Translations under genes and position numbers: made by a program
Shown: positions 1 to 64,000 of the stretch, in pieces
How positions within the stretch are numbered: the first letter of the stretch is position 1
How the letters are laid out: each line of letters opens with the position of its first letter
Source of the DNA: an uncultured Lachnoclostridium sp.
Lineage (GTDB): Bacteria; Bacillota; Clostridia; Lachnospirales; Lachnospiraceae
Reading direction: 5' to 3'
Assembly: GCA_947178155.1 (NCBI GenBank)
Contig: CAMWXG010000001.1
Location: 1,248 to 65,247 of the forward strand
DNA: 64,000 nucleotides
Notes under the pieces: model-generated
Told to the model about the DNA's origin: nothing
Seen by the model: the letters and a program-made list of their open reading frames with translations, nothing else
Databases searched by the model: none

Positions 1-516
1 AGGCTTAAAGTATCATCAGATAGAAGCATTTGTATTGAAAATATAGATGATAAAAAGTCAGATATATTATATTTTAGAGATAAAGATTTGTCAGGGAATA
101 ATACTTATTTGAAAAAGAGAGTTGATCATATAATCTTTTCATATTTGGAAAATAATATATATGATGCTCATTTATTCGAAATGAAAACGGGCATAGAGAA
201 TAGTGAAAAATGGATAGATATAAAGGGGAAGTTTAGGGCAAGTTATCTTTTGGCGCATTCAATAGCAGGAATTTTGCATATTTCAATTAATGATGTATAT
301 ATGTACACAACATATGAACATGCAAATTTAATGGCTGATAAGACAAATCCGATTTCAAGGCATGCACGAGTAGGTGGAAAATATACAAGACCAATAGATG
401 AATGGAATGGTAATGGATTTGCTTTAAATTTTGGCCAAAAAGTAACATTTAGGCATACACCTATAAAAATGGAGCGTAACACTGAGGGAATATTGGAAGG
501 CTGCTATAATATTTAG
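1..516 (+). CDS. Hypothetical protein, 5'-truncated by the window edge; possible PD-(D/E)xK-like fold
   Basis: Frame is open from base 1 (RLKVSSDRSICIEN...) to TAG at 514-516; contains VDHIIF...HLFEMKT, a D...ExK pattern. Confidence 0.55.
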   Translation, partial: RLKVSSDRSICIENIDDKKSDILYFRDKDLSGNNTYLKKRVDHIIFSYLENNIYDAHLFEMKTGIENSEKWIDIKGKFRASYLLAHSIAGILHISINDVYMYTTYEHANLMADKTNPISRHARVGGKYTRPIDEWNGNGFALNFGQKVTFRHTPIKMERNTEGILEGCYNI

Positions 517-719
517 GATAGCTTGTTGTCATTCGTATCTAGAGCGTGTTTGAAAATTTTGAGATTTTATTAGTTTTGTAATTTCATGGAAAAATTATAT
601 TGGCACTCGAATTAGTATAAAAAGTGTGTTATAATATTAAAGAATGTTTTTAAAGCTTTTGAATTAGAAAAAAGACTGCAACAAGCAGCATATAATACAT
701 ATGGAGGATTATCAATAAA

Positions 720-2213
720 ATGAATAAGATATTTAACGATTTATTTATATTTGAGATGGCAAACAGCCATCAGGGGGATATAGAGCATGGCAAGGATATA
801 ATACATGAGATGGGAAAGATTGCCAGAAAGTACAATATAAGGGCGGCTGTAAAACTTCAGTACCGCAATCTTGATAATTTTATACACCCGGATTATAAGG
901 ATAGAACAGATGTACCACATATTCCAAGATTTATGAGCACTCGTCTTACATATGAACAGTTTACAGAATTAGTTGATACCATTAGGGAAGAAAGACTTAT
1001 TTCAATGAGCACTCCTTTTGATGAGGATGGCGTTGACTGGTGCATGGATCAGGGAATAGAGATAATAAAAATAGCAAGCTGTAGTGCGCTTGATTGGCCA
1101 TTACTTGAAAAGGTGTCAAGGACAGGCAAACCGCTTATTATTTCAACAGGAGGCAAGACACTTTCAGATATAGACAAACTGTATAACTTTTTTACACATA
1201 AAAGATGTGATTTTGCATTTCTTCATTGCGTTGCCGAATATCCTGCACCGTCTGATCATTTGCAGCTTGACTTTATTGACAGGATGAACAGACGATATCG
1301 TGATGTAATAATAGGCTATTCAGGTCATGAAGATCCAAATGATAATACAGTAGCAATGCTTGCTGTAGCTAAAGGAGCAAAAATTCTTGAAAGACATGTT
1401 GCACTTCCTACAGAAAAATATTCTATAAATGCCTACTCAATGACACCTGAACAGGCTGACAAATGGGTAGAAGCTGCTGAAAAGGCAAGGGTTATCTGTA
1501 CAACAAAGAAAGAAAATGATAAATATGTAAGTCAGGCAGAGATTGATTCTCTTAATTCACTTATGCGTGGTGTATATCTTAAGCATGATGTGAAAGAGGG
1601 AGAGTTTATAGGGCCTGAAGATGTTTATTTTGCAATGCCTTGTCAGGATAAGCAGATGAACAGCGGAGAATTTGGTGATGGAATTGAACTTACAAGGGAT
1701 TATGCTAAAGATGAGGCTCTTTTTGAAAAGAGGCATATTACAGCTACAAAGCTTGCCAGAAGTGTAATACATGATGCAAAAGGTATGCTTTATGAGGCTG
1801 GAATAGTTCTTGGCAGTGATTTTGAAGTTGAACTGTCACATCACTATGGAATGAGGAATTTCAGACAGACAGGGGCTATAATAGTCAGCGTTATAAATAG
1901 GGAATATTGCAAGAAACTTATTATTGTGCTTCCAGGACAGAAGCATCCTGTGCATATGCACAAAATCAAAGAAGAGACTTTTCAGGTGCTTTATGGGGAT
2001 TTGGAAGTAAATCTTGATGGTGAAGAATATAACCTTGTGGCAGGTGATGTACAGACTGTGCTTCGTGGGCAGAAACATGCTTTTACATCAAGAGGTGGTG
2101 CGATTTTTGAAGAAGTATCAACTACTCATATAAGGAATGATTCTTATTATGAAGATGAGAAAATAGAAAAGCTTGATCCAATGGAAAGAAAGACTGTACT
2201 TAGAAAGTGGTAA
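720..2213 (+). CDS. N-acetylneuraminate/nonulosonate synthase (NeuB/SpsE family) with SAF-like domain and C-terminal cupin (D-lyxose isomerase-like)
   Basis: IFEMANSHQGD, STPFD, KIAS, HCVAEYP, GYSGHE and ERH motifs; C-terminal YCKKLIIVLPGQKHPVHMHKIKEETF cupin; RBS GGAGG. Confidence 0.9.
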   Translation: MNKIFNDLFIFEMANSHQGDIEHGKDIIHEMGKIARKYNIRAAVKLQYRNLDNFIHPDYKDRTDVPHIPRFMSTRLTYEQFTELVDTIREERLISMSTPFDEDGVDWCMDQGIEIIKIASCSALDWPLLEKVSRTGKPLIISTGGKTLSDIDKLYNFFTHKRCDFAFLHCVAEYPAPSDHLQLDFIDRMNRRYRDVIIGYSGHEDPNDNTVAMLAVAKGAKILERHVALPTEKYSINAYSMTPEQADKWVEAAEKARVICTTKKENDKYVSQAEIDSLNSLMRGVYLKHDVKEGEFIGPEDVYFAMPCQDKQMNSGEFGDGIELTRDYAKDEALFEKRHITATKLARSVIHDAKGMLYEAGIVLGSDFEVELSHHYGMRNFRQTGAIIVSVINREYCKKLIIVLPGQKHPVHMHKIKEETFQVLYGDLEVNLDGEEYNLVAGDVQTVLRGQKHAFTSRGGAIFEEVSTTHIRNDSYYEDEKIEKLDPMERKTVLRKW

Positions 2214-2270
2214 GCCTAAGAGTGTGTTTTGGAAATTAATATCCAAACATATTTTATAGTGAAAAAATTA

Positions 2271-2375
2271 GTTACTATTCACAGCTGATTAAATTCGAGG
2301 ATTTTTGGCATGATTTATGCCCAAAATACGAGTTTTGCGGCGCCATTTTGCATGATTTTTCGCAAAATGTGTGCA
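2271..2375 (+). repeat. GTTAC...GTAAC intergenic repeat, copy A (right end missing)
   Basis: gttactattcacagctgattaaattcgaggattttt...cgcaaaatgtgtgca is near-identical to 3726-3800. Confidence 0.85.
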
Positions 2376-2461
2376 AAAATTAATAAAATTTATCCTGCTA
2401 TTTGAGATAGTAAAAACGGCATAATAAATTAAATATATAAAATTCTTATGGAGGAAATATT

Positions 2462-3688
2462 ATGATAAAGAAGATAATCAATGGATTAAAATATTGGGGA
2501 CAGCTCCTTTTACTGCCAATCTATTGGTTATCTTTTATTATTCCCAAAAATAAGCATATATGGGTTTTTGGAAGTACATTTGGAAGAAGATTTGCTGATA
2601 ATCCAAAGTATTTATATTTGTATGTGGCACAAAATGAGAAAGAGAATATACGCCCAATATGGATTTCGCACAATAAAGAAATCGTAAAATTATTAAATGG
2701 TAACGGATATGAGGCGTATTATTATCATTCAGCAAAAGGTATGTGGATGTGTCTGAGAGCAGGAATATACATATTTGATAATTATTCAAAAGATATATCT
2801 TTTTGGCTCTCAGGAGGTGCTGTTAAGTTTAATCTTTGGCATGGTTCAGGAAATAAGAAAACTAATTATGACAACAAATTTGATACAGTACGTCATCCAA
2901 AGAATTCATGGGAAAAGTTTAAGACATTTCCAAGAAGGCTTTCAGATGAAAAGCCGCATCATTATACGCTGGCAACATCTCCAATGATGGCTGACATATT
3001 TACATCAGCGTTTAATACGGATTTGAGCCACATAGTACAAGAAGGATATCCTAGAAATGACGCATTATTTGATGATTTAAAAATAGAAAATATATATTCA
3101 GATGAAGAAATAAATATTATGAAAGAATTGCAGGCATGTAAGGATAAGAATATGAAGATTATATATTATATGCCAACTTTTAGGGCATCTGAGAGTCTTT
3201 TCTTTGATGTAATGGATTTGGGGAAGTTCAATGATTTCCTTTGTGAGAATAAATATATGTTTTATACAAAACTTCATCCAAAGTCAAAATTAAAAGAAAA
3301 ATTTGCAGAAATTAAGTTTTCTAACATAAAAGACATTAATCCTGAAGTAGATACATATGCAATATTAAAATATGCGGACATGCTTACAACAGATTATTCT
3401 TCGATATATTCAGATTATTTAATGCTAAACAGGCCATCAGTGCTTTTTCCATATGATTTTGAAGAATATTCAAAAGATACAAGAGAATGTTATTTTGAAT
3501 ATGACGAATATATGCCAGAAGCAAAGACTTATACTATGGAAGAATTTATGGAAACTATTAAAAAGACATTTAGTGAAGATTTGTATGAAGAAGGAAGAAT
3601 AGGACTACGAAATAGAATATTTGCAAAATCAGATGGATATTCATGTAAGCGTTTGTGTGAAAAAATATGTGATATACTGCATATCTAA
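2462..3688 (+). CDS. CDP-glycerol/ribitol:polyol-phosphate phosphotransferase (TagF/TarF family)
   Basis: FADNPKYLY, NLWHG, GYPRND, YMPTFR, KLHP and TDYSS motifs. Confidence 0.9.
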   Translation: MIKKIINGLKYWGQLLLLPIYWLSFIIPKNKHIWVFGSTFGRRFADNPKYLYLYVAQNEKENIRPIWISHNKEIVKLLNGNGYEAYYYHSAKGMWMCLRAGIYIFDNYSKDISFWLSGGAVKFNLWHGSGNKKTNYDNKFDTVRHPKNSWEKFKTFPRRLSDEKPHHYTLATSPMMADIFTSAFNTDLSHIVQEGYPRNDALFDDLKIENIYSDEEINIMKELQACKDKNMKIIYYMPTFRASESLFFDVMDLGKFNDFLCENKYMFYTKLHPKSKLKEKFAEIKFSNIKDINPEVDTYAILKYADMLTTDYSSIYSDYLMLNRPSVLFPYDFEEYSKDTRECYFEYDEYMPEAKTYTMEEFMETIKKTFSEDLYEEGRIGLRNRIFAKSDGYSCKRLCEKICDILHI

Positions 3689-3725
3689 GTTAATTTGTCT
3701 ACTAAAATGGAATTAGTAATTTTTG

Positions 3726-3856
3726 GTTACTATTTACAGCTGATTAAATTCGAGGATTTTTGCGGCGTCATTTTGCATGATTTTTCGCAAAATGTGTGCA
3801 TTTCAGCGCTGAAAGCGCTGCTTGTTACTATGAGCGGCGTAGCCGTGAATAGTAAC
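3726..3856 (+). repeat. GTTAC...GTAAC intergenic repeat, copy B (both terminal inverted repeats present)
   Basis: Ends gttactatttac / gtgaatagtaac; internal hairpin cagcgctgaaagcgctg. Confidence 0.85.
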
Positions 3857-3916
3857 AATTTTTGCTTTGTAAATATGAAATTGTAGCTAATTGTAACAGA
3901 ATGGGGGATTAAATAA

Positions 3917-4627
3917 ATGAACATAGCACTTTTAATTGCTGGAGGTAGTGGACAGAGAATGAATCAGGATATTCCAAAACAGTTTATTAATGTAAATGAT
4001 AAGCCTGTTATAGTATATACACTTGAGGTATTTCAGAGACATCCTAATATTGATGCTATAGGAGTTGTATGTCTTGAAGGGTGGCATGAAATACTGAATG
4101 CTTATGCAAAACAGTTTAATATAACAAAACTGCGTTGGATTATTGATGGTGGAAAAAATGGTCAGGAATCTATAAAAAATGGTGTGTATACATTAAAAGA
4201 AGACTGCAGCCCTGATGATATGGTATTAATACATGACGCAATAAGGCCAATGGTTTCACAGGAAATAATATCAGACTGTATTACAAAATGCAGAAAGAAT
4301 GGTTCAGCAGTTACAGTTATACCATGTGCAGAGGCAATGCTTTTATCAGAAGATAAAGTGTCATCGGACCAGACAATATTAAGGGACAGGCTTGCAAGAA
4401 CTCAGACACCGCAGGCTTTTTTCTTAAAAAAACTTATTTGGGCACACGAAGAAGCAGCAAAAAGAGGGATAGAAAATTCGATTGCAACGTGTACATTAAT
4501 GATAGAACTTGGTGAGAAAGTATGTTTTTCAACAGGCTCAGAGAAGAATATAAAGCTTACTACGACAGATGATATAGAAATATTTAAGGCACTTCTTGTA
4601 TCTAAAAAAGATGAATGGCTTAAGTAG
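3917..4627 (+). CDS. IspD/TarI-family sugar-alcohol-phosphate cytidylyltransferase
   Basis: AGGSGQRM...PKQF, HDAIRP, QTPQAF, NIKLTT; glycopolymer context favours a TarI-like role. Confidence 0.88.
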   Translation: MNIALLIAGGSGQRMNQDIPKQFINVNDKPVIVYTLEVFQRHPNIDAIGVVCLEGWHEILNAYAKQFNITKLRWIIDGGKNGQESIKNGVYTLKEDCSPDDMVLIHDAIRPMVSQEIISDCITKCRKNGSAVTVIPCAEAMLLSEDKVSSDQTILRDRLARTQTPQAFFLKKLIWAHEEAAKRGIENSIATCTLMIELGEKVCFSTGSEKNIKLTTTDDIEIFKALLVSKKDEWLK

Positions 4628-4682
4628 GTAAATATAAAAAATAATGGGCTTGATGAGAGGGCTTTAATTTTCGGAGGTCAAA

Positions 4683-5786
4683 ATGAAAAATTATTTTAGT
4701 GATATAAAAAATATTGTATATTCTAAATGTGTAGAATGGAATGATTTTAATAATAAAAGCATTTTGATTACTGGGGCATCAGGAATGATAGGCAGATGTA
4801 TTACTGATTTATTAATGTGTGCAAATAAGGAGTTTAAATTAGCAGTAAAAGTATATGTATTGGTAAGGAATAGGGAAAAAGCTGAAAAATTATTTGTAGA
4901 GTATTCTAACAATAACTTATTTCAAATAATTGTCGGAGATGTATGTGATAAAAATTTATCACAAAAAATTATTAAAAATGCAAGTGGTAAAAATGTATCT
5001 TGTGAAAATATTGAAGATATAAATGATAAGAACAATTACTTACATATTGATTATATAATACATGCTGCCGGATATGGCGATCCGGCAGCTTTTGTCAGTG
5101 ATCCTGTGGGTGTAATGATGTCAAATCTTACAGGTACTATTAATATGTTAGAACTCACAAAAAAGAATAATGGAAGAATGGTGTTTATATCAACAGGTGA
5201 AGTATATGGTTATACTGGCAAAAGAGAGGCATATCGCGAAGAAAATGCAGGTATCCTTGATTTTAATAAAGTGCGTTCATGTTATCCTGAAAGCAAGAGA
5301 GCGGCAGAAACATTGTGCCACAGTTACAATGAACAATATCAAACAGATGTATCAATATGTAGGCCATGCCATATATATGGACAGACAATGACAGAAAGAG
5401 ACAGCAGAGTAATAGCACAATTTATTCGCAATGCTGTTAAAAAAGAAAATATAGTAATGAAAAGCGAAGGAAGTCAGATTCGCTCAATGTGTTATGTAGC
5501 AGATGCAGCGCATGCAATACTTGTGGTACTTTGTAAAGGCAGAAGGGGAGAAACATATAATGTCAGCAATACTGAGTCAAGCATAACGATAAAGGAGATG
5601 GCAGAGATATTGACATCAGCAGCAGGAACAAAACTTGTAATAGAGCTGCCATCAGGATATGAGAAAAAAGGTTATTCAGCGTCAGATTATCAGGTATTAG
5701 ATGATAAGAAGATAAAAGCATTGAGTTGGAGTGCATTGACAGAGGTAAGTGTGGGATTAAAGAAGGTAGTTGAGGACTTATCTTAA
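4683..5786 (+). CDS. NAD-dependent epimerase/dehydratase (extended SDR)
   Basis: TGASGMIG, IHAAG, STGEVYG, YPESK (YxxxK). Confidence 0.88.
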   Translation: MKNYFSDIKNIVYSKCVEWNDFNNKSILITGASGMIGRCITDLLMCANKEFKLAVKVYVLVRNREKAEKLFVEYSNNNLFQIIVGDVCDKNLSQKIIKNASGKNVSCENIEDINDKNNYLHIDYIIHAAGYGDPAAFVSDPVGVMMSNLTGTINMLELTKKNNGRMVFISTGEVYGYTGKREAYREENAGILDFNKVRSCYPESKRAAETLCHSYNEQYQTDVSICRPCHIYGQTMTERDSRVIAQFIRNAVKKENIVMKSEGSQIRSMCYVADAAHAILVVLCKGRRGETYNVSNTESSITIKEMAEILTSAAGTKLVIELPSGYEKKGYSASDYQVLDDKKIKALSWSALTEVSVGLKKVVEDLS

Positions 5787-5889
5787 ATTTTATGAAAATG
5801 CATAAGAGAATATAGTTTCAAGAAGTATAGCAGGAGCGCAGATTTGTATTGTGCTTACAAGTCGTTCCTGTATGCAGCAACAAAAATAT

Positions 5890-5934
5890 AAGCAACTCAG
5901 ACTGTGAAAAGCAGTCTGAGTTGTTTTTATTTTT
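5890..5934 (+). terminator. Rho-independent terminator
   Basis: aagcaactcagactg-tgaaaag-cagtctgagttgttt followed by a T tract. Confidence 0.85.
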
Positions 5935-5935
5935 G

Positions 5936-5987
5936 TTTGGTACCTTGACAAATAGGAGAATAGATATTAAAATATAAAGGTACCTAA
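5936..5987 (+). promoter_or_regulatory. Sigma-A promoter with two GGTACC-centred palindromes (probable MarR operators)
   Basis: TTGACA 5945-5950, 17 bp spacer, TAAAAT 5968-5973; tttggtaccttg overlaps -35 and aaaggtacctaa overlaps the expected TSS. Confidence 0.7.
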
Positions 5988-6043
5988 ATAATATAGGGAA
6001 ATAAAAAGGTTGTCAGATGGCAATATATTACAGGAGGATTGAT

Positions 6044-6550
6044 ATGCGAAAACAAATGGAAAACTCATTAGAAAATAAATGCTACACTGGATATGACAAA
6101 TCCATGAGTATTAACGATAAGCTTATTTTTAATATATTGGATTTGAATCATGTTATGCGTTCTTTATATGAGGGGAAGGCAAGCCAAAAGCGTATTTTGA
6201 TTATTCTAAATGAAGTTAAAAGCATTACACAGCGGGATTTGACCGCGCGTCTGGGTATACAGCCTGGTTCTGTTAGTGAAATTCTTTCTAAGTTGGAGAA
6301 TGCGGGGCTTATTTTACGTACCATTAGTGAAACAGACAGGAGAACGGCTGATATTTCACTTACAGACCAGGGAATAAAAATGGCAGTTGAGGCGGCAGAG
6401 CAACGCAGCAGGCGGCATGTGGAGATGTTTTCCTGTTTGTCTGAAAGAGAAAGAGAGGAATTGCTTGCGTTGCTTGAGAAGGTTAATGAGGACTGGGCAA
6501 ACCGCTATGGGATGCCTGAAACACACAGAAAAAAGTGCTATAAAATGTGA
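6044..6550 (+). CDS. MarR-family transcriptional regulator
   Basis: TQRDLTARLGIQPGSVSEILSKLENAGLI...DRR...LT winged HTH; RBS AGGAGG before ATG 6044. Confidence 0.9.
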   Translation: MRKQMENSLENKCYTGYDKSMSINDKLIFNILDLNHVMRSLYEGKASQKRILIILNEVKSITQRDLTARLGIQPGSVSEILSKLENAGLILRTISETDRRTADISLTDQGIKMAVEAAEQRSRRHVEMFSCLSEREREELLALLEKVNEDWANRYGMPETHRKKCYKM

Positions 6551-6580
6551 TAGATGATTTAGAAATGGAGGAATCTGTAA

Positions 6581-8320
6581 ATGTGGAAATATATTAAACC
6601 TTATTTTCCTTTCGCTATTCTTGCTGGTCTGTTTATGATTGGCGAAGTTATGATGGATTTGGTTCAGCCTGGAATTATGAGCCAAATTGTAGATGATGGT
6701 GTTTTGGGACTTAATAACGGGGGTGCAGGGAATTTAGGGCTGATTTGGGAGTTAGGTATTAAAATGATTGGACTCGTTCTTTTTGGTGGATTGTGTGGGG
6801 CGCTTAATAATGTTTTTGTAAATCTATCTGGGCAAAATATTGGTAATGATATGCGTAAAGATTGCTTTTGCAAAGTTATGGGATTTTCATTTCCACAGCT
6901 TGATAAATTTGGAACTGGTTCACTGGTAACGAGGGTGACTAATGATATTACGCAGGTGCAGAATTTTATATCTCAGTTTGTACGCGGAATGATAAGAACT
7001 TTGTTGCTTACATTTGGAAGTATATATTGTATTTTTCGGTTGAATAGAGATTTTGGGCTAGTTACAGTTTGTGCCTTTCCATTTATTAGCGGGTGCCTTA
7101 TATTCTGTCTGAGGAGAGCAAATCCTCTTTTCTTTCGTCTGCAGGCACAGTTAGATTCTTTAAATGAAATAATGCAGGAGGACATATCTGGTATACGTAC
7201 AATGAAAGCCTGTGTTCGCGAAACATACGAAAAGATACGTTTTGGTAAGGCAAATGATGAGTTGATTAAAACTCAGTTAAAAGTTCTTATGATTTTTGCA
7301 TTTATGAATCCGGTAGTCAATGCAATGATGTATATAGTAGTTGCCGCAATTTTGATGATTGGTTCTTATGAGGTTGGCAGTGGCATGGCGACTCCAGGAA
7401 ATATTATGGCAGCAGTTACATATACTACACAGCTGCTTAATGGCATTCTTATGCTAACTATGTTGTTTCAGAATATTTCCAGAGGACTTGCCTCATGGGA
7501 GAGAGTAAAAGAAATTTTAAGCAGTGAATCAGAACTTAAAAATGGTTCGTTTAGAAGTGAAACCAAGAAAAAAGGAGAAATTGAATTTCGTGATGTATCG
7601 TTTTCTTATTCAAACAGTGGAAATGCAGTGCTTGAGCATATGAATTTAAAAATTCATCAGGGAGAAAAGGTTGCAATCCTAGGGGCAACCGGATGTGGTA
7701 AGACATCGTTGGTTAATTTGATACCACGTTTCTATGATGTGAGTGAGGGGGCTGTTTTAGTTGATGGAGTAGATGTGCGGGAGTATGATCAGAAGGTGCT
7801 TAGAAATAAAGTGGCAGTGGTTTTACAGAAAAGTGAATTGTTCAATGCATCCATTGGAGAAAATATTGCATGGGGTGGTATAGATGCAAAAGCCAAGGCT
7901 GTGAAAGAAGCTGCTGTAATAGCACAGGCTGACGATTTTATTTCTACTGCAGAAAAGGGGTACGACACCATGATTGCACAACGTGGAATGAGTTTGTCAG
8001 GTGGACAGAAACAGAGGATTTCTATTGCAAGAGCAATATTGAAACATGCGGAAATATTGATACTAGATGATTCCACGAGTGCACTGGATTTAAAGACTGA
8101 GTCTGATTTTTACAGGGCACTACAGGAATTTAGTCCTATTAGTACCAAAATTATCATTGCCCAGCGGATTGCATCTGTACGTGGAGCAGACAGAATAATT
8201 GTTCTTGAAAAAGGAAAAATTCTGGCTGACGGCTCTCATGAGGAGTTGATAAAAAACTGTGATGTATATCAGGAAATTTATCATTCGCAGGTTGGAGAGG
8301 AGGACGAGAAAAGTGCATGA
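6581..8320 (+). CDS. ABC exporter, fused permease/ATPase (heterodimer subunit 1)
   Basis: TM domain, GATGCGKT, LSGGQKQR, degenerate ILDD and IAQR. Confidence 0.93.
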   Translation: MWKYIKPYFPFAILAGLFMIGEVMMDLVQPGIMSQIVDDGVLGLNNGGAGNLGLIWELGIKMIGLVLFGGLCGALNNVFVNLSGQNIGNDMRKDCFCKVMGFSFPQLDKFGTGSLVTRVTNDITQVQNFISQFVRGMIRTLLLTFGSIYCIFRLNRDFGLVTVCAFPFISGCLIFCLRRANPLFFRLQAQLDSLNEIMQEDISGIRTMKACVRETYEKIRFGKANDELIKTQLKVLMIFAFMNPVVNAMMYIVVAAILMIGSYEVGSGMATPGNIMAAVTYTTQLLNGILMLTMLFQNISRGLASWERVKEILSSESELKNGSFRSETKKKGEIEFRDVSFSYSNSGNAVLEHMNLKIHQGEKVAILGATGCGKTSLVNLIPRFYDVSEGAVLVDGVDVREYDQKVLRNKVAVVLQKSELFNASIGENIAWGGIDAKAKAVKEAAVIAQADDFISTAEKGYDTMIAQRGMSLSGGQKQRISIARAILKHAEILILDDSTSALDLKTESDFYRALQEFSPISTKIIIAQRIASVRGADRIIVLEKGKILADGSHEELIKNCDVYQEIYHSQVGEEDEKSA

Positions 8321-10130
8321 GTCTAATAATCAAAAATTAGCAGAGAGAAGTATTTCTGGAATGAATAGGCATGAAAGGTTTAGGCAGGTAGAATATGCAG
8401 AGGATGTAGGGAAAACAATGAAGCATATAGCTGTCTACTTTGTTCATGAGAAGATAATGGTTTTTTGTATGCTGGTTATTGTTATATGTGGTACTATCTG
8501 TGGTGTATGTGCGCCAGGTCTTCAAAGTAATGCTGTGGATATTATCGCAGGATCAAGAAGAGGAAATTTTGTACAGACTTTGTCCATTATGCTTACAGTG
8601 TATTTGTTATACAGTGCGAGCGGACTTTTGCAAGGGGGATTTAGTGCAAGATTAAGTCAGCGGATTGTAAAGCGGATGAGAGAAGAACTGTTTGAGAAAA
8701 TAGTGGATTTGCCAATAAGATATTTGGACACTCATTCTCATGGTGATGTTATGAGCCGTATGATAAACGATATTGAAAATATATCTACAACAGTTTCACA
8801 GGCGCTACCTTCACTGTTTTCAGGTGTGCTTACCATTCTGGGAACTGTGATAGTTATGCTTTTGTATTGTTGGCAGTTAGCAATTCTAAGTTTTGCTACA
8901 GTTTTTTTAACGCTTGCAGCCACAAAGATTCTTTCTAAAAGAGTGCGTAAATATTCCCGCAAAAGGCAGATGCTGCTGGGGCAGCTCAATGGAACAGTAG
9001 AGGAGATGATTTCAGGTTATCATACAGTTGTTGCCTATAATCATCAGGATGTTACAATAGATGATTTCTGCGATACTGCAGATGCTCTTACCAAAACCGG
9101 AATAAAAACAGACATTTTCAGCGGTGTTATGGGACCAATTATGAACTGTATAAGTAATATAGGGTTCGTAGTAATTGCAGCTTTTGGAGGGTATTTTTCT
9201 GTTCATGGGCTGATTTCTGTAGGTGTGATTTCTGCTTTTATTGTATATGCTAAACAGTTTAGTCGTCCGGTAAATGAAATTGCTCAGGTTTATGGACAGC
9301 TCCAAACAGCAGTGGCAGGAGCAGAAAGGGTTTTTGCATTGTTGGATGAAGCGAATGAAGAGCAGGAGGGCGTAGAGTTGGAAAGAGAAGAAGGTGCTAA
9401 GGTTACTTTTGAGAATGTACAATTTTCTTATGAACCGGGAAATCCAGTGATTCAGGATTTCACACTTACTGTTCCTTCTGGAAAAAAGGTAGCGTTGGTG
9501 GGAGCTACCGGATGTGGAAAGACTACAATTGTTAATCTGCTTATGCGCTTTTATGATATTGACAAAGGTAAGATACTTATTAACAGTCAGAATATAAAAG
9601 ACATTGGAAGAGGTGCCTTAAGGCACAATATTGCTATTGTATTGCAGGATACAGTTATGTTTTCTAATACAGTACAAGACAATCTAAAATATGGCAACGA
9701 AAATGCAACAAAAGAACAGATTGAGCAGGCAGCAAAGATGAGTCGCTGTGAAGAAATGATTAAAAATCTTCCGGAGGGCTATGATACTATATTAACTGGT
9801 TCTGGTGAAAATATAAGCCAGGGACAGCGGCAATTGCTTGCTATTGCGAGAGCTTTTGTAGCTGATCCTAAAATATTGATCCTGGATGAAGCCACATCAA
9901 ATGTAGACACAAGGACAGAAAAGGCAATTCAGGATGCAATGCAGCAAGTCATGCATAATCGTACCAGTATTGTAATTGCTCATCGTTTGTCTACTATTCG
10001 GGATTCTGATTTGATAGTGGTCATGGATCATGGCAGAATTGTAGAAAGTGGTACACATGATGAACTACTTGTGCAGAAAGGCAGATACTATGAACTTTAT
10101 ATGAGGCAGTATGCTGGATATGCTATATGA
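8313..10130 (+). CDS. ABC exporter, fused permease/ATPase (heterodimer subunit 2)
   Basis: GATGCGKT, ISQGQRQ, ILDEAT, IAHR; GTG start at 8313 after GAGGAGG overlaps the upstream gene end. Confidence 0.93.
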   Translation: MHESNNQKLAERSISGMNRHERFRQVEYAEDVGKTMKHIAVYFVHEKIMVFCMLVIVICGTICGVCAPGLQSNAVDIIAGSRRGNFVQTLSIMLTVYLLYSASGLLQGGFSARLSQRIVKRMREELFEKIVDLPIRYLDTHSHGDVMSRMINDIENISTTVSQALPSLFSGVLTILGTVIVMLLYCWQLAILSFATVFLTLAATKILSKRVRKYSRKRQMLLGQLNGTVEEMISGYHTVVAYNHQDVTIDDFCDTADALTKTGIKTDIFSGVMGPIMNCISNIGFVVIAAFGGYFSVHGLISVGVISAFIVYAKQFSRPVNEIAQVYGQLQTAVAGAERVFALLDEANEEQEGVELEREEGAKVTFENVQFSYEPGNPVIQDFTLTVPSGKKVALVGATGCGKTTIVNLLMRFYDIDKGKILINSQNIKDIGRGALRHNIAIVLQDTVMFSNTVQDNLKYGNENATKEQIEQAAKMSRCEEMIKNLPEGYDTILTGSGENISQGQRQLLAIARAFVADPKILILDEATSNVDTRTEKAIQDAMQQVMHNRTSIVIAHRLSTIRDSDLIVVMDHGRIVESGTHDELLVQKGRYYELYMRQYAGYAI

Positions 10131-10449
10131 TTTTACAATAATTTAAAAATAATACTTCTATTTTCTACGTTTATATGTTATAATGTCAATTAAGCAGATA
10201 TATTGTAAATATCTGTTAGAGCATGTTTGCTTTTTATCATTATTAAATAGTATTTGCAGTGTTGTTATGAATATTAGCTATTATGGTAGCTGTGAAGACA
10301 AATATGTCACTTATGCGACTGCGCTCGGTGTACATCCTATTAGCATATATCATCAATCCCCACACACTGCTAAATGAATTTATGATGAAAATTTGTAATG
10401 AGGTCTAATTAAAAAAATGCAAAATAAGCATAGAAATGGGGGAATATGT

Positions 10450-11070
10450 ATGAGTAAGAAATTAGTTAAAGATTTTTCAGATAGTGTAAAGTTAGAGATT
10501 GTAAATATAGAGGGTTCAGTTGTAAAGATAAAATATCATACATTAAATGATAACAATCCCAGAGAAAATGATAATTATATTGGTCTGTGGGATTATTCAG
10601 AGGGAAGTAATATACGGGGCAAAGCAAAATGGTCAGGGCTGGTTTCAAGAGAGAGTACTGACGGAAGTTATAGTATAGATCTTCCTATTTCAAGTGGTGC
10701 ATATGTCTTAGGATATTCACAAATTGGAGATCCTAAAGAAAATGAGAATGTAGCTAAAAACCTTTCTGCCTGTGCTGTAATTTCTGAAGTAGAAGGGAAT
10801 GATAAAATTGTCTTAAATACATCTATGGAATTGAGTGGTGATTCTAATGAAGTTATATTGAAATATACACTTCTTAATGGTACACGCAATGATGATAATT
10901 GGTTTGGCGTGTGGAATGATATTGATGAGATAGGTGTTGATGCCCCATTTTATCCAGTTAAGACAGATCCAAAAAGTAATAAGTTGATTTTAGGTGATAT
11001 AGGTTTTAGACGTGGTAATAGTTATAAAATTGCACTTTTTGCGAATAATTACAATTTACTTGAACAATAG
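10450..11070 (+). CDS. Hypothetical protein with two tandem beta-sandwich-like repeats; probably extends to 11133 past an in-frame TAG
   Basis: Internal duplication KIKYHTL...NDNYIGLW...YVLGY / ILKYTLL...DDNWFGVW...YKIALF; RBS GGGGGA. Confidence 0.75.
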   Translation: MSKKLVKDFSDSVKLEIVNIEGSVVKIKYHTLNDNNPRENDNYIGLWDYSEGSNIRGKAKWSGLVSRESTDGSYSIDLPISSGAYVLGYSQIGDPKENENVAKNLSACAVISEVEGNDKIVLNTSMELSGDSNEVILKYTLLNGTRNDDNWFGVWNDIDEIGVDAPFYPVKTDPKSNKLILGDIGFRRGNSYKIALFANNYNLLEQ

Positions 11071-11191
11071 GATTATAAAACAAGTGTAAAAAATATGGTA
11101 TCAATTATTGAATTTGATTTTAAAGATGAATAATATTTTTGGTAAAAATATTATTTTTTGCAAAATATTTTAAGGGAAAGGGAGCAGGTAT

Positions 11192-14100
11192 ATGCAGGGT
11201 AAGGATTTTAAAAAGTTGTTTGACAGAGTAAATCTGTATGTGGAATGTAATGATGGTGATACTTATGGAACTACAATAATTGTGGTGTCTGATGATATGC
11301 AATATGGTGCTTCTATTTCTTTTTGTGATGCGGTTCAGATAAAAACCGCATCTTTTCTTTTTGGTGAAAAAAGGCCAGTTGATATTAAAGATATAGAAGA
11401 AGCAGAAAGCATAAGAAATAATTGTATTAAATTTCTTAGTGAGAACAATATTTCGCGTGGTGTTATATGGTTAAATAAAGATGACACATATGTTTTGAAA
11501 CTAAGAGAAGATTTTTCAGCATTGGCTCAGACATTTAACGTTCCTATTAGCGGAACATTTAAACAGGGGATTGAGATATCCATAAAAAATGGTGCTTTGA
11601 TTGATATTGATGAGAAATCATTATACTTAACATATCCTTTGGATTTTTCATTTGGAAATACAAATATAGGGAATGCAATGAGTGTATCTTTAGCATTGTG
11701 TGGAGATATGGCAGGCACTTTGCTTGTTGATATGAATGTTTCAGCAAAGAACTTTACCAGTCTGTTTAGATGTGGTTTTGAGTATGGTTACTGTGGAATG
11801 GATAAAGAGTATTATCTTATAAGTAATAATTTATTTTCTGATAATTGCATGGATTATGCAGATTTAAATGTTTCTTTTGAATTTGGTTTTTGGGTATTGC
11901 ATCCAAACAGAATGTGGATTGAGGTTTTAGAAAATGATAAATATGTCAAAACCAAATTTAAGACTAATTTTACAACACTTTATGGTGATGATGTTTATTT
12001 TTCAGTGTTGGCAGATGCAAATAAAAAGAGCGGAATGGAATTTTTGCATAGAATATCAGATAATGTGAACTGCACTCCTTTGGGCACATATAAAGTATAT
12101 ATAGAAAGAGAAAAAGATATTAAACTCTTATGTGGATTTTCAGGAACAGAATATATGCTATTAGAAAATGGTGCAGATGTATATTTTGAAGCAGGAAAAC
12201 CAGCATTTTCTTCTTATTATCCCGAAAAGGAATTTTCAATAGATGATTTTGTAAATAAGGCTTCTAAGGATTTGCTTACAGACGAAATGACAACTGCATG
12301 GGCAGGCTTTAGTGGAAAATATTATACACAGCCATTGAAGGCTCCGTTTTTTACAGGAACAGATGACATACTTAAACTTGCAGATTTATATATTGATTTT
12401 ACAGATATGCATGGTCTGCCTTTATTGCCAATTATGCCTTACAATGGATTGCGTGTTAATATGAATGGCGATATTAAAAATAGTATGTGGGTATCAGCAG
12501 ATGAAGTTGTAGGTTTTGATAATGTGATACTTGCCAAAGAGAGAAGTAAGTGTGCGGGATTTGAATTAAGCAGATTGATAAGGGAGAATAAAGATAAGAT
12601 TGCAGAGAGTGGCAACAGCGTTACAGCGGCTACGCCATCAGGATTCATTGGTGATATAGCTGATAATATACTTACAGGGGTGAAATTGGCATTTTCAGAT
12701 AGGGGCAATTTAGGATTTTCAGATATTTCTGATGATATTAGAAATGCTTTTTTAGATTCATCATTGTTTTGTGTAATAGTAAATCCTGGTAAAATTGGTA
12801 AGTTTGATAATCAGTTTTCAATTGAAGATTGGAATTTTAAATTATCTATAGGCAGTGGAAGTAAATATAACGAGTATGCAAATGTACTTTTGATAAAAAG
12901 TGTGAGTGGCAGGATTTATAATCCTGATAATGTTTCTGAAAGTCTTTGTGCTAATATTGGTGCATGGACAGGCAGAGACAGCTTTTCAAAACCTGCCGAA
13001 GGAGATATTCCAAATCTTGAGAACTGGCTTATAAATTATTGTAAAAAAAGCATAGAAAATAGAAATGAGAATACATATCTGGAAAAATTTGCAGAGGTTA
13101 TTACTGATGAAAATTGGAAAGGAATACTTGCACTAAATACTACGCTTATGTCAGAGTGTTTTCCTGATTGTTTAAAACCGCTGCTTGCAGGACTTTCAGA
13201 AGACAGTGTAATCTGTGCACATCATGTTGGAGCGGATATTGTTTCAATAAGAAATACAGAGAATGGACCTGTACCTATAGGAAATTCACCATTTTTTGGA
13301 CTTATACAATATAGGGCATCAGGTTATTGTGGTATGGCAATGCCTGTAGATAATTCAGGGGCAGATTACGAATTTAAGCTACTTGAAATGAATGTGCTTT
13401 TTGAAAAAGGCAAGACTAAGGATTTTAAAAGTGTTTCTCAGTTTGTGCTGCGTAAATTTATGCTTAAGAAAGCATCAGCAAAAGGTTGTTTATACAATGC
13501 GTTATTGTTGAATGGTTCTTTGCAGAATAGAAGCGGGCATAGTTACCTTACTATGAATTCTGAAGGAGGAGATTTCTATTTTGATGATGGTGTTATTGAA
13601 AGTGTAGAAGTTTCAGGAGTAGTTATGGAGTCAGTAAATCCCGAAAAAGAAGAGTATGCATTTGATTTATCAGGAGGTGCAAAATTCTTTGAAGCATCAT
13701 CAAAAGATATAGTAGACATATATTCTTATAATTTGCTGCTATTTTCTGATTATCGTATTTTATTTGAGAACGGTATGTTTACACTTGATTTAAGTAAGCT
13801 TAATTTTAATCTGTCGAAATCAGAGTTAAGAGATAACAGCATGTGTAAAAGTTTTGGAATGATACCAGTAAAAGCAGTTACAGGCAATAATATCATAAAG
13901 GAATATAAGGCTATTTCAGTTGAGGGATTAAAGGTAAATGCAAAGTTAGATAATGCTGCAGTGGGAATTATATTTGATGTGCGTCTTGGAGCACTTGGAG
14001 GTCTTTCAGCAGATTCAGTACTTGATTCAAAAGTTATTATTGCATGGAATGATAATGGTGTTTTTATTGGTTTAAAATTGCCTGGAGCATGTATTATTGA

Positions 14101-14287
14101 CAATGTTTTTGGACTTACATTTGGCGAGGCAAGACTTGTAATTAAAGAAGGAAAGCCTGTTATATTTATATCTAAAATGGCGCTTCAGTTATTAGGGCTT
14201 TTAAAGTTTCCGTCAAATGGTGCATGCAGCCTTGCACTTGCAGGTGATGATAAGGGCATTGGCTGGTTTGCTGCATATGAAAAATGA
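11192..14287 (+). CDS. Large beta-rich hypothetical protein (1031 aa)
   Basis: Long intact ORF with RBS; no signal peptide visible; amphipathic strands, ends GWFAAYEK. Confidence 0.85.
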   Translation: MQGKDFKKLFDRVNLYVECNDGDTYGTTIIVVSDDMQYGASISFCDAVQIKTASFLFGEKRPVDIKDIEEAESIRNNCIKFLSENNISRGVIWLNKDDTYVLKLREDFSALAQTFNVPISGTFKQGIEISIKNGALIDIDEKSLYLTYPLDFSFGNTNIGNAMSVSLALCGDMAGTLLVDMNVSAKNFTSLFRCGFEYGYCGMDKEYYLISNNLFSDNCMDYADLNVSFEFGFWVLHPNRMWIEVLENDKYVKTKFKTNFTTLYGDDVYFSVLADANKKSGMEFLHRISDNVNCTPLGTYKVYIEREKDIKLLCGFSGTEYMLLENGADVYFEAGKPAFSSYYPEKEFSIDDFVNKASKDLLTDEMTTAWAGFSGKYYTQPLKAPFFTGTDDILKLADLYIDFTDMHGLPLLPIMPYNGLRVNMNGDIKNSMWVSADEVVGFDNVILAKERSKCAGFELSRLIRENKDKIAESGNSVTAATPSGFIGDIADNILTGVKLAFSDRGNLGFSDISDDIRNAFLDSSLFCVIVNPGKIGKFDNQFSIEDWNFKLSIGSGSKYNEYANVLLIKSVSGRIYNPDNVSESLCANIGAWTGRDSFSKPAEGDIPNLENWLINYCKKSIENRNENTYLEKFAEVITDENWKGILALNTTLMSECFPDCLKPLLAGLSEDSVICAHHVGADIVSIRNTENGPVPIGNSPFFGLIQYRASGYCGMAMPVDNSGADYEFKLLEMNVLFEKGKTKDFKSVSQFVLRKFMLKKASAKGCLYNALLLNGSLQNRSGHSYLTMNSEGGDFYFDDGVIESVEVSGVVMESVNPEKEEYAFDLSGGAKFFEASSKDIVDIYSYNLLLFSDYRILFENGMFTLDLSKLNFNLSKSELRDNSMCKSFGMIPVKAVTGNNIIKEYKAISVEGLKVNAKLDNAAVGIIFDVRLGALGGLSADSVLDSKVIIAWNDNGVFIGLKLPGACIIDNVFGLTFGEARLVIKEGKPVIFISKMALQLLGLLKFPSNGACSLALAGDDKGIGWFAAYEK

Positions 14288-14347
14288 GATGTTATGATCG
14301 GATAGCTGTAAATGACAGCAAAATAGATATGTTGGGAGGGATTTAGA

Positions 14348-15424
14348 GTGTTAAGATATAAAAATGCAAAGAATAAAAGTAATTATGTATCAGTGAAAAT
14401 AAAATCAGGTGTTGATTTAGATGTTCCTGCTAAGAATGGTTTAGGCGAGACAAGATTAATGAGCAGTGAATGTAATCTTGTGTTTTGGCTTGTGCCAGGT
14501 GAGCATATAGCATCTGTAAGTTATGACGCAGGTGTTATTAATGGAAAGAAGGTCATAGGTGAGGTAAGAGTATATTATGCATATAAAAATGGAAGGATTT
14601 GTGTCTGTGAATATGACTTTAAACATAAGGGATACTATAAAGCACCTTCTCATTATACAAGGCCTGAATTTCATCTTTATGAAAAGACAGAGGAGGATAA
14701 TCAGCTATATGAAAGAGAACCATTGCTTGTAGTATCAGCAAGCAGAAATGTAAAACATACAACAGCGATTGAAAATGTATTGCCAGTTGAAAATATATTT
14801 TCAATAGAAAATAGGGAGTTTAGTAAAGCGCTAGATAAGATTCAGGCAAGGCTTAGAACGGTTTATAATAAAATATCAGATGCACTTAGTGGTAGAAAGG
14901 TATTTTTGTCAGTGCATATAGATGATTTTATTGAGTGCAGTAAAGATGAGGTTCCAGTAAATGGTTTTTATGTAGATAAGTGTTATAACTGGTATGGAAA
15001 ATTCATAAATGTAGTACTTAGCTCTAATGATTATCCGGAATATACTACTATTACAAGTTGGATAGAATACTATGGTGATAAAGTTTGTGGAAATAGGGAT
15101 TATTATAAAACAACTCTCTGCTCAAGTTATAATTATGGATTGAAATGTATAAAGTATGGAAACGTTAAGAAAAATAATGTTGGCGGGCATATACTATTAT
15201 GTGACTATAATAATTCATATATAAGATGTGTGTGTGATGATGTGACTGTAATAAAAGCAGGGATAAGTTGGGAAGATCATAAGGTATATCCTTATAGCAG
15301 ATATAATATGCTTCCTATTTGCCCAAGGCATAATAACTATAGCAAGTGGGATGTTGCAATGTATGTACATCAAAATGCACCACAGACATTATTGTATCTA
15401 ACTAATTTTATACCTGTAGGGTGA
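14348..15424 (+). CDS. Hypothetical Cys/Tyr-rich protein with C-terminal His-Me-finger/HNH-like motif
   Basis: GTG start with RBS GGGAGG; TSWIEY...C...C...VGGHI...LPICPRHNN. Confidence 0.7.
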   Translation: MLRYKNAKNKSNYVSVKIKSGVDLDVPAKNGLGETRLMSSECNLVFWLVPGEHIASVSYDAGVINGKKVIGEVRVYYAYKNGRICVCEYDFKHKGYYKAPSHYTRPEFHLYEKTEEDNQLYEREPLLVVSASRNVKHTTAIENVLPVENIFSIENREFSKALDKIQARLRTVYNKISDALSGRKVFLSVHIDDFIECSKDEVPVNGFYVDKCYNWYGKFINVVLSSNDYPEYTTITSWIEYYGDKVCGNRDYYKTTLCSSYNYGLKCIKYGNVKKNNVGGHILLCDYNNSYIRCVCDDVTVIKAGISWEDHKVYPYSRYNMLPICPRHNNYSKWDVAMYVHQNAPQTLLYLTNFIPVG

Positions 15425-15437
15425 TGGAGGTTGAATT

Positions 15438-18400
15438 ATGGATATAACACAATTATCAGAAAAACTATTGTCTGATACAAGGCAGACAGAATATGAAAAA
15501 GGTTTTATTGATACTTATAAAAAATTTATTAATCTTATAAACAGTTTTGGAAGATTTGGCGTTTATTTTGACAAAGATTACAACTGTGCAAATACTATAT
15601 ATCTTTTAAAAAGGCTTGAGAGTGAGACTTCTATAGTAAAACCTGATGGAAGCGGGCGGGGGAATATATTCCTTTTGTATTCGGCTTCTGATGCAAAGCT
15701 ATGCAAAAAACTTAATGAAAATCTTTCTTTTTTTAATGAATACAGCAGGGTAGAGAGTGCGGAAACTGCTGATTTTGAGTTACTAATCTGTGGAGGCGGA
15801 GATATTGATGATAACATGTATGATGCTTTAAACAGTACAGTAAAGTATGTAATAACAGTGAGACCTTATTTAGATTATGAGGATTACTGCTTTATTAAGA
15901 TTAGAAATGAAAATAAAGAATTTACTACATATTTTACTGATACAATTTATCTTAATAAGTCATTTTCCGGTATGAATTTTTATATTGAATCTCCCAAATT
16001 AAGTAAGCTTACAGATGATTTAAAGAAATATTGGAATGAAAAATATAACAGTAGTTTTAATAAAGCAGAATCTATATTGTCATTTTCAGGAAGTTCTTTT
16101 AATCTTTTTACTGTTGATGGTCTTGTTAGTGAAGGTAAAAGTACAGCAACCGACAGGGCTGATACAGCTATAGTTATTCTTATATTTGCTATGCTTCAGG
16201 CATTTTTTAAAACAGGTAAAAGTGAGCAGCCGTATGTATTGGCGATGACTGATTTTGAAAACGCTGATAATAAATGCTTTGATTTGATAAAGGCTGCATG
16301 TGATATTAAAAAAGATACAGAGGAGCTTTTAAAAGATTTAAAAAAGATTTATCCTCAGGCAGATGAAGAAGATATAAAGACAGGTCTTTTAAATCCAATT
16401 ATTGAAAAGAGAGTATCTCTTGGAAACTTTCTTGATAAGGTTGAAATTATTGATAAGGAATGTCTGCCATATACTTTGCAAAATAAGATATATATATTTC
16501 CTGTAGGACCTTTGCCGTATGATTATATGAATGCGATTTTTGCAAAAAGCAATATGTTGTTTTTTGAATCATGTGATTATGTCAATCTTGCAATTAATAT
16601 TGGTGTGCCATATATTAACAAACAGATTGAAAATGCAGGCAGAAGTTATCCTTCTTTAAGTTATCCAAATATTGCACTTAATATGGAAAAGATTTGTGAC
16701 ATTTTTAAAAATTCTGTATCTGCATATTATACTGCAGTGGATGATAAGCTGGCAAATGAGATAGATACATTGGCTGAATTTTTCAAAAATCCACAGAATA
16801 GATATTTTGAATATATTTCTGATAATGCACAAGGTATAGATGCATCAGGAAATCCGTCTCTTGCAAATGATAAGTTTGCAGCTTCGGCAGGCGTATTTTA
16901 TTCACTGTCTGGACTAACATATAAATCAGGTAAGAAAAATGATGATGAGTTTAATCCACAGGTAATTTATAAGAAATTATGTGACAATTTTAATGATGAA
17001 AAAAAGGAATTAAATTTCAGTGCTGCACTTAAAGGAACCCGTATTGAAAAATATCTTTCTGATATTGTATCACTTTCAGGAGAAAAGACAGTTGTATTTA
17101 CGCTTACATCAAAAAATGATATAGAGCTTGAGAAAGAGGAAGGTGAAAAGGAATCAGATGCAGAGATAGTTGGTATAAGTATTAAGAATGCTTCTATTTC
17201 AGGGCTTGAGGGGATTACATTGGAGCTTAGTCTGTCTGACTGGTATGATGCTTCAGGCAGTACAAATATACATGGTACATGGGGAAGTAAAAGTAATTTA
17301 TCTGGGATTACATGGCTTACTGTTTCAGATATAAGTTTTGATATAAGGATACCTGAAAATAATATGCCTGTATCAGGTGCAGTAAGCGGATATCTGGGAA
17401 AGACAGATACAGATTTTGGTATTAATCTTTGTTTTATGATAAATGAACAGGATGGTATTTCAACGATTTCAGCTAATTGCAGAGAGCCTATTACTACTTT
17501 TGACTTAATAGAAGCTATTGCAGGAGGTCTTAATTTTAATTCCCTGCTTCCAAGTGAACTTATCAGTGGTAATCCTGTAATTACGCTTGGTCTTTCAAGT
17601 TTTGTCTTTAAGTATAATAGGAAGAAAAGTGAAATATATTCTATGAATTTTTGCTTTGCAAATAAGGCAGAGAATTTATGGGTATTGTGGGAAAAGGATG
17701 GCAAAAAGCTTTTGAGTGCAAGACCAGAGGTTGCAATAGATGTAATTTCTCCGGCTGATATGGCAAACAGACAGACATCAGTTATGATTGGCTCTTTTGT
17801 TGATATTGGGAGCCCTGAAGAAGATGGCGATATAGGCTCGCTTTGGTTAAGTGCCTCATATCCTCCTTTTACTGCAGAACTTCGTATGGCGTCGGAAAAG
17901 ATATCACTTAATAAACTGATAGAGCTTTTTGGCTATAAGACAGATTTTGAAGCCGATATTATTGATTTATCTATTACTGCAGATTTTGGTAAGAAGATTT
18001 ATCAGTTGTCGGCTGCGGTAGAAGGAAATTGGAAGCTTAGTGATGAGTTTGTTATAGAGGGCATAGGGCTTCACATTCTTGGCAGGGCAGGTAGGTTCAG
18101 TGTTGTATTTTCCGGACTTATAAATGTCTTTGGTATAGACGTGGCAGTAAGAATAGGTTATTTAGGAGAAGGAAAGTGGAATTTATTTGCAGAAGCAAAG
18201 TTTGGTGATAAGATTCATATGTCAGATATTATAAATGAGTATAAAGACGGAAATGAGATTACTATATCAGATGAGGATAAAGATAATCCTTTAATTGCTG
18301 ATGTTTCATTTTCATTAACAAAGACTGACAGTCATACTGATTATGAGATTGCTGCTTCTGTAAAAGATTGGCAGATTAGTCTTTTTGGTACAGAAAAGAC

Positions 18401-21400
18401 AGTAAATGCATCGGCTTTGATAGGTAAAAATAATGGCAAATTTAGCGCATATCTTATTGCTGAGATAAATCTTTTGGGTGCAGATTGCAAGATAAAACTA
18501 AATTATTCTGATACAAAGAGTTTTGAACTTATCTGGGGAGTTTTTCATGGAGTTGTAGAGAATAAAAATAATGAAACAACAGTTTCCATATCGTTAAGCA
18601 ATTTTAGTATAGGCAAAATGATAGAAACATTTATAGGCTGGCTTAAGGGTTCGGAATTTTCACTTGATGAGCCTTGGAATATATTAGAGAAATTCTGTTT
18701 TGATTTTTCACTTGTCTATAATTTTACTAAAAATCAGTTTAGCATAAAGCTTGAGCTGCCAAAGCCTATTGAGATAGGTTTTGGAAAAATAGAAAATATT
18801 AATGTCGTATATGATAAAAATGCAGAAAGTAAAATAGATGTTTCACTTGATATAACATATGCATGGAAAAAGGATACAGAAAGTATTTCATGGGATGCAT
18901 CAGAACCGGGCAATGCTCCTGTTCCGGCAGGAAGTGGCAGCAGTTATTTTGATTTAAATTATCTTGCGTTTGGGCAGAAAATGCGATTCTTTGATGATGT
19001 GAGTAAGATTACAAGTGCATCTGCTGCAATTACTGCGCTTAAGGATAATATTAGTCCCGATAAAATCCCGGAATTTGATAAAACTACAGGTATGCTTATA
19101 GCATCTGATTTTGGGATATTAAAGGAGAAGGGAACCTATTTTATTAAAGCTGAGCTGGTATTTTGTGATTCTTCATTATATGCACTTCACATTGCTTTGG
19201 ATTCGACAGCCGCAAAGGTACTTAAAGGATTTTCATTTGACATTATATATGCTAAGCTATCCGAAACACTTGGAGTGTTTAAGGCTTTAATTGTACTTCC
19301 TGATATGTTTAGAAAGTTTGATATTGGAGCATATTCAATTACAATGCCTGATTTTTATATTGAGGTATATACAAATGGAGATTTTAAAGTTGATATTGGC
19401 TTCCCAAAGAATGGTGATTTTTCAAGGTCTTTTACACTGGAGGGAATTATTCCTCCTGGTATTCCTGTTACAGGTTCGGCAGGTCTTTATTTTGGAAAGT
19501 TATCATCAGCAACAGCAGAAAGTTCGGGTGTAAATCTTCCCAAAACTGACAGAGGAGTATTTAATCCTGTTATAGCATTTGGTCTTGGCATCAGACTGGG
19601 TATTGGTAAAAAAATTGAATATGGTGGTATTTTAAAGGGTGGTTTTTCACTTACTTTAAGTACTATACTGGAAGGTGTAATTGCAAAGTTTCATACATAT
19701 GATGGGAGCACGCCATCAGAACCATGGTATTATTATCTTAAAGGCTCAGCAGCTATAGTTGCAAATGTATATGGTGAAATTGATTTTGCAATTATAAGTG
19801 CATCATTAAATATTACTTTGAGTTTGTCTGTTGCTTTTGTATATGAAATATGTCGGGCTTTTTTACTTACTGTAAGTGTAATGGTAAAGGCAGCGATATC
19901 ACTTAAAATAAATCTTGGACTTTTTAAAATTTCTATTGGTTTTAGTTTTGAGATGAAATTAACAGAAAGCTTTACAATAGGAAAAAATACACAAGCACCA
20001 TGGGATATTAAAGGAATACAAAAAACAAACAGTTTACCAAAACAGAATAAAATTAATGTTGATTTTAGTAATTTAAAAGCTGATAAGATAGATATAAAGG
20101 GCTGTATATCATTATCAATAACATCATCAGGCGATGAGTATTTAAGTGATGCAATATTTGTTTTAAATAATGTCATTATGACATTAAATGGCGGTGATAA
20201 TTTTAAAATTCTGGCAGAGCGTTTAGCTTACTGGGTATTTGCAGCAGTATGCGAAAAAGAAGTTACGATAGAAGAGCTTAAATCTTTTATAATTACTGAT
20301 GACTGTCTTGCGGAATTTGAAAATTATTTTACACAGACACAGATGCCTGTAACACCTGAAGTGGCAGAAGAATTTTGTGAGAAATTTATTGTAATAAATA
20401 TACAGGATAATGAAACTGAATATTTAAGAAGAAGTAATGAAGAAACTGTATCTGATGTATATTTTCCGCTTCCTGTACAGATAGAACTTACAGCAGTTTA
20501 TAAAGATGAAGAAAAGGAGAAGGGAAAATATAAGTATAAATTATCTGAATATAACAGTCTGGCAAATGGAGCACTTGATAAATTTAAAGAAATGTTTAAA
20601 GAGCTTGCGGTTACTGTAGAAAATGAAGGGAATGAGAAAGATAAAAATAAATTTCAGGTTTTTGATGAAAAAGGAGTATCAGTTGCACAGCTGGTATTTT
20701 GTGATTGGTTTTCAATGGCTGCGTCGCAAATTGTACATTCGGCAAGGAGACTTTATAGGGATAAGGGTGTATCAAAATTGAATGTTGATACAATAATGAA
20801 AGAGTTTTCTTCTGGAAGTGTGTATTCTGATATGGCAGGAATATTATCAAGATATTTTCTTCATGGACTAAGACTGCCTACAACGGATAGCGAGCGGGGA
20901 GCGCTTATATGCCCTAATAAAAAGGGACTTTGGGTAAATGAGTCAGAAGGTATGCTTACCTTGCCAAATGAAGCGGGAATTTTTGCACTTACCGGACAGT
21001 CATTTATGGCAAATGATGAAGACGGAGATTCTTTAAGTGTACTGGTTAAGTCGGATGCTTCTTATTTAAAAATACCAGATGATTTTTGTCTTAAGATTGA
21101 TACGGCAGCTTATGATAATGAGGAAATATGCATTGAGGAAAGAATCTCAAGTTGCGCAGAGAGTTTAGATATAGAATATTTGCTTGAAAAGACAGAAGCA
21201 GAATTTATTCCTGAAATAATATCTTTTGGAAATCCTGCAAAAGTTGGAAACAGGAATTTATGGACAATGCCTGAAGGATTAAAAAGTTATTTTTCTGCTG
21301 ATTATGTAACATATCCTAAATTTGATTTTAATTATGTAAGATATGATACAGAGATACATAAAAGAAACCCAGATACGGAATTTATATCACTTATTGAATT

Positions 21401-24400
21401 TAATATTGAAGCGTCTGATATTAATAGTGTGTATTTTATAAAGAGTGCATCAAACGAATCAAAAGATATACTTACTAATATAATTTCGCTTGAAATGGAG
21501 GAAGAGATAAGCGTAAAAGGAATTAGTATTATAGAAGGTGAAAAAGAAATATCATTAGGAGACAAGGAAGTATTTTGGAGTATTTCACAGATTAATTTGT
21601 CTACACAGACTTTGCCGCCACAAGATACAATGATAGGAAATGAATCAAGTATATTAAGACTTTTATGGAAAGCGTTTTCAACAAATAACAATGGTTACAT
21701 ATTAACTTATAGGGATAATAAAGGTACTAAACTTAATGATAAAAATAAGGTTGTAATTGGTGTAAGTTATGTTGAAAATATTGCAGAAAAAAATATAAAA
21801 TTATCATTTGTAAACGCAGTATTTGCAGATAAAAAGCTTGAGGAGGGAGAAAATTTATCCGCATTTGCAAGAGAAGATAGTGCAGAAATTTTGTCTGATA
21901 ATGAATTTGCACTTTCAGATATCGCAGAAAAATATTGTACTGATATTAAAAGAATTGCAGATAATAATTTAGATTTAATTCTAAACAGCACTGTTTTATG
22001 GGATTTTAAGGATATTGTTTTACAGTCAGGCGGGGATGCAAAGATTATTGGGGATTATAAGGAAGCACCAAAGGCTGGTGAAACATTAAAAGAATTTGCA
22101 GAAAGAAATAATGTAACACCTTATTATGCTCTTTGGATTAACAGGGATAAAAAGAATTTATTTAATAAAGGGCAGAAGATATGTATAAGTGTGCAGGCAG
22201 GAATGAGAGCCGGAAGCGGAAGTGAAAATACTACTTCTCTTATTAATGAGAGCTTTAAAATTTCAAGGAAGCAGGCAGAAGTTGAGGAAGATTTCTTAAG
22301 CAAAAATTATGAGCAAAGTGTTTTGCTAAATAATTATACTCTGTTAAGTTATGGTATAAAAGGTCATAACATATATTCAGCTCCTATCTCATATACAGAG
22401 GATAATGACAGGCTTTTATATAATGCAGATATTCCGGCAGATAGATATATGGGTGGTTCATATGCTTCCTATGGAAGGCTTATGGAATTTGATTTTCTAT
22501 GGCTTGATTATTATGGAAACAGACTTATACCTCCATTTTATACAGCATGTATTGCAGGGTATCAGGATACTTTGCTTGGTTTTTCAAAATGGCAGTCAGT
22601 TGGAATAAGTTATAATATTGTGGACTGTACCACAAGTGATAAAGCTGTTCTAAGGGTTAAGACAGTATTTTCTTCTGCTGATTATTATAATGATGAAACA
22701 GGCGAGTTAAGAAGTAATGCACTTTCGTTTTATAAGAGGCTGCAAAAACAATTTTTGGATAAAAGAGTAAATGTTTATCTGAGATGTTCAATATTTGATG
22801 AAGTTTCAGAAAGTAAAAATGCATCTGCATGGAAGAAAATGATTGAAGATATAATTGCATTTTTAGATAAATGCAGAGAAGATGTACCAGAATATAATTT
22901 TGAGTTTTCATTTAATAAAAATGCACTTAGTAAAAGTTTATTTTTCCCATTAGAAGTAAGTATCGTAGTTGAAAGAGCTGGCAAAGCTGACAGAGGATTT
23001 GAAGAAACGGCTGGTATCGTAAGTACAGAGTCTTTGCTGGGGATAGCAGAGGATATAAAGAAATTTGCAAAAGATTTTAGAGAAATATATAAAGGTTATA
23101 TCCTTTTAACAGGTGGAAAAAGTTCTGCTTTGTATGTGTATAAGGTATCTGAATTAAATGTTAAGATAAATTCAGGCAAGAATATATTTCTTCCAAAACC
23201 TTTTTCAAATGTTCTTAAATCATATGATAATGTTACAATACAACTATATGAAAATGGAAGTTTTGGAAATAGTATAGTTAAAAATTATCAGTCTGTTGAT
23301 ATAAATGTGTGGGTGCGCAATGCCTTAAGTTTTATTGATAAAGCTACATCTGCAAATATTGTCAGTGCTGCAGGAATTGTATATTATGATTATGAAAGTA
23401 TTTTGGCAATGAAAAAAGAAATTGCAGTTAAGCTTTCAGAGTGTCTGGTATCTGCATTAAATGATGACTGTGCAGTATTTAGTGAGGCAAAGGAGGAATT
23501 TAAACAAAAACTTTTAGGTTCTCTATCTGAGTATTTTGAAGTAAAAGCTGTAGTTACGTTTGAAGCAGATACTACAGGGCTTCCAGAAAATGCTAAGTTA
23601 TATGGAAGTATTAAAGATGAGAATGACAATCTTGTATCATATTCAGGTGTAAAGTTTGAGAATGGAAGTAATAAAAAATATGCTGTAGCTATTTCAGGAA
23701 GTGATGCAGTTCTTGATAAAAACGGTGCAGTATTAGCTTCTATTGATGCAAAACTAAAGTTCACTGCTACACATATTGAAAGTGATATAAGACCTTTTAT
23801 TGATGATTTTAATGCTTCACAATGGCATGGTGCAATAAGTGATAATATTACAGATATATATTTAACAGATGAAAGTGAAGAAAAATCTGTTAATGTCCCA
23901 CTTCCTTTGTATACATTTCCAGAAACTCCTATAATGAAAGAACAAAAAGCAGAAGCCGGGCAGAGAGAGGATTGTTGGAGATATGCATATACATATTCAA
24001 GAACATATCATTATCCTCAGCAGATATGCAGATGCAAAGTGAAATATAATGTAAAGAATGAAGCCAAAGATGTGTTAAATGATATTTCATATGATTTATT
24101 TTCATTACTTGCTCAAATTGATGCCACCGGAAGTGATATTTTAAATGACTTAGAAGAAATTGCTTTGGAGATTAATGAAAGTAAGAAAGTAAAGCCTGAT
24201 GCTGATTTGCAGAGTCGTTTTATAAAAGTATATGATTGTATAAGAAGCATTTTAGGGAGGTTTGCAGAATGTGAATATGATGTTTTAGAGACCTGCAATT
24301 TGAAAGAAAATGCTGAATATATCACAGAGTTTATGGTGTTGGAGAAAAGTTATAACAAAGATTTGTTTTGCATTGAGCTTGACTGCAATAATGTGGAGCC

Positions 24401-25070
24401 TTATATTGAAGGATATGTCGCTAAACGAGTGGGTGAAAATAAAGATAGCAGTTGGATTTTTTGTAATAAAGCCGGCGAGTATCTTAGTTATGCTGAAGGT
24501 CAGAAAATTAAGAAAAGAACCATGATTATGCCAGAACATGAAGTGCTTGATTACCAGAATGGGATAGCAGAGATGTATGTTGAGCAGAATAAAAATCTGT
24601 GTGGTGGAAATATTAATGAACTTTTTGTATATACAACAGGAATTATCTCGTTTGGTTCTGCAATCAATGCATCATGTACTATTAATGATGTAGATTTAGG
24701 GCAGGAGGTTAAGGATAAAAAAATGCTTGCAGATAAATTAATTGTGTATATAAAGAAATTAATTAAAAATAATTCAGTAATACTGCAGGGGCAATGTGTA
24801 TACTCAAATAAAATTTATAGTAATCTGCAATTGGTAGAGATGCCGGTATTTTCACAGACAAAGGTTAAGATAGACGTAAGCAGTCTGGAGGAAGTTATTA
24901 ATAAATGGATTTTATTTATAAAAGACTGGAGAAAAGATTTCAAAGCTTTTGAATTTGCACAAAGCGAGAAATTGTCTTTTGAACTTGTATTTTTTAGTGT
25001 AAGTGAAGAAGTTCCACTGCTTACTGTTAAGAATTTATTTAGTGTAGGGGAGGATGTTGTGATAAAGTAA
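15438..25070 (+). CDS. Giant multidomain hypothetical protein (3210 aa) with extended beta-sheet region and two degenerate LysM-like repeats
   Basis: 9.6 kb uninterrupted ORF with RBS GGAGG; LSDIAEKYCTDIKRIADNN and GETLKEFAERNNVT...LFNKGQKI resemble LysM. Confidence 0.85.
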   Translation: MDITQLSEKLLSDTRQTEYEKGFIDTYKKFINLINSFGRFGVYFDKDYNCANTIYLLKRLESETSIVKPDGSGRGNIFLLYSASDAKLCKKLNENLSFFNEYSRVESAETADFELLICGGGDIDDNMYDALNSTVKYVITVRPYLDYEDYCFIKIRNENKEFTTYFTDTIYLNKSFSGMNFYIESPKLSKLTDDLKKYWNEKYNSSFNKAESILSFSGSSFNLFTVDGLVSEGKSTATDRADTAIVILIFAMLQAFFKTGKSEQPYVLAMTDFENADNKCFDLIKAACDIKKDTEELLKDLKKIYPQADEEDIKTGLLNPIIEKRVSLGNFLDKVEIIDKECLPYTLQNKIYIFPVGPLPYDYMNAIFAKSNMLFFESCDYVNLAINIGVPYINKQIENAGRSYPSLSYPNIALNMEKICDIFKNSVSAYYTAVDDKLANEIDTLAEFFKNPQNRYFEYISDNAQGIDASGNPSLANDKFAASAGVFYSLSGLTYKSGKKNDDEFNPQVIYKKLCDNFNDEKKELNFSAALKGTRIEKYLSDIVSLSGEKTVVFTLTSKNDIELEKEEGEKESDAEIVGISIKNASISGLEGITLELSLSDWYDASGSTNIHGTWGSKSNLSGITWLTVSDISFDIRIPENNMPVSGAVSGYLGKTDTDFGINLCFMINEQDGISTISANCREPITTFDLIEAIAGGLNFNSLLPSELISGNPVITLGLSSFVFKYNRKKSEIYSMNFCFANKAENLWVLWEKDGKKLLSARPEVAIDVISPADMANRQTSVMIGSFVDIGSPEEDGDIGSLWLSASYPPFTAELRMASEKISLNKLIELFGYKTDFEADIIDLSITADFGKKIYQLSAAVEGNWKLSDEFVIEGIGLHILGRAGRFSVVFSGLINVFGIDVAVRIGYLGEGKWNLFAEAKFGDKIHMSDIINEYKDGNEITISDEDKDNPLIADVSFSLTKTDSHTDYEIAASVKDWQISLFGTEKTVNASALIGKNNGKFSAYLIAEINLLGADCKIKLNYSDTKSFELIWGVFHGVVENKNNETTVSISLSNFSIGKMIETFIGWLKGSEFSLDEPWNILEKFCFDFSLVYNFTKNQFSIKLELPKPIEIGFGKIENINVVYDKNAESKIDVSLDITYAWKKDTESISWDASEPGNAPVPAGSGSSYFDLNYLAFGQKMRFFDDVSKITSASAAITALKDNISPDKIPEFDKTTGMLIASDFGILKEKGTYFIKAELVFCDSSLYALHIALDSTAAKVLKGFSFDIIYAKLSETLGVFKALIVLPDMFRKFDIGAYSITMPDFYIEVYTNGDFKVDIGFPKNGDFSRSFTLEGIIPPGIPVTGSAGLYFGKLSSATAESSGVNLPKTDRGVFNPVIAFGLGIRLGIGKKIEYGGILKGGFSLTLSTILEGVIAKFHTYDGSTPSEPWYYYLKGSAAIVANVYGEIDFAIISASLNITLSLSVAFVYEICRAFLLTVSVMVKAAISLKINLGLFKISIGFSFEMKLTESFTIGKNTQAPWDIKGIQKTNSLPKQNKINVDFSNLKADKIDIKGCISLSITSSGDEYLSDAIFVLNNVIMTLNGGDNFKILAERLAYWVFAAVCEKEVTIEELKSFIITDDCLAEFENYFTQTQMPVTPEVAEEFCEKFIVINIQDNETEYLRRSNEETVSDVYFPLPVQIELTAVYKDEEKEKGKYKYKLSEYNSLANGALDKFKEMFKELAVTVENEGNEKDKNKFQVFDEKGVSVAQLVFCDWFSMAASQIVHSARRLYRDKGVSKLNVDTIMKEFSSGSVYSDMAGILSRYFLHGLRLPTTDSERGALICPNKKGLWVNESEGMLTLPNEAGIFALTGQSFMANDEDGDSLSVLVKSDASYLKIPDDFCLKIDTAAYDNEEICIEERISSCAESLDIEYLLEKTEAEFIPEIISFGNPAKVGNRNLWTMPEGLKSYFSADYVTYPKFDFNYVRYDTEIHKRNPDTEFISLIEFNIEASDINSVYFIKSASNESKDILTNIISLEMEEEISVKGISIIEGEKEISLGDKEVFWSISQINLSTQTLPPQDTMIGNESSILRLLWKAFSTNNNGYILTYRDNKGTKLNDKNKVVIGVSYVENIAEKNIKLSFVNAVFADKKLEEGENLSAFAREDSAEILSDNEFALSDIAEKYCTDIKRIADNNLDLILNSTVLWDFKDIVLQSGGDAKIIGDYKEAPKAGETLKEFAERNNVTPYYALWINRDKKNLFNKGQKICISVQAGMRAGSGSENTTSLINESFKISRKQAEVEEDFLSKNYEQSVLLNNYTLLSYGIKGHNIYSAPISYTEDNDRLLYNADIPADRYMGGSYASYGRLMEFDFLWLDYYGNRLIPPFYTACIAGYQDTLLGFSKWQSVGISYNIVDCTTSDKAVLRVKTVFSSADYYNDETGELRSNALSFYKRLQKQFLDKRVNVYLRCSIFDEVSESKNASAWKKMIEDIIAFLDKCREDVPEYNFEFSFNKNALSKSLFFPLEVSIVVERAGKADRGFEETAGIVSTESLLGIAEDIKKFAKDFREIYKGYILLTGGKSSALYVYKVSELNVKINSGKNIFLPKPFSNVLKSYDNVTIQLYENGSFGNSIVKNYQSVDINVWVRNALSFIDKATSANIVSAAGIVYYDYESILAMKKEIAVKLSECLVSALNDDCAVFSEAKEEFKQKLLGSLSEYFEVKAVVTFEADTTGLPENAKLYGSIKDENDNLVSYSGVKFENGSNKKYAVAISGSDAVLDKNGAVLASIDAKLKFTATHIESDIRPFIDDFNASQWHGAISDNITDIYLTDESEEKSVNVPLPLYTFPETPIMKEQKAEAGQREDCWRYAYTYSRTYHYPQQICRCKVKYNVKNEAKDVLNDISYDLFSLLAQIDATGSDILNDLEEIALEINESKKVKPDADLQSRFIKVYDCIRSILGRFAECEYDVLETCNLKENAEYITEFMVLEKSYNKDLFCIELDCNNVEPYIEGYVAKRVGENKDSSWIFCNKAGEYLSYAEGQKIKKRTMIMPEHEVLDYQNGIAEMYVEQNKNLCGGNINELFVYTTGIISFGSAINASCTINDVDLGQEVKDKKMLADKLIVYIKKLIKNNSVILQGQCVYSNKIYSNLQLVEMPVFSQTKVKIDVSSLEEVINKWILFIKDWRKDFKAFEFAQSEKLSFELVFFSVSEEVPLLTVKNLFSVGEDVVIK

Positions 25071-25135
25071 TGTTTATGTTTGGAATAAAACTACATACAG
25101 AGAAATTATACTAAGCATTAAGAGGAGGTGTTTAC

Positions 25136-25234
25136 ATGGAGTTATTCTTCACATTTCTTGTGACTGTCGTAGCAGGTGTGGTTTGCCACCTCATCAGCAA
25201 ATGGCTGGACAGGCACGACAAAGGCAACAAATAG
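25136..25234 (+). CDS. Type I toxin, Fst/Ldr-like 32-aa membrane peptide (not in ORF track)
   Basis: MELFFTFLVTVVAGVVCHLISKWLDRHDKGNK*; RBS AGGAGGTG; single TM, KWLD motif and charged tail. Confidence 0.85.
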   Translation: MELFFTFLVTVVAGVVCHLISKWLDRHDKGNK

Positions 25235-25259
25235 CCTAGTGGGTGCTTTGCCACTATAA

Positions 25260-25347
25260 AAAGAAAAGAAGAATCCCCCGACTGTACGCCATTACGGTTG
25301 GGGGATTTGTTCTTTGCCTACATGGATTTCTCCACATTTCTTTGCCT
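25260..25347 (-). ncRNA. Putative antitoxin sRNA convergent on the toxin gene
   Basis: Minus-strand promoter just upstream, shared hairpin 25266-25315, and a direct repeat (25319-25342) of the toxin start region; boundaries approximate. Confidence 0.65.
25266..25315. terminator. Bidirectional terminator hairpin of the TA locus
   Basis: aatcccccgactgta-cgccat-tacggttgggggatt flanked by A-rich and T-rich tracts. Confidence 0.75.
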
Positions 25348-25353
25348 ACTGGC

Positions 25354-25382
25354 ATTATAGCATATGCAAATTTTAATTGCAA
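25354..25382 (-). promoter_or_regulatory. Sigma-A promoter for the antitoxin RNA
   Basis: Minus strand TTGCAA (25382-25377), 17 bp spacer, TG-n-TATAAT (25359-25354). Confidence 0.75.
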
Positions 25383-25465
25383 TATACACTTCTTTTTGAT
25401 AAAACAAAATTTATCCTTATTTGGTATCAATCAAATCAGTATATGTAAAATACATTAGCATAGCC

Positions 25466-25584
25466 CTCCGTTGACAGTAACAAGCAGTGCGGAAAATACT
25501 GAATACACACATTTTGCCAAAATAAGATTTTGTTCCAAATCATGCCAAAAATCCCTGAATTTGGCGTGGGGTGTAAAAAGTAAC
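25466..25584 (-). repeat. GTTAC...GTAAC intergenic repeat, copy C (inverted)
   Basis: Reverse complement reads gttactttttacac...gatttttggcatgattt...aaaatgtgtg...gcactgcttgttactg, sharing modules with copies A, B and D. Confidence 0.8.
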
Positions 25585-25838
25585 GGAAAATATCATTAGT
25601 TTTCTTATTGTTATTATGATAAAAAAAGGTTATAATATATTTTGTTTTATATCAAGGATATTATACTCAAGGCTGATTCAATCTGCCTTGAGTATTGCGC
25701 CAACCTACACCCGCAAAGCGGCATACTTCCTTATGCGGTTGTGCGCATCATATTATACTGCATGGCAAATCTTTCTGGTGTGCAGTATATAACAAAAATT
25801 ATAGAAAGGATATTTTCAAATTAAAGGTGAGTTTTACT

Positions 25839-27260
25839 ATGAGTGAAAAAAATGCAAAAAGCGGAGATAAGAGGAATTCATTTTCAGGTTCTATTGGCTT
25901 TGTACTTGCGGCTGCAGGAAGTGCTGTAGGGCTTGGGAATATATGGAGATTTCCTTATCTTGCTGCCAAAGATGGTGGAGGATTGTTTCTTGTTGTGTAT
26001 ATTGCTCTTGCACTTACTTTTGGGTTCACACTGCTTACTACAGAAGTTGCTATAGGCAGAAAGACAAAGCAGAGCCCGCTTACAGCGTATGGAAAGGTTT
26101 CTGCAAAATGGAAACCTTTAGGTATAGTTGCAAGTCTTGTTCCTGTGATAATAATGCCATATTATTGTGTAATAGGAGGCTGGGTAGTTAAGTATCTTAT
26201 TGCTTTTATAACAGAAGATGTTGAGACGATTGCCGCAGATGGTTATTTTACAGGTCATATTACAGAAGAAATATCACCAATATTGCTGATGGCTGTATTT
26301 TTAGGTGTAGTTGCTTTTGTTGTATTTAAGGGTGTTAATAAAGGCATAGAATCATTTTCAAAAATAATTATGCCTCTGCTTCTTTTACTTGTTATAGGCA
26401 TATCAATATTTTCTCTTACGATAAGCCATTCAGATGCTGATGGTGTGACACGTAATGGAATGGAGGGATTTCTTATTTACATAATCCCTGATTTATCGGG
26501 CATTACAGTAAAAGAATTTTTTTCAGTGCTTATTGATGCAATGGGACAGTTGTTTTTCAGCCTTAGTGTTGCAATGGGCATAATGATTGCATATGGTTCT
26601 TATGTACGTGATGATGCCAACCTTATGTCTTCCATTAATCAGATAGAAATATTTGATACAGTAGTAGCATTTTTGGCAGGAGTTATGATTATACCTGCTG
26701 TATATACTTTTATGGGACGTGAGGGTATGGCAGCATCAGGACCAAGCCTTATGTTTGTATCACTGCCCAAAGTATTTTCAGCAATGGGTGGTATAGGAAA
26801 ATTTATTGGAATTATGTTTTTTGCAATGGTTTTATTTGCAGCACTTACAAGTGCGGTATCTGTTATGGAAGCAGTTGTTTCAAGTCTTATGGACCAGTTC
26901 CATCTTTCAAGGCTAAGGGCTGCTATTATTGAAACGGCAATAGCACTTGTAGGAGGAGTGGTTGTATGTCTGGGATATAATAAATGGTATTTTGATATTG
27001 TGCTTCCAAATGGTGCAAATGCGCAGATTTTAGATATCATGGATTATATAAGCAATAACTGTTTTATGCCGATTGTAGCGATTGGGACATGTATTCTTAT
27101 AGGCTGGATAACAAAACCAAAATATATTATTGATGAGGTTGAAAAAACAGGATGTAAGTTTGGAAGAAAAAGCCTTTTCTGTGTAATGCTCAAATATATT
27201 GCACCTGTGCTTCTTGCAATACTTCTGCTTAAATCAGTGGGTATTCTTACAATTATATAG
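25839..27260 (+). CDS. Sodium-dependent transporter, NSS/SNF family
   Basis: AAAGSAVGLGNIWRFPYL, GQLFFSLS; start at ATG 25839 after AAGGTGA. Confidence 0.93.
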   Translation: MSEKNAKSGDKRNSFSGSIGFVLAAAGSAVGLGNIWRFPYLAAKDGGGLFLVVYIALALTFGFTLLTTEVAIGRKTKQSPLTAYGKVSAKWKPLGIVASLVPVIIMPYYCVIGGWVVKYLIAFITEDVETIAADGYFTGHITEEISPILLMAVFLGVVAFVVFKGVNKGIESFSKIIMPLLLLLVIGISIFSLTISHSDADGVTRNGMEGFLIYIIPDLSGITVKEFFSVLIDAMGQLFFSLSVAMGIMIAYGSYVRDDANLMSSINQIEIFDTVVAFLAGVMIIPAVYTFMGREGMAASGPSLMFVSLPKVFSAMGGIGKFIGIMFFAMVLFAALTSAVSVMEAVVSSLMDQFHLSRLRAAIIETAIALVGGVVVCLGYNKWYFDIVLPNGANAQILDIMDYISNNCFMPIVAIGTCILIGWITKPKYIIDEVEKTGCKFGRKSLFCVMLKYIAPVLLAILLLKSVGILTII

Positions 27261-27315
27261 GCGTATAGATTAGAGTTTGTTAAAAATACACAGATTTTAT
27301 TTGTTCAGGTAAATT

Positions 27316-27374
27316 CAAAGGGTTTCCAAAGAAAGCATGATTTTATATAGCTGGCTTTTGGAAACCCTTTTGAA
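27316..27374. terminator. Inverted repeat between convergent genes
   Basis: aaagggtttccaaa...tttggaaacccttt. Confidence 0.6.
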
Positions 27375-27404
27375 AAATTTTTGATAGAAAAAGGAGAAAT
27401 GTTA

Positions 27405-29168
27405 TTAATTAAGCTGATAATAAAGCCCTTTTTTGGTCATAAGCTCTTCATGTGTTCCTGATTCTGCAATTCCTTGATTTGCAATATATAATATGCAGTC
27501 AGCATTGCGGATTGTTGACAGTCTGTGTGCCACCATAAATGCAGTTTTATCTTTTAATACGATATCAAGTGCCTGTTTGATTAACTGTTCTGTTTCAGTA
27601 TCTATTGAGCTTGTTGCTTCATCAAGTATTACGATTGATGGATCTTTTAGTATTATTCTGGCAAAGCTTATCAGTTGTTTTTCGCCTGCAGATAGTCCCT
27701 GACCGCGTTCTTCAAGTTTGTGGTTATAGCCATCTGCAAATTGAAGTATACGCTCTTCTGCATGTATCAGCCTTGCAGCATTCATACATTCTTCATCAGT
27801 TGCATTGGGTTTCCCATAGCGTATATTTTCAAGAATTGTTCCTTTGAATAAAAATGGATCCTGCATAAGTACGCCTACTTCTTTTCTAAGGGAATGAAGA
27901 TTAATCTTTTTAACATCTATTCCATCTATTAATACACTGCCTTCATCTACATCATAGAAACGTGTAAGCAGGTTGATTACGGTGGTTTTTCCGGCACCTG
28001 TAGGTCCAACAAGTGCAATTGTACTGCCTGGTTTTACATGTAAGTCAAAGTCTTTAAGGACAGGTTCGTCTTCATCATATGAGAATGTTACATGATTGAA
28101 GTCAACTTTTCCCCTTACATTTGAAAGTGATACAGCATTTTTGACATTTTCAATTTCAACAGGGTAATCTATTGTATCAAATACTTGTTCAAGATTTGAA
28201 CTTACTTGTGCAAGCTGTTGTATAATAAAAGCAATCTGGGTTAGAGGACCTGAAAACAGGCTCATATAGCTTGTAAATACAACAACAGTTCCTGCATCCA
28301 TGCCTGTATTGCCTGCAAGTATCATTGAAAGTGCAAGCCCATATAGACATATTGTACCCAGGTTCCAAAATATTTCTACAATAGGTGTGTTTAATTCGTT
28401 GCGTCGTACTATGCGCATCCAGGCGTATAAGCTCTCTTGGTGTATGTCTTTATAGATATTGGTATTTATTTCTTCTCTATTATAGCTTTTAATAATTTTT
28501 TCGCCCATTATTGATTCTATAAGAAATGCAGAGCGGTTGGATATTTTTGCGCGATGTATTGGAAATAACTTGCGTATGGAGTAGCGCAGAGTAAATACGC
28601 ATATCATCATTGGTATAACTGCTGCAAATACAATTCCTGTAAGCTGCGGGCTTATTGAAAGCATAAAAAATGTTACTATTATTATTTTGACTATGTAAAC
28701 TAAAAGCAGTACCAGAAAGTTTGTAAAAAAGTTGGCAAGGTCATTGATATAGTCAGTTACTCGTATAACAATTTTTCCATCAGGTTTTGAGTCAAAGTAG
28801 TCAAATGGAAGTTTTTGAAGTTTGTAAAATATATCCTGACGTATTGCGGCTATTACCTTATGTCCCATGATACCTGTCTGACGCTGGTGTATGTATGTAG
28901 TTGATATTTCAAGAGCGGCAAGAAGAATCATTGAAATAATTATAAATGCAAGTTCCTGGTAGTTTTCATTTACTACAACTTCATTTATAATCTTTTTTAA
29001 CAGGAGAGGAGAGAGCATTGATATAAATGAGGAAGCAAGCATAAGTATTACCACAAGGATAATTATTTTCTTATATGGAAAAACATAACGAAGTATTTTG
29101 CCAAGTTGCTTTATATCTACTTTTTTAGTTATGATTTCGTCTTGAAAATATGTATTTCTTTTTGCCAT
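27405..29168 (-). CDS. ABC exporter, fused permease/ATPase
   Basis: GPTGAGKT, LSAGEKQ, ILDEAT, AHR. Confidence 0.93.
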   Translation of the reverse strand: MAKRNTYFQDEIITKKVDIKQLGKILRYVFPYKKIIILVVILMLASSFISMLSPLLLKKIINEVVVNENYQELAFIIISMILLAALEISTTYIHQRQTGIMGHKVIAAIRQDIFYKLQKLPFDYFDSKPDGKIVIRVTDYINDLANFFTNFLVLLLVYIVKIIIVTFFMLSISPQLTGIVFAAVIPMMICVFTLRYSIRKLFPIHRAKISNRSAFLIESIMGEKIIKSYNREEINTNIYKDIHQESLYAWMRIVRRNELNTPIVEIFWNLGTICLYGLALSMILAGNTGMDAGTVVVFTSYMSLFSGPLTQIAFIIQQLAQVSSNLEQVFDTIDYPVEIENVKNAVSLSNVRGKVDFNHVTFSYDEDEPVLKDFDLHVKPGSTIALVGPTGAGKTTVINLLTRFYDVDEGSVLIDGIDVKKINLHSLRKEVGVLMQDPFLFKGTILENIRYGKPNATDEECMNAARLIHAEERILQFADGYNHKLEERGQGLSAGEKQLISFARIILKDPSIVILDEATSSIDTETEQLIKQALDIVLKDKTAFMVAHRLSTIRNADCILYIANQGIAESGTHEELMTKKGLYYQLN

Positions 29169-29182
29169 TATAATCTCCTTCC

Positions 29183-30988
29183 TTAAATTGCATTATAATC
29201 AATTATTTCTTTATTTTGTGCTTCCTGAACCCTATACACACGTGCAAATTTTCCATTTGCAGACATAAGCTCGTCAAATGTGCCACGTTCTAATATCATT
29301 CCATCCTGCATGTACAATATTTCATCACATGACACTACAGAGGAAAGTCTGTGTGCTGATATAAGAATTGTTTTGTCTGGATAGTTTTTTTGGATGTCAG
29401 CAAGTAGTTTTCTTTCGGTACGCACATCAAGTGCACTGGTTGAGTCATCAAGAACCAGTATTGGGGCATCTTTAAGGAGAGCCCTTGCTATTGATATTCT
29501 CTGTTTCTGACCGCCTGATATACCAAGACCACGTTCACCGACTATGGTATCATAGCTGTCAGGAAGACCTTTTATAAAACCATGAGCCTGAGCATGTTTT
29601 GCGGCAGAAATTATTTGGTCACGCTCAATATCTGGTTCACTGTATGCGATATTTGAATCGATTGTATTTGAGAAAAGAAATACATCTTGAAAAACATATG
29701 CGAATCTTTCTCTCAAGGCACTTAACTCATATTCACTTATATCTCTTCCATTAAGCTTAATTGAGCCGCCTGTAATATCATATATCCTTACAAGTGATTC
29801 AAGAAGCACGCTTTTGCCGCTTCCTGTTCCGCCGACGATACCTACTTTTTTACCGGAAGGTATTTCAAGACTGATATTTTTTAATATTGCAGCATCATCT
29901 ATTTCAAGTGAAATATTTTGTATTGATATGTCAGTTCTGTTATCATCTGCAATAGGTTTTGTACCATTCTCAATTTTTGAGGGTTTATACATAAAATCAC
30001 GCATTTTTTGACCTGATATTAACTGCTGCTGCATCTGGAACAGTGAGTTATTAATTTGTGAGATATGGTCCATAATTTTAAGTACATAGCTTGTGCATGT
30101 TACAAGAAATCCTACCATAATATCACCATGTATTACAAGAACTGCACTGACGGCAATGCTACCTATATATGCTGTCTGCTTTATTGCGCTGAAGACAACT
30201 TCAAATTTAGAAGAAAGTTTAATTTGGTTTATATAAGAATTTTTTAATTCTTCATTGGAAATGTCAAATTTTTCTTCTTCTATTTTTTCATTTGTAAATG
30301 AGCGAACAAGCCTTACAGCCTCAATATTTTCTTGTACGGTAAGATTCATTTTAGAGTTGCAGCCTCTTATTGCCTGATAGTTTTTTCTTGCAAGTTTTCT
30401 AAAGCGCATAAGTGCCGTTGCAAATCCAGGTGCAAGAAGAATTGGTATAATCAGCAGGAGAGGGCTTATCTGTGCAAGCAATGTTATGCTTATAATCATT
30501 ACGGCGATGCTGTCAATTATATTTGGTATAATTCTGCAAAACATTTCCTTAAACATTATTGTATCAGAATTAATTGTGGTAAGTAGTTCGCCTGTGTTGT
30601 AATCTGATATAGTCATGCTGTCAAGGTCTATAAGTTTTTGAAATGTTGCCATACGCAAATCTGTTTCAAGTCCAAGTCCAAGTTTTTGATTGTTTACATT
30701 TTTTATGTATATAAGTATAAGTCTTATGGAAAGAAGTATTAAAAGGAGGCCTGACAGTGAAAAGAACAGTTCTATTGTATGTACTTTTCCATATTTTCCG
30801 CTTAACATAAATGAAAATATATTGGAATTGTCAGGCTCATTACTTCTTATTATATAGTCTATAAACATTTCTGAAATCATTGGTATAAGTAAATCACAAA
30901 TAATTGCTATAAAGCTTATAAGCTGTATAATTATGGCAGCAGGAAGATATTTCTTCCAGTAACTTAAACCAAATTTTAAAACTTCCAT
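29183..30988 (-). CDS. ABC exporter, fused permease/ATPase
   Basis: GGTGSGKS, ISGGQKQR, VLDD; RBS AAGGAGG. Confidence 0.93.
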   Translation of the reverse strand: MEVLKFGLSYWKKYLPAAIIIQLISFIAIICDLLIPMISEMFIDYIIRSNEPDNSNIFSFMLSGKYGKVHTIELFFSLSGLLLILLSIRLILIYIKNVNNQKLGLGLETDLRMATFQKLIDLDSMTISDYNTGELLTTINSDTIMFKEMFCRIIPNIIDSIAVMIISITLLAQISPLLLIIPILLAPGFATALMRFRKLARKNYQAIRGCNSKMNLTVQENIEAVRLVRSFTNEKIEEEKFDISNEELKNSYINQIKLSSKFEVVFSAIKQTAYIGSIAVSAVLVIHGDIMVGFLVTCTSYVLKIMDHISQINNSLFQMQQQLISGQKMRDFMYKPSKIENGTKPIADDNRTDISIQNISLEIDDAAILKNISLEIPSGKKVGIVGGTGSGKSVLLESLVRIYDITGGSIKLNGRDISEYELSALRERFAYVFQDVFLFSNTIDSNIAYSEPDIERDQIISAAKHAQAHGFIKGLPDSYDTIVGERGLGISGGQKQRISIARALLKDAPILVLDDSTSALDVRTERKLLADIQKNYPDKTILISAHRLSSVVSCDEILYMQDGMILERGTFDELMSANGKFARVYRVQEAQNKEIIDYNAI

Positions 30989-31095
30989 TACAAACATTTC
31001 CTCCTTCAATTAAGCTAATTGCTTATGGTGAAAAAATTTTTATCTTCAAATAATGTAAAATGGTGTTGATAAATACTGTTTTGTAAATTCTTAAT

Positions 31096-31126
31096 ATTAT
31101 AAATCTTCAAGTATACTTTAAGTCAA
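31096..31126 (-). promoter_or_regulatory. MerR-family-type promoter/operator
   Basis: Minus strand TTGACT, 19 bp spacer, TATAAT, with the dyad cttaaagta|tacttgaag in the spacer. Confidence 0.8.
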
Positions 31127-31155
31127 GACTAATTTTATTTTTAATTGAATAAGTA

Positions 31156-31205
31156 GTTACTATTCACAGCTACGCCGCTCATAGTAACGAGCAGTAAGCA
31201 GTAAC
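31156..31205 (-). repeat. GTTAC...GTAAC intergenic repeat, copy E (inverted right arm)
   Basis: gttactattcacagctacgccgctcatagtaacgagcag is the reverse complement of 3818-3856 with 2 mismatches. Confidence 0.85.
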
Positions 31206-31242
31206 AAGAGTTATGTTGCTCCAAAAATATTTAATAAATTAG

Positions 31243-32754
31243 TCAGTTATTAATATATTTATCTAAGCTTTGGCAAACATCTACGATATTATTAAGCTGT
31301 GATTTGGCTTCTTCTGAGTCTGCGAGGTTTTGTGTGCTCAAATCGGCAGCCTGAGATGAAGATGCAGTTACTTCTTGTGTAGTTGCGGAAAGATTCATAA
31401 TATTTTCTACAATCTGGTTATTTGATGCAGACAAACTGTTAAGCATTTTATCAATTTCATTTATATCAGATATGAGATGAGATACATTTGAATTCATGTT
31501 CTCAAAACTTTCAGAGGCATTGTTAATCATCTCATCTTGTGCATCTGTTGCATTTATTGACTGCTTAACTGTAGATGCAGCATGCTTAGCATTATCTGAC
31601 AGTTCATTAAGTATTGATGATATATTGTCAGTTTCTTTTCTGGTCTGTTCCGCAAGCTGACGTATTTCATCAGCAACAACGGCAAATCCTCTTCCTGCTT
31701 CACCTGCTCTTGCACTTTCAATAGAGGCGTTGAGCGCGAGAAGATTGGTCTGGCTTGAGATTGAGAGAATTGTATCTGCTATGCTCTTAACTGCATTAGT
31801 GCGTTCCTGAAGAGCTTTCATTGAAGAAGCGACATCGTTATTAGTTTCTGCAATAAGCTCTGACTGTTTTTTTAGGCTGTTCATAATTTTTAAATTTTCA
31901 GAATTAAGCTTATTTGATTCTTTGGCAACCTGAACCATACTTTCAGAGCGTTTAAGGGTTTCATCAATGGAATCCTGAATCTGTTGAGTCATTTCTGTCT
32001 GTGTCTGTATATTTTCAGCTGTACTTAATGTACTCTCTGATATATCATTCATTGCACCGTTTACTACTTCTGTAGATTCATTTAAATTATTTATAATTTC
32101 CATAGCATTTGAAGTGCCATTTTTCACCTCGGATGCCACATGTATAACATCTTTAATAATTTGAGCCTGTAGTTCCTGCTTTTCTTTAAGGCTTTCTGTA
32201 GAATCATCCTGGAATATATTAAGTATGTTGGTAAGGTAACATATAAGTACCATAAACAAAATTATTGAAAGTGTTGCACCTATCTGATCTAATGCAGCAC
32301 TTCCTGTGTATGACTTTTCTACAGAGATTTTTAAAAAATTAGTTAAAATATTTACAATACATACACAAGATGCAGATATGGTGGTAAATTTTTTGTCATA
32401 GAAAAGTAAGCATCCTGCAAAAGGAATTGCTGCCATAAATCTTACATAATAATTTACATAAGCTACTGCTAAGAAAAAGGTGATTAGTATAAGTCCTATA
32501 AGTGCATAATAGCGAAGGACAGTGCTGAAATTATTTCTAAAATATATAATAGAGTTAATGGCAGCAGTAATTAGTACTAAAATTATCATAAAGGTTGTAA
32601 AACCGGCACTTCTGGCTCCTGAAAAATATGATACAATTACAAAAACTGCCATAATAATATAATAAATTAAAAATCCCATTGTAAAAACTCTGTTTGAACG
32701 TTTTAAACGTTCATTTTCATCAGCATAACGATAGTTATTGTTTGTTGTGCCCAT
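31243..32754 (-). CDS. Methyl-accepting chemotaxis protein with multi-TM N-terminus
   Basis: [34 protein letters not shown]. Confidence 0.93.
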
Positions 32755-32994
32755 ATGTATCTCTCCTTTCAAAATATGCTTGTGGTTAAAATTCATTGTC
32801 ATAATTATTTTATCATAAATATTATTCTATATCAAATGTTTAAACTTCTTAACATTTATATCCATACATTAATATGTGTTTATGGCAGATAATATAATTA
32901 AAGGCTGCAATATAAGGCTGATACAGCGTTGTATTACAACCTTTACTTTTAAGAACCCTTTAACAATAGTATACCAAATGAGGAGGATAAAAGT

Positions 32995-33459
32995 ATGGGG
33001 GAAAAAGACTGTTTAGCTTCTTCACAGACACTTGCAATGGCATCTGTACCAATGCAGGAATGGACTGAACCATGTGACTGGGAAACTGCACTTAAAGAGG
33101 GAACTATTTTTGAAAGTCTTAATCTGCCAATTTATTTTGCGGATATAGGCAGCAGCAATTTAAAGACAGGTGGTTCAGCTCTTAATCCTGAGCAGGACGA
33201 GCGCGAGAAGCTTATGAGTAAAATTTCCTGTGTAAGCTTTGCAATTAATGATTTGACATTGTATCTGGATACACATCCAGACTGTCCTAAGGGTACGCCG
33301 CTTTTTTATAAGCTGTCTAAAGAACGTATGGATTTACTTGCAGAATATGCTAAAAAGTTTAATCCTTTGACACAGCTTTCTATGGTAACTGCTGATTTAA
33401 ATGATAATTGTTATGGCTGGGCAGAGGGCCCGATGCCATGGGAAGGAGGCTGTATATAA
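32995..33459 (+). CDS. cotJB: Spore coat protein, CotJA-CotJB fusion
   Basis: LAMASVPMQEW...ALKEGTIFESLNLP (CotJA) plus SFAINDLTLYLDTHP...WAEGPMPWE (CotJB). Confidence 0.85.
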   Translation: MGEKDCLASSQTLAMASVPMQEWTEPCDWETALKEGTIFESLNLPIYFADIGSSNLKTGGSALNPEQDEREKLMSKISCVSFAINDLTLYLDTHPDCPKGTPLFYKLSKERMDLLAEYAKKFNPLTQLSMVTADLNDNCYGWAEGPMPWEGGCI

Positions 33460-34082
33460 TGTGGGCTTATGAAAAACGATTGCAATATCCAGTAAAGATT
33501 AAAAAGACATGTCCTAAAACAGCACAGCTTATTATTAGCCAGTATGGAGGACCGGACGGAGAACTTAGTGCTTCAATGAGATATCTTGCACAGCGCTATA
33601 CCATGCCTGTAAAAAAGGTAGGAGGGTTGCTTACGGATATTGGTACTGAGGAAATAAACCATATGGAGATAATTTGTGCAATAGTTTATCAGCTTACAAG
33701 GGATCTTACTCCAGAACAGGCAAAGACTGCAGGCTTTGACGCTTACTATATAGACCATACTAAAGCATTGTGGCCTCAGGCAGCAGCAGGTGTACCATTT
33801 ACTGCTTTGGAGTTTCAGTCAAAAGGGGATCCTTATGCTGATTTATTTGAGGACCTGGCAGCAGAGCAGAAAGCACGTACTGTGTATGACAATCTGCTGC
33901 GTGTTATAGAAGATCCGGATGTAAGGGCGCCGTTAAAATTCCTGCGTGCACGTGAAATTGTTCATTTCCAGCGTTTTGGTGAGGCTCTTGAAATGACTAA
34001 ACAGAATTTTGACAGTAAAAATTTTTATTTCTTTAATGCGGAATTTGATAAACAGTTTTATAAACCGGAAGACCATTGCTAA
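33459..34082 (+). CDS. cotJC: Spore coat Mn-catalase-family protein CotJC
   Basis: MWAYEKRLQYPV, QYGGPDGEL, TDIGTEE, REIVHFQRF; TAATG coupling to the upstream gene. Confidence 0.93.
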   Translation: MWAYEKRLQYPVKIKKTCPKTAQLIISQYGGPDGELSASMRYLAQRYTMPVKKVGGLLTDIGTEEINHMEIICAIVYQLTRDLTPEQAKTAGFDAYYIDHTKALWPQAAAGVPFTALEFQSKGDPYADLFEDLAAEQKARTVYDNLLRVIEDPDVRAPLKFLRAREIVHFQRFGEALEMTKQNFDSKNFYFFNAEFDKQFYKPEDHC

Positions 34083-34160
34083 TAGAATAATATCCCGGAT
34101 TTTTACAGGTGTGTAAGTTTCATATGAGAAACTCTTTGGTCTTAAATATTGTTAAAATGA

Positions 34161-34200
34161 TAAACGGCAGAATAGTCTGTATGATTGTTCTGCCGTTTTA
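34161..34200 (+). terminator. Terminator after cotJC
   Basis: aaacggcagaatagtc...gattgttctgccgttt. Confidence 0.7.
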
Positions 34201-34339
34201 CCTGTTTATAATTGCAACATGGTGCAAAAGTAATCAAATTTTTACTTTAATTGATTTTAAATACATGTTATACTGTTATTATTATGTTGCTGTTTACTTC
34301 ATTATGGCAACATTATTACAATGCAAAGGGGAGATATAA

Positions 34340-35260
34340 ATGAGATTAATTACACGTTCTGATTTTGATGGGCTTGCATGCGGAGCGCTGCTAAAGGAAG
34401 CAGGTATTATTGACAGTTGGAAGTTTGCACATCCGAAAGACTTGCAGGATGGGCTTGTAGAGGTTACAGAAAATGACTGTCTTGCTAATGTTCCTTTTGT
34501 AGAGGGGTGCGGCCTTTGGTTTGACCACCATTCAAGTGAGCATGAAAGGCTTGAGCTTAAAGGAAAATATAAAGGAGAGAGCCGTATTACGCCATCCTGT
34601 GCTCGTATTATATATGAGTATTATGGTGGCCGAGAGAAGTTTCCTCAGTTTGATGATATGATGATTGCGGTAGATAAGGTGGATTCAGGAAATCTTACTA
34701 TAGATGAGGTTCAGAATCCAGAAGGCTGGATTTTAGTTGGATTTCTTATGGATCCTCGTACAGGACTTGGACGCTGGCGCAATTTTACTATTTCTAATTA
34801 TCAGCTTATGGAGAAACTTATTGATGCATGCCGCACAATGACTACAGAGGAGATACTTGAACTTTCTGATGTGAAAGAAAGGATAGAGGTATATTTTGAG
34901 CAGACTGAGAAGTTTAAAGAAATGGTGACTGAACATACAAAAGTAGACGGCAAGCTTATTATATCAGATTTAAGAGGTGTTGATCCTATTTATTCAGGCA
35001 ACCGTTTTATGATTTACAGTATGTATCCTGAGCAGAATATTTCAGCATGGATAGTGAGCGGCCGCGGTGGAAAGGGCTGCAGTGCTGCAGTTGGATATAG
35101 CATACTTAATAAGACTGCAACATTAGATGTGGGAAGCCTTATGCTTAAGTATCATGGCGGCGGACATAAAAAAGTAGGTACATGCCAGTTTAGTGATGAA
35201 AATATGGATACTGAACTTCCAAAGATGCTTAAAGAGCTTACTGATATGGCAAATGCTTAG
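34340..35260 (+). CDS. DHH-family phosphoesterase (exopolyphosphatase/nanoRNase-like)
   Basis: RSDFDG, FDHH, GGGH motifs. Confidence 0.88.
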   Translation: MRLITRSDFDGLACGALLKEAGIIDSWKFAHPKDLQDGLVEVTENDCLANVPFVEGCGLWFDHHSSEHERLELKGKYKGESRITPSCARIIYEYYGGREKFPQFDDMMIAVDKVDSGNLTIDEVQNPEGWILVGFLMDPRTGLGRWRNFTISNYQLMEKLIDACRTMTTEEILELSDVKERIEVYFEQTEKFKEMVTEHTKVDGKLIISDLRGVDPIYSGNRFMIYSMYPEQNISAWIVSGRGGKGCSAAVGYSILNKTATLDVGSLMLKYHGGGHKKVGTCQFSDENMDTELPKMLKELTDMANA

Positions 35261-35284
35261 AAATATGCAAAAGGAGAAGGATTT

Positions 35285-35587
35285 ATGGCAGATAAGGACA
35301 GTGAATATGGTTTTGAGGAGACTATTGTTACACTGATAGATGAGAACGGCGAAGAAAGGGATTTTTATATTGATGAGATTTATACAGTAAATGATAAACT
35401 GTATGCTGCTGCTATTCTTGGTGATGATGAGGATGTTACCGAATATTATGTTTTCAGGCTTAAAGATCTTGGCAATGATGATTTTGAAATGGAAGATATA
35501 GATGATGAAGATGAGTACAATGCAGCAGCAGATGCGTATGAGGAAAAACTTGACGAACGTGCATGGAATATGATTGTAGATTCTTGA
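35285..35587 (+). CDS. DUF1292-like acidic protein
   Basis: VTLIDENGEE...F...Y...IDDEDEY pattern. Confidence 0.8.
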   Translation: MADKDSEYGFEETIVTLIDENGEERDFYIDEIYTVNDKLYAAAILGDDEDVTEYYVFRLKDLGNDDFEMEDIDDEDEYNAAADAYEEKLDERAWNMIVDS

Positions 35588-35590
35588 CAA

Positions 35591-35634
35591 AGCAGGAAGC
35601 TGTCCGATTTTAATAACAGCTTCCTGTTATTTTT
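35591..35634. terminator. Bidirectional terminator
   Basis: agcaggaagctgt...acagcttcctgtt between convergent genes. Confidence 0.7.
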
Positions 35635-35689
35635 GATAATTTATAGTTCCATTTGGTATGATTTTGGGAAAATTGTGCCACTAAAATAA

Positions 35690-36253
35690 TTAGTTGCTAT
35701 AATTATCATTATAAATAATTTTTGTCTTTATTTCATCTGCTTTATCTGCTCCTGCAAGTGCTGTTATAATTGCTCCTGCAAATTCAATACATGTCCCCAT
35801 GCCGCGGCTTGTTATAACATTGCTGTCTGTGACAACAGGCTGTTTGATATATTCAGCACCTGTGAGTTTATCTTCATAGCCCGGATAGCAGGTTGCCTTT
35901 TTTCCTTTTAAGATACCAAGTTCACCTAATATACTTGGGGCAGCACATACAGCAGCTACATATTTACCTTTGTTATTAAATTCAACAAGTTTATCAGTAA
36001 GCGGCTTGAATGCAAGAAGATTTGGCGTACCTGGTACTCCGCCGGGAAGTATCAGCATGTCAGCTGTTTCAAAGTCAGCATCTTCAAATAGCATATCAGC
36101 TTCAATAGTTACATTATGTGAGCTTGTAACAAACATGCTGCTGGTAATTGATACCATGTCAATAGATATACCTGCACGGCGCAGCATATCTACTACAGTG
36201 AGCATTTCTACTTCCTCATAACCTTCTGCAAGAAAAATAAATGTTTTATTCAT
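35690..36253 (-). CDS. DJ-1/ThiJ/YajL-family protein
   Basis: GYEEVE, LPGG, AVCAAP, ATCYPG, TSRG. Confidence 0.9.
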   Translation of the reverse strand: MNKTFIFLAEGYEEVEMLTVVDMLRRAGISIDMVSITSSMFVTSSHNVTIEADMLFEDADFETADMLILPGGVPGTPNLLAFKPLTDKLVEFNNKGKYVAAVCAAPSILGELGILKGKKATCYPGYEDKLTGAEYIKQPVVTDSNVITSRGMGTCIEFAGAIITALAGADKADEIKTKIIYNDNYSN

Positions 36254-36275
36254 AGAATATTCCTCCATTCTGCCC

Positions 36276-36932
36276 TCATTTTTGTCTGACGGCTGTTAAT
36301 TTTAATATTGGTGTTCCGATACTATAGAATTTCTTTTCATATTCTGTCATTACATTATCAGCGGCAGGACCATCTTTGTGAAGATTGTAATTAATGTCTT
36401 TTAAAATCCAGCCGGCACGAGGTATTTCATTTACTGAAAAGTCAAAAAGCCCACGGTTATCTGTTTTAAATTGAATATATCCATCACTGTCAAGTATTTT
36501 ATCATAACGGGACAAAAACTGATGTGAAGTAAGACGCCTTTTAGCATGTCTATCTTTAGGCCAGGGATCAGAAAAATTAAGATATATAAGGCTTACTTCG
36601 CCATCAGCAAAAAAGTCTGTTATATTTTCTGCATCAAGCCTCATAAAGATAAGGTTGTCAGTTTCAAGCATTTCTCTTTTGTCAAATGCACGAACAAGCA
36701 CGCTTGAATATTTTTCAATGCCTATATAGTTGATATCAGGATTCTGCATGGCAAGTGTTGTTATAAACAGTCCTTTTCCCATACCGATTTCAATGTGTAT
36801 GGGATTGTTGTTGTGAAATACACTTTTGTTCCATTTGCCTTTGTAATCTGAACTGCATACATTGTCAGCTTGAATTGTATATGGATTTTCTTCTATTTTA
36901 TCTTGTGAGCCTTTTACATTTCTAAGTCTCAT
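36276..36932 (-). CDS. trmB: tRNA (guanine-N7)-methyltransferase
   Basis: EIGMGKG, NFSDPWPKDRHAKRRLT, KTDN, TEYE. Confidence 0.95.
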   Translation of the reverse strand: MRLRNVKGSQDKIEENPYTIQADNVCSSDYKGKWNKSVFHNNNPIHIEIGMGKGLFITTLAMQNPDINYIGIEKYSSVLVRAFDKREMLETDNLIFMRLDAENITDFFADGEVSLIYLNFSDPWPKDRHAKRRLTSHQFLSRYDKILDSDGYIQFKTDNRGLFDFSVNEIPRAGWILKDINYNLHKDGPAADNVMTEYEKKFYSIGTPILKLTAVRQK

Positions 36933-37236
36933 TGTGTTACCTCATTTCTGTTAAAATAGCAATACCGATATCTTATCATATTATTATGTTGTGGTCAAAA
37001 GGTATTTTATAAATACTAATAGGATAAAATTTTGTAGAAAATAACCGAAAAAAGTTTTACTTATGTGCAATATTATGTTAATATAATGCTGTTAGTGATT
37101 AATTTGTGTGGGGGCTTCTTGTTTGTTTTTGACATACATCTTTATTTGTGCATGTAAGAGCAAAGAACACGGCAGCTCTTATAAATAGAAATTAAAAAAC
37201 TAACAACAAAGTCAATTTATTGAGGAGGAATAAAAT

Positions 37237-38712
37237 ATGCAGACACAATCAATAAAAGATAGCGAAAAGCTTATAAATAATATTTTATTTATTTATATCT
37301 TAGGTGTAGCGATATCTGGTTTTAGTTTTGTTATGCTGTTTTTAAATGGCGGCATCAGGGAATGTATTTTTCTTTTATCCGGGCTGGCTGCCATTGTAAC
37401 CAAGTTACTTGAAAAACAGTTAGGAGAAAATGCAAAGTATGTATATGCATGTATTCCACCAATTATTGGTGCTATTACTGCTGCAGTATGCAATACAGAT
37501 ACCAGTGCCAGTTATGTTTGCCTGACACATTATTATTTTGTGGCAACATTGCTTCTGGTTCCATATTATTCTCAAAAGTTACTGAAGGTAAGTACTGTTG
37601 TAACTGTCATATCTAATGCAGTACTTATGATTTTGTTTCCAAAAGGTTTCCTTAAACTTCATAGTATTATTGCATGGGTATTTATAGTAATTGTATATAT
37701 TGTGCTTTTTGCCGCATGCAGTTTTATTGCATATCGTACTACAACTCTTTTTGGAGTGGTAGAAGAACAGGGACAGGTGTCGGAGAATGTTTTACATAAT
37801 GTACAAGAGGCATTTGACAGCCTAGAAGAATCTTCTGAAACAATATATAATTCGTTACAGGAATTTGAAGGCAATACAGAAGAAATTGCTGCTTCAACAC
37901 AACAGATTACCGAAAGTGCAGACTCGCAAATCAATGAAGTGGAAAGCAGCCTGACTATTTTTAATGAGTTAAATGAGAAGATTGAAAAATCAGAGGAAAG
38001 GGTAAACCAGACTGTAGAAACTATAAAAAATCTCAGAGCTAAAAATGATGAGGGATTTTCAGTAATTCGTGCATTGTCAGAGAAATTTGAAGAAAATATT
38101 AAAACAACACAGATAGCAGCAGATGGTGTTGAGGAGCTGTCTAATAAATCAAGTTCAATTGGTGGTATAATTGAAAGTATTCGTGAAATTGCACAGCAGA
38201 CTAATCTTCTTGCATTAAATGCAGCTATAGAGGCTGCAAGGGCAGGTGAGGCTGGAAAGGGTTTTGCAGTGGTGGCAGATGAGATTAATGCTTTGTCAAC
38301 AGAATCTTCAAATGCAACTGGAAAAATAGATGCAATTTTGAAAGATATTATTGAAACGGTGGCATCTACTCACAAGGTCATGGAACGCAATAATGAGGTA
38401 GTAAACGTTTCCAGTGGAAGACTTGATGATACGGTTAAGATTTTTAAGGTTATGCTGCAATCTTCAGAGGAAGTTATTGATATTACAGAGTTGTTAAGAT
38501 CGGAGCTTGAGGATATTGTTGATATAAAGGAGCAACTGTTAGGTGTTATGAAACGTGTTGAAGATGGTTCTAAAAATTTTGTAGCTACTACAGAAGGAAT
38601 AAGTGCATCTACAGAGGAACAGGTTGCCGGTCTTAATAATATTGTAAAGTCTATGAAGAATATGCAGCAGGGAATGGAAAAACTTTCTAATATACTACAT
38701 AACGAGAAATAA
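37237..38712 (+). CDS. Methyl-accepting chemotaxis protein with multi-TM N-terminus
   Basis: [30 protein letters not shown]. Confidence 0.93.
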
Positions 38713-38715
38713 AAT

Positions 38716-38796
38716 GTTACTTTTCACACTCGCGTCAAATGTGTGCGTTCAGTGCTGAAAGCACTGCTTGTTACTGGCAACGAAGTGAACAGTAAC
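38716..38796 (+). repeat. GTTAC...GTAAC intergenic repeat, copy D (short, both ends present)
   Basis: gttacttttcac...cagtgctgaaagcactg-cttgttact...gtgaacagtaac. Confidence 0.85.
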
Positions 38797-38928
38797 AATA
38801 AAGTTAATGTATTAAATTAAGGTTGTTACAAGGTCTTTTATTCTGGAAATTTTATGATATAATATAAAAGTCTAATGTTTTTAAAAATTAATATATTGGG
38901 TAGAATAATGAACAGAAAGGAATTTAAT

Positions 38929-40173
38929 ATGAGTCAAATAAGGGATATTGAACTTGCACCATCAGGTGCGCATAAGATTGAATGGGTAAGAAGAAATTGT
39001 CCACTGCTTCGCAGTCTTTATGAGGACTTTTCTAATACTAAACCATTTGAAGGAAAAAAAATAGCACTTTCAATTCATCTTGAGGCTAAGACAGCATATC
39101 TTTGTAAGGTGCTTGCAGCAGGTGGTGCTGAAATGTTTATTACAGGAAGCAATCCGCTTTCTACACAGGATGATGTTGCAGCTGCTCTTGTTGCGGATGG
39201 TCTCAATGTATATGCGTGGCATGGTGCGACAGATGAAGAGTATAATGCACATATTTCAGAAGTACTGTCACATCAGGCAAATATTATTATTGATGATGGC
39301 GGAGATTTAGTTCATATGCTTCATACAACAAAGAAAGACCAGTTACAGTATGTAATCGGGGGATGTGAGGAAACTACAACAGGCATTATACGTCTTAAGG
39401 CTATGGACAAGAATAATCAGCTTGAGTTCCCAATGGTTCTGGTTAATAATGCAGATTGTAAACATCTTTTTGATAACAGATATGGTACAGGCCAGTCAGT
39501 GTGGGATGGTATAAACAGAACTACTAATCTTATAGTGGCTGGAAAGATTGCGGTAGTGGCTGGTTATGGCTGGTGTGGCAAGGGTGTGGCTATGAGGGCA
39601 AAGGCTCTTGGAGCGCGCGTAATTGTTACAGAGATTGATCCTGTTAAAGCTATTGAAGCAGTTATGGATGGTTTTGAGGTTATGCCTATGAAAGAAGCTG
39701 CTCGTTATGGAGATTTCTTTATTACAGTTACAGGATGTGCAGGTGTAATTGATGAAGAAGATTTCATGGAGATGAAAGAAGGAGCAATCCTTTGTAATGC
39801 AGGTCACTTTGATGTAGAAATAGATATGAAGAGACTTCGTGAAATAGCAGTAAGCAAGGAAGAAATGCGTAATAATATTATAGGGTATAAGCTTCCAAAT
39901 GGAACTAATATCTATGTTCTTGCAGAAGGACGTCTTGTTAATCTTGCGGCTGGTGATGGACATCCGGCAGAGATTATGGATATGAGTTTTGCTATTCAGG
40001 CACTTAGTGCAAAATATCTTGTAGAGCATGAGAGTGAACTTAAAGAAAAAATTATTGATGTTCCTAGAGAGGTAGACATGGAAGTTGCACGTCGTAAGCT
40101 TAAATTCCTTGGAAAAGAGATTGATGAACTTACAACATATCAGACAGAATATCTTAATAGTTCATCATTGTAG
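38929..40173 (+). CDS. ahcY: Adenosylhomocysteinase
   Basis: SNPLSTQD, DDGGD, EETTTG, FDNRYGTG, GYGWCGKG, GRLVNL, GHP. Confidence 0.96.
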   Translation: MSQIRDIELAPSGAHKIEWVRRNCPLLRSLYEDFSNTKPFEGKKIALSIHLEAKTAYLCKVLAAGGAEMFITGSNPLSTQDDVAAALVADGLNVYAWHGATDEEYNAHISEVLSHQANIIIDDGGDLVHMLHTTKKDQLQYVIGGCEETTTGIIRLKAMDKNNQLEFPMVLVNNADCKHLFDNRYGTGQSVWDGINRTTNLIVAGKIAVVAGYGWCGKGVAMRAKALGARVIVTEIDPVKAIEAVMDGFEVMPMKEAARYGDFFITVTGCAGVIDEEDFMEMKEGAILCNAGHFDVEIDMKRLREIAVSKEEMRNNIIGYKLPNGTNIYVLAEGRLVNLAAGDGHPAEIMDMSFAIQALSAKYLVEHESELKEKIIDVPREVDMEVARRKLKFLGKEIDELTTYQTEYLNSSSL

Positions 40174-40199
40174 AAAATTAAAGGCGGCAGGAGGCTGTT

Positions 40200-41567
40200 A
40201 TGGAATTAGAAAAGACTACAGTGCTGTCTGCACTTGTATGGGTTGCAGGAGTACTGGCTGAGGTAGTATTTCACGAATCATTATCAAATAGTGTGCTTGG
40301 GCTGGTCCTTAGCATTATTGTAGCAGCAATAGTAATAGCTGCAACATATTTTATAATTGATGGTGTTAATAGCGTATTGATAAAGCAAAGGAAAGAAACA
40401 GAGGACAGGCAGCATGAGTATCAGGAGCGTATGTTTCGTATGCTTGATGACAAGCTTGAAGAGCAGATTAATATAGAAAAATCTGTATATGACAGTATTG
40501 GTGAGATGATTGTGGTAAACAGGGATTTTGCTGACAGGATTACTGCAATGCCAATAAGCATGGATAATGAAATGCCTGTAAGCGACATTGTTGAAACAAT
40601 AAATGCAAATACACTTCAGGCTGCTAAGATTATTGCTAAATATCAGATTAAAAATTCAGAAAGTATTAATGAGGTACTTGATGAGATAAAATCAGAAGTG
40701 ATTAAGATTGGAGAATTAGATACTGCGTCAGCAGGAAGTAAAAATGATGAGCTTGCCCAGGCCAGCAGGGAGCTTACCGAAACATGGAAGGAGCTTCTGG
40801 AAAATAATAAGGAGCTTCTTAATAGCAGCAATGCAATTTTAGAAAATAATAAAGAGCTTCTTGACAATAGCAGTGGGCTTCTGGAAAATAATAAAGAGCT
40901 TCTTAACAATAGCAGTGGGCTTCTTGAAACGAATAAAGAACTTCTTAACAGCAGCAGTGGACTTCTTGAAACGAATAAAGAGATTCTTAACAATAGCAGC
41001 GAACTTCTTGAAACGAATAAAGAACTTCTTGACAGTAACAGGAATATTCTTTCAAATAGTAATAAGTTTCTTGAGGAAGGCAGCGAGCTTATTAATGAAA
41101 GCAGAGAATTCTTTAGTGACAGTAAACGGTTTAACGAAGAGAGCAGAGAATTTTACAGTACTAACAGAGAACTTATTGAAGGAAATAAGCAGCTTCTTGA
41201 TAATAATAAAGGACAGCTTGACAATAGTAATGAGATACTTGCCGCTAATAAGGAACTTACAGAAAGACTTTCTCGTATAGAAAATATTATAAAAGATATA
41301 GAGCCGGCAAAGGTGGAGGAGATTAAGGCATATATAGATAGTGTTATTGAGGGAGTAAATACACAAATGATGAAAAAAGTATTTACAGCACAGAGAACTG
41401 CTGTAAATAATGCAGCATCCAGAACTGCCGGGACTACTGCAAAAACTGCCAGTGGTACAGCAGAGATAAATAGGATGCCTGCAAGAGCAAGGACACAGAT
41501 TAAGCCGGACGCTATGGAGTCGGGAATAGCAAGGATAGCAAAGGTTTCTGGAGGATCTAATGTATAA
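40200..41567 (+). CDS. Membrane-anchored coiled-coil protein with heptad tandem repeats
   Basis: Two N-terminal hydrophobic helices; ELLENNK/ELLNNSS repeats. Confidence 0.8.
   Translation: MELEKTTVLSALVWVAGVLAEVVFHESLSNSVLGLVLSIIVAAIVIAATYFIIDGVNSVLIKQRKETEDRQHEYQERMFRMLDDKLEEQINIEKSVYDSIGEMIVVNRDFADRITAMPISMDNEMPVSDIVETINANTLQAAKIIAKYQIKNSESINEVLDEIKSEVIKIGELDTASAGSKNDELAQASRELTETWKELLENNKELLNSSNAILENNKELLDNSSGLLENNKELLNNSSGLLETNKELLNSSSGLLETNKEILNNSSELLETNKELLDSNRNILSNSNKFLEEGSELINESREFFSDSKRFNEESREFYSTNRELIEGNKQLLDNNKGQLDNSNEILAANKELTERLSRIENIIKDIEPAKVEEIKAYIDSVIEGVNTQMMKKVFTAQRTAVNNAASRTAGTTAKTASGTAEINRMPARARTQIKPDAMESGIARIAKVSGGSNV
40791..41043 (+). repeat. Coding tandem repeat, 42-bp unit built from two 21-bp subunits, about 6 copies
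   Basis: cttctggaaaataataaagagcttcttaacaatagcagtggg and variants. Confidence 0.9.
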
Positions 41568-42501
41568 GATTTAAAAATCTCATTATAAATATCCAGCTTG
41601 TCAGTGTGACTGATGAGAAAAGGGTGGTAGTGACTACTATGCTTGATGCAAGTATGTCATCACCGCCCATATTTTTTGCCATAATATATGATGTGGGCGT
41701 TGTTGGAGATGCAAGCATTATTGCTATTGCTATAAGTTTTTGGTCTCTAAATCCTAAATAGATTGCAATAGGCAGGAATATTGCTGTGATTATTACAAGT
41801 TTAATTAAAGATGCAATAACAGTAGGCTTTATTTTTGCAAGTGCTTTTCTTCCTTCAAAAGATGCACCTATAGAAATAAGTGCAAGAGGAGATGCCATAA
41901 CTGCAAAGTTATTAATTGTTTTGTCCGCCATTCTTGGCAAATTTATATTAAAAAATGAAGCAATAAGACCTAAAAATATACCTATTATAATAGGATTTTT
42001 AAGTATTCCCATAAGTGCATTTTTTATGCGGGCAGAGCCGTTGTCCTTATTTCCTTCAAATGTTAATATGATTACAGCGAAGATATTATAAAGTGGAACA
42101 GAGCCTATAATCATAAGCGGAGCCATTCCAGAGTTTCCATATATGTTTTGTATAAATGCAATGCCAAGAATTGCAGCGCTGCTTCGATATGAACCCTGCA
42201 CAAAGGCACCAACCTGTGATTTGTCTTTTAAGAGTTTTCCAGCAGCAAACCATATTGCCAGTATAGATATTAATGTACTTATAAAGCAGAAGCTTACATA
42301 TTTAAAATCAAAATTCTGTCGTATGTTGGTATCTGCCAAGTCTTGAAATACCAGACATGGCAGACATGCTTTAAATACGAATTTATTAGCTGTAGCAGCA
42401 AAGTTATCATTAATAAGGGAATAGCTTTTAAGTATATATCCAATAATCATTACTGCGAATACAGGAATGGTTGCATTTAAACTGTAAATAAAACTATCCA
42501 A
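41557..42501 (-). CDS. AEC (auxin efflux carrier) family transporter
   Basis: About 10 TM; NKFVFKACLP, KNPIIIG, PLALISIG. Confidence 0.85.
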   Translation of the reverse strand: MDSFIYSLNATIPVFAVMIIGYILKSYSLINDNFAATANKFVFKACLPCLVFQDLADTNIRQNFDFKYVSFCFISTLISILAIWFAAGKLLKDKSQVGAFVQGSYRSSAAILGIAFIQNIYGNSGMAPLMIIGSVPLYNIFAVIILTFEGNKDNGSARIKNALMGILKNPIIIGIFLGLIASFFNINLPRMADKTINNFAVMASPLALISIGASFEGRKALAKIKPTVIASLIKLVIITAIFLPIAIYLGFRDQKLIAIAIMLASPTTPTSYIMAKNMGGDDILASSIVVTTTLFSSVTLTSWIFIMRFLNLIH

Positions 42502-44245
42502 TTGTTTTACCTGTTTCCTTTTCTTTTTTGATTATTTCCTGATAACGATTCATTTCTTTTGCTATGACACCACTTAATGCAAGAAGACATATAAGGTTAG
42601 GTATAGCCATAAGAGCGTTGGCTATATCTGAGAATGTCCATGCAATCTCAAGTGTAGTTGTAGCACCAATATATGCTATTAGTGAGAAAAATACACGGTA
42701 AATGATATTGTATTTGTGTGTGCCTAATATGTATTCAAATGCCTTCTCACCATGATATTCCCAGCCAAGTATTGTAGAGAATGCAAAAAATGTTATACCT
42801 ATACATACAAGCCAGCCACCGGCACTTCCAAGTGCAGTTTCAAAGGCTTTGATTGTAAGTGCAGAGCCTTCTGTAAGTGTTTTGTATTCGTAAGAATTAT
42901 CAGTGTTAAAAATATATTCATTGCCAGAAGCATCTTTCCACTCGCCATGTATGTCAGAACTTTCACCTGATACACTGTCCATATCAGCAGTTAAGTAAAT
43001 TTTATCATTGTCATCATCAGTATTTGTTAGTAATAGCAAAATATATGAGCTTGAAACGTGGCTGGAAGAAGTATCATTGTCATCATATAAGTTTTCTGTT
43101 GTATTTACACTATATAATGAAGTTTTGGTGATTTTATCAGATGTAGTTGTAAGCGATATTATAGGTGTTTTTTCTGGAGCTTCTTCTACATAAGACCATG
43201 TTCCGGTGAGTGCAGTGTCTGTTGAACCAAGTACACCTGAACTTGCTATACAAAGTCCTGTAATAGTACATACTACTATAGTATCCCAGAAAGTACCTGT
43301 CATATTTATATATCCCTGACGAACGGGATCATTAGTTGAAGCGGCAGCAGCAGTAATAGCGGCAGAACCCATACCGGCTTCGTTAGAAAATACACCACGT
43401 GCCACACCAAAACGCAAAGCCTGCATCATAGATGCCACAATACTTCCACATAATCCACCACCTACAGCCTTTACTGAAAATGCCATTTTAAAAATCATGG
43501 CTACACCGCTTGGCACATTAGAAATATTTCCAATAATTACAACAATACCTGCTATTATGTAAAATACTGCCATAAGAGGAACTACTACCTGTGAAACTTT
43601 TGATATGGATTTGATGCCTCCAAGTATTATAAGAAGAGCAAGTATGGTAATAATAACTCCAGTAACAGTTAAAGGTACATTAAATGTTGAATTTAATGCT
43701 GTTGATATAGAGTTCGCCTGAGTGAGGTTTCCTATTCCAAATGATGCTATAACTGCAAATAATGCAAAGAGCCAGCCAAGTATGGCACCCGTTTTTTTAT
43801 GTTTGAATGCTTTTTTCATAGTATACATAGGACCGCCAGACATTTCGCCTTTTTCATTGACTTCACGATATTTAATTGCGAGCATACATTCACTGAATTT
43901 TGAAGTAAGTCCAAAAGCAGCGGAAATCCACATCCACACGAGGGCACCAGGTCCACCGGAGACCATAGCTGTGGCAACACCTACAATATTGCCTGTGCCA
44001 ATAGTTGCCGCAAGTGCTGTTGTAAGCGCTGAAAAAGGGGAAACATCACCATCACCCTTTTTTTGTCGTGCTTCCTTACTTAATACACTTTTCAAAGCAT
44101 ATGGAAGGTTTCGCCAGCACAATGCTCTTGTTCTAATAGTAAGGAATATACCTGTGCCAACAAGGAGAATCAGCATAACAGGTCCCCATACAAATTCGTC
44201 AATTGAATTAAGAACTTGAGTTAAGTTTTCGATAAATTTTTCCAT
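42494..44245 (-). CDS. Na+/alanine-glycine symporter (AlsT/AgcS family) with a large loop insertion
   Basis: ATIGTGNIVGVA, GGPGALVWMW, GGPMY, RGVFSNEAGMGS, FAFSTILGW. Confidence 0.92.
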   Translation of the reverse strand: MEKFIENLTQVLNSIDEFVWGPVMLILLVGTGIFLTIRTRALCWRNLPYALKSVLSKEARQKKGDGDVSPFSALTTALAATIGTGNIVGVATAMVSGGPGALVWMWISAAFGLTSKFSECMLAIKYREVNEKGEMSGGPMYTMKKAFKHKKTGAILGWLFALFAVIASFGIGNLTQANSISTALNSTFNVPLTVTGVIITILALLIILGGIKSISKVSQVVVPLMAVFYIIAGIVVIIGNISNVPSGVAMIFKMAFSVKAVGGGLCGSIVASMMQALRFGVARGVFSNEAGMGSAAITAAAASTNDPVRQGYINMTGTFWDTIVVCTITGLCIASSGVLGSTDTALTGTWSYVEEAPEKTPIISLTTTSDKITKTSLYSVNTTENLYDDNDTSSSHVSSSYILLLLTNTDDDNDKIYLTADMDSVSGESSDIHGEWKDASGNEYIFNTDNSYEYKTLTEGSALTIKAFETALGSAGGWLVCIGITFFAFSTILGWEYHGEKAFEYILGTHKYNIIYRVFFSLIAYIGATTTLEIAWTFSDIANALMAIPNLICLLALSGVIAKEMNRYQEIIKKEKETGKTIG

Positions 44246-44503
44246 AATATACCTCTTTCTTAGAAAATTTATATTATAGGAAGCAAAAAACAGCTTCCTA
44301 TAATCAATTGATGAGCCATAAAAGGATCTTTTATCAGAAATTGTGGTCAATTTCTGATAAATTATATAATTAAGTAATAAAAGACCGCGCATAATGTGTA
44401 TTCCATACGTGAATATGTACATTAGGCGTGATCTTCATTGACCACTTATTAAATATTATATAATTTAGTAATATCAATTGATTCTTTATAAAAACACCTA
44501 TAT

Positions 44504-44532
44504 ATTTTACCATAATTAAACAGTTATTTCAA
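44504..44532 (-). promoter_or_regulatory. Probable sigma-A promoter giving a ~250-nt leader to the symporter
   Basis: Minus strand TTGAAA, 17 bp spacer, TG-n-TAAAAT. Confidence 0.55.
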
Positions 44533-44580
44533 TAAAAAATCTGGATTTCTGAGGTTTGTAATATAAAGTAGTATAAATAT

Positions 44581-44607
44581 GTTACTTTTCACTCCATGAC
44601 AAGTAAC
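44581..44607. repeat. Minimal remnant of the GTTAC...GTAAC repeat (copy F)
   Basis: gttacttttcactccatgacaagtaac. Confidence 0.5.
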
Positions 44608-44644
44608 AGCAATTACAGAAAGTGAAAACTTATAAGAAAATTCC

Positions 44645-44674
44645 TTGACTTACTATATTATTCTATGCTATACT
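44645..44674 (+). promoter_or_regulatory. Sigma-A promoter of rpmG-secE-nusG
   Basis: TTGACT, 18 bp spacer, TG-n-TATACT. Confidence 0.7.
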
Positions 44675-44771
44675 TACTTGGCGATGTAACAAGTCTTTTT
44701 TTATTTTAAGAAGAAAATTTATTCGCATGCCGAAAGGCAGTGGATTGTATATTTTATGGAGGTGAATTTTC

Positions 44772-44921
44772 GTGAGGGTAAAAATTACTTTGGCATGTAC
44801 AGAGTGCAAACAGCGTAATTATGATACTACTAAGGAAAAGAGAAATCATCCTGACAGGATGGAAACAAGAAAGTATTGTAGATTCTGTAGAAAGCACACA
44901 TTACACAAAGAGACAAAATAG
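44772..44921 (+). CDS. rpmG: 50S ribosomal protein L33, Zn-ribbon form (not in ORF track)
   Basis: GTG start; [49 protein letters not shown]. Confidence 0.97.
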
Positions 44922-44954
44922 TCTTATATGTATATGAGCAGAAAGAGGTAGATT

Positions 44955-45215
44955 ATGGGAGATTCTGAAAACAAGGAAGTATCTGAGCAGAACGAACCAA
45001 AGAAAACTGAAAAAACAGAAAGTGGCTCAAAGAAAAAGAATAAACGTTTTCAGGGGTTAAAGGCTGAGTTTAAAAGAATAATATGGCCTGACCAGAATAC
45101 GGTTATAAAAGAAACAACAGCAGTAGTCATTGTGACAGTTATTTTAGGTGCAGTCATCGCTCTTCTTGATTTAATTATCAAGACAGGCCTTGATAAAATT
45201 CTTCAGATAGGATAA
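44955..45215 (+). CDS. secE: Preprotein translocase subunit SecE
   Basis: KAEFKRIIWP plus one TM; located between rpmG and nusG. Confidence 0.95.
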   Translation: MGDSENKEVSEQNEPKKTEKTESGSKKKNKRFQGLKAEFKRIIWPDQNTVIKETTAVVIVTVILGAVIALLDLIIKTGLDKILQIG

Positions 45216-45226
45216 GGTGATAGACT

Positions 45227-45748
45227 ATGGCAGATACAGAGGCTCGTTGGTATGTGGCTCATACTTATTCAGGATATGAGAATAAAGTAAAAATGGATAT
45301 CGAAAAGACTATCGAAAATCGTAATCTTCAAGACCAGATATTGGAAGTGTCAGTACCTATGTTGAATGTTACCAGAGAGGCAGAAGGAGAATCAAAAACT
45401 GTTCAGCAGAAAATGTTTCCGGCATACGTTCTTATTAAAATGTATATGAATGATGATACATGGTATGTTGTACGTAATACCAGAGGAGTAACAGGATTTG
45501 TTGGACCAGGTTCAAAGCCTGTACCGCTGACAGATGCGGAAATGGAGAGCATGGGACTTAAGGTTGATGCACCAAATGCTCCGTTTAGTATTGGAGATTC
45601 TGTAGTTGTTAAATCCGGTGTATGGGAAGATACAACAGGTATTGTACGGCAGATTGACCATAAGAATGAAACAGTTACGATTAATATTGATATGTTTGGT
45701 CGTGAAACACCAGTAGAAATAAGTTTCAATGACATTGAGGCTGTATAA
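45227..45748 (+). CDS. nusG: Transcription termination/antitermination factor NusG
   Basis: WYVAHTYSGYENKV, VRNTRGVTGFVG, MFGRETPVE. Confidence 0.97.
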   Translation: MADTEARWYVAHTYSGYENKVKMDIEKTIENRNLQDQILEVSVPMLNVTREAEGESKTVQQKMFPAYVLIKMYMNDDTWYVVRNTRGVTGFVGPGSKPVPLTDAEMESMGLKVDAPNAPFSIGDSVVVKSGVWEDTTGIVRQIDHKNETVTINIDMFGRETPVEISFNDIEAV

Positions 45749-45825
45749 TAATAACCATTATTAGTATACAGAATGTATAGAGAATGTGCGTAAAATACGT
45801 ACAATTATTTAGGAGGGTTATAGAA

Positions 45826-46251
45826 ATGGCTAAGAAGGTTGAAGGATATATAAAATTGCAAATTCCTGCTGCAAAGGCGACACCAGCACCTCCGGTAGGT
45901 CCTGCGCTTGGTCAGCATGGAGTTAATATTGCGCAGTTCACAAAGGAGTTTAATGCTAAAACAGCAGGTCAGGAAGGAATGATTATTCCTGTTGTTATTA
46001 CTGTATATCAGGATAAGAGTTTTAGTTTTATTACAAAGACTCCACCAGCAGCAGTTCTTATTAAGAAGGCATGTAATATTCAGTCAGGTTCAGGTGTACC
46101 AAATAAAACAAAGGTTGCTACAATTTCAAAGGACAAGATTAGAGAGATTGCAGAGACAAAAATGCCTGATTTAAATGCAGCAACAATTGAAGCGGCAATA
46201 AGTATGATAGCAGGTACTGCACGAAGCATGGGCGTAGCTGTAGAGGAATAA
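45826..46251 (+). CDS. rplK: 50S ribosomal protein L11
   Basis: [30 protein letters not shown]. Confidence 0.98.
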
Positions 46252-46298
46252 TTAATTAAATTATAGATAAATTTAGACTTGTTATAGAATTTTGGACG

Positions 46299-46345
46299 TT
46301 GTGGGAGGCGACACATAAGTGTCTTACCCGCCGTTAACACCACGT
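46299..46345 (+). promoter_or_regulatory. Ribosomal protein L1 autoregulatory mRNA site
   Basis: gtgggagg...aacaccac directly before the rplA RBS, the position known in Firmicutes. Confidence 0.7.
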
Positions 46346-46359
46346 AGGAGGTTTATATT

Positions 46360-47052
46360 ATGAAAAGAGGAAAGAAATATTTAGAGGCTGCTAAGTTAGT
46401 TGACAGAACTATGCAGTATGATGTTCCGGAAGCTGTTGCTTTAGTTAAAAAGACTTCAACAGCAAAGTTTGATGAAACTGTAGAGGCTCATTTCAGACTT
46501 GGCGTAGATGGTCGTCACGCTGACCAGCAGGTAAGAGGAGCTGTTGTATTGCCTCATGGTACAGGTAAGCAGGTCAGAGTTCTTGTATTTGCAAAGGGAG
46601 ATAAGGTAGATGAAGCTCTTGCAGCAGGCGCAGATTATGCAGGCGGTGAGGAGCTGGTTCCAAAAATCCAGAATGATGGCTGGTTTGAATTTGATGTTGT
46701 AGTTGCTACACCTGATATGATGGGTGTTGTAGGACGTCTTGGTCGTGTACTTGGTCCTAAGGGATTAATGCCAAATCCAAAGGCAGGAACTGTTACTATG
46801 GATGTTACAAAGGCTGTTAATGACATTAAGGCAGGTAAGATTGAGTATAGGCTTGATAAGGCAAATATTATACATTGTCCTGTAGGAAAGGTATCTTTTT
46901 CAGAAGAGCAGCTTGTTGAAAATATTAATGCACTTGTTTCTGCTATTACAAGAGCGAAACCTTCATCTGCAAAAGGTCAATATTATAGAAGTGTGACATT
47001 GGCAAGTACAATGGGACCTGGTGTCAAAGTTAATACAGCAAAGTTTGTATAA
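46360..47052 (+). CDS. rplA: 50S ribosomal protein L1
   Basis: [41 protein letters not shown]. Confidence 0.98.
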
Positions 47053-47123
47053 TTTGGGATAAGTATATATGTAGTGTATGTTTTAAATCCTTTTCATTAT
47101 TTATTATATAAAGTTCGAGAGAA

Positions 47124-47165
47124 ATAAAAAGTCATTCATAGTTATAGCTATGAATGACTTTTTAT
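47124..47165. terminator. Bidirectional terminator after rplA
   Basis: ataaaaagtcattcatag-ttatag-ctatgaatgactttttat. Confidence 0.88.
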
Positions 47166-47241
47166 CTATAATACTAATGACATGTTGTTAAGTCGAACAA
47201 AACAGCTTTTATGCAGGTTTTGGAAGTCAGGAATTTATTGT

Positions 47242-47832
47242 TTACACAAGAGTATTAATAAAACTTGATGTGTTAGTACCTGAATCCTTTATATCTGTGT
47301 CTATATCTTCCTGTGATGTTATATTTAAGTAATTAGAAGTTTTGTAGATTTTACCTGCATAAAATTTTAATTTTTTTGTAAAATCACTGTCTTCTGAAAA
47401 TATGCTGCCAACTTTTTTAGGACTGCATTGAGCCAAAGTTTCTTTCTTTAATTCAAGTTTTCCTGATGCAGCTATTGTAATACCGATTTTCTCAAGTTCT
47501 TCTCTGTTGTCTTTAGTAAGATTTTTAATAAGCTTCATAGAATGTGAAATTTCATATGAAGAAGAATCCTTTGAGCTTGTTATAAGATTATTGTATGTTT
47601 CTACAAATGCTTTTACATTGTTATAAATGCTTTCACCATTCTCAGTTGTATATTCTAAGTCACGAAGTGATTTGGAAATTTTCTTTAAAGCGTCTGAATC
47701 TGCTGTAACAAGCACATCATCTTTTATATTGCCACGTGTAATGGATCTGGCAGCATTACGATTTTTGGAATATAAATTTTTAAGCAGAAAATTGAAGTTA
47801 GTTGCTTTTAACGAACCTGTATTTATGTTCAT
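47242..47832 (-). CDS. Hypothetical protein resembling a FliD (flagellar cap) middle/C-terminal segment
   Basis: VKAFVETYNNLI...LEKIGITIAASGKLEL. Confidence 0.6.
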   Translation of the reverse strand: MNINTGSLKATNFNFLLKNLYSKNRNAARSITRGNIKDDVLVTADSDALKKISKSLRDLEYTTENGESIYNNVKAFVETYNNLITSSKDSSSYEISHSMKLIKNLTKDNREELEKIGITIAASGKLELKKETLAQCSPKKVGSIFSEDSDFTKKLKFYAGKIYKTSNYLNITSQEDIDTDIKDSGTNTSSFINTLV

Positions 47833-48039
47833 AATAACACCTCCGTATATCATCTCTTAAAGCCTCTATTGGGTATACTATATCTATCTATATAATTATC
47901 GGCTAAATTGTCGGAAAACTTAAGAACTGTTTTTCTTGCATAATGATTTTATTAGTGATAAATTATTATGTATAATTTGTGTAATGCCTGTGGTTTGGTA
48001 ATAATATTATTATATTGACTTAAGGAGAGGGGTATAATT

Positions 48040-48927
48040 ATGGAATTTAGAGAAATAAGCATTAATGATAAGGAATGGCTGACACAAAAATTTCGTGAAG
48101 ATGATAAAAGGTCATGCGAGTTTTGTTTTGCAAATAATTATTTATGGAGGAAGGTATATCCATTGGAGATAACAGAGGTCTGTGGCTGTGCTGTTGAGAG
48201 GTATATTATTTATGATGATATATATTATGCTTTTCCGATAGGTTTAGGAGATAAGAAAAGAGCGATTGAGAAAATTATGCTTTATGAGCAGGTAAAGAAA
48301 AATCGTGTAAATATAAGTGGTATGACAGAGAAAGAGGCAGAGCTTATAAACATATGGTTTCCTAAATATTTTATTGTTGAAGCAGACAGGGATGCGAGTG
48401 ATTATATATATGAAACGGAGGCTTTAAGCAATCTTACAGGTAAGAAATATCATGGAAAGAGAAACCATATAGCAAGATTTAAAGATGGTGATGATTGGTT
48501 ATATGAAAAAATAACAGAGGAAAATGTTGAAGAATGTATACAGATGAATTATTTGTGGAAAAGAAAACGAACTGATAAGTGGGATGATATGATGCAGGAA
48601 GAATATGATGTTGCGAAGGAAGCGCTTGCCAATTTTAAAAATCTTGGGCTTGTTGGTGGTTTGCTTCGTAAGGCGGGCAATGTTGTAGCATTTACACTTG
48701 GAGAGCCACTTAACAGTGATACATTTGTAGTTCATTTTGAAAAAGCATTTCCGGATGTTCAAGGTGCATATCCAATGATAAACATGCAGTTTGTACTTGC
48801 AGAGTGTCAGGGATATAAATATATTAATAGAGAAGAGGATGCTGGCGATGAAGGATTAAGAAAAGCAAAAATGTCTTATCATCCGGTGTTTCTTCAAGAG
48901 AAATATACTGCACGTCAAAAAAGTTAA
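48040..48927 (+). CDS. DUF2156 / aminoacyl-phosphatidylglycerol-synthase-like GNAT-domain protein
   Basis: CEFCFAN, DYIY, LTGKKYHGKRNH, HFEKA, INREEDAGDEGLRKAKMSY. Confidence 0.88.
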   Translation: MEFREISINDKEWLTQKFREDDKRSCEFCFANNYLWRKVYPLEITEVCGCAVERYIIYDDIYYAFPIGLGDKKRAIEKIMLYEQVKKNRVNISGMTEKEAELINIWFPKYFIVEADRDASDYIYETEALSNLTGKKYHGKRNHIARFKDGDDWLYEKITEENVEECIQMNYLWKRKRTDKWDDMMQEEYDVAKEALANFKNLGLVGGLLRKAGNVVAFTLGEPLNSDTFVVHFEKAFPDVQGAYPMINMQFVLAECQGYKYINREEDAGDEGLRKAKMSYHPVFLQEKYTARQKS

Positions 48928-48958
48928 TATAATTTTAGGATATTTGTTATATAAATTT

Positions 48959-49002
48959 TAAAGTGTTTTCAAAGGCAGCATACTACTATTGAAAACACTT
49001 TT
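48959..49002. terminator. Inverted repeat between convergent genes
   Basis: aaagtgttttcaa...ttgaaaacacttt. Confidence 0.6.
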
Positions 49003-49029
49003 GAAATTTAACAGAAATTATATTTTGCG

Positions 49030-50481
49030 TTATTTAAGATTTTTTAGTATTTCCAGTGTATATTCCCATGTGCGTTGGACGCTTTCTACATCCATAGATT
49101 CTTTTGGAGTATGGATATACTGTATGTCAGGACCATATGAAACACAGTCAAGTCCATCTAGCTTATCTGCGAATATTCCGCATTCCAATCCTGCATGAAG
49201 TGCTTGGATTACAGGTTTTTTGCCATGCTGTTTTTCATAAACTTTTATCATGGTTTCACGAAGAGGTGAGTCCTGCCTATATTCCCAAGCAGGATAATCA
49301 CCTGTATATGTCATAAATCCTCCGACATTTTCTATAAAACATTTTATGCGTTTTAAGAGTTCTTCTTTTTCTGTACTTACACTGCTTCTTAATGAGTAAT
49401 TATAGATAATTTCTGTATCAGTAGTTTTTAATATGCCAAGATTAAGTGAGGTTTGAACAAGTCCTTCGATATCTTTGCTCATTTTTTGTATTCCATTTGG
49501 CATACAATAAAGTACTGAAATGGCTTTTTTTGTTGTATTATTATCCATTGCATTGCAGGTGGTTTTGTTATTCTCTGTAAGTTCGAGCTTTATATCAGCA
49601 TCTGTAAGCTTATACTCATCTGAATATATTTTATTTAGATTTATAATGCTTTTTTTAAGTTCATCTGTATTTGTTGTATCACTGAATACAAGACATGCAG
49701 TTGTTTCCCTTGCAATAGCATTATCTTTAAGTCCGCCCTGGATTGAAATTAAATTAAAATCAAAGTTTTCTGAAAGGTAATAAAGAGTTCTTCCCATAAT
49801 AAGATTAGAATTCGCACGTCCTTTATCTATTTCAACACCTGAATGACCACCAATAAGACCTGTGACTTTAAGTGTAAAGATTTTGCCATTTGTATCAGCA
49901 GTAGTTATTGGAAGATGAGCAGTTGCTGTAGCTCCTCCTGCACAGCTTACAAGCAGATATCCTTCTTCTTCTGAATCAATATTTAACATAATACGTGCTT
50001 TAAGAGGTGAACAATCAAGGGCAGATGCACCAAGCATTCCTATTTCCTCATCTACGGTAAATACGGCTTCAAGTGGAGGATGAGGTATGTCATCAGATGC
50101 AAGTATGGCAAGTGCATATGCTATTGCTATGCCATCATCACCACCAAGAGTTGTTCCTTTTGCTGATATTATGCCATTTTCAAGCTGCAGCCTAAGTCCT
50201 TCTTTTTCAAAATTTATATCACAGTCTGCCTCTTTTTCACATACCATATCAAGATGCCCTTGAAGAATTACAGGGGCAGAATGTTCATATGATGCAGTTC
50301 CATCTTTAAATATTATAATATTATTGTTTTTATCCTGAATGTATCTAAGGTTGTGTTTTAGTGCAAAATCAGCACAGAAATCGCTTATTGCCTTTGTATT
50401 GCCAGAACCATGAGGTATGCTGCAAATATCTTCAAAGTATTTAAATACAGGTGCGGGATTTAAATTTGATAAGATTCCCAT
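49030..50481 (-). CDS. pepD: Aminoacyl-histidine dipeptidase (M20)
   Basis: IPHGS, QGHLDMVCEK, TTLGGDDG, DEEIG, NIDSE, GGHSG, HAGLECG. Confidence 0.93.
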   Translation of the reverse strand: MGILSNLNPAPVFKYFEDICSIPHGSGNTKAISDFCADFALKHNLRYIQDKNNNIIIFKDGTASYEHSAPVILQGHLDMVCEKEADCDINFEKEGLRLQLENGIISAKGTTLGGDDGIAIAYALAILASDDIPHPPLEAVFTVDEEIGMLGASALDCSPLKARIMLNIDSEEEGYLLVSCAGGATATAHLPITTADTNGKIFTLKVTGLIGGHSGVEIDKGRANSNLIMGRTLYYLSENFDFNLISIQGGLKDNAIARETTACLVFSDTTNTDELKKSIINLNKIYSDEYKLTDADIKLELTENNKTTCNAMDNNTTKKAISVLYCMPNGIQKMSKDIEGLVQTSLNLGILKTTDTEIIYNYSLRSSVSTEKEELLKRIKCFIENVGGFMTYTGDYPAWEYRQDSPLRETMIKVYEKQHGKKPVIQALHAGLECGIFADKLDGLDCVSYGPDIQYIHTPKESMDVESVQRTWEYTLEILKNLK

Positions 50482-50606
50482 AAAATAATCCTCCATTCTG
50501 CCATATTTTGTGTTATGTATTTCTTAATGTGTAAGAAATACATAACTTTGGTGGCACAAATAATAATGCTTGGTTTGTATATTATTCATGTTTTTAAATT
50601 TTGTTC

Positions 50607-50987
50607 CTATTCTTGTTGGTGTTTTAGCATGACGAATCCATTGACTTGGAGCGTATGCATAAAATTAATTACCCGGTCAAGCATACGTTCCTCTTCATCT
50701 GGAAATGTGGTTTTCATAATATTTACTATATCATAAACTGTATTATGTCCATCAATGGCTTTCCATAATACAGAACCATACTTGTCAAGTGAAATATGAC
50801 TTACTTTTGGTTTGCCAAAGAATTTCTGGGCAAATCTGTGGTGGGGCCCTTTATTAATTACATCTATAACAGCTATGCCCTCGTCATTTTCTTTCCAGTT
50901 ATATTTTGGGTTGTGCAATATAACAGCATCCATGTAGTTTCGTGGAATTTTTTTAGTGTTCTTTTTATGCAGAAAATTTTTCAACAT
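50607..50987 (-). CDS. PqqD-family (RRE-like) protein
   Basis: ISLDKYGSVLWKAIDGHNTVYDIV...F...L...GFV. Confidence 0.8.
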   Translation of the reverse strand: MLKNFLHKKNTKKIPRNYMDAVILHNPKYNWKENDEGIAVIDVINKGPHHRFAQKFFGKPKVSHISLDKYGSVLWKAIDGHNTVYDIVNIMKTTFPDEEERMLDRVINFMHTLQVNGFVMLKHQQE

Positions 50988-51038
50988 AGAATCTCCATTC
51001 TTTTTTATTTAGAAATTCTGGAGCGTAAACTGTTTAGT

Positions 51039-52940
51039 TTACGCTTTTTTGCTATTTCGTGAAGTGAAAAATACAAGTGAAGCAAGAAGTATAATAAAGA
51101 ATACAACTCCGCCTACATTACCAAGTATTCCTCCTTTATTAAGTGCATCAGCTAAAGTACCATCTTTAAATTGAATTATGGCAAATATGGCAAGCATAAT
51201 ACCTATAAGTCCTTCGCCTGCAATAAGACCAGAGCTGTAGAGTACACCATTTTCAATGATTGACTTGCGTTCTTCTTCATCAGCACATTTCTTTTTATTC
51301 TCAAAGTACCAGCGTATTGTACCTCCTACAAATATAGGTGTAGAAAGGTGTATAGGAAGATACAAACCAATTGCTACAGGAAGTATTGGGAGTCCTAATA
51401 TTTCTATTGCTACTGCAATACCAATTCCGCAGAATACAAGTCCCCAAGGAAGTGAATCACCCATTACACCTTCAACAACAAGTTTCATAAGTGAAGCCTG
51501 TGCAGCAGGAAGTTCTGTAGTACCATATCCCCATGCGGAATTTAAAAGGTACATGATTCCGCCTATTGCAAGACCTGAAACAACTGCGCCTATAAGCTCT
51601 CCAATCTGCTGACGCATAGGTGTTGCACCTACAATATAGCCTGTTTTTAAATCCTGAGAAGTATCTCCTGCCATAGCAGCAACTATACAAATAACAGTAC
51701 CAATACATATAGCAGATGCCATACCTGTATAGCCTGTATTGCCTGTAACTTTAAGTAAAGTTGTTGCAATAAGGAGTGTTGCAATTGCCATACCTGATAC
51801 CGGGTTGTTTGAAGATCCGACAAGACCTACCATACGGCTTGATACAGTGGCGAAGAAAAATCCAAATATTACTATTATAAGTGCACCAATAAGACTGATA
51901 GGCACAACTGGCATAAGCCATATTATAATTGCTATTAAGAGTGCACCTCCAAGTACAACTGGCATTGGAAGATCTCTATTGGTACGAAGAACAGAATCTT
52001 CTTTATGACCAAACCCCTTTATAGCTTTAGAAAATGTCTTTACAATTGTAGGAAGTGTTTTTATAAGGCTTATTATACCACCAGCAGCGACAGCACCTGC
52101 TCCGATATAACGTACATAGCTGCTCCATATTTCGGCTGTAGCCATTTCACTTATAGCTTTTGTAGCAGGGGCAATAGTCATATCTCCACCAAAAAGTGCT
52201 ATAAGTGGCATAAGTACAAACCATGCAAGGATGCCACCTGCAAACATATAGCCTGAAATCTTTATACCACATATATATCCGACACCTGCAAGGGCTGGAA
52301 GTACATCAAGACCAAATCCTGCACCCTTTAGAGGCTTAACAGACCAGTCAACTTCTGAAGGGAATAGACATAAACCGTCAGCAATAAACTTGTAAATAGC
52401 AGAAATTCCAAGACCTGAAAATACAAGCTTTGATTTTTCACCTCCACTTTCTCCAGCAAGAAGAACTTCTGCACATGCAGTACCTTCTGGAAATGGAAGT
52501 ACCCCATGTTCTTCAACTATAAGAGCAGTACGAAGTGGAACCATAAAAAGTACCCCAAGTAAGCCACCGCATATTGCGATAACAGCAATTTCAATAAAGT
52601 TAGGTACTGCAACAGAACTATTTTCATCTGCCCACATAAAAAGTGCAGGAAGTGTAAATATCGCACCTGCTGCAAGTGATTCACCAGCGGAGCCTATAGT
52701 TTGTACCATGTTATTTTCAAGTATAGAATCTTTTCTTAGAATTTTGCGTATAATACCCATAGAAATAACTGCTGCCGGTATTGAAGCAGATACAGTCATT
52801 CCAACACGCAGCCCAAGGTAGGCATTAGCACCTCCAAATACTACGGCAAGAATAATGCCAAGAATTATTGATGTAACTGTAAATTCAGGCATAACTTTGT
52901 CTGCTGGAACAAATGGTTTAAAATTTTTATTCTGATTCAT
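51039..52940 (-). CDS. Oligopeptide transporter, OPT family
   Basis: ANAYLGLRVG, ENNMVQT, PEGTAC, SSNNPVSG, QDLKTG, SGLIAGE. Confidence 0.93.
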   Translation of the reverse strand: MNQNKNFKPFVPADKVMPEFTVTSIILGIILAVVFGGANAYLGLRVGMTVSASIPAAVISMGIIRKILRKDSILENNMVQTIGSAGESLAAGAIFTLPALFMWADENSSVAVPNFIEIAVIAICGGLLGVLFMVPLRTALIVEEHGVLPFPEGTACAEVLLAGESGGEKSKLVFSGLGISAIYKFIADGLCLFPSEVDWSVKPLKGAGFGLDVLPALAGVGYICGIKISGYMFAGGILAWFVLMPLIALFGGDMTIAPATKAISEMATAEIWSSYVRYIGAGAVAAGGIISLIKTLPTIVKTFSKAIKGFGHKEDSVLRTNRDLPMPVVLGGALLIAIIIWLMPVVPISLIGALIIVIFGFFFATVSSRMVGLVGSSNNPVSGMAIATLLIATTLLKVTGNTGYTGMASAICIGTVICIVAAMAGDTSQDLKTGYIVGATPMRQQIGELIGAVVSGLAIGGIMYLLNSAWGYGTTELPAAQASLMKLVVEGVMGDSLPWGLVFCGIGIAVAIEILGLPILPVAIGLYLPIHLSTPIFVGGTIRWYFENKKKCADEEERKSIIENGVLYSSGLIAGEGLIGIMLAIFAIIQFKDGTLADALNKGGILGNVGGVVFFIILLASLVFFTSRNSKKA

Positions 52941-53191
52941 TTATTATCCTCATTTCTGTGCTGTATATTATTATCATGCGTATATGCCATCAGCACAATG
53001 ACACATATAAACTAAAATATTATATCATAAAATTAAATAATAAGGCAATTGTAAGTTTTTCCTAAAAAATTTAATATATTTACAGCAAAATGCCGATTTT
53101 ATAGAATATATGTAATAATACTTGAAATATTAGTTGTAAATGAATAATATGTAATGGTAAATTTTAAAATAAATTCAAGGAGGTAACTTAA

Positions 53192-53854
53192 ATGAAAGAA
53201 AATTGTAGTTGTTGTGAAGAAGTAGTTTTAGACTGGCGGCAGCCAGCCAATATAGTGAAGTATTTTACAGCATTATTTAAAAACCCAGTCGAAATGATGA
53301 GTAGATTTGCATTATCTGGTGATATGGCGTCATCTATTGCACTTATTATTATGAATATTATAGCCGTATTTATATCAGGTATAATGCTGGCAATTTCGTT
53401 TAGACTAAGGTATGGAATGTATATGTCATGGTTACATATCTCCGGTATAGGGATTATTGCTGTTATGGTTCTATTATCTGTGGTATTTGATTTTGGACTT
53501 GCAGGTATATTGTTTTTAAGTACAGGAACTATATTTAAGGAAGAGACAACATTTTCAAAAATGCTTGCACTTACAGCCAGTAAGGTTGCAATGGATTCAG
53601 TGTTTATTTTTTTAGGCGGAGTTCTTTCTGTTATCAGTACATTCTTTTTTATATTGCTAATAGTTGCAGGCAATATTTTATCTTTTGCAGTTCTCATATT
53701 ATCATATGGCGAAATCACAGATATTTCATATCCCAAAAAGTTATATAGTATAGCAGGCTCAGTATCAGTTATTATGATAATAATGGTAATATCATGGAGA
53801 ATTATTTATGGCATTATAATAGGTTTGTTATCAATGGGATATAATGGGTTATAA
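53192..53854 (+). CDS. Integral membrane protein, 5 TM, Yip1-like
   Basis: RBS AGGAGG; LFKNP followed by five hydrophobic segments. Confidence 0.7.
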   Translation: MKENCSCCEEVVLDWRQPANIVKYFTALFKNPVEMMSRFALSGDMASSIALIIMNIIAVFISGIMLAISFRLRYGMYMSWLHISGIGIIAVMVLLSVVFDFGLAGILFLSTGTIFKEETTFSKMLALTASKVAMDSVFIFLGGVLSVISTFFFILLIVAGNILSFAVLILSYGEITDISYPKKLYSIAGSVSVIMIIMVISWRIIYGIIIGLLSMGYNGL

Positions 53855-53909
53855 ATTTAAAGCTGTTTGTTGCTATAAGCATAGCAGGAATCAATAGTAA
53901 TATAATGAG

Positions 53910-53948
53910 AGTCCGCCTTATGAAAGTAACGGCGGACTTTCTGTCTTT
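53910..53948 (+). terminator. Terminator
   Basis: agtccgcc...ggcggactttctgtcttt. Confidence 0.65.
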
Positions 53949-54035
53949 ACATACATAAATACGAAACTCTTGTGCAAAATTAGACTATAATGTAAAATAG
54001 ACTTAGCAGTATTTTATTGTAACATGGAGGCTGAC

Positions 54036-55055
54036 ATGAAGATATTGGTAATTTTTACAGGCGGTACAATAGGAAGTACAAATGATAATGGTTTTATAGC
54101 ACCTGCTTCAGATAAAATATATAAGCTTATTGATATGTATAATAAACGGGTTTTTAATACAGCCATGCAGGATAAGGTGGTTTTTGAAGTCATAAGCCCT
54201 TATAATATGCTTAGTGAGAATATGACATGCAGTGATTTAAGAAAACTTGCAGGGTGTGTAAAAGAGATTGACAGCAGTGCATATGATGGCATTATACTGA
54301 CGCATGGAACAGATACACTACAGTTTACAGCAGCATTTATATCATATATAATAGGTAATTATACAATACCTGTTGTTTTTGTTTCTTCCAATTATGTGTT
54401 GGAAGATTTACGGTCAAATGGTTTAGACAATTTTTATTATGCAGTAAAATTTATATGTGAGAGCCGGACAAGAGGTGTATTTGTTTCTTATCGTAATAGT
54501 GGTGATTTGCCTAAGATACATATGGCAGCACGACTTATTGAATATAAGTCTTATGACGATAGTTTATACAGTGTTTGTGATGAGTATTATGCATATTTTA
54601 AGGAAGATAAACTAGTATACAAAGATACACAAAAAGACCATATGATTGCAGATGATGAAAATTATGAGTTTAATTTGCCAGATGGTGATTGGTATTCTGG
54701 GGTATTAAGGATAGAGCCATATGTGGGGATGAAGTATCCAGAGCTTTCAGAAGAGATAAGGGCGGTTCTTCACAGCACATACCATTCAGGTACTATATGT
54801 GCAAAATCACCAGATTTAAAAGAATTTGCACATATAGCAGCGAAAAAGAATATACCTGTATTTATTACAGGGGCAGGGATTGGTATTCCATATGAGAGTG
54901 AAAAATGTTATAAAGAGCTTGGGTTTAACATACTGCCTGCAGCATCTCCTATAGCTATGTATGTTAAGCTCTGGCTTTGTGTTATTAATGGATTTGACAA
55001 TGATAAGATTGTTGATATTATGAAAAGAAAACTGGTGTATGACATTTTAAATTGA
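54036..55055 (+). CDS. Asparaginase/glutaminase family protein
   Basis: FTGGTIG and HGTDTL catalytic motifs. Confidence 0.88.
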   Translation: MKILVIFTGGTIGSTNDNGFIAPASDKIYKLIDMYNKRVFNTAMQDKVVFEVISPYNMLSENMTCSDLRKLAGCVKEIDSSAYDGIILTHGTDTLQFTAAFISYIIGNYTIPVVFVSSNYVLEDLRSNGLDNFYYAVKFICESRTRGVFVSYRNSGDLPKIHMAARLIEYKSYDDSLYSVCDEYYAYFKEDKLVYKDTQKDHMIADDENYEFNLPDGDWYSGVLRIEPYVGMKYPELSEEIRAVLHSTYHSGTICAKSPDLKEFAHIAAKKNIPVFITGAGIGIPYESEKCYKELGFNILPAASPIAMYVKLWLCVINGFDNDKIVDIMKRKLVYDILN

Positions 55056-55114
55056 AATGAGCATTTGTAAAAGATGTATAATGTGCAAAAGATATGCGCA
55101 GAATGGAGGAAATT

Positions 55115-55741
55115 ATGGAAGAAAGACAGCATGTAAAAGGATGGAAAAAGCAGACTAACAATAAATTTTTAAATATGTATGAGGCAGAAGCAATAGATTC
55201 TAATGGAAATGATTTTTCATATTACTTTGCTACACGCAGGCAGGAAGGGGAGCTGATGTGCCAGACGGGCAGACTTTGGGCAGAGGGAGCAGTATTTTAT
55301 GCACTTCTTAAAGAAGATACATCAAAGATTGTGCTCGTAAGACAGTACAGATATCCGGTTAATGACTATGTGTATGAGCTTCCGGCAGGACTTATAGATG
55401 CGGGAGAAACAGCATGGGAGGCAGCAGTCAGGGAGATAAAGGAAGAGACAGGAATGTTTTTTGAGCCATATACAGATTATCCTGATAGTTTAAAAAGACC
55501 ATTTATACAAAGTCAGGGAATGGCAGATGAATGTGATATTACTGTCTATGGTTATGCGTCTGGGATACCATCAACAAAAGGGCTTGAGGTAACAGAGGAC
55601 ATACGGGTTATTATAGCTGATAAAGATGAGGTGAGGAGAATACTTAGAGAAGAGCTTGTGACAATAAGAGCAGAATATCTTTTAATGCACTTTTTAAAGA
55701 GTAATCCTGATAATCCTTTTGATTTTTTAAATATAGAATAA
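55115..55741 (+). CDS. NUDIX hydrolase (ADP-ribose pyrophosphatase-like)
   Basis: [17 protein letters not shown]...[11 protein letters not shown]. Confidence 0.9.
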
Positions 55742-55783
55742 TAATAAAGGAAAATAACAGCAAATAAAGGAATAGGTGTTAGT

Positions 55784-57838
55784 ATGAAGGCAATATATAA
55801 AAAGGCAGCAGCTTATTTTCTTATTATGGCTGTACTTATCAGTTCTGCCGGCTGCAGCAAAAAGGTAAAAAAAGAGCCTAAGCCAGAACCAAAGGCAACA
55901 GCAGTAGTTGACAATGGAAATACAGATGCCAAAGGCAAAGGGGGAGGTCAATCTGATGTTCCTCTTGTAATAGGCTGTGATAAGATTAAGAAAAAATTTA
56001 ATCCATTTGTTATGAAAAATGGCGCAGATAAGCAGGCAGTTGATTTAACGCAGATATATTTATTGGAAAATGACCGCAATGGAGAGATAATTTATCATGG
56101 CATAGATGGAGAAGTAAAAGATTATGACGGGAATTCATATACTTATTATGGACCTGCTGATGTAGATGTAAGCTTTAATGATGATAAGAATGAGACACTA
56201 TACACAATTACTCTTCGTGATGATTTGCTGTTTAATGATGGAGAGCCTGTTAATATTGATGATGTGATATTTACAATGTATGTATTATGTGACAAAAACT
56301 ATAAGGGAGATTTCAAGCTTGGTTTGCAAAATATAAAAGGACTTTCAAAATATAGAAAGGGTAAAGCCAAAAAGATTGCAGGTATACGGCGTATTGGTGA
56401 TTATAAGATGACAGTGACTACAGCAGGGTATGATAAAAATATGATATATGCCTTGCAGATACCTATTTGTCCTCTTCATTACTATGGTGATATCAACAAG
56501 TACAATCCAAAGAAGAATAAATTTGGATTTAAACGAGGTGATATCTCATCAGTGTGTGCCAATAAGTCCTCACCTGTAGGTGCAGGAGCTTATAGATTTG
56601 TAAAATATGAGAATGGTATAATATATTATGCTTCTAATGAAATATATTATAAAGGATGTCCTAAAATTGCATATGTACAAATAAAAGAAATGACAAGTAT
56701 TCTTAAAGCAGCATCAAATAAGATTGAAAAAGCCATTGAAACGGAGCAGTCAGAAGAAGGTATAGAAGAGCAGCGGGATATTAAAGGGGAATATACACCT
56801 GTACCAGAAGGCACATTAAATCATAATGCTGAGGCTATGGAGATGTCAGAAGGGACTATGGACATTATTAATGCTGATTTAACATCAGAGGATTTATTTT
56901 GGGTATCACAGGTTAATTCAAATGGCGAAATATCAGGAAATAAAATAGATACACAATTTATTTCAGATGGAAGTTATCAGTATTTAGGAATTAATGCTTC
57001 TAATGTGAAAGTTGGCAATAATCCTATAAGCAGACAATCAAAGAATTTAAGAAGAGCATTTGCTACGGCAGCAAGTGCTTTTAAATCAGATCTATACGAA
57101 TCTTATAAAGAAGGTACAGAGATAATTGAATATCCTTATTTGTCATCATTGTGGTTTATGCCAAAAACTGGTGACGAAGGATATAGTAAGGCATATGTAA
57201 CTGATATAGATGGAAATGAACTTTATGATGAAGATACTGATCCGGAAAGGAAGTATGAGCGGGTAAAAGAAGCGGTTCTTGGATATCTTAAGGCAGCAGG
57301 GTATACGATAAGCAGTGATGACAAAGTTATGACAGCACCAAGAGGAGCGCATATGTCATATTCTATTATGATTGCAGGTGGTGCAAAAAATCCATTGTAC
57401 CAGCTTGTCAATGATATATCAGTGCTATTTGAAGAGATAGGCATGAGACTTAATATTCTGCCTGTAAGCAGTGAAAGATTGCTTAAAAATAGGCTTTCAA
57501 AAGGGGAACAGCAGCTTTGGATAGGAAGCTGTGATATTAAGGATGATTATTGGATTGCAGGCAAATATACAGATAATAACAGCATATTTGGAATGCATGA
57601 TAATATGCTTACAAAACTTGAACAAAAAGCAGATACATCAGTAACAAATAAAAAACTTAAGAAGCTTTATGGACAATTTTTTGAGAGAGTACGCAATATA
57701 GCTGTTGAGGTTCCTGTTAATGAGTTTAAGACTGCGATAATGTATAGTTCTGCGCGAATAGATATGGATACTATGACAAGAGACGTTACATTATTTTATA
57801 ACTGGTCAAATGAGATAGAGAATATAGAGATGAAATAG
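55784..57838 (+). CDS. ABC substrate-binding lipoprotein, family 5 (OppA-like)
   Basis: Lipobox SAGC; LRDDLLFNDGEPVNIDDVIFT; PVGAGAY. Confidence 0.85.
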   Translation: MKAIYKKAAAYFLIMAVLISSAGCSKKVKKEPKPEPKATAVVDNGNTDAKGKGGGQSDVPLVIGCDKIKKKFNPFVMKNGADKQAVDLTQIYLLENDRNGEIIYHGIDGEVKDYDGNSYTYYGPADVDVSFNDDKNETLYTITLRDDLLFNDGEPVNIDDVIFTMYVLCDKNYKGDFKLGLQNIKGLSKYRKGKAKKIAGIRRIGDYKMTVTTAGYDKNMIYALQIPICPLHYYGDINKYNPKKNKFGFKRGDISSVCANKSSPVGAGAYRFVKYENGIIYYASNEIYYKGCPKIAYVQIKEMTSILKAASNKIEKAIETEQSEEGIEEQRDIKGEYTPVPEGTLNHNAEAMEMSEGTMDIINADLTSEDLFWVSQVNSNGEISGNKIDTQFISDGSYQYLGINASNVKVGNNPISRQSKNLRRAFATAASAFKSDLYESYKEGTEIIEYPYLSSLWFMPKTGDEGYSKAYVTDIDGNELYDEDTDPERKYERVKEAVLGYLKAAGYTISSDDKVMTAPRGAHMSYSIMIAGGAKNPLYQLVNDISVLFEEIGMRLNILPVSSERLLKNRLSKGEQQLWIGSCDIKDDYWIAGKYTDNNSIFGMHDNMLTKLEQKADTSVTNKKLKKLYGQFFERVRNIAVEVPVNEFKTAIMYSSARIDMDTMTRDVTLFYNWSNEIENIEMK

Positions 57839-57848
57839 AAAAGGCGAA

Positions 57849-57894
57849 AAGAATTCTTATGATATATTATGCAAATATATCATAAGAATTCTTT
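57849..57894. terminator. Bidirectional terminator
   Basis: aagaattcttatgatatat...atatatcataagaattctt. Confidence 0.75.
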
Positions 57895-57913
57895 AAGTCA
57901 TAGTTTGTATTTA

Positions 57914-58678
57914 TTATATTAAAAATGTGTATATCATATAGTAATGACACATACTTCCGCCTAATACAAAAAGATGGAATATTTCATGTGAACCGAAATT
58001 TTTATGGATTTCATTAAATAATGGTAGTTTCAATGCATATATAATTCCTCCAATGGTATATATAACACCACCTGCAAAAAGCCAGCCAAATGCAGTTAGT
58101 GATATTGCAGTAAAGAGTGGTTTAAATGCAAATATGCAGAGCCAGCCCATTATAATGTATATTGTTGAATTAAGCCATTTAGGAGAGTTAATCCAAAATA
58201 CTGTAAGTATAAGACCACAGATTGTCAGCAGCCAGATAAGCATAAGAAGTGGTATACCTGATGCTTTAGGCAGAGCAAGAATACATATAGGGGTATATGT
58301 TCCTGCTATTAAAAAATATATCATTATATGGTCAAATTTTTGTAGTATACATGTTACTTTTTCAGAAGCATAGATGGAGTGATATAACGTACTTGCAAGG
58401 TACAAAAGCAGCATGCTTAGTATAAATACACCTGATGCAAAAGGAGCAAGAGATATATTATTGTTTACTGCTTTTGATATGAGAGGGAATATACCTGCTG
58501 CTGATAATATTACACCTATAAGATGTGTAATTGCACTGCCAGGTTCCTTAAAGAATCTATTATGGATGATGTTGTTGTCAACTGATGTGATATTTGCTTT
58601 AATTTGACTTGCATCTGAGTATTCAAATGCAATGTGTGGGTTTTTTGAGTTTTCTTTTTGTTTTGAAATAGCCTGCAT
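57914..58678 (-). CDS. Hemolysin III / PAQR-family membrane protein
   Basis: EPGSAITH, ASTLYH, DHIMIYFLIAGTYTP, HEIFHLFV. Confidence 0.92.
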   Translation of the reverse strand: MQAISKQKENSKNPHIAFEYSDASQIKANITSVDNNIIHNRFFKEPGSAITHLIGVILSAAGIFPLISKAVNNNISLAPFASGVFILSMLLLYLASTLYHSIYASEKVTCILQKFDHIMIYFLIAGTYTPICILALPKASGIPLLMLIWLLTICGLILTVFWINSPKWLNSTIYIIMGWLCIFAFKPLFTAISLTAFGWLFAGGVIYTIGGIIYALKLPLFNEIHKNFGSHEIFHLFVLGGSMCHYYMIYTFLI

Positions 58679-58957
58679 ATTAAGACCTCCTTTGTTTCAA
58701 TGCTTTTTAAATGTTGTTATATAGATAATATGATTTGCGGTTTTACTGATTTTATTACTTCAATTTGTTTTTATTATAGTAGGATAAAGAGCAAGATAAA
58801 ATGTTATGTAGTTTTAAAAACCATGTCATATATACTATAATACACTATAACTATGTCAGAATCAAGTAAAATATGCCATAAAGCGGGATTTGTGTTTGTG
58901 TGCACTTGACACAAATTCGCTATATACAAAAAATGTGCGCAGAAATGAGGATTTTTT

Positions 58958-59152
58958 ATGGATTTTAAAGTTGGAGATATTATAAAAATGAAGAAAAACC
59001 ATCCCTGTGGTTCTAATGAGTGGGAGCTTACAAGGGTAGGAATGGATATCAGGCTTAAATGCATCGGGTGCGGGCATCAGGTTATGCTTCCCAGAAAGCA
59101 GGTTGAGAAGGGATTTAGAGGGTTTATAAAGAAAGAGGAAAAGGAAATTTAA
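58958..59152 (+). CDS. DUF951 (YyzM-like) protein
   Basis: GDIIKMKKNHPCGSNEW...RVGMDIRLKCIGCGH. Confidence 0.9.
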   Translation: MDFKVGDIIKMKKNHPCGSNEWELTRVGMDIRLKCIGCGHQVMLPRKQVEKGFRGFIKKEEKEI

Positions 59153-59236
59153 AAGTATATTTATATGGCAAGTCTCAAATTTGTTTCCAAAGGGCAACTA
59201 TTTGAGACCGCAATACATAAATTTGTAAGATTTATT

Positions 59237-59557
59237 TTAAAACATGTTCATATGCTTTTGCCAGTTGTTGTATCCGCCGCCAAGACTTATGACATTATAA
59301 CCATGTCGTGCAAGGTCTCTTGCTGTTAGCAGACTTATATTGCCTCTGTCACAATACAAAATAATCCATTCAATATTGGAATTGTATTCATCAAGCATAT
59401 ATTTAATATTGGTGTCAAGCTTCTCCCAATCTGCCCAAACTGCACCGGGTATATGGCCATTTTGAAAATCTTCTTTATCTCGTAAATCTATTAAAAGACA
59501 GTTATAATGTAAAAGATAAGTTTCAAGATCTTCGGGTGATATTAACTTAAGCTTCAT
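59237..59557 (-). CDS. Rhodanese-like domain protein
   Basis: IDLR...GHIPGA, YCDRGNIS, LGGGY. Confidence 0.88.
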   Translation of the reverse strand: MKLKLISPEDLETYLLHYNCLLIDLRDKEDFQNGHIPGAVWADWEKLDTNIKYMLDEYNSNIEWIILYCDRGNISLLTARDLARHGYNVISLGGGYNNWQKHMNMF

Positions 59558-59631
59558 ATGCTTTCTCCAAAAAATATTTTTATTATATTTTATGCTGTGT
59601 GTTATATCATTGACAATTCTATGATATAAAG

Positions 59632-59660
59632 AAAAAGGAGACAGCATATATGCTGTCCCC
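59632..59660 (-). terminator. Terminator after the Ser/Asn-rich gene
   Basis: Minus strand ggggacagcata-tatgctgtctcc-ttttt. Confidence 0.75.
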
Positions 59661-59700
59661 TAGGACTGAAAAATATTATAATATTTTTGATGTTCTTAGA

Positions 59701-59919
59701 TTAGTGAGAGCAGTTACCTGTTTTATTCTGATTAGAAGAGTTGCTGCTGTTTGTTGCATTGCTGCTGTTAGAAGAATTACTGCTGTTTGAAGCATTGCTG
59801 CTATTTGTTGTATTGCTGCTGTTAGAAGAGTTTGAGCTCTTATTTGAGCTTTTGTTTGAAGTGTTGCTTGTGTTACTTTCATTTGAAAGATTGTTTAAAT
59901 AATTTGAATTTTTAGACAT
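59701..59919 (-). CDS. Small Ser/Asn-rich low-complexity protein (72 aa)
   Basis: RBS AGAGGT, its own terminator, NSS tripeptide repeats. Confidence 0.7.
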   Translation of the reverse strand: MSKNSNYLNNLSNESNTSNTSNKSSNKSSNSSNSSNTTNSSNASNSSNSSNSSNATNSSNSSNQNKTGNCSH

Positions 59920-60257
59920 AATCTACCTCTTTCTGTGCTTTGCACAATTTTTATTTCTGCGTTTAACGCAGTTTTATTTAACGATTATATTATCTGTAAT
60001 CTTTAAAAAAATATTCTGTTAAAATTTACCAAATTTACATAAATACTAATAATGTAAAAATATCATTAGTATTTATTTTAATTATGAAGAAATCATTAAG
60101 AATAAAAAATTGATTTGTACATATATGTTTTTTATGGTATACTGTCTTATGTTGCAAAAGGTGTAAAGTTAAATTAAGATAGGGGGGGGTAGAGCGTTGG
60201 TGCACACGTCCAAACATAAATTTATATAAAAGCGTGTGAGAATGGAGGAATGAATTT

Positions 60258-61031
60258 ATGAAAGAGTTATTAGTAGTAGATAATCTGCATAAGACATTTA
60301 ATCTTTCAGCAAAACAGCAGAAAATCGAACGTACTAAAAGTAAAACAAAGGTTGCTGTAGATAATCTTTCTTTTAAAGCATTTGAAGGAGAGGTATATGG
60401 ACTTTTAGGTCCGAATGGTGCAGGAAAGACTACAACACTTCGTATGCTTGCAACATTAATCAAGCCTGATGGAGGAGATGCAGTTATAGCAGGTTCAAGT
60501 ATTGTAAAAGAGGCAGATAAGGTAAGGGAAAAGATAGGTTTTCTTACAAGTGAGTTAAAGCTTGAGGACTATTTTACACCTAATTATTTGTATGATTTCT
60601 TTTCAGAACTACATAAGGTTCCAAATGATGTAAGAGATGCAAGAAAAAAAGAAATATTTGATATTTTTGGAATCAGCAAGTTCGCAGAGGTAAAAGTTGC
60701 AGATTTATCAACGGGAATGAAACAAAAGGCTTCTTTAGCTATTTCTCTTGTGCATAATCCTGATATTATTATATTTGATGAACCAACAAATGGTTTAGAT
60801 GTACTTACAGCACGCGTTGTTACTGATTTTATAGGAGATTTAAAAGAGCGTGGCAAGACAATAATTGTTTCTACTCATATTTTCAATCTTATAGAAAAGG
60901 TATGTGACAGGGTAGGAATAGTTATTAACGGAAAAATGGTAAAGAGTGGTACATTGGAAGAGATTACAGTTGGGAGAAGTTTAGAAGACAGCTTTTTTGA
61001 AATATATAAGGAAAATGTAAAGGAAGATTGA
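60258..61031 (+). CDS. ABC transporter ATP-binding protein (NatA-like)
   Basis: GPNGAGKT, LSTGMKQK, FDEPTNGLD. Confidence 0.9.
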   Translation: MKELLVVDNLHKTFNLSAKQQKIERTKSKTKVAVDNLSFKAFEGEVYGLLGPNGAGKTTTLRMLATLIKPDGGDAVIAGSSIVKEADKVREKIGFLTSELKLEDYFTPNYLYDFFSELHKVPNDVRDARKKEIFDIFGISKFAEVKVADLSTGMKQKASLAISLVHNPDIIIFDEPTNGLDVLTARVVTDFIGDLKERGKTIIVSTHIFNLIEKVCDRVGIVINGKMVKSGTLEEITVGRSLEDSFFEIYKENVKED

Positions 61032-61040
61032 GGTTGAGCT

Positions 61041-62231
61041 ATGAAGAATGCAATTATTACTATATTAAAAAAAGAATTGCTGAGGTTTTTCAGTGATAAA
61101 CGTATGGCAATAACAACTATTTTACTGCCTGGTGTTATGATATATGTTATGTATAGTTTTATGGGAAGTGCATTGTCAGAAAAATTTACAGTAGATGATA
61201 AGCACGTTTATAATATAGAAAGCAAAGGGGCACTGCCTGAAAGTATTAATGCTTTGATAAATAATTCAGATGTTGGTTTTGATGTATCTGATACATCTGA
61301 TGATATTGATAAGGTTGTGGACAGACTTAAGGACGAAAAGATTGATTTATATGTTATATTTCCAGAGAATTTTGATAAAGAGGTGGAAGAGTATAACAGT
61401 AACTCTGGCAGTTCTGCCCCAGAGGTTAAGGTGTATTATAATTCTGCTTCAACTGAGTCTGACAGTGCATATTCTGTAATGACAGAGCTGCTTAATACAT
61501 ATGAGTCAGCATTATCTAATAAGTTTGATATAAATGCAGATATAGATACTGAATATGATGTAGCAGATGACAAGGATGTAATGGCAACAGTTTTTTCATC
61601 AATGCTTCCAATGCTTCTTTTGATGTTCATGTTTAGCGCATGTATGTCAATCGGACCTGATTCAATAGCAGGCGAAAAGGAAAGAGGAACTATTGCAACA
61701 CTGCTTGTAACTCCGACTAAGAGAGGTAATATAGCACTTGGTAAGATAATAGCACTTTCAATAATAGCACTTTTAAGTGGTGTTTCAAGTACACTGGGAA
61801 CAATGCTTTCACTTCCCAAACTTATGGCAACGGAAGGAAAAGATATAAGTGCTGATATATATACTATTATGGATTATGTAATGCTTGCAGTTATTATACT
61901 TACTACTACAATGCTTATAGTTGCAATTATATCAATAGTTTCTGCATTTGCCAAAAGTACAAAAGAGGCCCAAACATATCTTACGCCACTTATGATAGTT
62001 GTAATGATTGTTGGTATAAGCGGAATGTTTTCAAATGGAGCACAGACAGATATTGTATACTATTTGATCCCTATATATAATAGTGTACAGTCAATGCTTG
62101 GAGTCTTTACATTTGAAATAGTTCCACTGAATATGATAATATCTGTAATAAGCAATGTTATATATACAGGTGTGTGTGTATTTATACTTACAAGAATGTT
62201 TAATAGTGAAAAGATAATGTTTAATCGGTAA
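61041..62231 (+). CDS. ABC-2 permease (NatB-like)
   Basis: KKELLRFFSDKR, AGEKERGTIATLLVTP, AKSTKEAQ. Confidence 0.9.
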   Translation: MKNAIITILKKELLRFFSDKRMAITTILLPGVMIYVMYSFMGSALSEKFTVDDKHVYNIESKGALPESINALINNSDVGFDVSDTSDDIDKVVDRLKDEKIDLYVIFPENFDKEVEEYNSNSGSSAPEVKVYYNSASTESDSAYSVMTELLNTYESALSNKFDINADIDTEYDVADDKDVMATVFSSMLPMLLLMFMFSACMSIGPDSIAGEKERGTIATLLVTPTKRGNIALGKIIALSIIALLSGVSSTLGTMLSLPKLMATEGKDISADIYTIMDYVMLAVIILTTTMLIVAIISIVSAFAKSTKEAQTYLTPLMIVVMIVGISGMFSNGAQTDIVYYLIPIYNSVQSMLGVFTFEIVPLNMIISVISNVIYTGVCVFILTRMFNSEKIMFNR

Positions 62232-62366
62232 TTTAAATAAAAAGGCATAAAAAATATGTGGCAGATTAGATTTCTGTACCTGACGTTTTTTATAACTGTT
62301 AAGTACAAGATATTTAAATCTGCCACATAAATATATTTTTTAATTTTCAACCATGTTTGGATTATA

Positions 62367-63998
62367 CTAGTTCATTTTTTCAACGCTAAGTTTTACATCT
62401 TCACCATTTATTTTCCAGTCTTTTTCAAAACCGGATGTCTGATTATAAACGATTTCATTTGCAAGGACTTCTGATTTGATTTCATTTTGGTTGCGTTCTA
62501 TTATGCCTTTAATCTTATCGTTATCCTTTACACCTACACAAATATGGTCCATAACTTCAAAGCCTGCATCTTTTCTCATTGTCTGTATCTTACTGATAAT
62601 TTCTCTTACAAATCCCTCCTCAATAAGTTCAGGTGTAAGATTGGTATCAAGTACAACGGTTATGCCATGGTCTGTGTCCGAAATATAGCCTTCAATTTGT
62701 GCAGATTCAATGAGAAGGTCATCTTTTTCAAGGACTTCATCATTGCCGTCTACGTTAATTGTAAGTGTCCCTTTTTCATTGATTTCAGCCATAGCCTTTT
62801 GACCATCTATGTCCGCAAGTATCTGCTTAACTGCATTTATATTTTTGCCAAAACGGCGTCCAAGTGTCTTTAGCTGCGGCTTAAAGCTGTATGAAATAAG
62901 CATGCTTACATCATCTGTAAGGACAGCTTCTTTAACATTAAGCTCATCACGTATTATATCCATATAGAATTCAGATAAATCTTTATCTGCTTTTACAAAC
63001 ATCTTTTTAATCGGCTGGCGGTTTTTGATATTGGCAGTATTGCGGCATGCACGTCCAAGCACTACTGCTTCAAGTACAATATCCATATCTGCTTCAAGTT
63101 CTGTATCTATATAATTTTTAATAACTTCTGGGAAATTACAGAGATGAACGCTTTCAGGTGCATCTTTATCAACTGAGCACACAAGATTGCGATAAATATC
63201 TTCTGTCATAAATGGCACCATAGGTGCGGCAGCTTTTGATATAGTTACAAGTGCAGTATAAAGAGTCATATATGCATTAATCTTATCCTGTTCCATTCCT
63301 TTTGCCCAAAAACGTTCGCGACAGCGTCTTACATACCAATTGCTCATTTCCTCTACAAAGCCCTGTAATGCTTTAGCTGTTTCTGGTATGCGATATGCTG
63401 CAAGGTTTTCATCTACAGCCTTTACTGTGCTGTTAAGGCGTGAAAGAAGCCATTTATCTATAACAGCCAGTTTATCATATTCAAGAGTGTATTTAGCAGC
63501 GTCAAAATTGTCTATATTGGCATAGAGTACGAAAAATGCATATGTGTTCCAAAGTGTAACCATAAATTTTCGCTGTCCTTCTTGCACTGCTTTAACATGG
63601 AAACGGTTTGGAAGCCAAGGTGCGCTATTGATATAGAAATACCAACGTATTGCATCTGCGCCATATTTTTCAAGTGCTTCAAAGGGATCAACAGAATTTC
63701 CTTTTGACTTGCTCATCTTCTGACCATTTTCGTCCTGTACATGTCCAAGAACTATTACATTTTCGTAAGGAGCTTTATTGAAAAGAAGGGTTGATTCTGC
63801 CATAAGTGAATAGAACCATCCTCTTGTCTGGTCTACTGCTTCAGATATGAATTGTGCAGGGAACTGCTGTTCAAATAAATCCTTATTTTCAAATGGATAG
63901 TGGTGCTGTGCAAATGGCATTGCTCCTGAATCAAACCAACAGTCAATAACTTCTGGTACACGTTTCATAACGCCGCCACAGTCAGGACATTTAAATGT
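62367..63998 (-). CDS. ileS: Isoleucine-tRNA ligase (type 2), 5' part outside the window
   Basis: DCWFDSG, EAVDQTRGWFY, KMSKS; frame open to the window edge (TFKCPDCGGVMKR); no C-terminal Zn finger. Confidence 0.96.
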   Translation of the reverse strand, partial: TFKCPDCGGVMKRVPEVIDCWFDSGAMPFAQHHYPFENKDLFEQQFPAQFISEAVDQTRGWFYSLMAESTLLFNKAPYENVIVLGHVQDENGQKMSKSKGNSVDPFEALEKYGADAIRWYFYINSAPWLPNRFHVKAVQEGQRKFMVTLWNTYAFFVLYANIDNFDAAKYTLEYDKLAVIDKWLLSRLNSTVKAVDENLAAYRIPETAKALQGFVEEMSNWYVRRCRERFWAKGMEQDKINAYMTLYTALVTISKAAAPMVPFMTEDIYRNLVCSVDKDAPESVHLCNFPEVIKNYIDTELEADMDIVLEAVVLGRACRNTANIKNRQPIKKMFVKADKDLSEFYMDIIRDELNVKEAVLTDDVSMLISYSFKPQLKTLGRRFGKNINAVKQILADIDGQKAMAEINEKGTLTINVDGNDEVLEKDDLLIESAQIEGYISDTDHGITVVLDTNLTPELIEEGFVREIISKIQTMRKDAGFEVMDHICVGVKDNDKIKGIIERNQNEIKSEVLANEIVYNQTSGFEKDWKINGEDVKLSVEKMN

Positions 63999-64000
63999 TA

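Follow-up and report, generated by a model that had tools for sequence, protein, structure and literature searches.

The window analysed here, a 64,000-nt stretch of one contig from an uncultured Lachnoclostridium sp., contains four co-oriented genes, S, M, X and G, all lying on the + strand at verified coordinates (Table 1). A purine-rich, RBS-like stretch precedes each open reading frame, in agreement with the original prediction that the four are real. The genes are separated by gaps of 121 (S–M), 60 (M–X) and 13 nt (X–G); the range of 58–121 nt given earlier arose because the frame of S continues past its TAG (11068–11070) to a TAA at 11131–11133. The predicted lack of an obvious internal terminator held for the three gaps, none of which contains a terminator-like hairpin; seven weak + strand hairpin matches were found within the coding regions. 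No hydrophobic N-terminal stretch was detected in S, M, X or G (best 11-residue Kyte–Doolittle window, 0.69–1.27; a simple heuristic, not SignalP), consistent with the predicted lack of visible signal peptides. As whole proteins, the four gave nothing above cut-off in Pfam, NCBIfam, PADLOC or PHROGs, M and G had no significant match among PDB sequences, and Rfam gave no match over 9900–26000.

Table 1 Features of the S–M–X–G block and its downstream border.
Feature	Position	Strand	Remark
S	10450..11070	+	206 aa
20 in-frame codons past the S TAG	11071..11133	+	match the conserved last strand of the S family
M	11192..14287	+	1031 aa
X	14348..15424	+	358 aa, GTG start
G	15438..25070	+	3210 aa, whole gene
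N1, G residues 5–487	15450..16898	+	weakly glycosyltransferase-like cargo domain; separate gene in some relatives
c1–c2, G residues ~508–1160	16959..18917	+	predicted amphipathic beta-meander, periodic helices
c3, G residues ~1167–1524	18936..20009	+	most conserved part of G
Two LysM-like repeats, G residues 2161–2201 and 2215–2265	21918..22232	+	PF01476, below cut-off
Conserved C-terminal region of G	23985..25058	+	
Fst-like type I toxin	25136..25234	+	32 aa; neighbour, outside the conserved system
Strong terminator-like hairpin	25271..25308	+	16 pairs; first after the block, strongest match of the region

The block follows genes for a MarR regulator and an ABC transporter, and precedes the gene for an Fst-like toxin (NF033608: E = 3.6e-5, 23.5 bits; cut-off, 26), after which comes a sodium-dependent transporter gene. 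The expected flanks, ABC genes on one side and a type I toxin on the other, were thus recovered, whereas the expected repeat, a second copy of the toxin locus, was found on a different contig at 73% identity and not inside the window (queries 25080–25380 and 10131–10450 only). The proposed accessory status of the block was supported by the failure to find M in any of 40 relatives searched, 24 of them of the same genus, and by a GC content of 0.324, compared with 0.349 ± 0.013 in 164 windows of the genome. In an empty-site comparison, 7 of 19 genus loci kept the downstream transporter pair in synteny; the upstream ABC genes were not seen within 1.5 kb of that pair. The two block flanks share no 10-mer or longer sequence.

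Comparison with relatives showed S–M–X–G to be one copy of a gene set conserved across phyla, in which a constant core is combined with an exchangeable enzyme slot; the order in the family is S, M, a variable cargo slot and the giant G. M lies upstream of c3 in 68 of 68 GTDB loci. Of the 169 loci examined overall, near-duplicates included, 125 offer 9 kb or more of DNA on the upstream side, and in all 125 M lies upstream of G. Two of the 82 giants tested (P0089 and P0090) are natural M::G fusions, in which the last strand of M is followed by a Gly-rich linker and then directly by c3. Apparent N-terminal extensions of G in five high-GC loci (L012, L044–L046 and L051) were rejected as an artefact of ORF filtering, which had concealed M, read in a different frame. 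Two short patterns retrieved 316 matching stretches from the GTDB species collection, and 679 M representatives were present at E < 1e-30 in a 50%-identity library; a metagenome scan with a narrow M alignment confirmed 0 of 334 candidates. The gene set, which costs 13–17 kb per genome, is spread patchily across many bacterial groups and some archaea, and occurs in nine plasmid records. No phage record contained c3, which was found on four IMG/VR contigs that are probably island DNA. The anticipated order of a small, an approximately 1000-aa and a giant protein, with a variable third gene and a patchy phylogeny, therefore held across relatives. No published description of the set was found in the literature searched (mostly open-access full texts), and PMC3482391, in the part consulted, treats other giant proteins.

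Survey of the cargo slot in 155 loci revealed GT-like proteins in 99, EEP proteins (phosphoesterase) in 38, MBL proteins (metallo-beta-lactamase fold) in 7 and no cargo in 9, with one locus each carrying GT plus His-Me and DUF4135 (kinase-like). Mapped onto a 115-row c3 tree, the slot contents require 14 changes, against a minimum of 5; the EEP locus L104 nests inside MBL loci whose cores are near-identical, and one MBL locus and the DUF4135 locus are each sister to a GT locus. Unrelated enzyme-like proteins have been exchanged on closely related cores, and the predicted variability of the cargo was borne out by both survey and tree. Overall, the cargo largely tracks the core tree (GT, 8 changes vs 38.5 when shuffled).

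In the present locus, X is an extra gene in this slot. Its C-terminal motif GGH...LPIC.RHN was spotted by eye and presumably resembles the motif of His-Me finger nucleases; GGH and LPIC are kept in all three X homologues, and the final HN in two. The nuclease-like character ascribed to X earlier is backed by this motif and not by the libraries (Pfam, NCBIfam, PADLOC, PHROGs and PDB), in which X had no match; X is a candidate nuclease. For N1, the predicted enzyme-like domain of G, profile comparison gave a weak PDB match to the arginine rhamnosyltransferase EarP (PF10093; E = 1.8), and hhalign (P = 0.008–0.012 at two motifs) placed GHQA over GDIG and the G-x-x-P...FEG...G-x-PY stretch over the RGED stretch of EarP, so that N1 weakly matches both ends of the GT-B active site. 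However, N1 does not have the invariant D13, D17 and E273 of EarP (D13/D17 are described as invariant in the part of PMC5615199 consulted), none of 58 N1 rows matched PF10093, and in the present G both N1 family motifs are altered, GHQ to ANT and FEG to FES. A search of 151 genomes from the host's phylum recovered no EarP, with no signal from the control either, and the EarP sequences compared came from five other genomes. The enzyme-like reading of N1 thus gained weak glycosyltransferase-like evidence for the family but was weakened for this copy. The altered motifs are a conserved lineage trait, because they are common to the five closest giants listed (P0011, P0012, P0013, P0015 and P0017; the first four at 44–46% identity).

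S is a small two-repeat beta protein, and relatives carry one to three copies of it upstream of M. The present S terminates at a premature TAG; when it was read through with an undefined residue at this codon, the end of the family profile coverage moved from 202 to 216 of 218, and the corresponding strand closes S in L002, the closest relative. Recoding of TAG is unsupported, because no CTA-anticodon tRNA was found among 25 tRNAs and TAG terminates 272 of the 1142 long ORFs. Public contigs aligned to 10300–11500 do not span the TAG, which could have arisen as a consensus error during assembly. Together with the altered GT motifs and a G that falls below most relatives in length and no longer has the first LysM cluster, this stop raises the alternative that the family is a real machine of which the present copy is decaying and no longer works. 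We consider this very unlikely, since the reading frames of M and G stay open over 12.7 kb, the motif changes belong to the lineage and the stop may not be real.

S was present upstream in 66 of 77 GT loci and 0 of 24 EEP loci, a difference confounded by clade, and it might conceivably be an immunity protein. Elsewhere, the S position is occupied by collagen proteins (L076, L128 and L170), a collagen plus Kelch protein (L172), an S74-chaperone protein (L038) or a LamG protein (L183). In EEP-type loci, the gene directly upstream of M has a signal-peptide-like N-terminus in 8 of 18 and 14 of 25 cases in the two main clusters. These fibre-like genes and N-termini point to a job outside the cell. 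M and G themselves have a signal-peptide-like start in only 1 of 135 and 0 of 70 cases, respectively, which is an observation against delivery.

Beyond the S-position genes, no flanking family recurred in more than eight loci, and the 65 flanking proteins scanned are mostly ordinary. Only 33 of 150 loci have a co-oriented ORF starting no more than 150 nt downstream of G, and those scanned were unrelated to one another. Library scans and flanks contained no known trafficking domain or linked secretion system, and no conserved export, lysis or immunity gene was found beside the loci; like the nine loci without cargo, this last absence speaks against delivery. The lack of an immunity gene is compatible with an intracellular anti-phage or anti-plasmid system, in which the scaffold would sense an invader and activate the slot enzyme or open a c3 pore, stopping or killing the infected cell. 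Such a system would also accord with the missing signal peptides and the patchy, mobile distribution, and single copies lie near nucleotidyltransferase/E2/JAB genes (a Lysinibacillus plasmid), type III-B CRISPR genes (Azospirillum lipoferum) or a caspase-like gene (Nostoc), with a HEPN_AbiV gene downstream at one locus. The ordinary character of most flanking genes scanned and the lack of any PADLOC match for the four proteins argue against it, and the LysM repeats, the collagen, S74 and LamG fibres and the signal-peptide-bearing partners point outward, which makes a defence role unlikely.

AlphaFold2 models of M and of G residues 500–1560 are both rich in beta-sheet, in line with the two large beta scaffolds originally proposed. 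The model of M is mostly beta (pLDDT 90, pTM 0.78); fold searches, which barely covered its N-terminal two thirds, returned background matches only (best Z 6.1), among them faint TULIP-fold matches (P47, Z 5.0; BPI, Z 4.9; OrfX, Z 4.5). In G (overall pTM 0.47), residues 500–1560 are predicted to form one long amphipathic beta-sheet that ends in a porin-like curved sheet. All 30 strands of c1–c2, which is optional within the family, are amphipathic (KD 1.62 vs −0.90 on opposite faces), and the terminal six strands of c3, 18–23 residues long, have one very hydrophobic (mean KD 2.56) and one polar (−1.04) face. The c3 model aligns with 14–18-stranded porins, including CymA, OccAB1 and maltoporin (Z about 13, about 260 residues), but with an rmsd of 7–10 Å, an identity under 10% and a curved sheet rather than a closed barrel; unlike porins, c3 has no signal peptide, is embedded in a 3210-aa protein and is found also in monoderms and archaea. 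The predicted LysM-like repeats of G matched PF01476 below cut-off (E = 0.007, 16.7 bits; cut-off, 20.9) and are homologous to those of many relatives in which PF01476 is listed, which supports calling them LysM-like.

An amphipathic sheet of this kind could instead be a lipid groove or belt. All common cargo folds of the family include enzymes that act on lipids or the wall, and G, anchored by LysM, might serve the producer's own envelope or harvested lipids while the slot enzyme modifies the passing lipid or wall polymer, an arrangement that requires no immunity gene. Bridge-like lipid transfer proteins are described, in the part of PMC10345924 consulted, as long single-layer antiparallel sheets that are hydrophobic on one face, a helix or loop closing each repeat. 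AsmA, TamB, YhdP, VPS13 and apolipoprotein B have continuous amphipathic beta-sheet repeats, as predicted for G. Residues 248–631 of the model align with the beta-belt of ApoB100 (Z 11.1, rmsd 12.3, 276 residues), the sole such chain among the top 50 fold matches of G, where c3 matches fill the lists, and weak matches to viral Chorein-N proteins (E = 0.015–0.017) and the TULIP-fold matches of M lean the same way. However, 14 comparisons with AsmA/TamB profiles, which were small (6 and 5 sequences), gave no similarity (best P = 0.018), and G lacks the N-terminal membrane anchor of bridge-like proteins and differs from them in its association with a variable enzyme and with LysM repeats. The occurrence in monoderm bacteria and archaea and, unlike housekeeping lipid conduits, the absence from close relatives also count against a conduit, and the fibre-like S-position genes and the nuclease-like X fit it less well. 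We regard the conduit as possible but doubtful; if lipid handling were true, S–M–X–G would represent a new family of conduits in monoderm bacteria and archaea.

Since M and G always occur together and the slot enzymes vary, the set is likely a membrane-targeting machine with interchangeable enzymes. The reading we prefer, to which we assign a probability of roughly 40%, is that S, M, X and G build a large complex that is released and delivers its enzyme at a target membrane. In favour of it are the fixed order of M and G with their fusions, the exchange of slot enzymes, the porin alignment and two-faced strands of c3, the outward-pointing S-position genes and the patchy, cross-phylum spread. 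In such a complex, M and c3 would form the core, c3 would insert into the membrane, and c1–c2 may hold or guide the cargo lying ahead of it, while the LysM repeats and the product of the S-position gene (S here; collagen, S74, Kelch or LamG fibres in other loci) would bind the target. The complex would exit the cell independently of a signal peptide, possibly through lysis, bind the target surface and bring the enzyme to or across the target membrane. In the present lineage, the GT-like cargo seems degenerate, and the functional cargo would be X. Glycosyltransferases, EEP enzymes, kinases and His-Me finger nucleases often serve as toxin warheads, which favours delivery. The high rmsd and open sheet of the porin matches, the overall pTM of the G model, the weak GT assignment and the absence of library matches for X count against it. 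As a separate observation against delivery, EEP, MBL, GT and kinase folds act also on lipids and cell-wall polymers, and lipid handling fits them equally well. If proteins do cross membranes by it, the S–M–X–G machine would found a new class of delivery systems. Its widespread core, with a slot that naturally accepts plug-in enzymes, is open to direct testing, as many non-pathogenic carriers are in culture, among them Chitinophaga jiangningensis, Pseudomonas spelaei and a Streptomyces.

Tc toxin complexes and RHS/polymorphic toxins comprise signal-less giants with large beta-sheet shells, an exchangeable enzyme and a patchy spread, all of which S–M–X–G has in common with them. Nevertheless, no sequence match to Tc or RHS proteins was found, RHS/YD repeats, TcA and TcB were absent from the Pfam/NCBIfam results, and Foldseek similarity to RHS and TcdB2-TccC3 was negligible (TM under 0.1). 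In those systems the toxin is the C-terminal tip, whereas the S–M–X–G cargo lies ahead of the core or is encoded separately. Polymorphic toxins likewise put a variable enzyme module on a constant core, but they show more cargo turnover, a point against the delivery reading, and have an adjacent immunity gene, whereas here the cargo is followed directly by G, with no recurrent downstream gene.

c1–c2 is also homologous to the region ahead of DUF6603 (PF20248): four of six DUF6603 proteins examined carry c1–c2 just ahead of that domain (E = 6e-12 to 2e-16), and in three of these four the gene immediately upstream encodes an MBL protein matching the MBL cargo of the present family (E = 3e-26, 3e-24 and 6e-5). 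In these cassettes, DUF6603 occupies the place of c3, and the two have a common terminal hairpin-plus-PW end (hhalign P = 5e-4). PF20248 was not above cut-off in the present G or in 67 c3 rows; it matched one giant at E = 0.045, and the best giant reached 13.7 bits against a cut-off of 27. Profile comparisons of M with G and with DUF6603 were negative, no homologues of M, S, N1 or C-terminal G were found in the DUF6603 neighbourhoods fetched, and no mention of DUF6603 was found in the literature searched (mostly open-access full texts). Unlike G, the cassettes are split into several genes of 800–1500 aa. Judged from sequence comparison, the uncharacterised DUF6603 cassettes are a sister system rather than a member of the family. 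Speculatively, LysM-giant operons and DUF6603 cassettes might be two branches of one undescribed protein-delivery class, with a partner-plus-barrel core, a plug-in enzyme and beta-sheet cradle, and swappable surface-binding tips, which would inject or display enzymes at foreign membranes without a known secretion system. Through the DUF6603 link itself, two extensive groups of hypothetical giant proteins fall into a single superfamily.

All four co-oriented ORFs of the original prediction were borne out in position and orientation as one locus, comprising a small gene (S), the 1031-aa M, an extra gene in the cargo slot (X) and the giant G, with intergenic gaps of 121 (S-M), 60 (M-X) and 13 nt (X-G).

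Genes of the S-M-X-G locus in the window
Gene	Position	Strand	Length
S	10450-11070	+	
M	11192-14287	+	1031 aa
X	14348-15424	+	358 aa
G	15438-25070	+	3210 aa

Searches of Pfam, NCBIfam, PADLOC and PHROGs gave no match above cut-off for any of the four products, and no significant PDB sequence match was found for M or G. A defence role is improbable; a few neighbour genes suggest one, but PADLOC gave no match. The block lies between MarR and ABC genes and an Fst-like toxin with a strong terminator. It is accessory, since M was not found in any of 40 relatives searched and the GC content of the block ranks among the lowest 3% when set against 164 windows of the genome. Neither a flanking repeat around the block nor a clean empty site was found. 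The TAG ending S removes the last strand of the S family; public contigs aligned around it gave no coverage of this stop.

Directly 5' of the block, the MarR regulator and two ABC transporter genes (window 6017-10130) are ordinary. Window 25136-25382 carries the Fst-like type I toxin and the terminator; on the - strand, 25382-25354 is a good match to an antisense promoter. A 73% identical second copy of this toxin locus is on contig C15. The first gene of another ABC transporter pair (window 27405-31009, - strand) adjoins a sodium-dependent transporter in 7/19 genus loci.

Comparison with relatives revealed a constant core. The porin-like c3 region of G was preceded by M in 68/68 GTDB loci, and in 125/125 loci overall for which the upstream DNA reached 9 kb or more; the 169 loci examined included some near-duplicates, and the remainder were too short. 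In the M::G fusions (2/82 giants), a Gly-rich linker joins the last strand of M to the first strand of c3, and both skip the cargo and the beta-meander c1-c2; a plasmid copy in Lysinibacillus is also arranged in this short form, but as two genes. Together, these layouts indicate a minimal core of M, c3 and the C-terminal half of G, with cargo plus c1-c2 as an optional insert. From the fusions and shared layout, we infer that M and G probably bind physically. The compact Lysinibacillus locus (L179:15632-26138) encodes M and then a 2102-aa G beginning at c3, without cargo, and neighbours nucleotidyltransferase/E2/JAB, HNH and vWA genes.

A search with residues 1100-1900 of G returned 82 proteins, many with Pfam LysM, and a profile of M matched 679 representatives at E < 1e-30. 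The best 80 of 316 matching GTDB stretches, which were fetched, include Bacillota, Actinomycetota, Bacteroidota, Pseudomonadota, Acidobacteriota, Myxococcota, Planctomycetota, Spirochaetota, Fibrobacterota and methanogenic archaea. A metagenome scan added 80 loci of 133, and family matches occurred in four viral contigs and nine plasmid records (five fetched), with none in the phage records scanned. Because the fetched samples consist of closest relatives, distant forms are under-counted. In the endofungal Mycetohabitans rhizoxinica, S-M-G is on the conjugative plasmid pBRH02 (L181:389-15968), with G split in two genes.

The content of the slot between M and G was classified in 155 loci that carry M together with the G core: the glycosyltransferase-like N1 in 99, EEP in 38, an MBL fold in 7, DUF4135 in 1, N1 with a homologue of X in 1, and nothing in 9; class labels derive from Pfam matches to some members and clustering, or from motif alone for L104 (EEP) and four L032-type proteins (MBL). 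N1 was a separate gene in L013, L033, L036 and L056. A c3 tree of 115 rows, made by a quick method and excluding metagenome GT rows and identical rows, required 14 changes of the slot label (minimum 5; shuffled mean 48.1), which indicates that cargo is mostly inherited with the core, yet swapped several times. One swap separates near-identical cores (L104 vs L108 and L110). On a Paenibacillus plasmid (L180:10987-16234), alpha/beta-hydrolase-like and Nal1-like protease genes precede M; thus, cargo may also stand before M. MBL cargo proteins L136:7472-8677 and L152:6858-8336 have signal-peptide-like N-termini, unlike M and G.

The window's copy falls with L002 (Fibrimonadaceae) in a 9-row group of the c3 tree whose other rows are Lachnospiraceae and other Clostridia-type. 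N1 resembles GT-B glycosyltransferases weakly: an EarP structure (an arginine rhamnosyltransferase) gave an E of 1.8, its match covering the second motif, and hhalign paired both motifs with EarP at P about 0.01, three unrelated controls being worse (P 0.04-0.8). G[HN]Q is present in 45/58 and an FEG-like motif in 48/58 family rows. In the window, these are ANT and FES, and the five closest giants are similarly altered, which suggests that N1 may have lost its activity or taken on another role. Decay of the window's copy itself is unlikely. X had only two homologues, P0240 (73%) and L002 (35%), and all three keep GGH and LPIC, a pattern that occurs in His-Me finger nucleases; library searches with X gave no support for this putative assignment. 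Accession numbers two apart for the M and G relatives from Enterococcus (P0010, P0017) suggest a gene in the X position there.

The AlphaFold2 model of G 500-1560 (75 sequences; pLDDT 83, pTM 0.47) was a continuous antiparallel meander with helices at intervals of six to eight strands, and its last six strands were 18-23 residues long; strands were amphipathic throughout, most strongly in these six. Against porins, residues 1167-1556 aligned with a Z of about 13, although the rmsd was 7-10 A; against the ApoB100 belt, residues 747-1130 reached Z 11.1 and rmsd 12.3. Foldseek TM-scores were low throughout. Two LysM-like repeats were left in G (2161-2265). The M model was confident (pLDDT 90, pTM 0.78), and a fold search with it gave nothing above background.

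S (1-3 copies) was upstream in 66/77 GT loci vs 0/24 EEP loci, a pattern confounded by clade. Elsewhere, its position held small proteins, often with a signal-peptide-like start, or collagen, collagen-Kelch, S74-chaperone or LamG proteins. Such starts occurred in 1/135 M and 0/70 G, and the 1356 flanking ORFs contained no recurrent secretion, lysis or immunity gene. A family-4 glycosyltransferase gene precedes a collagen-like gene upstream of M in L076, L128 and L172; a 266-282-aa family (trypsin-like in L070) directly follows G in several Acidobacteria loci (L014, L017, L024, L070, L099); and FHA-domain genes are downstream of G in Chitinophagaceae loci L039 and L053.

We favour, at a probability of roughly 0.4, a complex that would be released from the cell, attach to a surface by way of LysM and the protein in the S position, insert c3 into a membrane and present or pass the slot enzyme. 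This reading gains support from the fibre-like partners, the classes of enzyme and the porin-like sheet; it is weakened by the missing export route and immunity gene, the modest cargo turnover and the existence of loci without cargo. A conduit that carries lipids or modifies the envelope is somewhat less probable. It would explain the amphipathic sheet and cargo chemistry equally well, but profile comparisons with AsmA and TamB were negative and there is no anchor helix, a feature that PMC10345924 gives as typical of bridge-like lipid transfer proteins. A literature search, with subscription papers and supplements outside its coverage, found no description of the M-G system.

PF20248 (DUF6603) gave one weak match to the giants, which prompted fetching of six DUF6603 neighbourhoods. 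These six yielded no homologue of M or S, and the DUF6603 domain resembles c3 at its end only. The c1-c2 region of G was present in 4/6 DUF6603 proteins (E 6e-12 to 2e-16), and upstream of three of them is an MBL gene that matches the MBL cargo of the M-G family; DUF6603 cassettes and the M-G system have the cargo-plus-meander module and layout in common.
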